IMG/VR virus record: IMGVR_UViG_3300045988_147533
Location: 1 to 32,000 of that record
Source of the DNA: a virus
Direction: 5' to 3' (one strand)
DNA length: 32,000 nucleotides
Shown here: piece by piece, positions 1-32,000 of the stretch
Layout: each line of letters starts with the position of its first letter
Numbering within the stretch: the stretch's first letter is position 1
Program-made: the position numbers and the translations under genes
Notes under the pieces: model-generated
Databases searched by the model: none
What the model was told of the DNA's origin: nothing
The model's input: only the letters and a program-made list of their open reading frames with translations

Positions 1-12
1 CTCTTCCGATCT
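1..12. other. Illumina TruSeq-type adapter remnant (CTCTTCCGATCT), not biological sequence
   Basis: Exact 12-nt match to the 3' end of the common adapter ...GCTCTTCCGATCT at the first bases of the window. Confidence 0.8.
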
Positions 13-14
13 TA

Positions 15-43
15 TTGACAATTTATAATTCTAGAGTTATAAC
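15..43 (+). promoter_or_regulatory. Sigma-70-type promoter for the left-end plus-strand operon
   Basis: TTGACA (15-20), 17-nt spacer, TATAAC (38-43); followed by an SD and GTG start at 87. Confidence 0.5.
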
Positions 44-86
44 TAAGGTGTCTTAAGAGACAAGCCACACGAAAGGAGGTGCAAAC

Positions 87-254
87 GTGGCAAAGTATAA
101 ACGTAGCAAACCGATGAAACGTCGCGATAGAAAAAAGCGCGAAAAAAAAGAGCGCATGATTTCGTACCTATCCAAAACGTTCGAAATTATATACACGCTC
201 TTAATCGGTGAAGCCCTCAAGCTTCTTGCTAAATATCTAAGTGACTTATTTTAG
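87..254 (+). CDS. Small 55-aa protein, Lys/Arg-rich N-terminus, hydrophobic C-terminus (hypothetical)
   Basis: GTG start 8 nt after GAAAGGAGGTG. Hand translation: MAKYKRSKPMKRRDRKKREKKERMISYLSKTFEIIYTLLIGEALKLLAKYLSDLF. Below the 60-aa cutoff of the ORF track. Confidence 0.4.
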   Translation: MAKYKRSKPMKRRDRKKREKKERMISYLSKTFEIIYTLLIGEALKLLAKYLSDLF

Positions 255-262
255 TCACTTAG
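237..262 (+). terminator. Perfect 9-bp hairpin overlapping the stop codon of the 55-aa ORF (weak terminator or RNA structure)
   Basis: CTAAGTGAC (237-245) / GTCACTTAG (254-262), 8-nt loop; no clear U-run afterwards. Confidence 0.3.
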
Positions 263-381
263 GTACTTATATTATACCACGTTTTAAAATATGGAACTAC
301 TAAAAATAGCGTTATTACTATCGTTAGCATTTAATGCATATCTTTTAAAGAAAATGATTGAAAAGTAAGGAGGTAAAGATT

Positions 382-882
382 ATGTGTGAAATGAAAGCTT
401 ATATCACAAATTTAGGTAAATACAATGAAGGTTGTTTAGTTGGTAAATGGATTGATTTCCCTATCGATGAGGATGATTTTGAAAGCGAACTTGAAAGCAT
501 TGGAGTGAAAGAAAACACAATGTATGAAGAGTGGTTTATCACTGATTATGATTGCTCATTGTTTGATATGTATGATGCATTTGGTGAATATCCTAACATC
601 GATGATATTAATGAAGTAGCTGAGGCTTTAGAGAATAATGAAGATGAATTCACTGCATTATTGGAAGTATGCAGCTATGAGGACGCTTTAAGATACTTAG
701 AAAGTGAAAACTATACTTTCTATCAAGGTATGTCGTTGGAAGATGTAGCGTATAAATTAGTTGAAGAATGCTATAATCTCCCAGAAATTGCGCAAAGATA
801 TTTTGATTATAAAGCGTTCGCGCGTGATCTAAGTTTTGACGGATATACTGAAACTTCAAGCGGAGTTATTTGTCTATGTTAA
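382..882 (+). CDS. ardA: ArdA-family antirestriction protein (DNA mimic, anti type I R-M)
   Basis: MKAYITNLGKYNEGCLVGKWIDFPID... and the acidic C-terminal ...YFDYKAFARDLSFDG match the Tn916 Orf18/ArdA pattern. AAGGAGG at 367-373 favours the ATG at 382 over the track's TTG at 358. Confidence 0.85.
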   Translation: MCEMKAYITNLGKYNEGCLVGKWIDFPIDEDDFESELESIGVKENTMYEEWFITDYDCSLFDMYDAFGEYPNIDDINEVAEALENNEDEFTALLEVCSYEDALRYLESENYTFYQGMSLEDVAYKLVEECYNLPEIAQRYFDYKAFARDLSFDGYTETSSGVICLC

Positions 883-901
883 CCCGCAAAGATCTTGACA
901 A

Positions 902-936
902 CATGAGCACTCTTAAAGTGCTCATGCTTGCTTTAT
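902..936 (+). terminator. Hairpin with T-rich tail downstream of ardA
   Basis: CATGAGCACT (902-911) / AGTGCTCATG (917-926), loop CTTAA, then CTTGCTTTATT. Confidence 0.5.
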
Positions 937-1042
937 TAAAATTCTACTTCTATATGTGTTTTGACGCATTATTAATAGGCTTGTTTTTAGGCTTATCAAA
1001 CATAATACTACCACTTATTTATTAATTGCAGGAGGTTAAACA

Positions 1043-1315
1043 ATGGAACTTTTAGAAATTAAATTATTGCATAAATACGCAAGAATCAGATCATATATGA
1101 ATGATCTTATTTCTGGTAATTTTGTTGTGTATGATTTTCTTTATGAGTGTTTAGCGGATCATATTGAATCATTTGTCTATGATCTTGCTTATATCGAAAA
1201 TGAAAAAGTTATACGCGTTTATTATGATCAACTTTTAGTTGATTCTAAACATGTAAGCAAAGAACTTTATACACTTGTTATAACTATTTTTGAAGATAAT
1301 GAATGGAGGTTTTAA
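1043..1315 (+). CDS. Hypothetical protein (90 aa)
   Basis: ATG preceded by GCAGGAGGT; tightly packed with downstream genes. Confidence 0.65.
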   Translation: MELLEIKLLHKYARIRSYMNDLISGNFVVYDFLYECLADHIESFVYDLAYIENEKVIRVYYDQLLVDSKHVSKELYTLVITIFEDNEWRF

Positions 1316-1317
1316 AA

Positions 1318-1563
1318 ATGAATAATAAAGAATATATCGAATCAGTAGAAAAAAAGCTGGATCAGCTCAACGCAAATAGTCTAAAGGCAAATAGCATAAT
1401 GCCTTTTTCAATAAATAGACATTTAAATGGGCTATATGATCTCAGTTATGGCATGGATGTAATTGCCTGGATGCTAAAGCCGCGTGAACTTTGGCAGCTT
1501 GTAAATACTTTATGTATTTTAAATATTTTAGGAGGGCTCAAAAATGACAATATGGAAGCGTGA
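1318..1563 (+). CDS. Hypothetical protein (81 aa)
   Basis: ATG at 1318 sits 8 nt after GGAGG (1305-1309), preferred over the track start at 1303. Confidence 0.6.
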   Translation: MNNKEYIESVEKKLDQLNANSLKANSIMPFSINRHLNGLYDLSYGMDVIAWMLKPRELWQLVNTLCILNILGGLKNDNMEA

Positions 1564-2131
1564 ACGAAACCATTTTAATTATTATGTTACAAATGAGCGA
1601 AAACAACCCCACATTTATGTTGAAGCGTTAGGAACTCCCAGCGCTTCAACTGAAAAAGTTTTAAAAGATCATGGTTTTAAGTTTGATTATAGCAAGTGCA
1701 TGTATGCAGCAGCTCAAACAAATGACTTAAGGTTGTTTGTTGCGCACGATCTTGACAAGCTTTTCAATTATGATATTCAAATATATTTCAATTCAGAAGC
1801 GAAAAAAGAACTTTTTGCGCCTGATATCCAGGAAATAAAAGATATTTGTTATCATTTTAAAATATACAAGTGTTATATTGATATTTTAAATAAGGATCTT
1901 TTTAAGATCTGTAAACCTGGATCAAAAAGCTTGCTTTTTACTTATAACACTAACTCTAAAACTATAGACGTTTTTAATAGAAATAAATTACAAGAAAGCT
2001 ATATATACAATAATTGTAAAATCGTAAAAATGATTGTTGAAAAAGATGCACCAAAAAAGAAAAAGAAAGCAACGCCAGCACTTACAGAACAACAAAAAAT
2101 TAATAAAATGCTGGAAGCATTTCCATTTTAG
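1544..2131 (+). CDS. Hypothetical protein (195 aa), Lys-rich C-terminal tail
   Basis: ATG after AGGAGGG; 20-nt overlap with the upstream gene. Confidence 0.65.
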   Translation: MTIWKRERNHFNYYVTNERKQPHIYVEALGTPSASTEKVLKDHGFKFDYSKCMYAAAQTNDLRLFVAHDLDKLFNYDIQIYFNSEAKKELFAPDIQEIKDICYHFKIYKCYIDILNKDLFKICKPGSKSLLFTYNTNSKTIDVFNRNKLQESYIYNNCKIVKMIVEKDAPKKKKKATPALTEQQKINKMLEAFPF

Positions 2132-2144
2132 GAGGTAAAAAAAT

Positions 2145-2702
2145 ATGGGATATATTGGCAATAAAATGAGTGAACGCGCTTATGAAGCGTATGAAAGTGG
2201 TGAAAAGCCACTTTCTAAATGGTCTAAATTTGATATTATAAAAAGCGTTTTAAACGTTAGAAATGACTTTCAAGAAAAAGAATTAAAAATTTATAGCAAA
2301 GAAGTTTTAAAAGTTTTTCTAATCTGTAGCTCATGGCATCATACCGGATCATATTTCAATGAAACTAATTTTTATAGTTTAGATTATGATGTTATCGAAC
2401 TTTCAAAAATTGAAATAATCCAGGCACTTGAAAAGAAGAAAAAAGATCTTGAAAAAGAGAAGAAAGAAAAAAAGATTTTAAAACTTCAAAAATGCATATT
2501 TTCATATATTGAATGGGCCGGAACGCGAAAACATCCAAAAGCAATAGAAAAAGAATCATACGGCATCATAAAAGGATCATGGATATACTACAAAGACGGC
2601 AAAAAGTCATTAAATGGTAAATATGTTCATGTGGTTAAAGAATTCGAACGTGCACCGCGTGGAACTGCTGCACTTTTCAAACAAATTGAAAAGGACTTGT
2701 AA
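2145..2702 (+). CDS. Conserved hypothetical protein of phage/conjugative-element type (N-terminal ...RAYEAYESGEKPLSKW..., SSWHHTG motif)
   Basis: GGAGG 9 nt upstream. From memory, the N-terminal motif recurs in plasmid/ICE/phage proteins that accompany ArdA; I cannot assign a family name. Confidence 0.7.
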   Translation: MGYIGNKMSERAYEAYESGEKPLSKWSKFDIIKSVLNVRNDFQEKELKIYSKEVLKVFLICSSWHHTGSYFNETNFYSLDYDVIELSKIEIIQALEKKKKDLEKEKKEKKILKLQKCIFSYIEWAGTRKHPKAIEKESYGIIKGSWIYYKDGKKSLNGKYVHVVKEFERAPRGTAALFKQIEKDL

Positions 2703-2716
2703 AAGTCCTTTTTTTA
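2687..2716. terminator. Bidirectional rho-independent terminator between the convergent plus and minus operons
   Basis: AAGGACTT (2691-2698) / AAGTCCTT (2703-2710), flanked by an A-run and a T-run. Confidence 0.7.
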
Positions 2717-3265
2717 ATGTCTTCTAATTTCTTTTTGAATCAGCTTTTTTTTGACTGGATTCGATGCGAAAAAGTTCATAAAAAGTTTAGTTTTAAACTC
2801 ATATTCTTTTTGATCTACTTCTTTAACGTCTAAAACTCTTTTGAATATTACTATTGCGATAAAGTTCGCAAACAAGTTTGCATCTTTTTCTATTTCCTGA
2901 TTCTCATAGTGTTTGCTGCTTGAATCCTTATAACTTTCAAATTCTTTTTTCCATATAGAAACGCTTCTTTCATCTATAGAAAACACTTTTTGATTCTTCT
3001 TATATACACATGCATATTGGTATAAATGTCTTATTTCATGTGCAAGATATATATAAACTAAACTACTATCTATGGATGTATTCAGGTTTACACAAATTAC
3101 ATTTTCTTTTGGGTATGATGTGCATATGCTTGTATCTTTTACTTGAAAAAGTTCTTTATTGACTGGTTTATGTTTAAGATCATAAACCTTATCATTTACT
3201 TTAAAGTAAACTTTTGGAATCTTTATATTTAATAGTGTGCATAGAAAACTTACATAATCATTCAT
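2714..3265 (-). CDS. ImmA/IrrE-like (DUF955-type) zinc metallopeptidase
   Basis: HEIRH (HExxH), then about 35 residues later ENQEIEKDANLFANF, matching the E-x-E-x-x-A-N-x-F-A signature of the ImmA/IrrE family. Confidence 0.6.
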   Translation of the reverse strand: MNDYVSFLCTLLNIKIPKVYFKVNDKVYDLKHKPVNKELFQVKDTSICTSYPKENVICVNLNTSIDSSLVYIYLAHEIRHLYQYACVYKKNQKVFSIDERSVSIWKKEFESYKDSSSKHYENQEIEKDANLFANFIAIVIFKRVLDVKEVDQKEYEFKTKLFMNFFASNPVKKKLIQKEIRRH

Positions 3266-3302
3266 GCATCCATTATATCTGAAAAACTTTATTTTGAAAA
3301 AC

Positions 3303-3590
3303 TTATTTATCTAGAATCAAAAAAACTTTTTCTAATTGTTCTTGAGAAGTTGGAAAAAACTTTTGAGATTCTTTTTCATGCTTGCATAGAATCGAACCGT
3401 CAAAAAACTTTTCCAGCAACTGATAAAACTTTTCTTTCTTCACATAATAAACATAATTCACAGACACATCTTCATCATCATGCGCATTGTATTCAAAAGC
3501 TTTTTCAACCATCTTAGAACAAATAACACTAATCTGTACATTATCATACTTCACAAAAACTTCTTTATAAGAAAACTTATTTTCGTCCAT
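3303..3590 (-). CDS. Hypothetical 95-aa protein, paralogue of the C-terminal domain of the upstream gene (KFF-motif domain)
   Basis: ATG at 3590 preceded by TAGGAGTGATGAA, preferred over the track's TTG at 3623. Aligns by eye with residues 101-208 of 3613-4239. Confidence 0.65.
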   Translation of the reverse strand: MDENKFSYKEVFVKYDNVQISVICSKMVEKAFEYNAHDDEDVSVNYVYYVKKEKFYQLLEKFFDGSILCKHEKESQKFFPTSQEQLEKVFLILDK

Positions 3591-3612
3591 TTCATCACTC
3601 CTAAAAAACTTT

Positions 3613-4239
3613 CTACATATCAAACAATACTCTTAAAAACTTTGCATATTCTTTTTCTGATTTCAGATAAAACTTATTACATCCATCCATGATATCTTCA
3701 TAGTTGCAAGTCTCAATTTCATTATCTAAAAACTTCCTATATAAACTTTTGAATTTGGATTTACAAATATAATGCTCAACTACTAGTATATCATTCTCAT
3801 AATGACACCTTTTAAACTCTTCATGTGCCATATAAGCACATACAATATTATCTCCATATTGTACAAATAAACTTTCTGTATCACGAATCAGAAAAAACTT
3901 TTTCACTTCTGTTAAAAACTTTGGTATTTTGTATTTCATTTTCTTTACTCCTAAAAACTTTTTCTCAGATACACTTTTTCTTCCTTCTATAGTAAATTCA
4001 CCAATTCTTTCTGAATACATTTCAATACTTCCGGAATATCCATTATTACTGTTTGTTGTAAAATATGCAGTACTGTCTGCATAACATGTATTTGTATCTC
4101 CTTCCGGGTCTAGTGTAAATGATTTAAAACCTTCCCATGCGACAGGTGTACCATACGTGATATCTCCACCTTCTCCATGCTCAATAGGAACTACATAAAC
4201 ATTTTTAATTCCATATTTAACTTTGTTTGCATCTTCCAC
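3613..4239 (-). CDS. Fusion protein: N-terminal phi13-type major-tail-protein-like fragment (about 100 aa) plus a 108-aa KFF-motif domain
   Basis: GTG at 4239 preceded by TAGGAGTGATATT. The N-terminus VEDANKVKYGIKNVYVVPI...ITYGTPVAWEGFKSFTLDPEGDTNTCYADSTAYF...GYSGSIEMYS follows the tail-tube N-terminal consensus. An internal ATG at 3939 has its own TAGGAGTAAAGAAA. Confidence 0.65.
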   Translation of the reverse strand: MEDANKVKYGIKNVYVVPIEHGEGGDITYGTPVAWEGFKSFTLDPEGDTNTCYADSTAYFTTNSNNGYSGSIEMYSERIGEFTIEGRKSVSEKKFLGVKKMKYKIPKFLTEVKKFFLIRDTESLFVQYGDNIVCAYMAHEEFKRCHYENDILVVEHYICKSKFKSLYRKFLDNEIETCNYEDIMDGCNKFYLKSEKEYAKFLRVLFDM

Positions 4240-4249
4240 AATATCACTC

Positions 4250-4525
4250 CTATTTATCTGCAATCGTTTCTACAAAACAATTATAATAAACATATCTTTT
4301 CCCATCATAATCAAATTTTACATATCCACCATCATTTGTTTCAATATCAATTCTTCCCTCATAGCTAGCTATAATTTTTCCATCTGCTGTATACACATTG
4401 ATTATTCTATTCAATCCACCATTCAAATCTGATTTTATATCAGTACCCCAACGATCCAAAGAAGCACATCCAAATAATGAAATGCTAATCATTCCAACCA
4501 TTAATAATTTGTATAATTTATTCAT
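4250..4525 (-). CDS. Small lipoprotein (91 aa)
   Basis: Signal peptide with lipobox ISLFGC; SD AAGAGGAA. Shares the EGRIDIETNDGG...GKRYVYY motif with the 4666-5067 product. Confidence 0.75.
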   Translation of the reverse strand: MNKLYKLLMVGMISISLFGCASLDRWGTDIKSDLNGGLNRIINVYTADGKIIASYEGRIDIETNDGGYVKFDYDGKRYVYYNCFVETIADK

Positions 4526-4587
4526 TTTATTCCTCTTTTCTATGTCCGATAACTATATATTATCAGACCAACCGCAAACCTTTTAAA

Positions 4588-4604
4588 AGCCTAGTAAATA
4601 GGCT
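4588..4604 (-). terminator. Weak hairpin terminator between the two lipoprotein genes
   Basis: AGCCTA/TAGGCT stem, followed on the minus strand by TTTTAAAAGG. Confidence 0.35.
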
Positions 4605-4665
4605 ACTTTGTAACACTTTTCTAAAATAAAAACTTTATGAATTTTTGAGTCATGCTGTAATGTGT

Positions 4666-5067
4666 TTATTTATTTGTATCTTCTACGTTAATCAAGCCAT
4701 GTTCAATCGTTTCTTTAGCAGGAAAGAATGTTATTTTATATCCATACGGATTTTCTTTTACCGAATCGGTCTGAATACTTGTATATGTTACATCTTTTGA
4801 TAAATGTGCATAAAACAATTTATATTTATCTTTTCCAGTTTTAATCGTTACATTCAAATCGCCATCACTATCTGTTTCAATAGATATTTTTCCTTCAACA
4901 GAAAACAACGGTTCATTTGTTCTAGTATTTAATGCCACAACCTTTCTCGATATTTTAAAGTTGTTTGCATCCACTCTTAAATTATGATTAGCTGTATCTG
5001 ATTCTTGGCATCCTACCAAACCTAGACACATTGTCATTCCTAAAATTGCGCTTAATATTTTTTTCAT
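4666..5067 (-). CDS. Lipoprotein (133 aa)
   Basis: MKKILSAILGMTMCLGLVGC lipobox; start overlaps the stop of the upstream gene (ATGA). Confidence 0.8.
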   Translation of the reverse strand: MKKILSAILGMTMCLGLVGCQESDTANHNLRVDANNFKISRKVVALNTRTNEPLFSVEGKISIETDSDGDLNVTIKTGKDKYKLFYAHLSKDVTYTSIQTDSVKENPYGYKITFFPAKETIEHGLINVEDTNK

Positions 5068-5531
5068 TTGTTCAAATCTCCCATAACGAGCTTTTTAAGC
5101 TCTTTCTTCATTGCGTAATACATTTTCATTCTGCTACAAAACTTTTCTCCTGAAAGCTTCTCAAACGACTCTCCGTTGACATAATGACGTTTCATATATA
5201 AACGAATATCATCATCTGGAATAAGATCAATAATTGTTTCAATTTCTCTCATCTTTCCTAAGATAAGATTCTTATCATCTTCAAGCACTTTTTCTTTTGA
5301 AATAAACTTTACAAGAACATCATTTGTAATATCCTTGTTCTTTTTTGAATCCAACCTTTGTTCAAATGATGGAGATTTTGGATCTGAAAATTCTTTTTTT
5401 CGAACCTCCAAATCCTTTAAAATTCCATCCAACGATTTAAACTTTCTTTCATAGATTTTGAACATTTCAAGCTTTTTAATTAATGCATCCACTTGAACAT
5501 CTACATATTCTTCATAATCCGTTTTACTCAT
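5064..5531 (-). CDS. Sigma-70 region-4-like phage late transcription regulator (RinA/ArpU/DUF1492-like)
   Basis: C-terminal ...IPDDDIRLYMKRHYVNGESFEKLSGEKFCSRMKMYYAMKKELKKL resembles the region-4 HTH of DUF1492/RinA-type activators; N-terminal coiled coil. Confidence 0.5.
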   Translation of the reverse strand: MSKTDYEEYVDVQVDALIKKLEMFKIYERKFKSLDGILKDLEVRKKEFSDPKSPSFEQRLDSKKNKDITNDVLVKFISKEKVLEDDKNLILGKMREIETIIDLIPDDDIRLYMKRHYVNGESFEKLSGEKFCSRMKMYYAMKKELKKLVMGDLNK

Positions 5532-5539
5532 TTTCTCTC

Positions 5540-5686
5540 CTATTTAATTTCTTCAATTTCCTCAATGCTGCATGATGGAAATTTCATATAGAATTTATAC
5601 ATTGCCATGCTTTTCGATTCCTCCTGGACTTCCATCACACAAATATTATTGTCTTTGATATATTTAATTCTGTATTTCTTTAACAT
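5540..5686 (-). CDS. Small hypothetical ORF (48 aa)
   Basis: Hand-translated MLKKYRIKYIKDNNICVMEVQEESKSMAMYKFYMKFPSCSIEEIEEIK; fills a gap in the operon; SD weak. Confidence 0.3.
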   Translation of the reverse strand: MLKKYRIKYIKDNNICVMEVQEESKSMAMYKFYMKFPSCSIEEIEEIK

Positions 5687-5716
5687 CTTTATATTCTAAC
5701 CTTTCCAATCGCTTAA

Positions 5717-5878
5717 TTATTTTGTTTCATCAAAATCATCATACAAATATTCTTTATTCACCTTATTTTTTAAATCCATAATTTCCAGCCTTTGTGCTGC
5801 AATCATATTTTCTAAACTTGTAATCTGTGATACCATTGCACAACTACATACAATCAATCCGCATATAGCACCTAACAT
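5717..5878 (-). CDS. Small hypothetical ORF (53 aa), hydrophobic N-terminus then coiled coil
   Basis: Hand-translated MLGAICGLIVCSCAMVSQITSLENMIAAQRLEIMDLKNKVNKEYLYDDFDETK; SD weak. Confidence 0.3.
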   Translation of the reverse strand: MLGAICGLIVCSCAMVSQITSLENMIAAQRLEIMDLKNKVNKEYLYDDFDETK

Positions 5879-5900
5879 CAATCCTATTGTAAACTACATA

Positions 5901-6047
5901 TTAGAAACCACTCTCCAACGGATTACCTGATGGTGCGTTCAATCCATATAATGTTGCATATACAATAACTGCATATACAACATAAAGTACTGTACAAGTA
6001 ATAATAGGATCCAGATTCTTAATAATTGCTTTTTTAATTCTATTCAT
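5901..6047 (-). CDS. Small membrane protein (48 aa)
   Basis: ATG overlaps the stop of 6040-6336 (GATGAATAG). MNRIKKAIIKNLDPIITCTVLYVVYAVIVYATLYGLNAPSGNPLESGF has one TM segment. Confidence 0.4.
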   Translation of the reverse strand: MNRIKKAIIKNLDPIITCTVLYVVYAVIVYATLYGLNAPSGNPLESGF

Positions 6048-6336
6048 CATCATTTAAATATTTAAACTCTTTCATTAACTCATCCTTTGTTTTTTCAAAC
6101 TCTGATTCGATTTGTTTCTGTACATCAATCTTAGTTTGTTTAAACCATTTCTTTTTGAACTTAGTAACTGCTTCACGATAACGTTTTTCATCACAGTCAC
6201 ACGACTGCCACCACTCTAAATCATGCAGCACTTTAACTAAATCTTTCATCATTTCATTTAATTGAGAATCGTACATTCTATTAACACATTCTTCTTCAAC
6301 TCTGCAATACACATAGCTGTAACTTCCACCACTCAT
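6040..6336 (-). CDS. Hypothetical phage protein (98 aa)
   Basis: The MSGGSYSYVY...LHDLEWWQSCDCDE pattern looks like a recurrent phage protein of unknown function. Confidence 0.7.
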   Translation of the reverse strand: MSGGSYSYVYCRVEEECVNRMYDSQLNEMMKDLVKVLHDLEWWQSCDCDEKRYREAVTKFKKKWFKQTKIDVQKQIESEFEKTKDELMKEFKYLNDDE

Positions 6337-6351
6337 TAGTTAATCTCCTTT

Positions 6352-6765
6352 TCAATCTATAATCTTACTTCCGCAATTTGGACAGTATTTGGGTTTGTAA
6401 CTATAAAAGAATTCTACTCTATTATCTTCGTCGCTTTTAACTCCTGTTTGGTGTACTGATATGAATCCACAATTAGAACATTTAAATACATCCCTTGAAT
6501 CATATTCTAATTTGTTAGTGCAAGTTTCTTCTTCAAGCCAACCAAATTCTATGCATTGTTGGATGATCGCCATTAATTCATTTACCGATATGGCTTCTGT
6601 TGTTAATTTATTTCCTAGTACATCTTTAACTGCAATACGTCTAGATACTTTATCAAACGCAATATCTCGTGATGCAGTAGTATTTACGCATCCATACGTT
6701 ATAAGAGTGTTTGGTGTTATTTTTTTTGTGAATCCTAACCTTCTAAACATTTCTTCAGCAGTCAT
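6352..6765 (-). CDS. Hypothetical protein with C-terminal zinc ribbon
   Basis: CSNCG...(x31)...CPNCG; SD present. Confidence 0.7.
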   Translation of the reverse strand: MTAEEMFRRLGFTKKITPNTLITYGCVNTTASRDIAFDKVSRRIAVKDVLGNKLTTEAISVNELMAIIQQCIEFGWLEEETCTNKLEYDSRDVFKCSNCGFISVHQTGVKSDEDNRVEFFYSYKPKYCPNCGSKIID

Positions 6766-6949
6766 ATCCTTCTCCTAATTTACTAATAGCCAAATACTCA
6801 ACATTTTGTTGACCTTCATACCAATCATTTAACCAACTTATAGTATCCTCGCAACCATTCCCTACAATGTATATTCCTGTTTCAAATTGCTCAATTACAA
6901 AACGATTAACATCTTGTAATTGCGTTCTATTCTGACTTCTAATCCACAT
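6755..6949 (-). CDS. Hypothetical protein (64 aa)
   Basis: In-operon ORF with short overlaps to both neighbours. Confidence 0.55.
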   Translation of the reverse strand: MWIRSQNRTQLQDVNRFVIEQFETGIYIVGNGCEDTISWLNDWYEGQQNVEYLAISKLGEGYDC

Positions 6950-6950
6950 C

Positions 6951-7466
6951 CTAGTACCCCTCTTTCAATCTTTGATAATTCACTTTGTTTTTGTCACAAT
7001 ATGCTTTGTGCACATCTTCAATCGTGAAACCTAAGTATTCAGTGATTGCGATTAGTCTTTCAAGCTTATTTGAGTTAATGCTCGTTAAATCTGCAAGTAA
7101 ATAAATAATTCCAGTTTTAAAAACTTTAATTTCACAAAAATATGTTATAGCATTGTAAATCATTTGTTCTTCTGCTCTCAACTCCTCTTCACCACTATCG
7201 AAATGATTTTGATAACTTAAAACGAAATGCCAAATATCAACTAATTCTCCTAGAACTTTTTCTTCATCAACAGGTGCTTGAGATTTCTTCCACCAACACC
7301 AATCACCTTTTAATTCGTGCGTAAGTTCTCCAACTTCATCTAGAATTGCGAAGCCAAGATTTTTTTTGTCAATTTCAGTTAATCCGTATTCTTTCATAAT
7401 TGCTTCATCTAGTTTAGCTTGCATTTGAAGCATTTCTTTGATTAATTTAATATCTTTACTTGTCAT
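6951..7466 (-). CDS. Dimeric (all-alpha) dUTPase / MazG-like NTP pyrophosphohydrolase
   Basis: ...LDEVGELTHELKGDWCWWKKSQAPVDEEKVLGELVDIWHFVLS matches the dUTPase_2 pattern seen in Firmicutes phages. Confidence 0.6.
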   Translation of the reverse strand: MTSKDIKLIKEMLQMQAKLDEAIMKEYGLTEIDKKNLGFAILDEVGELTHELKGDWCWWKKSQAPVDEEKVLGELVDIWHFVLSYQNHFDSGEEELRAEEQMIYNAITYFCEIKVFKTGIIYLLADLTSINSNKLERLIAITEYLGFTIEDVHKAYCDKNKVNYQRLKEGY

Positions 7467-7477
7467 TTTTTCTCCTT

Positions 7478-8041
7478 TTATTCATCTATGAAATTTATGA
7501 TATATGTTAATTCTTTCATTCTTTCTACAGCTTCTTCTTTAATGAATTGCAAAGTTGCTCTCTTTGCTACTTCAAAACTTTTAAACGGATGAAAAATGCT
7601 TATTGTTTCTCCAAAATACAATGTGAAATATACATAAAACAATTTTGGCTCACTCTCGTTAAGTTGGTGTTCTTCAATTGTTGCGATTGCTCTGTTTTCA
7701 TTGTAGGCATCAGTCAATACAAGTCGTGTTATTTTTTGCCCGTCAAATCTATTTTTTTCCCATATTAATTTCATATTTTTCTCTTCAGCAACAACTTCAG
7801 AATTGTTATCTTCTGTTCTTCTATGTTTTACATGATCTTTACCGGTTAATAATCTATATAAACAAGCTTTTCCACCAAAGAAATCAAGATTTCTAGAATC
7901 AAGTTCCATTGATCGTACCTCTAAATCTTCATTAAAATACAGTGGGTTGCATTGTTTAAACTCACCATCCACATCAAATGCATCGTATGGTTCTAAACCA
8001 TTTTCTTCCATGAATTTTTCAATAACTTTCAGTTCAATCAT
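7478..8041 (-). CDS. Hypothetical protein (187 aa)
   Basis: Long ORF co-linear with the operon. Confidence 0.7.
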   Translation of the reverse strand: MIELKVIEKFMEENGLEPYDAFDVDGEFKQCNPLYFNEDLEVRSMELDSRNLDFFGGKACLYRLLTGKDHVKHRRTEDNNSEVVAEEKNMKLIWEKNRFDGQKITRLVLTDAYNENRAIATIEEHQLNESEPKLFYVYFTLYFGETISIFHPFKSFEVAKRATLQFIKEEAVERMKELTYIINFIDE

Positions 8042-8244
8042 TCTATTTCCTCCAATTCCAATTCTTCACATATTTTTACGATTATAAATCCATTCCTTGA
8101 ACGCTTTATTTTTCCTTTTTTCTGTTTGGAACACATGGATCTAAATGTATTGATTGTTGTTTCTAAAAACGATGCACATTCATCTTCTGTTCCAATACAA
8201 GCAGGAAGATCATCCTTGTATATTCCATATATTTTTCGTGCCAT
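8038..8244 (-). CDS. Hypothetical protein (68 aa)
   Basis: 4-nt overlap with both neighbours. Confidence 0.6.
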   Translation of the reverse strand: MARKIYGIYKDDLPACIGTEDECASFLETTINTFRSMCSKQKKGKIKRSRNGFIIVKICEELELEEIE

Positions 8245-9035
8245 CAGTTCAACCTGTAATTCTTTCCAGGCTCTTTCTCAATTTCAAAGAAGAAACCATT
8301 GCACTTTTCAACAATTCGTCCAACTACCGCTTCATTTATATCAATCATTTCCTGGCTTGTTCTTTCGCAAGATATGATTGTCTGCATGTTGTTGTTATAG
8401 CGATAATCAATCAAATCAAAGATTGCTTTATCATCCAACCGATTGGCACTAGATTTGAACAAATCATCTAGATACAATATTTGAGCGTGTTTAGCACGTT
8501 CTAGAAGCGAATAATCAAAGTTGCTAATAGAATTGCTCAACTCAATGTATCTGACGTACAGAACACGTTTATTTTGTTCTAACAACCAATTACTGATTCC
8601 TGAACATAAATGTGTTTTCCCACATCCACTCTGCCCTAAAAACATCAACCAATTGCAAGGCATGTGTTCTGCAAAATTGTTTTTACAATCCTGGATGTAA
8701 TTCACTGCCATTTTTTTGATTGCTTCTTGCCAAGGATCAGATGCAACGAAATCATTGATTCGTTTGTTCAACAAATCTTTTAAACCACTGTTCTTTTTGT
8801 TCTTCTCAATCCATTCACTGCGATAGCTTGATAGTTTCTCACAATCATTTCTTTTTGAACAGAACACCTTTGTTGGAGCCACCAAGTATTTCCCGTCATA
8901 ATAAGCTGGCTTTTCCCAAATACCACAAGCGCCTGCTGCCATGCATTTATCACAATCACTTTGACAATGTTTGCTTTTAAGATATTTCTTATTTTCTTCA
9001 TTTTGTTTTTGGATTATTTCACTAACTGACTGCAT
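8244..9035 (-). CDS. DnaC/DnaI/IstB-like AAA+ helicase loader with Cys-rich N-terminus
   Basis: Walker A GQSGCGKTH, Walker B ILYLDDLF; directly downstream of the replication organizer. Confidence 0.8.
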   Translation of the reverse strand: MQSVSEIIQKQNEENKKYLKSKHCQSDCDKCMAAGACGIWEKPAYYDGKYLVAPTKVFCSKRNDCEKLSSYRSEWIEKNKKNSGLKDLLNKRINDFVASDPWQEAIKKMAVNYIQDCKNNFAEHMPCNWLMFLGQSGCGKTHLCSGISNWLLEQNKRVLYVRYIELSNSISNFDYSLLERAKHAQILYLDDLFKSSANRLDDKAIFDLIDYRYNNNMQTIISCERTSQEMIDINEAVVGRIVEKCNGFFFEIEKEPGKNYRLN

Positions 9036-9838
9036 TACATCTTCATTCCTTTCGTGATTACAAAATTATTTGTTTTTTGTTTAGGTGCTACACTGTTCAG
9101 ATAAATTTCAAACTTAGATCCAAACAACGTGTCAGGCCTTAGATACTTGTTCATCTCTGTATCGTTTACCCATTCAGAAGCTTTAACATCAATCACAAGC
9201 TTAAAGTCTTCTAACCTGAATCCTTCATTCCATCTAGCATGAATCTTATCTCTAGCAATACGATTACTGTGTTTGTAATTCTTTGAACATTTAGAATTCA
9301 AGTAGTCAATAATTTCAACATAAGGGATTGTTTCTGATGCTGATAAATCAGTGTCGTCGGAACTTTCTTTTATATTTCTTTTATTATTAACTGTGTATAT
9401 AAATGTTTTATTAACTGTCTTACATTGGACAGATTTGTCTTTTGTACATTGGACAGATTTGTCTTTTGTACATTGGACAGATTCGGTAAATGCATTGGAC
9501 AAATTTGACCAATCGATAGATAAAGCATTTTTTAACTTTTCACCCATATTTCCAAATGCATACCAGCTTGTTTGATTCCAAGGATTTTCATTGTAATTTC
9601 CTTTGATAATCAAATCTTCATCAACCATTTTTTGAAGTATTCTTTGTATCTTTTTTTCACTCCAGTATGGAAATAATTTTTTAAATCCTTTTGCAGAATT
9701 AAACGTCCAATATTTTCCATCATGATAGTTGTTCTCATTTGCTTCATTTTTGTTGATCCAAAAACAAAACATATCAAATACAACAGCAACTTCAATGCCG
9801 TATTTGTCGGCTATTGCTATTTCAAAACTGTGTTTCAT
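9035..9838 (-). CDS. Phage replisome organizer / DnaD-like replication initiator
   Basis: C-terminus ...IIDYLNSKCSKNYKHSNRIARDKIHARWNEGFRLEDFKLVIDVKASEW...YLRPDTLFG resembles the conserved phage C-terminal (DnaD-like) domain; contains internal iterons. Confidence 0.75.
   Translation of the reverse strand: MKHSFEIAIADKYGIEVAVVFDMFCFWINKNEANENNYHDGKYWTFNSAKGFKKLFPYWSEKKIQRILQKMVDEDLIIKGNYNENPWNQTSWYAFGNMGEKLKNALSIDWSNLSNAFTESVQCTKDKSVQCTKDKSVQCKTVNKTFIYTVNNKRNIKESSDDTDLSASETIPYVEIIDYLNSKCSKNYKHSNRIARDKIHARWNEGFRLEDFKLVIDVKASEWVNDTEMNKYLRPDTLFGSKFEIYLNSVAPKQKTNNFVITKGMKM
9421..9507. repeat. Iterons (candidate phage ori) inside the replication organizer gene
   Basis: TACATTGGACAGATTTGTCTTTTG repeated exactly at 9421-9444 and 9445-9468, a partial copy from 9469, and a degenerate CATTGGACAAATTTG at 9493-9507. 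Encodes SVQCTKDK SVQCTKDK SVQC. Confidence 0.75.
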
Positions 9839-9847
9839 TTTCTATCC

Positions 9848-10111
9848 TCAGAATAAAGATATTTCCTTTATTCTCTTTCTATTCCTTGTATTACTTTTAG
9901 GTAGAATCACAAGCTCATAAAGCCTTCCATCTACCTGATAAAAACGATATGCTGCGCCCATACAAGAAACATTTTTTCTTTGTACAAGAGCAGCTGTTAT
10001 TCCATATTCTTCAAACATATAAACTGCATCAGGAACTACTTGTAGAACCTCATATGATGCATCTTGAACCTGAATAACATCACCTGTATTAACATTAGTA
10101 GCTTCTTTCAT
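9848..10111 (-). CDS. Hypothetical protein (87 aa)
   Basis: In-operon ORF upstream of the replication genes. Confidence 0.6.
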   Translation of the reverse strand: MKEATNVNTGDVIQVQDASYEVLQVVPDAVYMFEEYGITAALVQRKNVSCMGAAYRFYQVDGRLYELVILPKSNTRNRKRIKEISLF

Positions 10112-10158
10112 TTGTTTCTCCCGTCTTGTATAATTACCTCGAAAAGAGGTATATTTAT

Positions 10159-10614
10159 ATGAAATTTGATAATGATTTTTTAAATTTTGCTTTTAAATCG
10201 TGGCCTTATATAGTCGCGATAATTCCATCTTGTGTAGGTCTTCATAAGTCGATTAAAGTAGAGAAGATTATAGCTGCTAATAAGGAACTTGTTTCTATAA
10301 TCCAAGCTCGTGCACCAATAACTCAAGAGCATTACAATCAATTATTAAGTGTTTTCTCTGATTATTTAGACAAAGCCGCTAGATACAATAAATCAGATGG
10401 GAACAATTTATTAAAAGAATATCGTGCTGCCTATTTAAAATCTCGAATGCTAATCCCTGACAAAGAACTACATGATAAAATGGATGAAGTTAATACGTAT
10501 TTGTTAGATCAAAAAAAATCTAATATTAAATCTGAATTGGAATTCACTAACATGTTGGCTGATATATCTGACTCTTTCAGTCTCTTTCTAGATCAAATTG
10601 AAAGAAACGCATGA
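10159..10614 (+). CDS. Moron-like membrane-anchored protein (151 aa), opposite strand to the surrounding operon
   Basis: ATG at 10159 about 9 nt after AAGAGG, preferred over the track's TTG at 10126. N-terminal hydrophobic segment WPYIVAIIPSCVGL, then a helical domain. Confidence 0.6.
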   Translation: MKFDNDFLNFAFKSWPYIVAIIPSCVGLHKSIKVEKIIAANKELVSIIQARAPITQEHYNQLLSVFSDYLDKAARYNKSDGNNLLKEYRAAYLKSRMLIPDKELHDKMDEVNTYLLDQKKSNIKSELEFTNMLADISDSFSLFLDQIERNA

Positions 10615-10784
10615 CATAGTCCAAATGCACATGCATGTCCATAGAACCAAAATTTAAAATACTGAATTGCATGTCTTTTAATATCGTCTTTATAGTCATA
10701 GAATTTAGTTTCAATAAATTCTAAAATAAAAGCAATCATGATTGTTACCATCCATCCAACATCCACTGCAAATTTAACATCCAT
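10593..10784 (-). CDS. Small membrane protein (63 aa)
   Basis: Starts 9 nt after the recombinase stop; two hydrophobic segments; 22-nt convergent overlap with 10159-10614. Confidence 0.4.
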   Translation of the reverse strand: MDVKFAVDVGWMVTIMIAFILEFIETKFYDYKDDIKRHAIQYFKFWFYGHACAFGLCHAFLSI

Positions 10785-10792
10785 TCCATTCC

Positions 10793-11692
10793 CTACTTTC
10801 TTTTCGCATAACTCAATGATTCAAGATTTTGCTTTTTCATTTTCCTTGTTGTACGAACATAGATTCTTGTAGTTTCTAAACTAGAATGTCCAAGAATATC
10901 CGCAAGTTCTGCAATCGCATTTTCACCATTCTGCATCAAATACTGAATTGCAAACAAATGCCTAAATGCATGAGGATGTACTTTACCAAGCTTAATTCCT
11001 CTGCATTTACCAGCAATCATCTTTAAGTCTCTAGACAACACACGAGCGTTTACAGGACTTTCCTTATCAGAAGATGTAAATATACACCCTTCTTCAATTC
11101 TGTTGTCCTTGCAGTATTTAAGGAGCTCTCTGCGCAAGTCTGAACGTAGAATGATTCCTCTTCCTTTTCCTTTGTTCATAACATACACATTGTCATCCGT
11201 TACTGCTTCTACGGTAAAGAACTGTAGTTCACTCAAACGAATTCCCGTATACCCAAACACCTTCATGATCTCGTATAAGTCCATACGATTGATTTCACGA
11301 GCTTTTTTCAATAGTCTTTGAAATTCATTAGGCTCTAGAATATCATCCAAAGAATCATCTTTCTGGACTCTTACGTTCTTCAATAAATTCTTTGAATAAT
11401 ATTTCTTTAGCTTAAGAAAATTAAAATCATCATCTGAATCTATGATCTCTGCATATTTAATAAATTTATTAATGATCACAATATAGTTGTTTACTGTACT
11501 GATTTTATAATCGTGCAGCAGTTTATCTTTAACACCAACTATATCTGATTTTGTGATTTTACAATCAGGCAATGAGTTAACAAACAAAGTAGCAACATGC
11601 TTGTATTTACGAATGGTATTCTTACTTTTCTCATCCGCTGTTTCTTCTTCAATAAACCCGTCAATTTTTGTTTGTAACTCATCCTTAGTCAT
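10793..11692 (-). CDS. Second tyrosine recombinase (XerC/XerD-like, 299 aa)
   Basis: RLSELQ (Arg), HPHAFRHLFA (H-x-x-R) and LGHSSLETTRIYV (His...Tyr) catalytic signature. Confidence 0.85.
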   Translation of the reverse strand: MTKDELQTKIDGFIEEETADEKSKNTIRKYKHVATLFVNSLPDCKITKSDIVGVKDKLLHDYKISTVNNYIVIINKFIKYAEIIDSDDDFNFLKLKKYYSKNLLKNVRVQKDDSLDDILEPNEFQRLLKKAREINRMDLYEIMKVFGYTGIRLSELQFFTVEAVTDDNVYVMNKGKGRGIILRSDLRRELLKYCKDNRIEEGCIFTSSDKESPVNARVLSRDLKMIAGKCRGIKLGKVHPHAFRHLFAIQYLMQNGENAIAELADILGHSSLETTRIYVRTTRKMKKQNLESLSYAKRK

Positions 11693-11693
11693 A

Positions 11694-11915
11694 TTACTTA
11701 ACTACCTGGATGATTGTTGTAGCCAACACCTTAGTAGATAAAAATACGCATACATTCAATGCAAGTAAAGCAATATTAATGAATGTACATGCAACTACAT
11801 AATTCTTTGACTTAGGTTTCAAATTAATGAGATACTTGTCATCTAACTTATTAATCTCATAGTTATCGAAATCAGGAATTACCCAATTTTCTTTTTCTTC
11901 TTTTTCTTTTGTCAT
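11694..11915 (-). CDS. Small membrane protein (73 aa), translationally coupled to the recombinase
   Basis: ATG at 11915 after AAGGAG. MTKEKEEKENW...VVACTFINIALLALNVCVFL TM segment. Stop lies 1 nt from the recombinase start. Confidence 0.55.
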   Translation of the reverse strand: MTKEKEEKENWVIPDFDNYEINKLDDKYLINLKPKSKNYVVACTFINIALLALNVCVFLSTKVLATTIIQVVK

Positions 11916-11956
11916 TTTATATCTCCTTATATAATAGTGATTGGAGGTGAAAAGAA

Positions 11957-12172
11957 ATGTCTGATTTAGCAATTCAAATCCACAAATTTGTCCTAGCAAA
12001 CAAATATGGTGAGTATGATACATGTAGCATAGAAAATGTTTCCAAAGCGTTCCCAGGCTATACAGAATATCAACTCGAAGATGCTCTTGATGAACTAGCA
12101 GACCGTGGATATATCAAATCAAACGGTCATTTTGACGCTACTGATTATTACACTTTCACAGTGTTGAAATAA
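11957..12172 (+). CDS. Small acidic protein (71 aa), possibly winged-helix; divergent from the recombinase operon
   Basis: GGAGGTG SD; own terminator at 12184-12210; only a 41-bp divergent intergenic region containing TATAAT. Confidence 0.6.
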   Translation: MSDLAIQIHKFVLANKYGEYDTCSIENVSKAFPGYTEYQLEDALDELADRGYIKSNGHFDATDYYTFTVLK

Positions 12173-12181
12173 CCCAAGGCA

Positions 12182-12472
12182 TTAGCACTCTTTAGAGTGC
12201 TTTTCTTTTTGCCTTACCCTTTCATGAATCGAATATGCTCTATCTTGATGATCTATTCTTTTCACCAAAATCCAATCCTTAGCCAAAATATCATTTGTTG
12301 TAATACCTGCCATACGAACAATACATCCTTTAAAAGGAATATAAGCTCCATAGCCATAAATAGCATTATCAAACGGCACTAAATAGCCATTTACAGTTGT
12401 GAGGAATGAATTCTTGCGTACCATTCCCATTTTTCTTTTCTTTGCCAACTTAGTGGCTTTCATAATATTCAT
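12182..12472 (-). CDS. DUF2829/Tad2-like small protein (possible anti-Thoeris signal sponge)
   Basis: N-terminal KATKLAKKRKMGMVRKNSF and C-terminal ...GITTNDILAKDWILV resemble the DUF2829 pattern (...GkkvrRk.W ... DLLAEDWEIV). AAGGAG SD. Confidence 0.45.
   Translation of the reverse strand: MNIMKATKLAKKRKMGMVRKNSFLTTVNGYLVPFDNAIYGYGAYIPFKGCIVRMAGITTNDILAKDWILVKRIDHQDRAYSIHERVRQKEKHSKEC
12184..12210 (+). terminator. Rho-independent terminator of 11957-12172
   Basis: AGCACTCT / AGAGTGCT followed by TTTTCTTTTT. Confidence 0.6.
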
Positions 12473-12497
12473 TTTTTATTTCTCCTTTTAGAAACTG

Positions 12498-12506
12498 TGA
12501 TATAAT
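12498..12506 (+). promoter_or_regulatory. Extended -10 promoter element (TGATATAAT)
   Basis: Perfect TGnTATAAT in the 67-bp gap between two minus-strand genes; poor -35. Confidence 0.35.
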
Positions 12507-12512
12507 AATGAT

Positions 12513-12572
12513 GTGGCTAATTTATACAGGGCTGCTGCCCTAGCACTCTTGTCCAAGAGTGCTTTTTATTTG
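12513..12572 (+). ncRNA. Candidate cis-antisense small RNA of about 55-60 nt
   Basis: Predicted start about 7 nt after the extended -10, ending at the 12542-12572 terminator. Antisense to the 3' end of 12540-12800 and the intergenic mRNA. Confidence 0.3.
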
Positions 12573-12800
12573 TTCCTTCCAAATGTCATTAAGTGCACTT
12601 TTAGTCTCAGGAAAATACTCAACAAATAACGGAGTAGGAACTGCAAGAATCTTTCCAAGCATAGTGTCTCGATATGATCCTTCAAATATTTCACCCTTTT
12701 TATCTTTTTGTCTGCGTAGATTATGTAAAATCTTCCTGGCTTGTGTATCCTTTACAGGTAAAACCAGAAGTACATCCTTCACAGTTACGTACGCTTTCAT
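12540..12800 (-). CDS. Hypothetical 86-aa protein, possibly an excisionase/MerR-type HTH
   Basis: AAAGGAGAG SD; N-terminal YVTVKDVLLVLPVKDTQARKIL is HTH-like. Confidence 0.55.
   Translation of the reverse strand: MKAYVTVKDVLLVLPVKDTQARKILHNLRRQKDKKGEIFEGSYRDTMLGKILAVPTPLFVEYFPETKSALNDIWKEQIKSTLGQEC
12542..12572 (+). terminator. Plus-strand rho-independent terminator overlapping the stop of 12540-12800
   Basis: AGCACTCTTG / CAAGAGTGCT followed by TTTTTATTT. Confidence 0.55.
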
Positions 12801-12859
12801 TTCTTTTTGCTCTCCTTTCCGTTATGTTCATGTGTATAATTGATACGGAGGTATAACAC

Positions 12860-13309
12860 ATGAAATTACTAAATACTTTTAAATCACTACTCGATATCGC
12901 CAATAAAATTATTCCTAGTTTTAGAATCATACGTTTTAACTCAAAAGTAATTGATTATGAGTTACAAAATAAGACTACTTTGCTCTATATTCACCTTATA
13001 AACGATTCAAACTGTGATATAGAAATAAGAAACATTTCCATTGTCGATAACGATAAAGAATATCCTGTTCTCTTAGAACCGACCCTCATTAAAGTTGAAG
13101 GCGGTAAAGCTCAATATTCTTCTGCACTTCCTTTTCAAATGAATCCAAGGACGTCAAATTACGTTTATTTAATATTCCGTAATTATGAAGGAAGGTCTTT
13201 AGAGATTGATAATCTTCTCTCTTTGAAATTTCAAATAAATCGTAAGGAGTTAGTGATAAATCAATTCCTACCTCGTAAATCTTATTATCTGCATAATAAG
13301 CGGAGGTAA
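12860..13309 (+). CDS. Moron-like hypothetical protein (149 aa) on the opposite strand to the early operon
   Basis: GGAGG 9 nt upstream of the ATG; TATAAT at about 12832; followed by the 13353-13391 hairpin. Confidence 0.6.
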   Translation: MKLLNTFKSLLDIANKIIPSFRIIRFNSKVIDYELQNKTTLLYIHLINDSNCDIEIRNISIVDNDKEYPVLLEPTLIKVEGGKAQYSSALPFQMNPRTSNYVYLIFRNYEGRSLEIDNLLSLKFQINRKELVINQFLPRKSYYLHNKRR

Positions 13310-13352
13310 TTACATTTCCTTTTTCCATAACATTCTCCATAAAATATAAAAA

Positions 13353-13391
13353 GCCCTGTGTAAACCTAAATAGTGGAATTTTACACAAGGC
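13353..13391. terminator. Hairpin terminator (clear U-run on the minus strand), with a competing upstream pairing
   Basis: TGTGTAAA (13357-13364) / TTTACACA (13380-13387), extended by GCC/GGC. The minus strand continues CTTTTTATATTTT. Confidence 0.55.
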
Positions 13392-13549
13392 CTAAATTTA
13401 CATTTGTTTTGTACGTATAAAACATGATATACTACTAGTGGCCTTGTGCCTTGATGATGATGTGAATTTGTCGCAAACAATGAAACACATCAACATCCGA
13501 TTTTCTAGGGTTCGTGTTCGGTCGCCAAACTAAATCACGTTCCCTATTT

Positions 13550-13723
13550 TTATTTTACTTTGTTAATGAGCATTCTGACATATTCAGAACGGCTCATTTT
13601 TTCTTTTTTACAGAGTTCATCAAGTTTATTTAAAGTTGATTTATCAAACCGAATCTCTGTTCTAACATTTTTTGGTTCTCCTATTACAGGTCTTCCCATC
13701 TTAGACTTTGCGACTTCATTCAT
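13550..13723 (-). CDS. Ribbon-helix-helix (CopG/Arc-type) DNA-binding protein (57 aa)
   Basis: MNEVAKSKMGRPVIGEPKNVRTEIRFDKSTLNKLDELCKKEKMSRSEYVRMLI has the RHH pattern. ATG at 13723 after AAAGGAG, preferred over the track's GTG at 13774. Confidence 0.7.
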   Translation of the reverse strand: MNEVAKSKMGRPVIGEPKNVRTEIRFDKSTLNKLDELCKKEKMSRSEYVRMLINKVK

Positions 13724-13830
13724 ACCGCTCCTTTCCCAATGAACAACATACTTTTGTACGTTGATTTGTCGCACATATATAATGACATATGTACGTAGTT
13801 ATGTCAAACGGATTATGGCGAAAATTTCCA

Positions 13831-14010
13831 CTATTCAGTTTTCAAAGAACTATCGGACTCGGGATGTTTATCTGAGTCCGTTTCTGAGCCTTTTCTTTTG
13901 CTCTGAGTCAAAATACACGCGATATATCCTCGATCATACTCATTGATGTCGTATCCCATCTTTCCCAGTGTATCCAAAGCGTCTTTAGTGACATTTTCCT
14001 CATCAGTCAT
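13831..14010 (-). CDS. First early-operon ORF (59 aa, acidic), hypothetical
   Basis: ATG at 14010 after AAAAGGAGGG. Hand translation MTDEENVTKDALDTLGKMGYDINEYDRGYIACILTQSKRKGSETDSDKHPESDSSLKTE. Just below the track cutoff. Confidence 0.5.
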   Translation of the reverse strand: MTDEENVTKDALDTLGKMGYDINEYDRGYIACILTQSKRKGSETDSDKHPESDSSLKTE

Positions 14011-14037
14011 TACATCCCTCCTTTTAAAATACTTTTT

Positions 14038-14074
14038 GTATGCAACACATACATTATAAGTATGTGTTGCATAC
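14038..14074. promoter_or_regulatory. Operator: 37-bp perfect palindrome in the repressor / early-operon switch region
   Basis: GTATGCAACACATAC ATTATAA GTATGTGTTGCATAC (15-bp arms, 7-bp centre). Confidence 0.7.
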
Positions 14075-14082
14075 TATGTCAA
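14053..14082 (-). promoter_or_regulatory. Early (lytic) promoter embedded in the palindrome
   Basis: Minus strand: TTGACA (14082-14077), 18-nt spacer that is one palindrome arm, TATAAT (14058-14053, the palindrome centre). Confidence 0.65.
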
Positions 14083-14172
14083 CTTTAAATTATTCAAATA
14101 ATTTGTTTTTTTGTATACTCGACATACTTTTTAATGTATAATCACAGTGTAAGCAGTTAAGAGGTGAAAATT

Positions 14173-14577
14173 GTGGAAGAACATATAGGGTCGAGAATAT
14201 ATAAAATACGTAAACATTTAAATTTGAGTATGGAAAAATTTGGTAAACAAATAGGTATCTCAAAAGGTTCAATCAATAACATTGAAAAAGGAACTACCAA
14301 CCCATCAAGTCAAACTATCAATTCTATATGTCGAGAGTTCAACGTTGACTATGTATGGTTAACTGAAGGTATTGGAGACGATATGTTCATTTCTATACCT
14401 GATTCAAAGATAGATCAACTAATCGAAGATTATGGATTAAAACCAGAAGATAAATGGCTTGTTCGAGGATACCTAGAAGCACCACCTGATATAAAAAAGC
14501 AAGTTGCAGATTATTTGTGGTCAATTGTAAATAGAGAACTAGCTAAAAGAGAAAAAGAAAAGAGTAACAAGAAATAA
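14173..14577 (+). CDS. XRE/cI-like HTH repressor
   Basis: IGSRIYKIRKHLNLSMEKFGKQIGISKGSINNIEKGTTNPSSQTINSICREFNVDYVWL is a classic HTH_3 pattern. The GTG at 14173, 8 nt after GAGG, is a likely start (track start 14164). Confidence 0.85.
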   Translation: MEEHIGSRIYKIRKHLNLSMEKFGKQIGISKGSINNIEKGTTNPSSQTINSICREFNVDYVWLTEGIGDDMFISIPDSKIDQLIEDYGLKPEDKWLVRGYLEAPPDIKKQVADYLWSIVNRELAKREKEKSNKK

Positions 14578-14596
14578 CTGTTACTCTTTATTTACT

Positions 14597-14640
14597 ATAT
14601 GTTTACTGTATGTTTGCTGTATGTTTGCTATATGTTTACT
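14597..14640. repeat. Four tandem 11-bp repeats in A-B-B-A order
   Basis: ATATGTTTACT GTATGTTTGCT GTATGTTTGCT ATATGTTTACT, between the repressor stop and the convergent terminator. Confidence 0.8.
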
Positions 14641-14643
14641 AAT

Positions 14644-14668
14644 AAAAAAGCTAGACTAAATCTAGCTT
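14644..14668 (-). terminator. Terminator after mazF; may also stop the repressor transcript
   Basis: AAGCTAGA / TCTAGCTT; U-run on the minus strand (TTTTTTATT). Confidence 0.6.
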
Positions 14669-14684
14669 ATGTACTAGAATGTAA

Positions 14685-15011
14685 TTAATCGAATATAGAT
14701 TGTACTACATCCAGTACTTCTTGAAGAATGTGTTCCGGGCATTCTTCTTTTTTTGTTACTTTTCGTGCTTTTAAGTCAAGGGTTTTTACATGTTCACATA
14801 GAACACATCCTGTAGTTTTCATTTTGGGGTCTAAAGGAATATGCATAGGAAAATCTTTTGTGTTATTTGTAATAGGACAAATAACATACAATCCCATGAT
14901 TCTATTATAATCATCATTTGATATTATCAAGCATGGTCTGTCACCTGCTTGTTCATGACCTCTAACGGGGTCTAAATTTGTGAACACTATATCGCCTTGT
15001 TTGTAGCTCAT
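14685..15011 (-). CDS. mazF: MazF/PemK-family endoribonuclease toxin
   Basis: MSYKQGDIVFTNLDPVRGHEQAGDRPCLIISND... typical PemK/MazF N-terminus; 1-nt overlap with the upstream antitoxin. Confidence 0.85.
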   Translation of the reverse strand: MSYKQGDIVFTNLDPVRGHEQAGDRPCLIISNDDYNRIMGLYVICPITNNTKDFPMHIPLDPKMKTTGCVLCEHVKTLDLKARKVTKKEECPEHILQEVLDVVQSIFD

Positions 15012-15262
15012 TAAAAAATCTCCTTTCCAACTACTTCATCAGACCATATTTCTTCTTGCTGTGTTGGGCCTTCATAATTGGCAAATCGTTCGGCAATAGA
15101 CATACGTCTTTTCTTGTTTGGTGTAAGTGTAATTGAATTGTTTTCTACTGTCATTTGTAGTTCATCGCCCGTTTTGAGTGACAGAAGTTCCATAACTGCC
15201 ATAGGCAATCTTATCCCTTGACTGTTACCCCATTTTGTAATTTTTAAACTGCTGTTTGACAT
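15011..15262 (-). CDS. mazE: MazE/AbrB/SpoVT-type antitoxin
   Basis: KITKWGNSQGIRLPMAVMELLSLKTGDEL swapped-hairpin AbrB-like motif; GGGAGG SD. Confidence 0.8.
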   Translation of the reverse strand: MSNSSLKITKWGNSQGIRLPMAVMELLSLKTGDELQMTVENNSITLTPNKKRRMSIAERFANYEGPTQQEEIWSDEVVGKEIF

Positions 15263-15291
15263 AATATACCTCCCATCTCCTCTAAAATAAG

Positions 15292-15319
15292 TATATACAT
15301 TGTATATTTATATTGTCAA
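15292..15319 (-). promoter_or_regulatory. mazEF promoter with overlapping palindromic operator
   Basis: Minus strand TTGACA-16 nt-TATATA; palindrome ATATACA T TGTATAT at 15293-15307. Confidence 0.55.
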
Positions 15320-15321
15320 CA

Positions 15322-15351
15322 AAAAAACGTCAATTATATTTGACGTTTTTT
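15322..15351. terminator. Bidirectional terminator upstream of the mazEF unit
   Basis: AAAAAACGTCAA ttatat TTGACGTTTTTT. Confidence 0.7.
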
Positions 15352-15384
15352 AAATTTGCGCGTAAATACCTATAGGTATTAGTG

Positions 15385-15522
15385 TTATTCATTTTTAGAT
15401 AATAACAGCAGTCTTTGTGCATGATTATACAGAATTTGCAGATCATCCACGTTAAGTTTTTCTGCTAGGATAATTAATTTTTTTATCCATAAATCCCTTT
15501 CCATAAGATCATCCCTTTCCAT
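15385..15522 (-). CDS. Stand-alone small ORF (45 aa; 39 aa from the second ATG)
   Basis: MERDDLMERDLWIKKLIILAEKLNVDDLQILYNHAQRLLLLSKNE. Own promoter (15567-15594) and terminator (15322-15351). ATGGAAAGGGAT is directly duplicated at the start. Confidence 0.4.
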   Translation of the reverse strand: MERDDLMERDLWIKKLIILAEKLNVDDLQILYNHAQRLLLLSKNE

Positions 15523-15566
15523 TCATTTTCTATGAATAAAAAGAAAAACGTTTTCCTTATTTTAAT

Positions 15567-15594
15567 ATAATAAGTCTTAAATTTCATATGTCAA
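15567..15594 (-). promoter_or_regulatory. Promoter of the 45-aa ORF unit
   Basis: Minus strand TTGACA (15594-15589), 16 nt, TATTAT (15572-15567). Confidence 0.45.
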
Positions 15595-15678
15595 TGTCTG
15601 TTTTGTATTAAATTGTACAAACATAATACTAAAATGTGCAAGTGGTTATATATCACATTTCCAGTCTCGAATTTTTTC

Positions 15679-15691
15679 GGGGGGGGGGGGG
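15679..15691. repeat. G13 homopolymer tract
   Basis: 13 consecutive G in otherwise very AT-rich non-coding sequence. Confidence 0.95.
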
Positions 15692-15863
15692 AGAATTTTT
15701 AATGTACTTTTGGTTATATTATTAACTAATTTTGTTTTGTAAATATTTATTAATATTTTTCATTTTTCATTACTCTTTTTAAAATGTGATGTTATTATTC
15801 ATGTGTACATGATAAATATTTTAGGCTTTTTTCTATTTCCTCAAGAAAAGATTAGCAGAGAAT

Positions 15864-15908
15864 GAAAAACAGATAGTGGTGTTGAGCAGCATACACTATC
15901 TGTTTTTC
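15864..15908. terminator. 15-bp perfect hairpin overlapping the stop of the 57-aa ORF
   Basis: GAAAAACAGATAGTG / CACTATCTGTTTTTC, 15-nt loop. Confidence 0.5.
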
Positions 15909-16069
15909 ATTTTATATTCATTCATAACTTGTTTAATATCTTCACCAACTATATTCCAATCATTAGATAATGCTATATAGTCGTCATAAAACGATCTTGT
16001 TTTAATTTCAATTTTCGGAAATAAGTTTATACTTTTAATTCCTTTTATTACATAATCAATTATCTTCAT
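15896..16069 (-). CDS. Small ORF (57 aa) immediately downstream of the PBECR-like gene
   Basis: ATG at 16069 after AGAGGTG. MKIIDYVIKGIKSINLFPKIEIKTRSFYDDYIALSNDWNIVGEDIKQVMNEYKMKNR. Below the track cutoff. Confidence 0.5.
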   Translation of the reverse strand: MKIIDYVIKGIKSINLFPKIEIKTRSFYDDYIALSNDWNIVGEDIKQVMNEYKMKNR

Positions 16070-16084
16070 ACACACCTCTAACTA

Positions 16085-16453
16085 TTATAATTTATTTGTT
16101 TTTAATTTATTGTATTTAGTTTCATTTATTGGATAAATCGTTTTAATCTTTAATATTGGCCCTGAACTTATTCTAACTGCAACTAGTACATTGTCTTCCA
16201 TTTTCTTAACAATTTGTAAGCTGTTATTCTTTTTGTCCTCCGATATAAAATCTGGATTAGAAACAATCAATGATAAATCTCTGAAAACAATATCTAAAAA
16301 CAAAGGATCAGTAAAATCTTCTCTGTGTCTTTCTATATGATTTATTCTGTCATCATACAAAGCAATAGTTTTATCTTTATATGATTCATCTAATCCAAAC
16401 GTTTCTATGTATTCATCTGTTATTTTATATAACATCTTTTTTGATTTATTCAT
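16085..16453 (-). CDS. PBECR-like (phage Barnase-EndoU-ColicinE5/D-RelE-like) putative nuclease, 122 aa
   Basis: ...RINHIERHREDF...IVSNPDFISEDKKNNSLQIVKKMEDNVLVAVRISS...IKTIYPINETKYNKL matches the remembered PBECR4-type pattern (HI..rH ... NPDYI ... nSielvK ... vavkl ... T.y.i...Kl). ATG at 16453 after GGGAG. Confidence 0.55.
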   Translation of the reverse strand: MNKSKKMLYKITDEYIETFGLDESYKDKTIALYDDRINHIERHREDFTDPLFLDIVFRDLSLIVSNPDFISEDKKNNSLQIVKKMEDNVLVAVRISSGPILKIKTIYPINETKYNKLKTNKL

Positions 16454-16479
16454 GATTATATCTCCCAAATATAAAGTAA

Positions 16480-16504
16480 AGGCCTTGTTGCATTAACAAG
16501 GCCT
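16480..16504 (-). terminator. Hairpin terminator upstream of the PBECR-like gene
   Basis: AGGCCTTGTT / AACAAGGCCT, loop GCATT; T-rich tail on the minus strand. Confidence 0.5.
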
Positions 16505-16721
16505 ACAATTTGTGTATATGGTGGGGCGATAGTTCCCACATCTCATCAGAATTCACATTCCTACCCTTGACACTTTCGTGCGCGATAGCCATCTTTCTAT
16601 CCTCACATACACAATCAGAATGTTTTCTTTCAGCCAATAGACCTATCCAGTTCGAGGTGAACACAAACAACCCTACGGAAGCTATAAGCACTATGCATGC
16701 TGGAACACAATACTTAATCAT
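16503..16721 (-). CDS. Possible small membrane protein (72 aa) downstream of the integrase; coding status uncertain
   Basis: N-terminal TM (CVPACIVLIASVGLFVF); no convincing SD; locally GC-richer; an equal-length ORF exists on the other strand. Confidence 0.3.
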   Translation of the reverse strand: MIKYCVPACIVLIASVGLFVFTSNWIGLLAERKHSDCVCEDRKMAIAHESVKGRNVNSDEMWELSPHHIHKL

Positions 16722-16867
16722 AGCTTAACAGAACCTAATCTGTGACAAACAAGATAGAGCAGCAAGCTTATCTTCATCCGTATATTACATTATTTGCTAG
16801 TGAATTTCAATCAAATTTCTCCTATTTTTGTACTTTTTTGTAACATTGTGTAATCTAATATCACTTT

Positions 16868-17965
16868 TTATAACAACTTATTCATCATATCTACAATGCT
16901 CTTGTCTTTTGTATCAAACCAGTGTGCATATGTATTGTGCAATGTTTCAACCGTGTCTCCTAAGCGCTTGGCTATATCAAAATCTGAGAATCCAGCTCCT
17001 GCCATGTTATTAATTAGGAATGATGCATGTGAATGTCTAAAATCATGAATTCTTATTTTAGGTAATCCATCATCTTTTTCTTTTGCCTTATTATATGCAT
17101 CATCAAATCTTCTTTGTACTGTCTGAGGTGATATTGGTTTATAATATCCAAACACGAATTTATCTTTTGTGAAATCATCCCATTTAGAACATTCTAAAAA
17201 CCATTCTCGAAGCATTTTAGACAATGTATTAGGCATTGTGATAGTTCTATAGCTATTGTTTGTTTTCGGTGGTGTAAGCCATTTATTAGGGTCTTTCTCT
17301 TTGTATCTGTATGTTTTGTTGATATCTATCGTTTGCTTCCTAAAATCAATGTCCTTCCATTGTAGAGCCATTGCTTCACCTTTTCGTAATCCCATATAGA
17401 ATAAAACAGAATAAAAACATTTCATCATTTGTTCATCTACTTCTTCAATAAATAAATCAAAATCATATTGCTGCCATATTGTCATTTCTTCTTTTCTTTC
17501 ATTCAATCTAAGATCACGTTTTACATATGTCATTGGATTGGTTGGAATGTATTCAGAAGTAACACCAAATTTATATAGCTTATTTAAAAAGAAATATATT
17601 CTTGATACGTATGCTTTTGAATATTTCTCATCAAATTTGTTGATCAAGTTTTGCATTTGTCTTTTATCTAGAAAATCAATATCTTTCATTTCCTTAGAAA
17701 GAACATTGTATAAATATTCATCTGATTTTAGCGTTGATTCTTTTACATACTTTTTATTATATTCTTTAAAAGCTTTATATAGTCTGTCAAAATTCATATC
17801 TGATGGAAGCATAAAGAAATCTTTCCTAAATTCAACCTCAGCTTTTTGTGCTTCCCATTTAGAATCAAAACCACGCTTACGATATCTCTTTATACATTTG
17901 CCATCTTTATATATTTTTCCAGCAAACATATATTTTCCTGTCTTCTTATCTAATTCCACTGCCAT
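16868..17965 (-). CDS. int: Phage tyrosine integrase (365 aa)
   Basis: N-terminal SAM-like/arm-binding region; RKGEAMALQW (Arg), HDFRHSHASF (H-x-x-R), LGDTVETLHNTYAHW (Tyr). Confidence 0.9.
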   Translation of the reverse strand: MAVELDKKTGKYMFAGKIYKDGKCIKRYRKRGFDSKWEAQKAEVEFRKDFFMLPSDMNFDRLYKAFKEYNKKYVKESTLKSDEYLYNVLSKEMKDIDFLDKRQMQNLINKFDEKYSKAYVSRIYFFLNKLYKFGVTSEYIPTNPMTYVKRDLRLNERKEEMTIWQQYDFDLFIEEVDEQMMKCFYSVLFYMGLRKGEAMALQWKDIDFRKQTIDINKTYRYKEKDPNKWLTPPKTNNSYRTITMPNTLSKMLREWFLECSKWDDFTKDKFVFGYYKPISPQTVQRRFDDAYNKAKEKDDGLPKIRIHDFRHSHASFLINNMAGAGFSDFDIAKRLGDTVETLHNTYAHWFDTKDKSIVDMMNKLL

Positions 17966-18003
17966 TTTTTGTGCCCTCTTATATGTCCATAATATGCAAA
18001 AAA

Positions 18004-18051
18004 GGGGTATAATTCAATATTTTAATATCAAATTATACCCCAATATACCCC
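18004..18051. promoter_or_regulatory. Repeat cluster in the lysin-integrase gap (candidate attP arm/core sites)
   Basis: Inverted repeat GGGGTATAATT (18004-18014) / AATTATACCCC (18031-18041); direct ATACCCC at 18035 and 18045; a related GTACCCC near 18203. Confidence 0.4.
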
Positions 18052-18060
18052 AAGGCAAAT

Positions 18061-18084
18061 AAAAAAGCCTTTAAATAAAGGCTT
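18061..18084 (-). terminator. Terminator of the late/lysis transcript
   Basis: AAGCCTTTA...TAAAGGCTT hairpin, followed on the minus strand by TTTTTTATTT. Confidence 0.65.
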
Positions 18085-18275
18085 AAATTTCAATGGAGCA
18101 GATGAGGGGATTATATAAATACCTCATATCTATTGATATTTGATGTTATTTACATCGTTATCTACGTGTTTTGATAACACTTTGTTGTTTTGTACCCCAA
18201 AATGTACCTCACTGCTTCACGCAAGAAAGATAATACAGTATAAACTATATTATGTCAAACACTTTTTGAATTTTT

Positions 18276-19352
18276 TTATTGAACCTCAATCAATGGGCCA
18301 CAGTTTACCCAAACTCCGCCAATCTTTGCAAGATTCTTTTTCACATTGACTTCATCCACACGAATACGTGTTACATATACAATTGCATTTGTGGTGTGTA
18401 ACACATTGTCGTTATATCCGTCTGAGTTTGGCACTTTGTCGACCAATCGAATTGGAAACCAACCGCCTAATTGAGATAAGTAACAACATAAATCATCACC
18501 AATCTTTTTCAAGCCTTGGTTGCCAATTTTCATATGTACAGATGTAACATAGCTACCTTTATGCAAAATTTGGTCGATAGCTTCTGCGCTAGACTGTGTG
18601 GCGCCAACTGGCACATGAGGGTCTGTATCGATACCAGCATCATTAGTCCATCCAATCGCTACTCCATTACGATCAACACGATATGGATATTTTGTTCCTT
18701 TAATTACTCTACCAATGACACCTGACCAATCACCTTTTTTAACTGTAGAAGTTCCGTAGCAATTCACACTCAATGTGTTTGTACAGATAGGTAAATTAAC
18801 TGAATATTTTTCTCCACTTGGAGTTGTAGGTTTTGGTGTTTCAACCTTTCCATCTAACTTTGCATTTACTTCATTAGCCAATTGTGGCATACGTGCTTCC
18901 AACCATGCTCCAGGGCATGATGTAGCCGCAAACATTTTGTGCATAGTCAATGATCCGCTAGAATTTCCTGTATAGTTCAATCTAAATCCATATCGTTTAC
19001 AAATATCAACACATAGATTCACCAAGCTATCCCAAGTAGCTTGCGTCATTTCTCCAGTTGCGTTATTAATGTTTCCACATTCAATCGTAATTGATTGAGA
19101 ATCATTCAACCAATTTGAACTTGTCCATGCAGCATTTTCTTCATCAACACTGCATGCAATGTCTCCATTAATTCCAATACAATAATTGGAAGATGCTTGA
19201 CGAGTATTTCGTGCAAAATAATCTGCACATTGTTTACCACTCCATGCCGCAGCCATGTAGTGTGGAGTGATTTTACAAATCTTATATCCAAAACGACCAT
19301 CATAATGTTGTGATGTTCTGTTACAATATGTTGCTAATCCGGAATACGACAT
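18276..19352 (-). CDS. Endolysin: N-acetylmuramoyl-L-alanine amidase (Amidase_2/PGRP-like) with C-terminal SH3-like wall-binding region
   Basis: ...ASSNYCIGINGDIACSVDEENAAWTSS...SITIECGN...LTMHKMFAATSCPG follows the amidase_2 pattern; position next to the holin. Confidence 0.75.
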   Translation of the reverse strand: MSYSGLATYCNRTSQHYDGRFGYKICKITPHYMAAAWSGKQCADYFARNTRQASSNYCIGINGDIACSVDEENAAWTSSNWLNDSQSITIECGNINNATGEMTQATWDSLVNLCVDICKRYGFRLNYTGNSSGSLTMHKMFAATSCPGAWLEARMPQLANEVNAKLDGKVETPKPTTPSGEKYSVNLPICTNTLSVNCYGTSTVKKGDWSGVIGRVIKGTKYPYRVDRNGVAIGWTNDAGIDTDPHVPVGATQSSAEAIDQILHKGSYVTSVHMKIGNQGLKKIGDDLCCYLSQLGGWFPIRLVDKVPNSDGYNDNVLHTTNAIVYVTRIRVDEVNVKKNLAKIGGVWVNCGPLIEVQ

Positions 19353-19447
19353 TCTTCATCTACACCTTCTTCCTTGCCATTGCTTAATTCTTCTTTTGCT
19401 TCTTCTGATAGATTCTCATAATCTACTACTTTTTCTTCATCATTCAT
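19334..19447 (-). CDS. Small acidic ORF (37 aa) between holin and endolysin
   Basis: ATG 3 nt after the holin stop with GGAGGA SD; MNDEEKVVDYENLSEEAKEELSNGKEEGVDEECRIPD; ends 19 nt inside the lysin gene. Confidence 0.35.
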   Translation of the reverse strand: MNDEEKVVDYENLSEEAKEELSNGKEEGVDEECRIPD

Positions 19448-19449
19448 TA

Positions 19450-19677
19450 TTATTCCTCCGGTACACTAATTTCAGGTAATCCGCCAATACTAGTCAGCAA
19501 CGAGACGATGCCTGACAAAACCGCTGACGAAATTACAACTCGCCAATCAACGGCTTCCAATAATGCAGATGCTCCAATAACACCAACAGCAGTTTGAGCA
19601 ATTGTCTTTAATGCTCTAATACTTGCGTAATAGCCATATTGAATCCACCATTCTTTACTATATTTTTTCATTTTCAA
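19450..19677 (-). CDS. Holin (75 aa)
   Basis: Two hydrophobic segments, charged C-terminus, immediately upstream of the endolysin. Confidence 0.7.
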   Translation of the reverse strand: MKMKKYSKEWWIQYGYYASIRALKTIAQTAVGVIGASALLEAVDWRVVISSAVLSGIVSLLTSIGGLPEISVPEE

Positions 19678-19750
19678 ATACCTCCTATCCTAATGATAGT
19701 ATTTAAATCGTTTGTACACTGTACAAAATAAAAGACCGTATTTAACGGCC

Positions 19751-20233
19751 TTATTGATACATATTAAACATGTCTCGTATATGTGTCTTAATCATTGTTT
19801 TTTCTTCATCTGAATCAACGCATCCATGAATCATAGTTACGATTTGTTGCATACATTTCATAGTCTTATCTAATTCACGATGAGACTTTTCCAAATCCAT
19901 CTCACCTTTTGTACGCAAATATTCTTCTTTGAACGCTTTATATTTTTTCAAATGTTCTGCAAGCTTATAAACAATATCTTCTGTTTCTGGATCATGAATA
20001 TTATATCCATCATTATCTTCTTTTAATCGGGCTACAGTTGAAACTCCATCTTTTCCTATCTCAATTTGATATTTATTTCTCATTGCTTCTATAGTTTCGA
20101 TATCTTTGATATTATCCAAAGCTTGAGATAATGCATGGAAATAAGATTCTGCATATCCATATTTCTCTAACATGTTCACTGACTCATGCATTATCTTTTC
20201 ATTAACTTCCATTGCTTTATGCATATATTTCAC
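19751..20233 (-). CDS. Hypothetical helical protein (160 aa)
   Basis: Start abuts the stop of 20234-20653. Confidence 0.7.
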   Translation of the reverse strand: MKYMHKAMEVNEKIMHESVNMLEKYGYAESYFHALSQALDNIKDIETIEAMRNKYQIEIGKDGVSTVARLKEDNDGYNIHDPETEDIVYKLAEHLKKYKAFKEEYLRTKGEMDLEKSHRELDKTMKCMQQIVTMIHGCVDSDEEKTMIKTHIRDMFNMYQ

Positions 20234-20653
20234 CTACGCAATCTTTTTAATGATAATGTTTGCATTTTGAACAGATAGATCTAAACCACTGTTATTTGCT
20301 AATGCAATTGTATAAGATGCACCACATGGAACTTGAATTAGAGTGTCTCCACTTACATTTCCATACGAACTTGCAGTTGCAACAGTATAAATAGATTGTG
20401 TTCCACCAATTGCTTCTCCGTTTAGTTCAAGCACTAAAGAAGCTTGTCCTGCCACTGCACTCGTAATATCCGCAGTATAAGTTACTTCATAGATACCTGG
20501 CTTTGTTAGTGTAAACAATCCACTTCCTAGATCATGTGCCAACCATCCTTTACATGGACACTGGCAGGATTTTGATCTTACACGATCTGTAGGAAACAAT
20601 ACATTATTTGAATTATCGACTGTCTGAACAGTCGTAGCAATACTATTAATCAT
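20234..20653 (-). CDS. BclA C-terminal-domain-like (C1q/TNF-like jelly roll) protein without a collagen stalk
   Basis: FTLTKPGIYEVTYTADITSAVAGQASLVLELNGEAIGGT...SVQNANIIIKKIA parallels B. anthracis BclA-CTD (FVISETGFYKITVIANTATASVLGGLTIQVNGVPVPGT...GTSASIIIEKVA). Confidence 0.65.
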   Translation of the reverse strand: MINSIATTVQTVDNSNNVLFPTDRVRSKSCQCPCKGWLAHDLGSGLFTLTKPGIYEVTYTADITSAVAGQASLVLELNGEAIGGTQSIYTVATASSYGNVSGDTLIQVPCGASYTIALANNSGLDLSVQNANIIIKKIA

Positions 20654-20677
20654 TTATTTTATCCTCCTATTAAAATA

Positions 20678-20699
20678 GGGATAGCCTTTCGACTATCCC
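20678..20699 (-). terminator. Hairpin after the 210-aa gene; a second 12-bp palindrome lies at 20711-20722
   Basis: GGGATAG / CTATCCC followed on the minus strand by TATTTTAATAGG; AGGCAATTGCCT palindrome next to it. Confidence 0.45.
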
Positions 20700-20740
20700 G
20701 TTAAATCCAAAGGCAATTGCCTAATCACATATGTGCTAGA

Positions 20741-21373
20741 TTATAAGTTGTTGTAGCCATTACATCCACATCCGTTGTTGTAAGCGTAATATGGTGAACA
20801 TGTAATGTAAGCTGGTTTTGGTGTTGGTTGCAAAGTACTAATGATATTTGCTGATTGTGCCTGTTGACTTAATTGGAAATTAGCTGTCAATAAATCACGG
20901 TCACGAGCAGCTAAACGATCACGTAATTCTTGCATAGTGTTTGCATTGATCAACGCACGTGTAGCTTCACCTTCTGAATGAATTGCTGTTGTAATGTCAC
21001 AAGTATTTTTGAAACTTTGAGCATTTACATTGTCAATTGCACGTTGTGTGTTGCAGCAACATTCTTGTTGCTGAGCTTGCAAGTTTTGAAGTCCTAACTG
21101 ATTTTCATAGCGACTTTCTAATACATCACGTTGAGTTTGACAACCTGTTTGAGATACATTTGTGTTTGTGTTAAAAATGTCTCGTTTAATGAATTCTTCA
21201 TTTAATAAAGAATCGTTTGCTAGGTTTCCGTTGCCATATCCTCCATATCCTCCATATCCAAATAATACGAAGATTAGCAAGATCCAAATCCACCATCCTC
21301 CGCCGTTTCCAAAGCCGTCATCTCTTTCAGCTAAGTTGTAAGTTGGTTGAATTCCCATTCCATTTTCCATCAT
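20741..21373 (-). CDS. Membrane protein: Gly/Tyr-flanked TM segment, Cys-rich coiled coil, Cys/Gly/Asn/Tyr C-terminus (210 aa)
   Basis: GFGNGGGWWIWILLIFVLFGYGGYGGYGNG (reminiscent of YjcZ-type sporulation peptides), CCC motif, C-terminal CSPYYAYNNGCGCNGYNNL; AAAGGAG SD. Confidence 0.7.
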   Translation of the reverse strand: MMENGMGIQPTYNLAERDDGFGNGGGWWIWILLIFVLFGYGGYGGYGNGNLANDSLLNEEFIKRDIFNTNTNVSQTGCQTQRDVLESRYENQLGLQNLQAQQQECCCNTQRAIDNVNAQSFKNTCDITTAIHSEGEATRALINANTMQELRDRLAARDRDLLTANFQLSQQAQSANIISTLQPTPKPAYITCSPYYAYNNGCGCNGYNNL

Positions 21374-21414
21374 ATATGTTCTCCTTTCTTTCTATAATAA
21401 CGGTTTATCCGTTG

Positions 21415-21657
21415 TTACCTGATTCCGAATTGTTTTGCCATTTGTTGAAGTTGTTGCTTTTGTTGTGGATTTAAATTACCCATCATCTGATTTAAAATCA
21501 TTTGTGGATTTTGGCCACTGTTCATAAGCATTTGAAATTGTTGAAATGCTTGTGGATTTTTCTGTGATAGCATATTCATTAACATTTGTTGGGGATTTCT
21601 CATATTCATCATATTCATTGGATTCATATTACCCATAATACTTTTTAAAGGATTCAT
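21415..21657 (-). CDS. Met/Asn/Gln-rich NPQ-repeat protein (80 aa)
   Basis: Repeats NPMNMM / NPQQMLMNM / NPQAFQQFQML / NPQMILNQMM / NPQQKQQLQQM; 4-nt overlap with the upstream gene. Confidence 0.6.
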   Translation of the reverse strand: MNPLKSIMGNMNPMNMMNMRNPQQMLMNMLSQKNPQAFQQFQMLMNSGQNPQMILNQMMGNLNPQQKQQLQQMAKQFGIR

Positions 21658-22103
21658 TTTGTTTGTGCTCCTTTCTTTGGTTGCTCATTGGCTTGTTTTG
21701 GTGGTTTGCTTAATGCACATATCAAATCATCTAATTTCTTTTCGATTCCATTTACACGATTTTCAATACTGTTAGAATTATCTTCCGTGATTTCTTCAAA
21801 TTTAAATTTTTTAAATGTTCCATCTAAAGATTTCATATAAAAAATAGATTTATTGTTATCAAATAAAATCGTTGGTAAATTTGCATTCGCAAAGTTTCTA
21901 GCTTCCTGCTCATCGTTCACCCATTTTCCATTAAAATCAAAATTACCTTGTTGTTGTGGTGTAATCTGATTATTAATATTGATAGGTGGAATATTTGCAT
22001 ACTGTTGTACTTGCTGAATTTGTTGATCTATCATTTGCCTTTGCTGCATCAAGCTGTCAATTCGTGCTTGTGCTGGATTATAATTGTTATACATTTCAAC
22101 CAC
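21654..22103 (-). CDS. Protein with Gln-rich N-terminus (149 aa), hypothetical
   Basis: AAGAGGTGG SD; first gene after the 22183-22206 terminator. Confidence 0.7.
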   Translation of the reverse strand: MVEMYNNYNPAQARIDSLMQQRQMIDQQIQQVQQYANIPPININNQITPQQQGNFDFNGKWVNDEQEARNFANANLPTILFDNNKSIFYMKSLDGTFKKFKFEEITEDNSNSIENRVNGIEKKLDDLICALSKPPKQANEQPKKGAQTK

Positions 22104-22182
22104 CTCTTTACGATTTAATTATATGTTTACGTAATAAATAATTTAATACTCGAATAATACTCATAAAATACCCAAAATAAAA

Positions 22183-22206
22183 TGAGCAACCATTATAGAT
22201 TGCTCA
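22183..22206 (-). terminator. Terminator after the sigma-r4-like gene
   Basis: TGAGCAA / TTGCTCA, followed on the minus strand by TTTTATTTTGGG. Confidence 0.5.
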
Positions 22207-22426
22207 CATATTTATCGAACATTTTTCTTGCTTTGCATACTCTGTTCCTTATGGTTTGTACTTCCATATGTAATGCATCTGCAATTTCGGTACATGACAT
22301 GTCATATACGTATCTCATAATCAAAACCTGTTCATATTTCTTTCTTAATCCAACAGACTTGATAAGTATTAATGCATCATTAGGACGTATCTCTTTTAAT
22401 CTGTTAGCTTTGTTAATATAAACCAC
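22193..22426 (-). CDS. Sigma-70 region-4-only HTH protein (77 aa)
   Basis: LRKKYEQVLIMRYVYDMSCTEIADALHMEVQTIRNRVCKARKMF has a typical region 4.2 pattern; too short to be a full sigma factor. Confidence 0.6.
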   Translation of the reverse strand: MVYINKANRLKEIRPNDALILIKSVGLRKKYEQVLIMRYVYDMSCTEIADALHMEVQTIRNRVCKARKMFDKYVSNL

Positions 22427-22434
22427 CGCCTTAA

Positions 22435-22668
22435 TTAAATTCGTTGGTTTGAATTAGCTTCGCAAGAACAATTATTCACATGATCATCTTTCCAATAACC
22501 ACGACAAACAATAGTAGAATAAAGAACAATAATCACTAAAACCAATACTGTAATAATCGTTCTACTTGTTTTATAGTTTCGATCAATTAATTTTGAACAA
22601 AAACCATAAATGTTATCTACTTTTTCTTCTACATTTTGAAGTTTCTTGTTTGCATCTTTAATATCCAT
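22435..22668 (-). CDS. Coiled-coil plus single-TM protein (XhlA-like topology)
   Basis: N-terminal coiled coil, then TM TIITVLVLVIIVLYSTIV. Confidence 0.55.
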   Translation of the reverse strand: MDIKDANKKLQNVEEKVDNIYGFCSKLIDRNYKTSRTIITVLVLVIIVLYSTIVCRGYWKDDHVNNCSCEANSNQRI

Positions 22669-22951
22669 TTTTATTACGTTCCTCCAACGCTTCTACACGA
22701 TTAAACAAAGTTTTTATTTGTTGTTTTAGTTCTGAAAGCTCCACTTCCATTGAATTGCTTCCTTTTTTTATTTCTGAAATTGAATCTTTAATATCACCTA
22801 AATCCGATTTAATATGTTCCAATTCATTCTTCAAAAATGCCATATTGGATATTTGCTCTCCATCCATCTTGCGGGTGCCACGATTATACGTAATAAATGC
22901 AATTACAAGCATGCATGCAGAAATAATAACACTAAGATATTCACCGCTCAT
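22658..22951 (-). CDS. N-terminal TM plus coiled-coil membrane protein (97 aa)
   Basis: YLSVIISACMLVIAFITY TM followed by a heptad-like region. Confidence 0.6.
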   Translation of the reverse strand: MSGEYLSVIISACMLVIAFITYNRGTRKMDGEQISNMAFLKNELEHIKSDLGDIKDSISEIKKGSNSMEVELSELKQQIKTLFNRVEALEERNKNGY

Positions 22952-22962
22952 AGAAACACCAC

Positions 22963-23085
22963 CTATTTATTAACGATAGAATTTTTTTGTTCTACACTAA
23001 TCCATCCAATAGAAGCAAAAATTTCTAAATCATTATTTGTAAATAAACCTAATTCATAATACGATTTGATTAATTCATAACTCAT
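22963..23085 (-). CDS. XkdX-family small phage protein (40 aa)
   Basis: Hand-translated MSYELIKSYYELGLFTNNDLEIFASIGWISVEQKNSIVNK, which fits the XkdX pattern (YY.LGLWT..DL..FV..G.IT.EQY). Not in the track. Confidence 0.6.
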   Translation of the reverse strand: MSYELIKSYYELGLFTNNDLEIFASIGWISVEQKNSIVNK

Positions 23086-23086
23086 A

Positions 23087-23428
23087 CTACTTCACCCCAT
23101 TCAATTGAGCTTTTAATTGAGCGATCTGTAACATTAATTGTGCATTAATCTTATCTTGCTCAGTTGGTACTGCTTTTGGTTCTGTGATTGTCGGCTTATC
23201 TTCTTCTGCAACCTCAACCACTTTGCCTTCTACAAATCTATAATTGTATCGACCTTTTTCATCAACTAATCCTTTTTCTAGATACTGGCTTTGTGCATGT
23301 GCGTATTTATCTCCTTGTCCCTTATCAATCTCTGTCATTGTGTCCATTTCTTCTTGTGATAAAAAAATTTCTGAATTAATAGATGTAATGTTATTTTCTG
23401 AATCTTTATTAATATATACTCTTGCCAT
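23087..23428 (-). CDS. Hypothetical tail-fibre-associated protein (XkdW position)
   Basis: Synteny between the fibre gene and the XkdX-like gene. Confidence 0.6.
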   Translation of the reverse strand: MARVYINKDSENNITSINSEIFLSQEEMDTMTEIDKGQGDKYAHAQSQYLEKGLVDEKGRYNYRFVEGKVVEVAEEDKPTITEPKAVPTEQDKINAQLMLQIAQLKAQLNGVK

Positions 23429-23439
23429 GTCTACTTCTC

Positions 23440-24366
23440 CTATTCATCATCATAAATTTCTGCGTCTAATTCTATAGTTCCGCCTACGTTGCAATTTCCA
23501 ATCTTGCTTGTCACAGCTTGAATAAGCAATGTAAGATCTTTCACGGTAGTGTTTAATGAAACAACGGCTTTTGATAAACCGGAGTTAGAAGTATTTGCAA
23601 AGTTTACTGTTGGTTTAATTCGCATGCTTGGAATTGTGTCTGAGAATATGTATGTAAAGCTTGCACTACCGGAATAGAATACATAATAGTAATATCTTTT
23701 AATGTAATATCTCTGACACTTAATTAATTCATCTGCATAACTTGGAGCAACAAATGTTGTTGCTACTTTACCTTTTTCCAATTTAATCCATTCAATTGTG
23801 CATGCTCCATTCTGTGATGTAGTACCAAATCTGATAATACTTAATGGAGCACTTGAACCATCAAGTGTTAATGTATGGATTCCGTTTGTTTTGATTTCTT
23901 TTTTTCCAATAAGCGCGTTTTCGCCTAGAAGGCTAGTACCTCCTTCTTTCATAGCTTCAAGTCTAAACGAACCTACAATAGAAGATACTTTTACTGATAT
24001 TGTAAATTCTTCATCTAATTCATTTTCTAAGATTTGGCTTATGTAATTCTCTAAAGTTCCTAAAGAATTGGTTGTTGTGCTTCCGCCTGTATAGCTTATC
24101 CCATTACCTAATTGCTTTACTGTTGTATTATAAATTTTCCATCTATCAAATGAATAATCTGTTTCGTTGTACGCTGTAAACCCACGTTGATTTACTTTGA
24201 AATCCGGATTAATCAATAAATTCGGATTACTGAATTTAGTTCCTAAATAGTCTGCTAATTGTGTTAATGTACCTTTTTTTAGTCCAAATCCATTATGTAC
24301 GGGTAATAAACTTGTATCCGTGAAGTTATACAATGCATTTAATTCCGTAACTTGTTTTCCTGCCAT
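23440..24366 (-). CDS. Tail fibre / receptor-binding candidate (308 aa)
   Basis: N-terminal ...VTELNALYNFTDTSLLPVHNG...LTQLADYL typical of fibre N-termini; position at the end of the tail module. Confidence 0.6.
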   Translation of the reverse strand: MAGKQVTELNALYNFTDTSLLPVHNGFGLKKGTLTQLADYLGTKFSNPNLLINPDFKVNQRGFTAYNETDYSFDRWKIYNTTVKQLGNGISYTGGSTTTNSLGTLENYISQILENELDEEFTISVKVSSIVGSFRLEAMKEGGTSLLGENALIGKKEIKTNGIHTLTLDGSSAPLSIIRFGTTSQNGACTIEWIKLEKGKVATTFVAPSYADELIKCQRYYIKRYYYYVFYSGSASFTYIFSDTIPSMRIKPTVNFANTSNSGLSKAVVSLNTTVKDLTLLIQAVTSKIGNCNVGGTIELDAEIYDDE

Positions 24367-24384
24367 GTTATTCCTCCTTGAATT

Positions 24385-24531
24385 TTATTCTGCAAATTCA
24401 ATCAATCCGTTTTTCTGTTCTTCTGTGATTTTATTTTTTTTATAAGCTTGATTAACTAAGAAAATGAAACTGTCTTTGTCATATTTTCCTTCGATAACTC
24501 TTTTCTTTTGGTTATTCAAAATCCTGTACAT
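24385..24531 (-). CDS. Small ORF (48 aa), second XkdX-like candidate
   Basis: MYRILNNQKKRVIEGKYDKDSFIFLVNQAYKKNKITEEQKNGLIEFAE (...KITEEQ... motif); 20-nt overlap with 24512-24700. Confidence 0.4.
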   Translation of the reverse strand: MYRILNNQKKRVIEGKYDKDSFIFLVNQAYKKNKITEEQKNGLIEFAE

Positions 24532-24700
24532 GAGTTGTTTCCTCCTCTTCTTCCGGTAGTTCGATTCCTGCCATACATGCTACATACTGAGTGATGAATT
24601 TCTGATTTTCTAATTCATCTGAATTGGTTTGAATTTGGCTTGCTTGGTATTCTTCTTGAGCTTGTCTTTCAATTGTAGTGTCTAATTGTTTTATTTTCAT
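24512..24700 (-). CDS. Hypothetical acidic protein (62 aa)
   Basis: AAAGGAA SD; in-operon. Confidence 0.45.
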   Translation of the reverse strand: MKIKQLDTTIERQAQEEYQASQIQTNSDELENQKFITQYVACMAGIELPEEEEETTHVQDFE

Positions 24701-24715
24701 TTTGTAAGTTCCTTT

Positions 24716-25903
24716 CTATGCAATACATACAAGTGGAGCGAACGCAAACGGGCTAGAAACGACACCAAAATAGGTGATATTTCCTAAAGCATTTATAATC
24801 CACGTATAACAAGTGCTATTATCGTGAGTTGAACGTAAGCGGACGTTCTGTGAATTTGTTTTGTCAGCAACGGAATACTCAACCATATTTGGATAATCTT
24901 TCAACCATTCACAAGGTGTTGTACGTCCGCTTCTTCTTTTCCAATAGGTGTGTTCATTACCTTCACCACTAGTTTGTGGTTTGACATACATTTGTGATAG
25001 CGAAGGTAACGTAACATAATCATATGTGATATCCTCTGCGCTTTTATCATTTACAGTATTGGCATAAGTAACGACTTTTACTTTTTTTAAGCAATTTAGC
25101 ATTTCTTCAGGCATACCACAAAGGAATCCATCTTTAGTAGCTAATTGGTCAGGACAAATATCCCATTGGTCTTGTGGAGTCCACCATTGTCCTTTAGGTT
25201 TGCTTGAATTTAACCACTGGCGTAATGCGGATGTTTTCCATCTGTTCCATCCGTATGCAGCTTCTTGTATCGAATTTAAGTTTCCGCTTCTTTCTTGATA
25301 TGGAATCGTTCCGATATTTGTTCCACCACTACCGACTGTAACATTCACTGTTTCGTTCAACGTAATTCCTTTCGCTCCGTACGAATAAACCTTCCAATTT
25401 GATGGCGATTGGTCTGGTGCTTCGTACAATCCGGCTAATCTACCACCTTTTTCAACAGGCTTTGTTAATGTAAATTGGTAATTGATTCCTGTTTTAACAT
25501 TATTTCCCCACGATTGTGCGAAGTCAAAATGATATGTTCCTGCACTTAGTCCATCCGGACATACAAGGAATGCTCTCTGATGCGAAAATTGAATACCAAA
25601 AGGCAAAGTATAGTGTGTTTGTAGCCACATCCCCGGTACAATTTCTCCATCCTCTAACGTTACATCTTCAAAGTGGTTAACTTGCCAAGGCATGTCGTAT
25701 TCCTTTTGTTCTGCGGTATCTGTCCATTTCTCGATTAATTGCGTACCGATTGCGAACGCTTTTTCTCCTGCTCCATCTGCAACGATTGTCTGTACACTGT
25801 TCCAATCCATATTGGAATGAGCAATATTTGTCTGTGCAATAACAGATAAAGCTTTTGCAATTTCTTGTCCTGTATCATCTGTCATCAATTTAATTTGTGC
25901 CAT
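24716..25903 (-). CDS. Tail/baseplate distal protein, receptor-binding candidate (395 aa)
   Basis: Long ORF in the tail module; start overlaps the upstream stop. Confidence 0.7.
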   Translation of the reverse strand: MAQIKLMTDDTGQEIAKALSVIAQTNIAHSNMDWNSVQTIVADGAGEKAFAIGTQLIEKWTDTAEQKEYDMPWQVNHFEDVTLEDGEIVPGMWLQTHYTLPFGIQFSHQRAFLVCPDGLSAGTYHFDFAQSWGNNVKTGINYQFTLTKPVEKGGRLAGLYEAPDQSPSNWKVYSYGAKGITLNETVNVTVGSGGTNIGTIPYQERSGNLNSIQEAAYGWNRWKTSALRQWLNSSKPKGQWWTPQDQWDICPDQLATKDGFLCGMPEEMLNCLKKVKVVTYANTVNDKSAEDITYDYVTLPSLSQMYVKPQTSGEGNEHTYWKRRSGRTTPCEWLKDYPNMVEYSVADKTNSQNVRLRSTHDNSTCYTWIINALGNITYFGVVSSPFAFAPLVCIA

Positions 25904-26988
25904 TAATTTACCTCCTGTACGATATATCCATCTTCATCTACCGACAATCCTAATGAATCAAAGCTATCTTTTAATTTACCTAAAGTCACATGTATACCAG
26001 TTATTTCCGCTTTAATTTGCTTTAATTCAATGTTGTCCGAATCTCCCATGTTGTCACTGTCACCGTTTAAGTCTTGATCACCATCAACTTTATATTGCCA
26101 ATCTGCTTGTAATGTGTTGTTTTCTTCATCTATTAATTCAAAATCTCTATCAATTAATAGTGGAGTGTAAAAGTTATTATCAAGTATCATTTCCATAATA
26201 TTCGAAATCTGTATTCTTACCGCGTTACCTGCTGTTGGATATATTTTTCCATCATAACCAATGCGTATATCTGTAACCTCTGTATTCGAACCTGGTAAAT
26301 TTCCTGAATCGAATAATTGATCTATTCTAGATTTTAAAACATTTAAATCCTCAAAGCGTATGCCGTACTTGGAAATCAAATCATTTAATTCTTCAATCCC
26401 TGAATCTTTTATATTTGTAATTGTTGTCATCCCTGTATCACGTGCTTCTCCTATGTCCTCTATTGCTTGGTTACACTTTTCAGATACAAGTAAAAGCAAC
26501 ATTGCAATTTCATCTCGTTCATTTTGATCTAATGAAGCAGATTTTGAATATATACTTTCAGGAGTAACAACTCTTGATAATGTAGTAGACCATCTTTTTT
26601 GAATAATTCCATCATCATCTACAACAACTGCACTAACAACAAAATAGAGATCACCTTTATTCTTCAATGCGTTATTCGGAACAATCCAAGAGAATTCACA
26701 TGTATCATAATAAGTAACCTTATCTACAGCCAAAGACGATCCAATAATTCCTTTTGAGTCTCTGTAATTTATACGAATCAAAGCATCTTCCATCTTAAAT
26801 ACTTCTGATACTTCATTCATAACCTTAAATTTTACATATTTAGAATCCTTATCATATTGAACACCAAATACATTTTCAGAATCAGGAATATAAATCTCAC
26901 GAGTTCGTGCATCAATAACAAGTGTCTCGTTATCTACACCTGCATATGTATCTAGGTCAAAACTAAGGGTTGCATTTAACTTTGCCAT
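25903..26988 (-). CDS. BppU-N-like baseplate/fibre protein (361 aa) with Asp-rich GDSDN repeats
   Basis: ...FGVQYDKDSKYVKFKV...RINYRDSKG...FSWIVPNNALKNKGDLYFVVSAV resembles the BppU N-terminal Ig-like domain. Confidence 0.65.
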   Translation of the reverse strand: MAKLNATLSFDLDTYAGVDNETLVIDARTREIYIPDSENVFGVQYDKDSKYVKFKVMNEVSEVFKMEDALIRINYRDSKGIIGSSLAVDKVTYYDTCEFSWIVPNNALKNKGDLYFVVSAVVVDDDGIIQKRWSTTLSRVVTPESIYSKSASLDQNERDEIAMLLLLVSEKCNQAIEDIGEARDTGMTTITNIKDSGIEELNDLISKYGIRFEDLNVLKSRIDQLFDSGNLPGSNTEVTDIRIGYDGKIYPTAGNAVRIQISNIMEMILDNNFYTPLLIDRDFELIDEENNTLQADWQYKVDGDQDLNGDSDNMGDSDNIELKQIKAEITGIHVTLGKLKDSFDSLGLSVDEDGYIVQEVN

Positions 26989-26989
26989 T

Positions 26990-27283
26990 TTATATACTCC
27001 TAACTACTAAAGTTCCTGAAAGTGGTGTATCATGAATTCCATTTGTTTCTACAGTGATCATCCACGTATATATTCCTTCCACAAGATCATCTGATGGACA
27101 TTTAATTTTCAAATCCTCTTTGATATCTACACACTCTATAACGTTTGAATTTTTCATAATTACAAATTGAACCTTATCATTATTACCGGGTATAAACGTA
27201 TTACCACTTTTAAAATTAAAAGAAACATCAGTGATAATCGTATCTCCTTTATTTATTGTGATTTGTTTATTTTTTATTTCCAT
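26990..27283 (-). CDS. Small tail protein (97 aa)
   Basis: In-module ORF. Confidence 0.6.
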   Translation of the reverse strand: MEIKNKQITINKGDTIITDVSFNFKSGNTFIPGNNDKVQFVIMKNSNVIECVDIKEDLKIKCPSDDLVEGIYTWMITVETNGIHDTPLSGTLVVRSI

Positions 27284-27295
27284 ATACGCTCCTTT

Positions 27296-28333
27296 CTATT
27301 TATACAAAATTGCTCTTTTCCATTCCAATCCATCAAAAACAAATAATCTGCATAACTGATAGTTACTTCCATTCTGTGTAACTGCCAATGAATATCCGCG
27401 ATTCCATCTTGAACCATCAAACTGCCATACTTCCATATAAGTAAACGTTGTATTGAATTTAACATTAACCCATGAAGATGTTCTATCTAATGAATCTGTT
27501 ATAAATACCTGAATTGTTTTTTCTGTATTCTTTGGAATAGAAGATAGCGTAAATAATCTAGAGTTAACTGTATTTTGACTTGATCCATCCTTATATGTAA
27601 CAGATTTAACATGCCCATCATCCGATGTGTGTACCGTGAATTTTACATCATCTGTATTTCCACTACCTTTGATAACTTCAAAATCCACATATGTTACATA
27701 TACAGCTGCATAATTTTCTAGTGTAGTGGCTTTTAATACAGTTTGTGCTAATCTATTTCCACTGCAATCAGCCATAAATAGTTCTATATTAAATTCATAT
27801 TGTGTTTTCTGAGTAAGACCTGTAAATGAATAATTTCCATTTAAATCATTACTTACAAATTCTCCGTCATTATCAGAATATAAACGCAATGTATATAAGT
27901 TATATGGATTTGTTTTTAATTTTCCAAAAACGGAAATGTTATTGTTTCCTACGTATGATATCCATGCATCATATGACGGCAACTCAATCAAAGATGTAGT
28001 CAATTTTGCTTTTCCTGATAAATTAGGCCATCCCTGACAACTTGCATCCCATTCAAAAGACCGTTGTCTATTGCAATACATTGGCTCATTAATTTGTCCT
28101 AGATAATACCATCCTGAATCTGTTATATAGCTTGTATCCCACCTTGAAATAGTTTTAGACAGTCCTCCAAGTCTAACAACGTTGGTTGCTTGAATTTTGA
28201 AGTTTCCAGTAAATTTAAACCATACATCAGCTTTAAATCTTAAATTAGGATATGACCCTTTGTATTTCTCATTATAAGATTCAAATGTAAGTATTAAATT
28301 TTTATCATATGGTAATCTTGCTAAAACAGTCAT
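27296..28333 (-). CDS. Tail/baseplate protein (345 aa)
   Basis: In-module ORF, beta-rich composition. Confidence 0.7.
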   Translation of the reverse strand: MTVLARLPYDKNLILTFESYNEKYKGSYPNLRFKADVWFKFTGNFKIQATNVVRLGGLSKTISRWDTSYITDSGWYYLGQINEPMYCNRQRSFEWDASCQGWPNLSGKAKLTTSLIELPSYDAWISYVGNNNISVFGKLKTNPYNLYTLRLYSDNDGEFVSNDLNGNYSFTGLTQKTQYEFNIELFMADCSGNRLAQTVLKATTLENYAAVYVTYVDFEVIKGSGNTDDVKFTVHTSDDGHVKSVTYKDGSSQNTVNSRLFTLSSIPKNTEKTIQVFITDSLDRTSSWVNVKFNTTFTYMEVWQFDGSRWNRGYSLAVTQNGSNYQLCRLFVFDGLEWKRAILYK

Positions 28334-28336
28334 ACT

Positions 28337-28933
28337 CTATCCCTCATATTTGATATAAATATCTCCAGCTTTATCGGTAGCTTGTACAGTAGGATCTGTA
28401 GTGCCACTACGAACATTTACAGTAAGTTTTAACTGATTATCCAATTGTTTTTGATAGCCTTCCAATGTCTTAACAGTTGTTTTTGCCTTTGCAATCGCAT
28501 CTAAAAGATTTTTAAAATCTTCTGTTGAATCAATGCCACTATCTAGTGCAAAATTTTTTACAACTTTAATCTTGAATGAGAAGGAAGTTACAAATGTATT
28601 ATCTGAACTCAATACGATTTCAGCATTCACAACGCCTACCTCAGCTAGAATATTCGCAAATGTTTCTGTGTCTGAGAATGTAATTTCATATGCATTCGAA
28701 TTTTCAAATTGTGTAACACTAGTCGCATCCACACTTACGTTCAATCCACTAGGCTTTTCAATCCACAACGTAGCCGTTAATGATGAATCAGGTTCTGATG
28801 ATTCATCCACAATAACATCATCACTAGCAAATACAATAAGACCTCTCCCTGTATCTCCTTGAATCATTTCAAGTGTTAAATTCGGATTTTCATTTGTAAG
28901 ACTTACAGTTAAATGACTATATACAATTGCCAT
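28337..28933 (-). CDS. BppU-N-like baseplate protein (198 aa)
   Basis: ...LEMIQGDTGRGLIVFASDD... resembles the BppU_N motif; directly downstream of Tal. Confidence 0.65.
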   Translation of the reverse strand: MAIVYSHLTVSLTNENPNLTLEMIQGDTGRGLIVFASDDVIVDESSEPDSSLTATLWIEKPSGLNVSVDATSVTQFENSNAYEITFSDTETFANILAEVGVVNAEIVLSSDNTFVTSFSFKIKVVKNFALDSGIDSTEDFKNLLDAIAKAKTTVKTLEGYQKQLDNQLKLTVNVRSGTTDPTVQATDKAGDIYIKYEG

Positions 28934-28934
28934 G

Positions 28935-30515
28935 TTATACCTCGCTTTCTAATACAAGATCTAAATCTTCAGGAAGTTCAGTGATTAAGTTATAGGTCAA
29001 TTTATTTAAATAAAATTTTTCCCTTTTACCAAACTCAGTTTCTACATAAATTGAATCATTTAATTTCAATGTCTGTGCATCAGGCACATTGGATGAAAAT
29101 AATTCTTCAAATTTAATAGACGTTTCTGTTTTCGGCTTTTGTAGTTCTTTCTCCAAAGATTTTTTTGCCTGTATTCTAAGATAGCTAATTAAATTTGCTT
29201 CATTTCTAAACACGCCCAGTGTTGTTTTTTTAGCTTCTGAATCGTCTTCCATTAACTTGATATTAGAATATTCTTTCACATCAATTCTATGAATCTCATC
29301 TGTATACCAATTGCTCGCTTTAACGATTTCGTTGTTTGGTAAAATTCGCCCGTTGTATGCTTTTGGAATTATTCCTGTTACGACATCTTCCATCGACTTC
29401 TTTTTTGTGTATTCAGACATTTCTTTATTGCTTATGAAAAATTCATTTGGCTTCAAACCGGAAGCATAATAATTTGAATTTCCAAAATAACAATCATAAT
29501 TATTGAACATAGCAACAAATCTATTACTTTCACATTCAGGCCATCTGTTCATCATGGAATTGTCTTCCTCCCCAAATAAACATTGAATCAGATTATATCT
29601 AACCCAATATGCAGTTTGCGTAGAATCCACATCTTCCAATGTCCATTTGCAAATATTTCCTATATTTCTATCTGCAACGATAACTTTATTTTCATTTCCA
29701 ACACTTGTTAAATTAGGATAGATTCCATAATATACATTTTTTAATGGCGCAATTTCATAACTAGATCCATTTTTGATGAACCACCATTGCTCAGAACTGT
29801 CGGATGGTCTTTCAGATAAACTACCTAGAACAACCTTTTCTGAATCCAATTTCAACCATCTACATGAACATAGTGATAAAATTCCATATATGTCTCCATA
29901 TATGCCTGACCCTACTTTTTTTAGCATAAATGTTTGAGCGGCGGTTCTATTTATTTGATGTGTCTGTAGCTGCAACAATACATTTTCACTTGCATTTGGA
30001 ACCTCTAAGCAATATTCATTGCTTAGAGCATTACGGAAATATACAATTTTTCCATCCTCTGCATATATATTTGTATAGTTCACATATTTTCTACGTCCAT
30101 GGATTTTATAAGGATAATTAGAATGAGAATTTGTGATAATGTCATTTGCGGTGTGTATCGCATCTTCCCACGTACCACTCATAGTACGATCATCAAACAC
30201 AAACACTTCTTTTTGAGAATCAAAGAACACATGTGTTGCATAGCATGTATATGTATCGCTTTGTTTGTTGTATTTTGGATACACAATTCTATATAACTGT
30301 GGTTCTTCAAAATTTATATCCACTTTAAACACAGATTCATCAGTGATTTTCATACCCATCAAATCACTTTTTGGAAATTCAATTTCTATGTACCAAACAG
30401 AATTTCTTTCAAATACTGCCTTAGCACTTATACAATGTCGTAGAATCACATCTCCATTACGTTCTTTCATTTGTACATATGTTGTTTTTTTTCTAGAAAA
30501 GAATAAATGAATCAT
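28935..30515 (-). CDS. Tal-type tail-tip protein (phage minor structural protein N-terminal family) with an inserted beta-trefoil-like segment
   Basis: Position after Dit; N-terminus typical of Tal. Residues about 150-296 show three pseudo-repeats ending AQTF / EQWW / CKWT. Confidence 0.7.
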   Translation of the reverse strand: MIHLFFSRKKTTYVQMKERNGDVILRHCISAKAVFERNSVWYIEIEFPKSDLMGMKITDESVFKVDINFEEPQLYRIVYPKYNKQSDTYTCYATHVFFDSQKEVFVFDDRTMSGTWEDAIHTANDIITNSHSNYPYKIHGRRKYVNYTNIYAEDGKIVYFRNALSNEYCLEVPNASENVLLQLQTHQINRTAAQTFMLKKVGSGIYGDIYGILSLCSCRWLKLDSEKVVLGSLSERPSDSSEQWWFIKNGSSYEIAPLKNVYYGIYPNLTSVGNENKVIVADRNIGNICKWTLEDVDSTQTAYWVRYNLIQCLFGEEDNSMMNRWPECESNRFVAMFNNYDCYFGNSNYYASGLKPNEFFISNKEMSEYTKKKSMEDVVTGIIPKAYNGRILPNNEIVKASNWYTDEIHRIDVKEYSNIKLMEDDSEAKKTTLGVFRNEANLISYLRIQAKKSLEKELQKPKTETSIKFEELFSSNVPDAQTLKLNDSIYVETEFGKREKFYLNKLTYNLITELPEDLDLVLESEV

Positions 30516-30517
30516 CT

Positions 30518-31315
30518 TTATTTCTCCCTATAATTACGTATAATTTCTGCACGAATAGCACCAATATCTGTTGTGATCAATACATTATTTGAACCATAAT
30601 TAAACTTAATCCCATCAAACGAACCACTTGTTTTCAATGTGTCATATTTATACGTTCCATTTTTATAATATGTTTTCATATAAGAACTTTCCGTATTGAT
30701 TTCAACATAAGAAATATCCGATGTACCGTTAAAAGGATTTGTGATTGTAAAATTATTTCCATTACAATTGATCGTAATGTTTTTTGCGTTCATGGAAGTG
30801 TTATATAAGCGATAGATTGGATATGCTGTTTCATAATAATTCGCAAGTTCTACCTTTTTTCCACTTACAATATCGTATGGCCTTGAATACTTATTTACGT
30901 ATCTGTAAGGTTCACAAATAAATGTGATTGTAAATTCACTTCCTCGTCCAAAATCTCTTGAATCCATATCAAACGTTACATTTTTTACCTTCCAATAATG
31001 TTCTCTATCATCACTAGTTAATTCTAATATTCCTTTATTTCCATTAAAATATTGTTGGATTTTATAGATACGATCTAGATATTCTTTCTTGCTATTTAAA
31101 ACAAAGTTGCATTTAACAGGAATTTTGCGATCTTGATATACACCTGTATGACGATACGATGTAGTACCGTCACCAAGTGTAGATGTTTCTACAATTTCCT
31201 CTGCCATAGGAATAACAGGACGCTCACTTACCTTTAATAAATACATAATATTTTGCGTATAACGCAGTTTATTTTCAGGTGTAAATCTAAAATGATACAT
31301 TCTATGAACCTCCAT
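30518..31315 (-). CDS. Distal tail protein (Dit, siphovirus tail component)
   Basis: Size and position between TMP and Tal; N-terminus FRFTPENKL...SERPVIPMAEEIVETSTLGDGTTSY fits the Sipho_tail pattern. Confidence 0.75.
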   Translation of the reverse strand: MEVHRMYHFRFTPENKLRYTQNIMYLLKVSERPVIPMAEEIVETSTLGDGTTSYRHTGVYQDRKIPVKCNFVLNSKKEYLDRIYKIQQYFNGNKGILELTSDDREHYWKVKNVTFDMDSRDFGRGSEFTITFICEPYRYVNKYSRPYDIVSGKKVELANYYETAYPIYRLYNTSMNAKNITINCNGNNFTITNPFNGTSDISYVEINTESSYMKTYYKNGTYKYDTLKTSGSFDGIKFNYGSNNVLITTDIGAIRAEIIRNYREK

Positions 31316-32000
31316 TTCCCCATGATTTCAACATATCTCGAATTGATATAATTTCTTGTACAGTATCTGTAACAACATTTCCATCCAATTGCATAGGTTG
31401 TAGATTGATTGTGATATTGCTATCCAATATTGCATTTAAAGCACTCGTTAAATTGTCCATTCTTTTGTAAATACCATCCAAGTTTAAATTGTATGCCGTA
31501 GAATTAGAACGCGATACTGTACCACCCATAATAGATGTAGTAGCATCACTAGCCACTGCATATGCGCTTGTATCAGCCAACGCTGCAATAGAATCAGCAC
31601 TCATAGGTGCAATATCAGAATCAACAACAGGTCGAGATAAATTATCTAAAGAATGTTTTTCAGTTTTGTGTACAGTTTTCTTTATAGTTGTAATAATAAT
31701 AGGATCTTTAGCGGCTGCTTTTGCGTTATGGATAGCTTTTTGAACTTTTTTTGCATAATCTATAGCTGCTTGCGCATACGGTTCATAAGCTTTCACTAAT
31801 GCACTTCCGCCTGTTTTTCCCATAGAAGTAGAAGCTACCTTTGCGTTGGATTTTCCATCACCAAGACTATCTCCAATATCTTTGGATTTTTTTGAAGATT
31901 TATCTTTAGCTTTATCTAATTCCTTTTCTAATTCGTCAACTCCGCCTTTTCCCAAAGCTTTCATTGCATCGGAAACGGATATTTGATTACTAGCGATTGC
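31302..32000 (-). CDS. Tape measure protein, C-terminal part (5' end lies beyond the window)
   Basis: The frame stays open from 31964 to the window edge; Ala/Lys-rich helical sequence directly upstream of Dit. Confidence 0.7.
   Translation of the reverse strand, partial: AIASNQISVSDAMKALGKGGVDELEKELDKAKDKSSKKSKDIGDSLGDGKSNAKVASTSMGKTGGSALVKAYEPYAQAAIDYAKKVQKAIHNAKAAAKDPIIITTIKKTVHKTEKHSLDNLSRPVVDSDIAPMSADSIAALADTSAYAVASDATTSIMGGTVSRSNSTAYNLNLDGIYKRMDNLTSALNAILDSNITINLQPMQLDGNVVTDTVQEIISIRDMLKSWGNGGS

Follow-up and report, generated by a model that had tools for sequence, protein, structure and literature searches.

The stretch of DNA analysed in this study (hereafter the window) comprises positions 1 to 32,000 of the IMG/VR virus record IMGVR_UViG_3300045988_147533. 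It has a G+C content of about 31%, and most of its genes are encoded on the minus strand. When this strand is read from position 32000 downward, the end of the tape-measure protein (TMP) gene is followed by Dit, tail and fibre genes, a holin gene, an endolysin gene (19352-18279) and an integrase gene (17965-16871), and then by a repressor/lysogeny module, replication genes (Phg_2220_C, DnaA-like ATPase) and a dUTPase gene. Further down the same strand lie the genes for a DUF1492/ArpU-like regulator (5531-5067), a VG64-like small lipoprotein (5067-4669) and a DUF5052-like lipoprotein of 91 amino acids with the lipobox LFGC (4250-4525, coding to 4253). The open reading frame (ORF) studied here comes next, followed on the minus strand by a gene of 95 codons (3303-3590, coding from 3306) and a metallopeptidase-like gene of 183 codons (3265-2717). 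The minus-strand operon ends with a terminator-like hairpin (2689-2712, minus strand) between convergent gene sets, and the genes at positions 358-2702, beginning with ArdA, have the opposite orientation. A promoter scan showed no enrichment above shuffled sequences.

Since contig L003 is 100% identical to the window over 14.2 kb, and contig L005 is 100% identical to window positions 32000-20518 (11.5 kb), the complete genome was estimated to be about 42 kb in size and circularly permuted. On these identical contigs, HNH, terminase, portal, protease, capsid and connector genes come after the ArdA island, and then the real major tail protein (MTP) gene, the tail chaperones and the TMP gene. The names attached to near-identical proteins suggest that we are dealing with a temperate siphophage or prophage of Holdemanella biformis from the human gut. 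A megablast search of window positions 1-12000 against GenBank phages returned no match, and a contig scan of species-representative genomes with the protein described below yielded no confirmed locus. The DUF5052-like lipoprotein gene forms the fixed left border of a variable slot, which is a hypervariable accessory site flanked by the late-regulator/lipoprotein genes on one side and the ArdA island/terminase on the other.

In the window, the slot is occupied by an ORF of 208 codons. It runs from a GTG at 4239 to 3613 (stop codon at 3615-3613) and its strand is minus, which corrects the preliminary description of this DNA. The Shine-Dalgarno (SD) sequence AGGAG (4247-4251, minus strand), located 7 nt 5' of the GTG, overlaps the TAG stop codon of the upstream lipoprotein gene. 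The ORF is a chimera in which the start of one gene, a piece of an MTP gene, an internal piece of the first gene, a read-through ribosome binding site (RBS) and a further complete gene follow each other in one frame, all on the minus strand. Codons 1-3 (GTG GAA GAT, 4231-4239) are shared in alignments with a gene that we refer to as gene X. Codons 4-74 (213 nt, 4018-4230) constitute the MTP-derived segment, as judged from profile matches and nucleotide alignment, and the last three of these codons (72-74, 4018-4026) coincide with a microhomology, ATTGAAATG, that the MTP gene and gene X have in common. Codons 75-95 (YSERIGEFTIEGRKSVSEKKF, 3955-4017) come from the interior of gene X (..GYIEMHSERTGEFTIAPRKSVSEKSF..), approximately its codons 148-168. 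The sequence AAAAAGTTTTT (3953-3963) marks a deletion junction between AAGTTTT repeats. Codons 96-100 (LGVKK, 3940-3954) correspond to the RBS region of the last gene, with AGGAG at 3952-3948 and an 8-nt spacer to an ATG at 3939. From this ATG the C-domain gene extends to the end of the ORF (3613-3939, 108 amino acids); it is free-standing in relatives, intact, and predicted with confidence to fold. The preliminary description had already noted that the frame continues into a 108-residue domain with its own SD sequence and ATG at 3939, and that this domain is unrelated to the preceding part and duplicated. Indeed, the 95-codon gene that follows is a distant tandem paralog of the C-domain gene (BLASTP, 29% identity over 87 residues, E=3e-6).

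The N-terminal part of the ORF had been described as an orphan fragment of a phi13-type tail-tube protein, and this identity is borne out by database comparisons. The family profile TIGR01603 (maj_tail_phi13) matches the fragment with 37.3 bits, which is above its curated cut-off of 35.2, over profile positions 1-69 of 190. Likewise, phrog_88 (‘major tail protein’) matches residues 1-75 with E=6.4e-15 over profile positions 17-90 of 291, and in tblastn searches annotated MTP genes were matched in 194 phage records with at most 51% identity over about 70 residues. The C-terminal half of the ORF was covered by none of these 194 records. Two details needed adjustment: the peptide quoted as residues 5-95 or so corresponds to residues 6-76, and the similarity does not continue to about residue 100 but ends sharply at residue 74 (..GSIEM), the next 21 residues being derived from the third gene, gene X.

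As had been anticipated, the phage's own MTP gene lies outside the window; it was located on L005 (4860-5504, 214 amino acids) adjoining the chaperone and TMP genes. Its product matches TIGR01603 with 107.8 bits over profile positions 1-163, and phrog_88 with E=5.5e-45. The comparison of the fragment with this protein, which the preliminary description had proposed, revealed only 75% nucleotide and about 70% amino acid identity. In contrast, the fragment is far closer to a foreign gene, the P0068-type MTP gene (L027, from position 10001), with 92-93% nucleotide and 85% amino acid identity and exact matches of up to 54 nt. In a sister phage, the P0068 gene is flanked by the connector genes and by the tail chaperones/TMP. 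The identity between the fragment and the P0068-type gene runs from the start codon to ...ATTGAAATG, and then ends abruptly at GAAATG. The genuine MTPs among the relatives consist of 214-218 residues and have only residues 1-74 in common with the fusion (about 70% for P0103). One contig of 43 kb contains both situations, with the fusion P0017 in the accessory slot and the MTP P0103 in the tail module.

The fragment is thus homologous to the N-terminal third of the phi13 family MTPs (TIGR01603/phrog_88), but neither the helix nor the remainder of the beta-sandwich is included. It is also located between the lipoprotein genes and the ArdA island instead of in the tail module, in a phage that carries a complete MTP gene elsewhere. 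For a functional tube subunit one would expect coverage of the whole domain, a place in the tail module, and purifying selection with retention of invariant residues, none of which was observed for the fragment. A sister MTP was modelled with AF2. The shallow alignment led to a low-confidence model (pLDDT 53), for which the Foldseek matches were mostly tail tube proteins, although weak (E >= 0.005, TM 0.2-0.4), and the model was taken as no more than soft support and as a rough guide to secondary structure. According to this low-confidence model the fragment would stop short of the helix and of the second beta-sandwich half, and a predicted hairpin at about residues 48-61 falls within it. Searches of PDB sequences with the MTP and the MTP profile gave nothing meaningful. 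A protein alignment that included full-length MTPs spuriously paired their C-terminal halves with the C-domain and was left out of the modelling.

The origin of the remaining pieces became apparent from two relatives, L022 and L024, in which the slot is occupied by gene X (phrog_4525), a membrane-protein gene of about 190 codons. In these loci the upstream lipoprotein gene, the SD sequence, the spacer and the first three codons, GTG GAA GAT, are the same as in the window. Moreover, the ‘linker’ of the fusion occurs inside gene X, in the sequence ...GGATATATTGAAATGCATTCAGAAAGAACTGGTGAATTTACTATAGCACCAAGAAAAAGTGTATCTGAGAAAAGTTTTT.... This shows that a 213-nt patch of a P0068-like MTP gene replaced codons 4 to 147 or so of gene X. 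At the 5' joint, the microhomology TGGAAGAT is shared with the start of the MTP gene (ATGGCAGAT) and lies at the start codons of both genes. The joints of the patch thus lie at TGG(A/C)AGAT and ATTGAAATG, microhomologies of 8-9 nt. A second event, a deletion between AAGTTTT(T) repeats, removed the last 25 or so codons and the stop codon of gene X, by which the remnant was abutted to the RBS of the C-domain gene. In the alignments, all three junctions fall on direct repeats of 7-9 nt. The double joint may have arisen by microhomology-mediated template switching or by illegitimate recombination with a co-replicating phage of the P0068 type. The frame at the deletion junction is set by a run of T residues: the window has five (AAAAAGTTTTTAGGAG) and is in frame, while L012 has four, and its frame stops after ...SEKKF. 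Programmed frameshifting at the AAAAAGTTTTT run was considered and rejected, because the heptamer is non-canonical and the alleles merely vary in the length of the T-run.

Homologues of the whole fusion form 31 protein clusters with 67-90% identity in database searches, and in Logan/ENA the alleles of this locus number several hundred. It could be argued that a chimeric ORF in metagenomic data, in a region that is repeat-like relative to the MTP gene, is an artefact of assembly or sequencing. The probability of this is negligible, because the gene was recovered in identical form from independent contigs and samples, including L003 with its 14.2 kb of identity, and because the 31 clusters come from IMG/VR, ENA, Logan and NCBI and include H. 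biformis isolate genomes. The idea that the whole feature is an assembly chimera is rejected by this recurrence across datasets. In close relatives with flanks that are about 90-99% identical, the slot holds gene X, a different gene of 105 codons, or nothing at all, and it was found empty or otherwise filled in L011, L014 and L019-L025. Pfam searches returned nothing for the fusion, the C-domain, dn95, gene X or the alternative slot gene.

To judge whether the fragment is maintained, we counted substitutions among alleles. Across 14 distinct alleles of the fragment plus linker, there were 12 synonymous and 38 nonsynonymous distinct variants, which corresponds to an omega of about 0.8. This value is compatible with 1 (P=0.49) and incompatible with 0.25 (P=1e-4). 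For the three flanking genes, counted in the same manner, omega was 0.19-0.33 (Fisher P=0.005 for the fragment versus the pooled flanks), and pooled pairwise estimates of omega were concordant with this difference. When genuine MTPs were compared with each other over the same codons, omega was 0.15-0.29, while the comparison of the fragment with the donor-type MTP gave 2-4 synonymous and 13-14 nonsynonymous differences (omega 0.9-1.9). It should be noted here that an omega near 1 does not separate neutrality from a mixture of positive and purifying selection, and that omega is inflated among very close sequences.

The individual alleles also show signs of decay. Residues that are invariant in MTPs were substituted (G10E, A37F, W34/35L, Y67/68C and S68/69F), and the widespread P0029 and P0021 alleles share a deletion of 13 codons by which the invariant residues A53, D54, Y58 and T61 are lost. 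In L013 there is a stop codon at E36 plus a frameshift, and the T-run frameshift of L012 results in a stub of 95 residues that was found on 6 contigs, including a 222-kb contig of H. biformis (WP_118324235.1). A stop at codon 110 in L007, L008 and L016 leaves an ORF of 109 codons that is present on 4 contigs, and a form of 35 residues is present on 3 contigs. Since each of these truncated forms recurs on 3 to 6 contigs, they are not one-off errors. The preliminary description had stated that degeneration of the fragment to a pseudogene in related phages would refute its reading as a tube-derived factor, and such degenerating copies were indeed encountered in L013, L012 and the H. biformis genome.

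Nucleotide diversity across the locus has its minimum in the fragment (0.012-0.027), as compared to 0.05-0.09 upstream and 0.13-0.27 downstream and in the C-domain. This low-diversity fragment is found together with diverged flanks and with different alleles of the C-domain. We read the low diversity as a sign of youth and of recombinational shuffling of a neutral patch, but it could also result from recent selective spread.

The latter view touches on the idea, already put forward in the preliminary description, that the fragment serves as a decoy, an anti-defence factor or the bait of a sensor. DSR2 is known to be triggered by tube proteins (PMC11087589, among others), and Avs16 senses the beta-hairpin of the tube (PMC13581612). 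An early- or middle-expressed half tube might accordingly act as a decoy for tube-sensing immunity of the DSR2 or Avs16-like type, or as a dominant-negative tail poison against P0068-type phages from which the phage's own MTP would escape. Several of our observations would fit this: the much greater similarity to the foreign than to the own MTP, the ORF that is open with a good SD sequence in most alleles, the low-diversity island on varied backgrounds, and the location in an accessory region adjoining ArdA. Nonetheless, we consider this scenario unlikely. Of the 190 profile positions the fragment spans only 69, no folding is predicted for it, its omega is about 0.8, and residues that MTPs keep invariant were lost. 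The deletion in the widespread P0029 and P0021 alleles falls in the predicted hairpin region, and no sequence constraint was found on the surface that would do the mimicking. Alleles with nonsense codons or frameshifts were seen on several contigs, and close relatives do without the fragment. Furthermore, a piece that binds a sensor would be expected to trigger this sensor rather than to block it. Lastly, PADLOC gave no match for the fusion protein or for any other protein of the accessory region. The idea from the preliminary description therefore received no positive support. What the locus has in common with DSAD1/DSR2 and the tube-sensing Avs16 systems is the theme alone, namely a tube-related sequence beside an anti-restriction gene. 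DSAD1 itself is not a tube fragment, and in the present case neither evidence of selection nor a complete sensor-binding surface nor a match to a defence or anti-defence profile was found. The chimeric ORF as a whole could also be imagined as a weapon or shield, in which a competitor-type half tube poisons the polymerisation of P0068-type tails or titrates a host sensor while the own MTP is spared. The low-diversity island would then reflect a recent sweep, and the omega near 1 an arms race. We regard this as quite improbable. A tube mimic of this kind, if real, would represent an inter-phage or anti-immune strategy of a new type, and the evidence weighs against it.

The patch might also be of use as DNA, as a 213-nt homology cassette for exchange with the MTP genes of co-infecting phages through which the tube N-terminus could be swapped. 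The exact matches of up to 54 nt to the P0068-type gene would be suitable for this, and the locus L029 (P0115) has the expected appearance, since the lipoprotein gene is followed by a fusion-type start and a full-length MTP ORF with the crossover inside the shared region. However, L029 is a single metagenomic contig of 1.9 kb that was seen once, and it is explained either by chimeric assembly across the shared repeat or by rare recombination, possibly as a dead-end deletion derivative. As the direct repeats are separated by about 10 kb, recombination between them would remove the packaging and head genes, and the neutral decay of the patch speaks against its maintenance for this purpose. A role as a cassette is, therefore, very improbable.

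Based on the present data, the ORF is very probably a mosaic scar, in which a neutral patch of an MTP gene was left within gene X ahead of an unrelated gene. A recombination scar was the null explanation in the preliminary description, and it is favoured here because donor, recipient and junctions were identified, omega is about 0.8, and decayed alleles exist. Scars and gene remnants produced by illegitimate recombination at the mosaic junctions of temperate phages, as in mosaicism of the Hendrix type, are a classic finding (cf. PMC2327257, PMC3945230). The present locus resembles them in its abrupt boundaries, in its joints at repeats of 7-9 nt, in its position in a non-essential accessory slot, in its presence or absence among near-identical relatives, and in the neutral decay of the remnant. 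The hallmarks of a scar are thus all present at this locus, with donor and recipient sequences that have abrupt boundaries at short repeats, a neutral substitution pattern, and relatives in which the copy is disrupted or absent. What is unusual is that both ends of the patch lie within a single recipient gene and that both are in frame. In addition, the donor, the recipient and the intermediate and decayed states can here all be recovered from public data. The kind of feature is therefore already known, while this instance is new. It provides a clean natural record of how the insertion of a patch at microhomologies, together with slippage, first builds and then erodes mosaic genes in temperate phages of the gut.

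The leader of 100 codons in front of the C-domain is open and in frame in 8 of the 11 unique loci, with representatives in the 31 protein clusters, which speaks against the interpretation as a scar. Because this leader is mostly open, in frame and preceded by a good SD sequence, the 208-residue fusion protein is probably made. Ribosomes that start at the intact SD/GTG of gene X (4239) would then produce the C-domain with a poorly structured leader of about 100 residues, and initiation at the internal SD/ATG (3939) would produce the native protein of 108 residues. AF2 modelling of the fusion agrees with this picture, as the C-domain had a pLDDT of about 90, and residues 1-106 remained below 50 and were unstructured. 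The tube fragment itself would have no maintained function, and the leader would be inert.

An inert leader contrasts with the possibility that it modulates the C-domain gene, by translational coupling, by masking the internal RBS, or by extending the N-terminus of the C-domain protein so that its activity or localisation changes. The frame that is open through the RBS in most alleles is compatible with such modulation, as are the T-run at the junction that toggles the frame and two other fusions in the relatives. In P0039 a membrane protein reads through the same ‘GVKKM’ into the C-domain, and in P0032 the loss of a stop codon joins the C-domain to the next paralog. On the other hand, free-standing C-domain genes are the commonest state (P0033-P0067), no sequence constraint was detected in the leader, and neutral slippage predicts the toggling equally well. 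We therefore think it improbable that the leader has a modulating role. A third odd fusion, P0021, has a dn95-like start ahead of the tube fragment.

The unit under selection at this locus would be the C-domain gene, a fast-evolving and tandemly duplicated accessory gene. Its ORF with its own start was intact in 26 out of 26 unique sequences, with an omega of 0.55. Many related proteins of 114-144 residues consist of the C-domain alone and begin at the same methionine (MKYKLPKFLTE...), and the relatives carry further paralogous copies. The C-domain has no Pfam or PHROG match. No structure in PDB or BFVD matched the fusion model in Foldseek with an E-value below 0.06, so that the C-domain fold remains an orphan. 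According to the model, the C-domain has a confidently predicted orphan alpha/beta fold, and its gene is the functional unit that is conserved at this locus. Because this gene evolves rapidly, is duplicated in tandem, contains expanded internal repeats and lies beside ArdA, we conjecture that it is an accessory gene for host interaction or counter-defence. This selected gene for an orphan fold of about 110 residues beside the ArdA island represents a better target for functional work than the fragment in front of it.

In public databases, PGAP and IMG label the truncated alleles as ‘phi13 family phage major tail protein’. The fragment is partial, misplaced and unconstrained, and the phage has its own MTP elsewhere; this name therefore mis-annotates a gene fragment. 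Stubs labelled in this way could mislead the typing of prophages, and they could likewise mislead searches for the triggers or decoys of tube-sensing defence systems.

The accessory position between homologs of the DUF5052-like lipoprotein gene (4253-4525) and the C-domain gene is hypervariable in the relatives that we compared (loci L009, L011, L014, L017 and L019-L025). Depending on the locus, this slot holds gene X, which encodes a phrog_4525 membrane protein, an unrelated gene of 105-114 aa (e.g. L019:2643-2987), tandem duplicates of the C-domain gene, or nothing. A further junction within the same slot is provided by the P0021 allele, which occurs in L030 (4001-4630), L031 and L032, this type of allele being found on 6 contigs. 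Here, a dn95-like start (MDENKFSFKEF...), resembling that of the paralog next to the C-domain gene, lies ahead of the tube fragment and takes the place of the first ~17 codons. One 1.9-kb contig, L029, is the sole basis for yet another arrangement (L029:936-1830), in which the DUF5052-like lipoprotein gene precedes the fusion-type start and an entire major tail protein ORF of 202 aa (P0115). The crossover is located within the shared 213-nt region, and the contig represents either genuine recombination or a chimera created during assembly.

In P0032, a homolog of window positions 3303-3939, the C-domain gene is joined to the next paralog via loss of its stop codon, and the fusion passes through the RBS of that paralog (..FDRKFFRSDEM..). 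Read-through fusions across RBSs are recurrent in the C-domain gene array. Expanding repeats of 'KHINIGDELNKLFM' are present at the C-domain N-terminus in the homologs P0042, P0050 and P0062. In public databases, truncated stubs of 95 and 109 aa (WP_118324235.1 and IMG entries) carry the pipeline name 'phi13 family phage major tail protein'; these are gene fragments that have been mis-annotated.

The small proteins encoded at 4669-5067 and 4253-4525 on the minus strand have lipoprotein signal peptides (..LVGC and ..LFGC, respectively), and both may have a role as surface or exclusion proteins of the prophage. The former matches Pfam Phage_VG64 and phrog_478, and since it is a lipoprotein, the PHROGs label 'recombination directionality factor' is unlikely to apply. 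On the opposite strand to the target operon, an island (358-2702, plus strand) starts with the anti-restriction gene ardA (Pfam E=1e-36), followed by four genes without a family match (1043-1315, 1303-1563, 1544-2131 and 2145-2702). The two gene sets converge on a common hairpin (2689-2712). Relatives retain this island, which may serve in anti-defence, with the accessory slot on one side of it and the HNH/terminase genes on the other.

Directly after the endolysin gene, on the same minus strand, lies the integrase gene (16871-17965; both genes together, 16871-19352). Because phage genes are present on both sides, and because an independent 42,171-bp contig contains the same sequence in a different permutation, the sequence arrangement identifies the source of the window as a circular or circularly permuted phage genome of ~42 kb, rather than a prophage with host flanks. 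In addition to this integrase, a second gene of the tyrosine recombinase family (10793-11692, minus strand; 299 aa; Phage_integrase E=5e-18) is located within the replication module.

Follow-up and report, generated by a model that had tools for sequence, protein, structure and literature searches.

Several described systems invite comparison with the locus studied here. At the late-operon end of PBSX and SPbeta in Bacillus subtilis (xkdX – xepA – xhlA – xhlB – xlyA), the PBSX gene xepA is a non-lytic accessory gene placed between the tail-fibre and lysis genes, and morons in general tend to land beside lysis genes. The lambdoid Stx phages (Q – pR' – tR' – stxAB – S R Rz) have a related order of late regulator, terminator, accessory genes and lysis genes. 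C1q/BclA-type knobs cap fibres in other systems, and exosporium proteins assemble in the mother-cell cytoplasm without signal peptides. Small activators that replace the -35 element by binding tandem direct repeats include the PhoB-type proteins at pho boxes and Alt of TP901-1 at P-late, and GerE is a region-4-like protein of 74 aa.

The locus is a six-gene block adjoining the lysis genes of a siphovirus-type prophage of the gut bacterium Holdemanella biformis, and it is one copy of an accessory operon with its own regulator. This module is self-contained, is mobile between phage genomes and probably functions at the cell membrane late in infection. In the databases and the literature we found no described system that shares its composition, as an earlier note on this DNA had already supposed. 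Searches of Pfam, PHROG, PADLOC, PDB, BFVD and the literature gave no match that assigns a function to the module, PADLOC gave no defence-system match, the PHROGs hold no structural-protein annotation for its proteins, and no homology was found tying any core module protein to lysis.

Genes of the module and their neighbours

Within the window (the whole 32-kb stretch of DNA analysed, 32,000 nucleotides), the earlier note had correctly placed the six open reading frames, the hairpins and the neighbouring holin and amidase genes; the module, its control elements and the genes x97 and x77 are on the minus strand. Tail-fibre genes (phrog_4492, 23440-24366) directly precede the module, and an XkdX-like ORF at 22963-23085 scores 21 bits against TIGR01669, under the 28.2-bit cut-off. 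The holin gene (19450-19677) matches Phage_r1t_holin with 1.9e-11 and the amidase gene (18276-19352) matches Amidase_2 with 6.2e-17. The tail is of siphovirus type (Dit, phrog_33) and not that of the myovirus PBSX, so that the PBSX-type layout originally taken as a frame does not fit this phage.

Two small genes combine a transmembrane (TM) segment with a coiled coil. The 97-aa protein x97 (22658-22951) is XhlA/BhlA-like, with a TM segment at its N-terminus, where hydrophobicity peaks at residue 5, and a coiled coil at its C-terminus; it matches phrog_1863 (4.3e-7) and the 'hemolysin' phrog_937 (1.4e-4). Its equivalents in the loci L003 and L094 give weak Pfam XhlA matches under the cut-off (0.019 and 0.0022, respectively) and accompany the module into a head-gene cluster. 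The 77-aa protein x77 (22435-22668) begins with a coiled coil and ends with a TM segment, more hydrophobic than any other segment of the region (H17 = 3.0 at residue 38), and a short Cys-containing tail; it weakly matches the FeoB_associated Cys-rich family (0.018) and is limited to the close (Holdemanella-type) lineage. As an XhlA-like gene accompanies the module even to its place among head genes, both are probably members of the module and not of the lysis group, and x97 is probably its first gene.

The g149 ORF (21654-22103, 149 aa) most likely begins at the ATG at 22094 (span 21654-22094, 146 aa), as judged from ribosome-binding sites and the gene calls of close relatives. Its product has an N-terminal Q/N-rich helix (Q/N/P/Y/G/M make up 63% of residues 1–52), a small beta-alpha-beta3 core and a C-terminal helix, and the AF2 model has a mean pLDDT of 71, with core residues 56–100 near 90. 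Nothing in the PDB was matched below E = 0.1; the top small-domain likenesses, all with E > 0.1, are to oligomerisation modules, among them the trimerisation domain of collagen XVIII. The g149 profile reaches 159 clusters at 50% identity, and the BFVD matches are uncharacterised gut-phage proteins only. Because the contigs in which they are annotated include those of siphoviruses, myoviruses and podoviruses, the family is not bound to one virion type. The adjoining gene g80 (21415-21657) encodes an 80-aa Met/Gln/Asn/Pro-rich helical-repeat protein (M/Q/N/P = 65%), and every lineage inspected has a small M/Q-rich ORF in this slot. The two genes overlap by an ATGA at 21654-21657 and are thus translationally coupled, and natural g149::g80 fusion proteins occur (P0271 and P0269).

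The defining gene of the module is g210 (20741-21373), whose 210-aa product contains one hydrophobic segment flanked by Gly and Tyr (residues ~27–40, rich in G/Y/W/F), C-x-TQR repeats, a long helix (118–174), a Pro-rich stretch and a Cys-rich C-terminus with 8 Cys. The family comprises 5,426 clusters at 90% identity (E ≤ 1e-3), 0 of which carry a Pfam domain or a name, and corresponds to phrog_16490 (unknown function); Cys, Pro and Gly columns are invariant across it. The proposed likeness of the hydrophobic segment to YjcZ found no support in Pfam or NCBIfam. The AF2 model has no confident fold (pLDDT 45), and the topology is ambiguous: K/R counts favour N-in, whereas visual reading of several divergent homologues favours the opposite.

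Further downstream, g139 (20234-20653) encodes a 139-aa BclA C-terminal/C1q-like beta-sandwich that lacks a stalk and carries a conserved C-x-C-x-C motif around residue 30. The BclA similarity suggested earlier is borne out by a match to BclA_C above Pfam's own cut-off (6.8e-11, 42.6 bits against 38) and by the NCBI name of one relative, 'BclA C-terminal domain-containing protein'; g139 also matches phrog_20016 (5e-18), and its profile reaches no PDB chain by sequence. All homologues (179/179) are ~137–143 aa long and lack collagen repeats, and H40, G43-S44-G45 and the C-terminal ANIIIKK motif are invariant. The last gene, g160 (ORF 19751-20233, 160 aa), encodes an all-helical protein and most likely begins at the ATG at 20224 (19751-20224, 157 aa), on the same grounds as for g149. 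Iterated HMM searches tie it to same-slot genes in 83 loci, and equivalents in this slot match DUF7841 (L103, 1e-29; L105, 9e-21; L009, 2e-8), although the Pfam DUF7841 model does not detect the window's own g160. The four non-membrane proteins, g149, g80, g139 and g160, all lack a hydrophobic N-terminus resembling a signal peptide.

The putative regulator g77 and control elements

The 77-aa product of g77 (22193-22426) is a helix-turn-helix (HTH) protein consisting of sigma-70 region 4 only. It matches Sigma70_r4_2 with 2e-10 and 40.6 bits, above Pfam's own cut-off of 25.7, and ECF sigma models over their last ~50 residues only; further matches are to a sigma factor family (phrog_1740), to the Q-like phrog_79 (1.5e-5) and, under the 26-bit cut-off, to Phage_antitermQ (2e-4, 21.7 bits). 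The earlier description of a dedicated sigma-like factor thus holds for the region-4 HTH and fails for the sigma factor: because region 2 is absent, g77 is classed from its sequence as an HTH DNA-binding protein and not as a sigma factor. Its gene lies directly 5' of g149 in 70 of ~100 loci, and region-4 HTH genes fill the same slot in L103, L003 and L094. The window contains no promoter-like site belonging to the g77 gene itself, which lies on the late strand behind the tail genes and the XhlA-like ones.

A terminator-like hairpin with a U-run (22182-22207; 10-bp stem and T-run; -15.2 kcal/mol, z = -4.5 against shuffles) overlaps the g77 stop codon, and a hairpin and T-run precede g149 in nearly all lineages. 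Beyond it lie three direct repeats of GRGTATTW (22144-22173) with a spacing of exactly 11 bp, a candidate g77-binding array. This is the sole tandem array in the window (p = 0.004 for the triple repeat); the repeat scan expected 0.9 two-copy matches at ≤2 mismatches, and 5 were reached by 0 of 100 shuffles. Phased repeats of other sequences occupy the same place elsewhere (L077, p = 0.002; L091, 0.009; L107, 0.002; L082, 0.025; L055, 0.024), being significant in 7 of 23 upstream regions and not in all. The -10-like hexamer TATAAT at 22118-22123, 24 nt 5' of the g149 start codon, is kept in close relatives and lacks a recognisable -35 hexamer; the consensus promoter scan, which requires both hexamers, did not call it, and we infer promoter activity at this site from its sequence context. 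The proximal repeat would span about -40 to -33 of the predicted promoter. Together, the terminator of the g77 gene and the phased repeats, placed where the -35 element would stand in a promoter with a -10 only, suggest that g77 may be a dedicated activator of the operon and that the operon may be a 'very late' one.

Two further sites follow. Between g210 and g139, at 20678-20722, a strong terminator-like hairpin (20678-20699; 9-bp stem, 5 GC pairs, T-rich tail) is accompanied by a 12-nt palindrome (~20711-20722), together giving -20.3 kcal/mol and z = -3.0 against shuffles, and at the module end, upstream of the holin, a third terminator-like hairpin (19732-19752) has -11.6 kcal/mol and z = -4.6. 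Between 18000 and 24500, 9 terminator-like sites were found against 2.4 expected. The holin gene has one weak promoter call and no other.

Conservation, placement and loss of the module

The same order, region-4 HTH – g149 – small Met/Gln protein – g210 – BclA_C-like – DUF7841 helical protein, recurs in 13 divergent lineages (<70% g210 identity), and across very divergent phages of gut Bacillota it is conserved with an [XhlA-like TM/coiled-coil] gene at its head, g149 lying upstream of g210 in 11 of the 13 and the g139 slot holding either a BclA_C-like or another Cys-rich β protein. About 100 loci show conserved synteny, and as the conserved homologues of every module ORF number in the hundreds and keep to this order, the arrangement is beyond chance; co-occurrence of these genes outside this phage, on which the earlier proposal depended, is thus found in many loci.

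The surroundings of the module vary. It stands before the holin in the window and in L005, between holin and endolysin in L109, after the endolysin in L103, L105 and Butyrivibrio phage Ceridwen, between head genes in L094 and L003, flanked by minor capsid protein 2 and the scaffold gene in the Coprococcus comes-type lineage, and among early genes (Bro-N, Gp157, recombinase) in C. perfringens phages, where late expression is therefore not assured. By our own count it adjoins lysis genes in about 9 of 15 arrangements; insertion inside the lysis region, as the earlier note put it, accordingly holds for this phage only. From the many different slots it follows that the module moves as a unit, and from in-frame deletion derivatives in otherwise intact phage contigs that it can disappear through internal deletions and is non-essential. 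An unrelated accessory gene, AgrB, adjoins it in L105 and L108.

Possible functions and comparison with known systems

We tentatively favour a membrane-anchored complex, encoded by a very late operon switched by g77, that would serve egress as an accessory during lysis or immediately afterwards; this is close to the second option of the earlier note, an undescribed egress or lysis accessory system, which stays a hypothesis. The regulator would be produced at the end of the tail/late transcript and would bind the repeats, turning on g149-g80-g210, with g139-g160 reached by partial read-through as one 'very late' transcription unit. The coiled coil and small oligomerisation-type core of g149, with g80 as its Met-rich helical, coupled and sometimes fused partner, may aid assembly of g210; this would be anchored in the cytoplasmic membrane, and its Cys-rich coiled coil might hold trimers of the C1q-like g139 together with the helical g160. 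That these proteins form a complex is conjecture. Such a complex could modulate holin-dependent membrane disruption, or change the debris and membrane that progeny phage encounter, and would be neither a part of the virion nor a spore-surface module. Speaking for this reading are the conserved synteny, the adjacency to lysis genes, the accompanying XhlA-like proteins, the regulatory architecture, the g149/g80 coupling and fusions, the non-essentiality, the lack of defence-system and structural-protein matches and the spread of g149 over virion types. Against it stand the head-gene slot of the Coprococcus comes-type lineage, the early-gene slot in C. perfringens phages, the lack of homology tying a core protein to lysis, the fact that morons too usually land beside lysis genes, phased repeats in 7 of 23 upstream regions and not in all, and the ambiguous topology and missing confident fold of g210.

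It is rather doubtful that the module is instead a lysogenic-conversion moron, expressed from the prophage and altering the host membrane or envelope, for instance in superinfection exclusion at DNA entry, or conferring another fitness trait. Its own regulator, promoter-like region and terminators, repeated deletion of a non-essential block, the neighbouring AgrB gene, a membrane protein among the products and a variable slot, usually at the lysis or integrase end where morons collect, would all suit a moron; the position of the window's g77 gene on the late strand with no promoter-like site of its own would not, nor would the lack of a PADLOC match, the absence of an integrase from the inspected stretches of the C. 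perfringens phages that carry the module, or a size of five to eight genes, which is large for an exclusion function. A virion role, with g139 as a trimeric knob and g149 as a coiled-coil stalk in head or tail fibres or decoration, or with both as assembly factors for these, appears unlikely. The module does stand directly behind the tail-fibre genes in the window and between head genes in L094 and L003, the knob type and the oligomerisation-module likenesses of g149 would fit fibres, and structural operons typically have terminator hairpins behind strongly expressed genes; however, the slot varies and extends to early-gene regions, the g149 family is independent of virion type, the most conserved member is a single-pass membrane protein, apparently complete phages carry deletion derivatives, and the PHROGs give no structural-protein annotation.

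Quite unlikely, in our estimate, is that g77 controls the lysis genes as a late regulator or Q-like antiterminator, letting RNA polymerase pass the three hairpins to holin and endolysin, with the genes between as unrelated passengers like stx in Stx phages. The Phage_antitermQ and phrog_79 matches, the terminator directly 3' of g77 with two more before the holin, and the single weak holin promoter call agree with this, but the Q match falls under its cut-off whereas that to Sigma70_r4_2 exceeds its own, the HTH gene remains part of the module in L103, whose lysis genes lie upstream, and in L094, which has none nearby, and the supposed passengers are syntenic across 13 lineages. Remodelling of the spore coat or exosporium, the first option of the earlier note, would require mother-cell expression and the deposition on the spore of a BclA-like knob together with proteins rich in Cys, Gly/Tyr and Gln. 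The BclA_C domain of g139, a Cys-rich partner and missing signal peptides as in exosporium proteins, an HTH protein of GerE size, weak, non-significant matches to CotZ (0.28) and YppG (0.013) and a module version in C. perfringens phages are compatible with it. Against this, a collagen stalk or targeting leader occurs in 0 of 179 g139 homologues, BclA_C is the only significant match to a coat or exosporium family, and one phage carrying the module was isolated and grown on Butyrivibrio fibrisolvens, which we take to be non-sporulating. Moreover, H. biformis is an ethanol-sensitive Former-Spore-Former (PMC8340488, Table S3), and since the host has lost sporulation we regard this as very improbable.

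The egress accessory that we favour has partial counterparts in known systems. As in PBSX and SPbeta, the locus combines a small XkdX-like gene (here a weak match) with holin and amidase genes and with XhlA/BhlA-type membrane proteins that carry a coiled coil and a TM segment at the N-terminus, and accessory genes lie between tail-fibre and lysis genes; however, no module protein resembles XepA, six genes under an HTH regulator and a promoter region of their own stand in place of one, the tail is of another type, and the module occurs also away from lysis genes. The i-spanin Rz, with its N-terminal TM segment, coiled-coil ectodomain and intermolecular disulfides, recalls g210, which has a single hydrophobic segment near its N-terminus, long helices, Cys residues that are conserved and a Pro-rich C-terminal part, and which often lies next to holin and endolysin; g210 has no lipoprotein partner or sequence similarity to Rz, its topology is ambiguous, and the Erysipelotrichaceae host is a monoderm, without an outer membrane. 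With the exosporium of the B. cereus group and C. difficile (BclA with ExsFA, ExsY/CotY; CdeC/CdeM) the module shares the BclA C-terminal (C1q/TNF-like) fold, a Cys-rich partner and the absence of signal peptides, so that assembly would be cytoplasmic, but g139 lacks the collagen-like stalk and N-terminal targeting motif, and g210 is unrelated to ExsY, CotY and CdeC by Pfam and NCBIfam in a host that has lost sporulation. Like PhoB-type activators, Alt and GerE, g77 is small, here an HTH only, and direct repeats with an 11-bp period over the -35 of a promoter with a good -10 only recall the PhoB-type and Alt sites; it fits ECF-type region 4.2 and not the OmpR/PhoB or GerE/LuxR models, and its binding and activation are putative. 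Stx phages differ in that g77 is a region-4-type HTH with its Q-family match under the cut-off, that the phased upstream repeats point to activation and not antitermination, and that the module products are not toxin-like, yet with these phages and with morons the locus shares a small regulator gene and a terminator followed by export-signal-free accessory genes upstream of the lysis genes, products that would appear late and be released when the cell lyses, and a block that is non-essential and portable.

Gene context, recurrence and dispensability

The six minus-strand ORFs g77, g149, g80, g210, g139 and g160, named by their lengths in residues and proposed in the earlier note to form a cassette inserted in the lysis region, are all present at 19751–22426, where the G+C content is slightly raised (0.36 versus 0.30–0.33). 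On the basis of ribosome-binding sites and the gene calls of close relatives, the starts of g149 and g160 were shifted to the ATG codons at 22094 (146 aa) and 20224 (157 aa), respectively. Downstream lie a holin gene at 19450–19677 (Phage_r1t_holin, E = 1.9e-11, 44.3 bits; PHROG holin) and an amidase endolysin gene at 18276–19352 (Amidase_2, E = 6.2e-17, 62.6 bits; PHROG endolysin), which flank the module and are not members of it, and an integrase gene at 16868–17965. Upstream are two TM/coiled-coil ORFs (x77, 22435–22668, and x97, 22658–22951), a weak XkdX-like ORF (21 bits versus a cut-off of 28.2), a tail-fibre gene (phrog_4492) with the gene for a conserved 113-aa protein (phrog_24451) at 23087–24366 and, farther upstream, the gene for a Dit protein (phrog_33) at 30518–31315. 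The Dit protein indicates a siphovirus-like virion despite the XkdX-like small gene, and the PBSX-type, myoviral frame previously adopted for this region was therefore abandoned. The host was assigned as Holdemanella biformis on exact protein matches, and exact-sequence look-ups placed relatives of the integrase, g210, g139 and g77 in H. biformis and H. porci genomes as well as in many 'Caudoviricetes sp.' contigs. WP_302129787.1 and WP_302129786.1 are among the relatives from H. biformis carrying the module.

Between the holin and endolysin genes there is a very acidic 37-aa ORF on the minus strand (19334–19447), which overlaps the endolysin start by 19 nt and whose reading frame is conserved in 25 related loci. 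Immediately after the integrase gene and inside the prophage, Rfam models detect two adjacent minus-strand RNAs, drum (RF02958, 16615–16726, 74.8 bits, gathering score 43) and skipping-rope (RF02924, 16513–16611, 57.9 bits, gathering score 36.7), both of which are orphan structured RNAs of unknown function.

About 100 loci carrying the module (L-numbers) were collected from IMG/VR, GTDB genomes, GenBank phages and metagenome contigs, and iterated HMMs built from the proteins of the window were run against their ORFs. Throughout these loci the genes keep the order g77–g149–g80–g210–g139–g160, which establishes that the genes co-occur outside this phage. Among 13 lineages defined at <70% g210 identity, 11 have g149 upstream of g210, whereas downstream of it 7 have g139 and 6 have g160; where the narrow HMMs missed a gene, the maps reveal that a small Met/Gln-rich ORF nevertheless separates g149 from g210 and that the series ends in a helical protein, which matches DUF7841 in L103, L105 and L009. 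The closest distant copy, in the human-gut contig MT837318 (~50% G+C), has every gene of the series, among them an XhlA-like one and one for an HTH protein of 66 aa. In five lineages an unrelated Cys-rich β-type protein of 118–149 aa stands in place of g139 (L107:5681–6040, L098:8720–9097, L100:4359–4808, L101:8601–9014 and L009:6834–7190); four of the five combine 6–11 Cys with an N-terminal C-x2-3-C motif, 4 Cys are present in the L009 protein, and none matched a Pfam or PHROG family.

Modules of the Lachnospiraceae and C. perfringens types carry an extra protein of 175–197 aa (phrog_17879, unknown function; L003:4604–5197, L094:9378–9971 and L107:6618–7145) between the β-sandwich gene and the last helical gene, which is absent from the window. 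An impression that the 197-aa and 175-aa forms are ferritin-like was dropped, as no model supported it, and Pfam, PHROGs and NCBIfam assigned no function to the accessory proteins encoded in other lineages, namely the 197-aa phrog_17879 protein, 61–79-aa proteins and the alternative Cys-rich β proteins. A gene of the AgrB family, membrane proteases that process quorum-sensing peptides, is found near the module in two loci, directly upstream of it and after the endolysin gene in L105 (8561–9130), and about 4.8 kb upstream at the locus edge in L108 (1–181).

The position of the module varies between phages. It precedes the holin gene both in the window and in L005, where the lysin is of another type (CHAP), lies between the holin and a GH25 lysin in L109, and follows the lysin in L103, L105 and Butyrivibrio phage Ceridwen. 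In the prophage of an isolated Coprococcus comes strain it is found between the genes for minor capsid protein 2 and the scaffold, accompanied by its XhlA-like gene and HTH gene, and in C. perfringens phages CPD1 and PMQ04 it is located among early genes (Bro-N, Gp157, recombinase). Given these varied slots, insertion inside the lysis region is true of this phage but is not a property of the module, which moves as a unit and of which the upstream TM/coiled-coil genes are better counted as members.

Several independent in-frame deletions fuse module genes in contigs that otherwise resemble complete phages. These comprise g149::g139, which arose twice independently (proteins P0225 and P0283, the latter at L108:5001–5603), g149::g160 (P0318), g77::g139 (P0394, L109:5001–5492) and g149::g80 (P0269 and P0271). 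Such recurrent fusions point to frequent decay or remodelling of the operon, and their occurrence in phages that otherwise look complete means that the module is accessory and does not provide an essential virion or lysis function.

Proteins of the module

The amino acid compositions described in the earlier note hold. Each of the four non-membrane proteins (g149, g80, g139 and g160) has low-complexity or Cys-rich parts, and a signal-peptide-like hydrophobic N-terminus is absent from all four. The predicted structure of g149 features a Q/N-rich N-terminal helix, a compact β-α-β3 core (pLDDT ~90) and a C-terminal helix. In Foldseek searches this model had no PDB match below E = 0.1 (best E = 0.12), and its matches in BFVD were only uncharacterised gut sipho-, myo- and podovirus proteins with machine-made names; four weak matches to the core in a protein of 587 aa were discounted, as inspection showed an unrelated tandem-repeat protein. 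The start of g80 overlaps the g149 stop codon (ATGA), and the two are fused in some phages. The idea that g80 is a Met-rich client-binding or metal-binding protein was dropped, since no model supported it.

In the defining protein, g210, Gly/Tyr runs flank a single short hydrophobic segment, and C-x-TQR repeats, a long helix, a Pro-rich stretch and invariant Cys residues are also present. Its homologues form 5,426 clusters (90% identity) at E ≤ 1e-3, none with a Pfam domain or a name. AlphaFold2 with 22 homologues gave no usable fold (pLDDT 45), and in a positive-inside analysis, whose result is dominated by close relatives, both flanks of the segment were acidic. A YjcZ-like nature had been suggested for this protein; no such family was found at E ≤ 1 in Pfam or E ≤ 0.1 in NCBIfam, and the likeness is compositional only, lying in the Gly/Tyr flanks. 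Two-component spanins have an outer-membrane lipoprotein partner, whereas no lipobox-bearing small ORF is located in or beside the module to accompany g210, and the Erysipelotrichaceae host is a monoderm, in contrast to the diderm hosts of such spanins.

The 139-aa protein matches BclA_C (PF18573) over residues 3–139 with 42.6 bits, just over the cut-off of 38, which bears out the proposed similarity to the BclA C-terminal domain; a near-identical protein is named 'BclA C-terminal domain-containing protein' by NCBI, and most close homologues were already annotated with PF18573, while more distant module members score about 26 bits (26.6), below the cut-off. It has a conserved C-x-C-x-C motif and a BclA-like C-terminus, and its sequence opens directly with the β-sandwich, without GXX repeats. 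All 179 homologues are about 137–143 aa long, except for deletion fusions, and none has a collagen stalk. The DUF7841 model (PF25223; cut-off 25.2 bits) does not detect g160 itself but does detect its positional counterparts in L103, L105 and L009 (103, 75 and 35 bits). An iterated HMM joins g160 to same-slot genes in other lineages but misses those of L103, L105 and L009, so that the link between g160 and DUF7841 rests on position and helical build. Upstream, x97 has an N-terminal TM segment followed by a coiled coil, the architecture of XhlA, and matches 'hemolysin' PHROGs rather than Pfam XhlA; its equivalents in L094 and L003 score 18.6 and 15.5 bits against that model, below the cut-off of 34.7. 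Family profiles of g149, g160, g210 and g139 had no significant match among PDB sequences.

g77 and a putative promoter of the operon

The similarity of g77 to sigma-70 region 4 noted earlier is well supported for Sigma70_r4_2, the region 4.2 HTH (40.6 bits, cut-off 25.7), and falls just under the cut-off for Sigma70_r4 (22.7 versus 24.1 bits). Only residues ~26–75 match, aligned to the last ~50 positions of sigma models (ECF models in NCBIfam). Since region 2 is absent, g77 is a region-4-type HTH protein and not a sigma factor. A phmmer search with a phage region-2 ORF as query found no region-2 homologue in the window, and a split sigma factor was accordingly dropped for this window; the terminase-proximal part of the phage, the relevant one, lies outside it.

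In the Coprococcus comes MSK.16.63 prophage (L094), a 106-aa ORF upstream of the terminase genes (L094:1269–1589) contains sigma-70 region 2 only (E = 3.4e-14), and the module of the same phage has a region-4-only protein. This pairing suggests, speculatively and with low probability, a phage sigma factor built from two subunits, of which g77 would be the region-4 half.

A strong terminator (22182–22207) marks the end of the g77 gene. The three hairpin sites reported earlier fold far better than shuffled sequence, and terminator-like sites are about four times commoner in 18000–24500 than expected (9 versus 2.4). After the g77 terminator come three GRGTATTW repeats at an exact 11-bp spacing (22144–22173), then TATAAT without a -35 hexamer (22118–22123), and after it g149 with its ribosome-binding site. 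Comparison with shuffled sequences gave p = 0.004 for the triple repeat, and the window contains no second such array. Other lineages share this layout, in which an HTH gene and a T-run hairpin are followed, upstream of g149, by phased repeats whose sequence differs, for example TTGACATT in the L055 type, TGATACTT in the Lachnospiraceae types and TTACNTTT in phage PMQ04 of C. perfringens; phased repeats reached p < 0.05 in 7 of 23 upstream regions. From this layout we infer that the module has its own promoter, and g77 would be its dedicated activator, acting at the -35-less promoter upstream of g149. The g77 gene closes the late/tail transcript, and for this reason the operon would switch on after the late genes. 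Even if the function of the module proved modest, such a switch made of an HTH protein and phased repeats would give Gram-positive phage transcription a further, 'post-late' temporal class.

Between the g160 terminator and the holin ribosome-binding site lies a perfect palindrome, TTGTACAcTGTACAA (19712–19726), which has its sole exact copy there within the window and looks like an operator before the lysis genes. It was dropped as a candidate g77 site, since it occurs only once in the window and does not resemble the repeats that precede g149. Two identical 15-mers, TTGTACATTGGACAG, located 24 bp apart in the early/lysogeny region (9442–9456 and 9466–9480), share with it a TTGTACA half-site.

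Possible roles and comparison with known systems

The best-supported description of the module is a portable, self-regulated, non-essential operon encoding a membrane-anchored Cys-rich protein and cytoplasmic partners. As to what it does, we tentatively favour a membrane-associated complex that would act at or just after lysis, a reading that is possible but still doubtful, because the module often adjoins holin/endolysin genes, in three different orders, because XhlA-type membrane proteins accompany it and because its inferred timing is very late. A moron expressed in the lysogen would have the terminators, the portability between genomes and the dispensability found here, together with a promoter of its own, here a predicted one; we consider this role rather unlikely. 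Virion fibres or decoration are improbable. That g77 is a Q-like lysis regulator with passenger genes is a little less probable again: its match to Phage_antitermQ (21.7 bits) is below the cut-off of 26 and covers the HTH only (model positions 64–110), and the HTH gene stays with the module where the lysis genes are upstream or absent, both of which weaken an antiterminator reading. PADLOC assigned no defence component to g77, g80, g210, g139 or g160, and g149 and x97 gave only coiled-coil noise.

Remodelling of the spore surface, one of the two roles suggested in the earlier note, could be entertained where the hosts of carriers sporulate, such as C. perfringens. However, H. biformis DSM 3989 is classed as a Former-Spore-Former and is ethanol-sensitive (PMC8340488, Additional file 2, Table S3), and the module is also carried by phage Ceridwen, propagated on Butyrivibrio fibrisolvens. 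The 139-aa protein shares with BclA-type exosporium glycoproteins the C-terminal (C1q/TNF-like) domain but neither the collagen-like GXX stalk nor the N-terminal exosporium-targeting leader, and the module proteins matched no coat or exosporium family other than BclA_C. Taken together, these observations make a spore-surface role highly improbable.

Examples of the module come from phages of Erysipelotrichaceae, Lachnospiraceae, Clostridiaceae and Oscillospiraceae, g210 alone accounts for more than 5,000 clusters at 90% identity in public metagenomes, and four of the six to eight proteins of the module are without a characterised family. That a portable operon with its own regulator is conserved so widely suggests that gut Firmicutes phages share a step in their life which current models, comprising holin, endolysin, virion and lysogeny genes, do not cover. 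The module is available in culture in Butyrivibrio phage Ceridwen, in several C. perfringens phages and in lysogens of Holdemanella and Coprococcus comes.

What can be recognised in the module is limited to the HTH, the BclA_C fold, one DUF and the XhlA-like architecture; the core proteins and the system as a whole otherwise had no match in Pfam, NCBIfam, PADLOC, PDB or BFVD, and their PHROGs are all of 'unknown function'. The searchable literature on BclA/C1q in phages, DUF7841, phage-encoded exosporium and Holdemanella prophages yielded nothing relevant and no mention of the module, in agreement with the earlier note, which knew of no described system of this composition. More speculatively, and with a probability as low as that of a virion role, the module may represent a new class of 'very late' phage system, in which a dedicated activator of the region-4 type would cause low-complexity (Q/N/M/Y/G-rich) and Cys-rich proteins to be made in large amounts. 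These would self-assemble on the inner membrane face as a cross-linked coat or matrix that has C1q-type knobs at its tips. Released by lysis, such a matrix would shield progeny phage or make them aggregate, or it would mask debris in the gut that bears receptors, with a logic like that of the exosporium or the baculovirus very-late matrix. We rate the module as outside the known kinds of system; a phage accessory operon under a late activator is, as a general logic, familiar.
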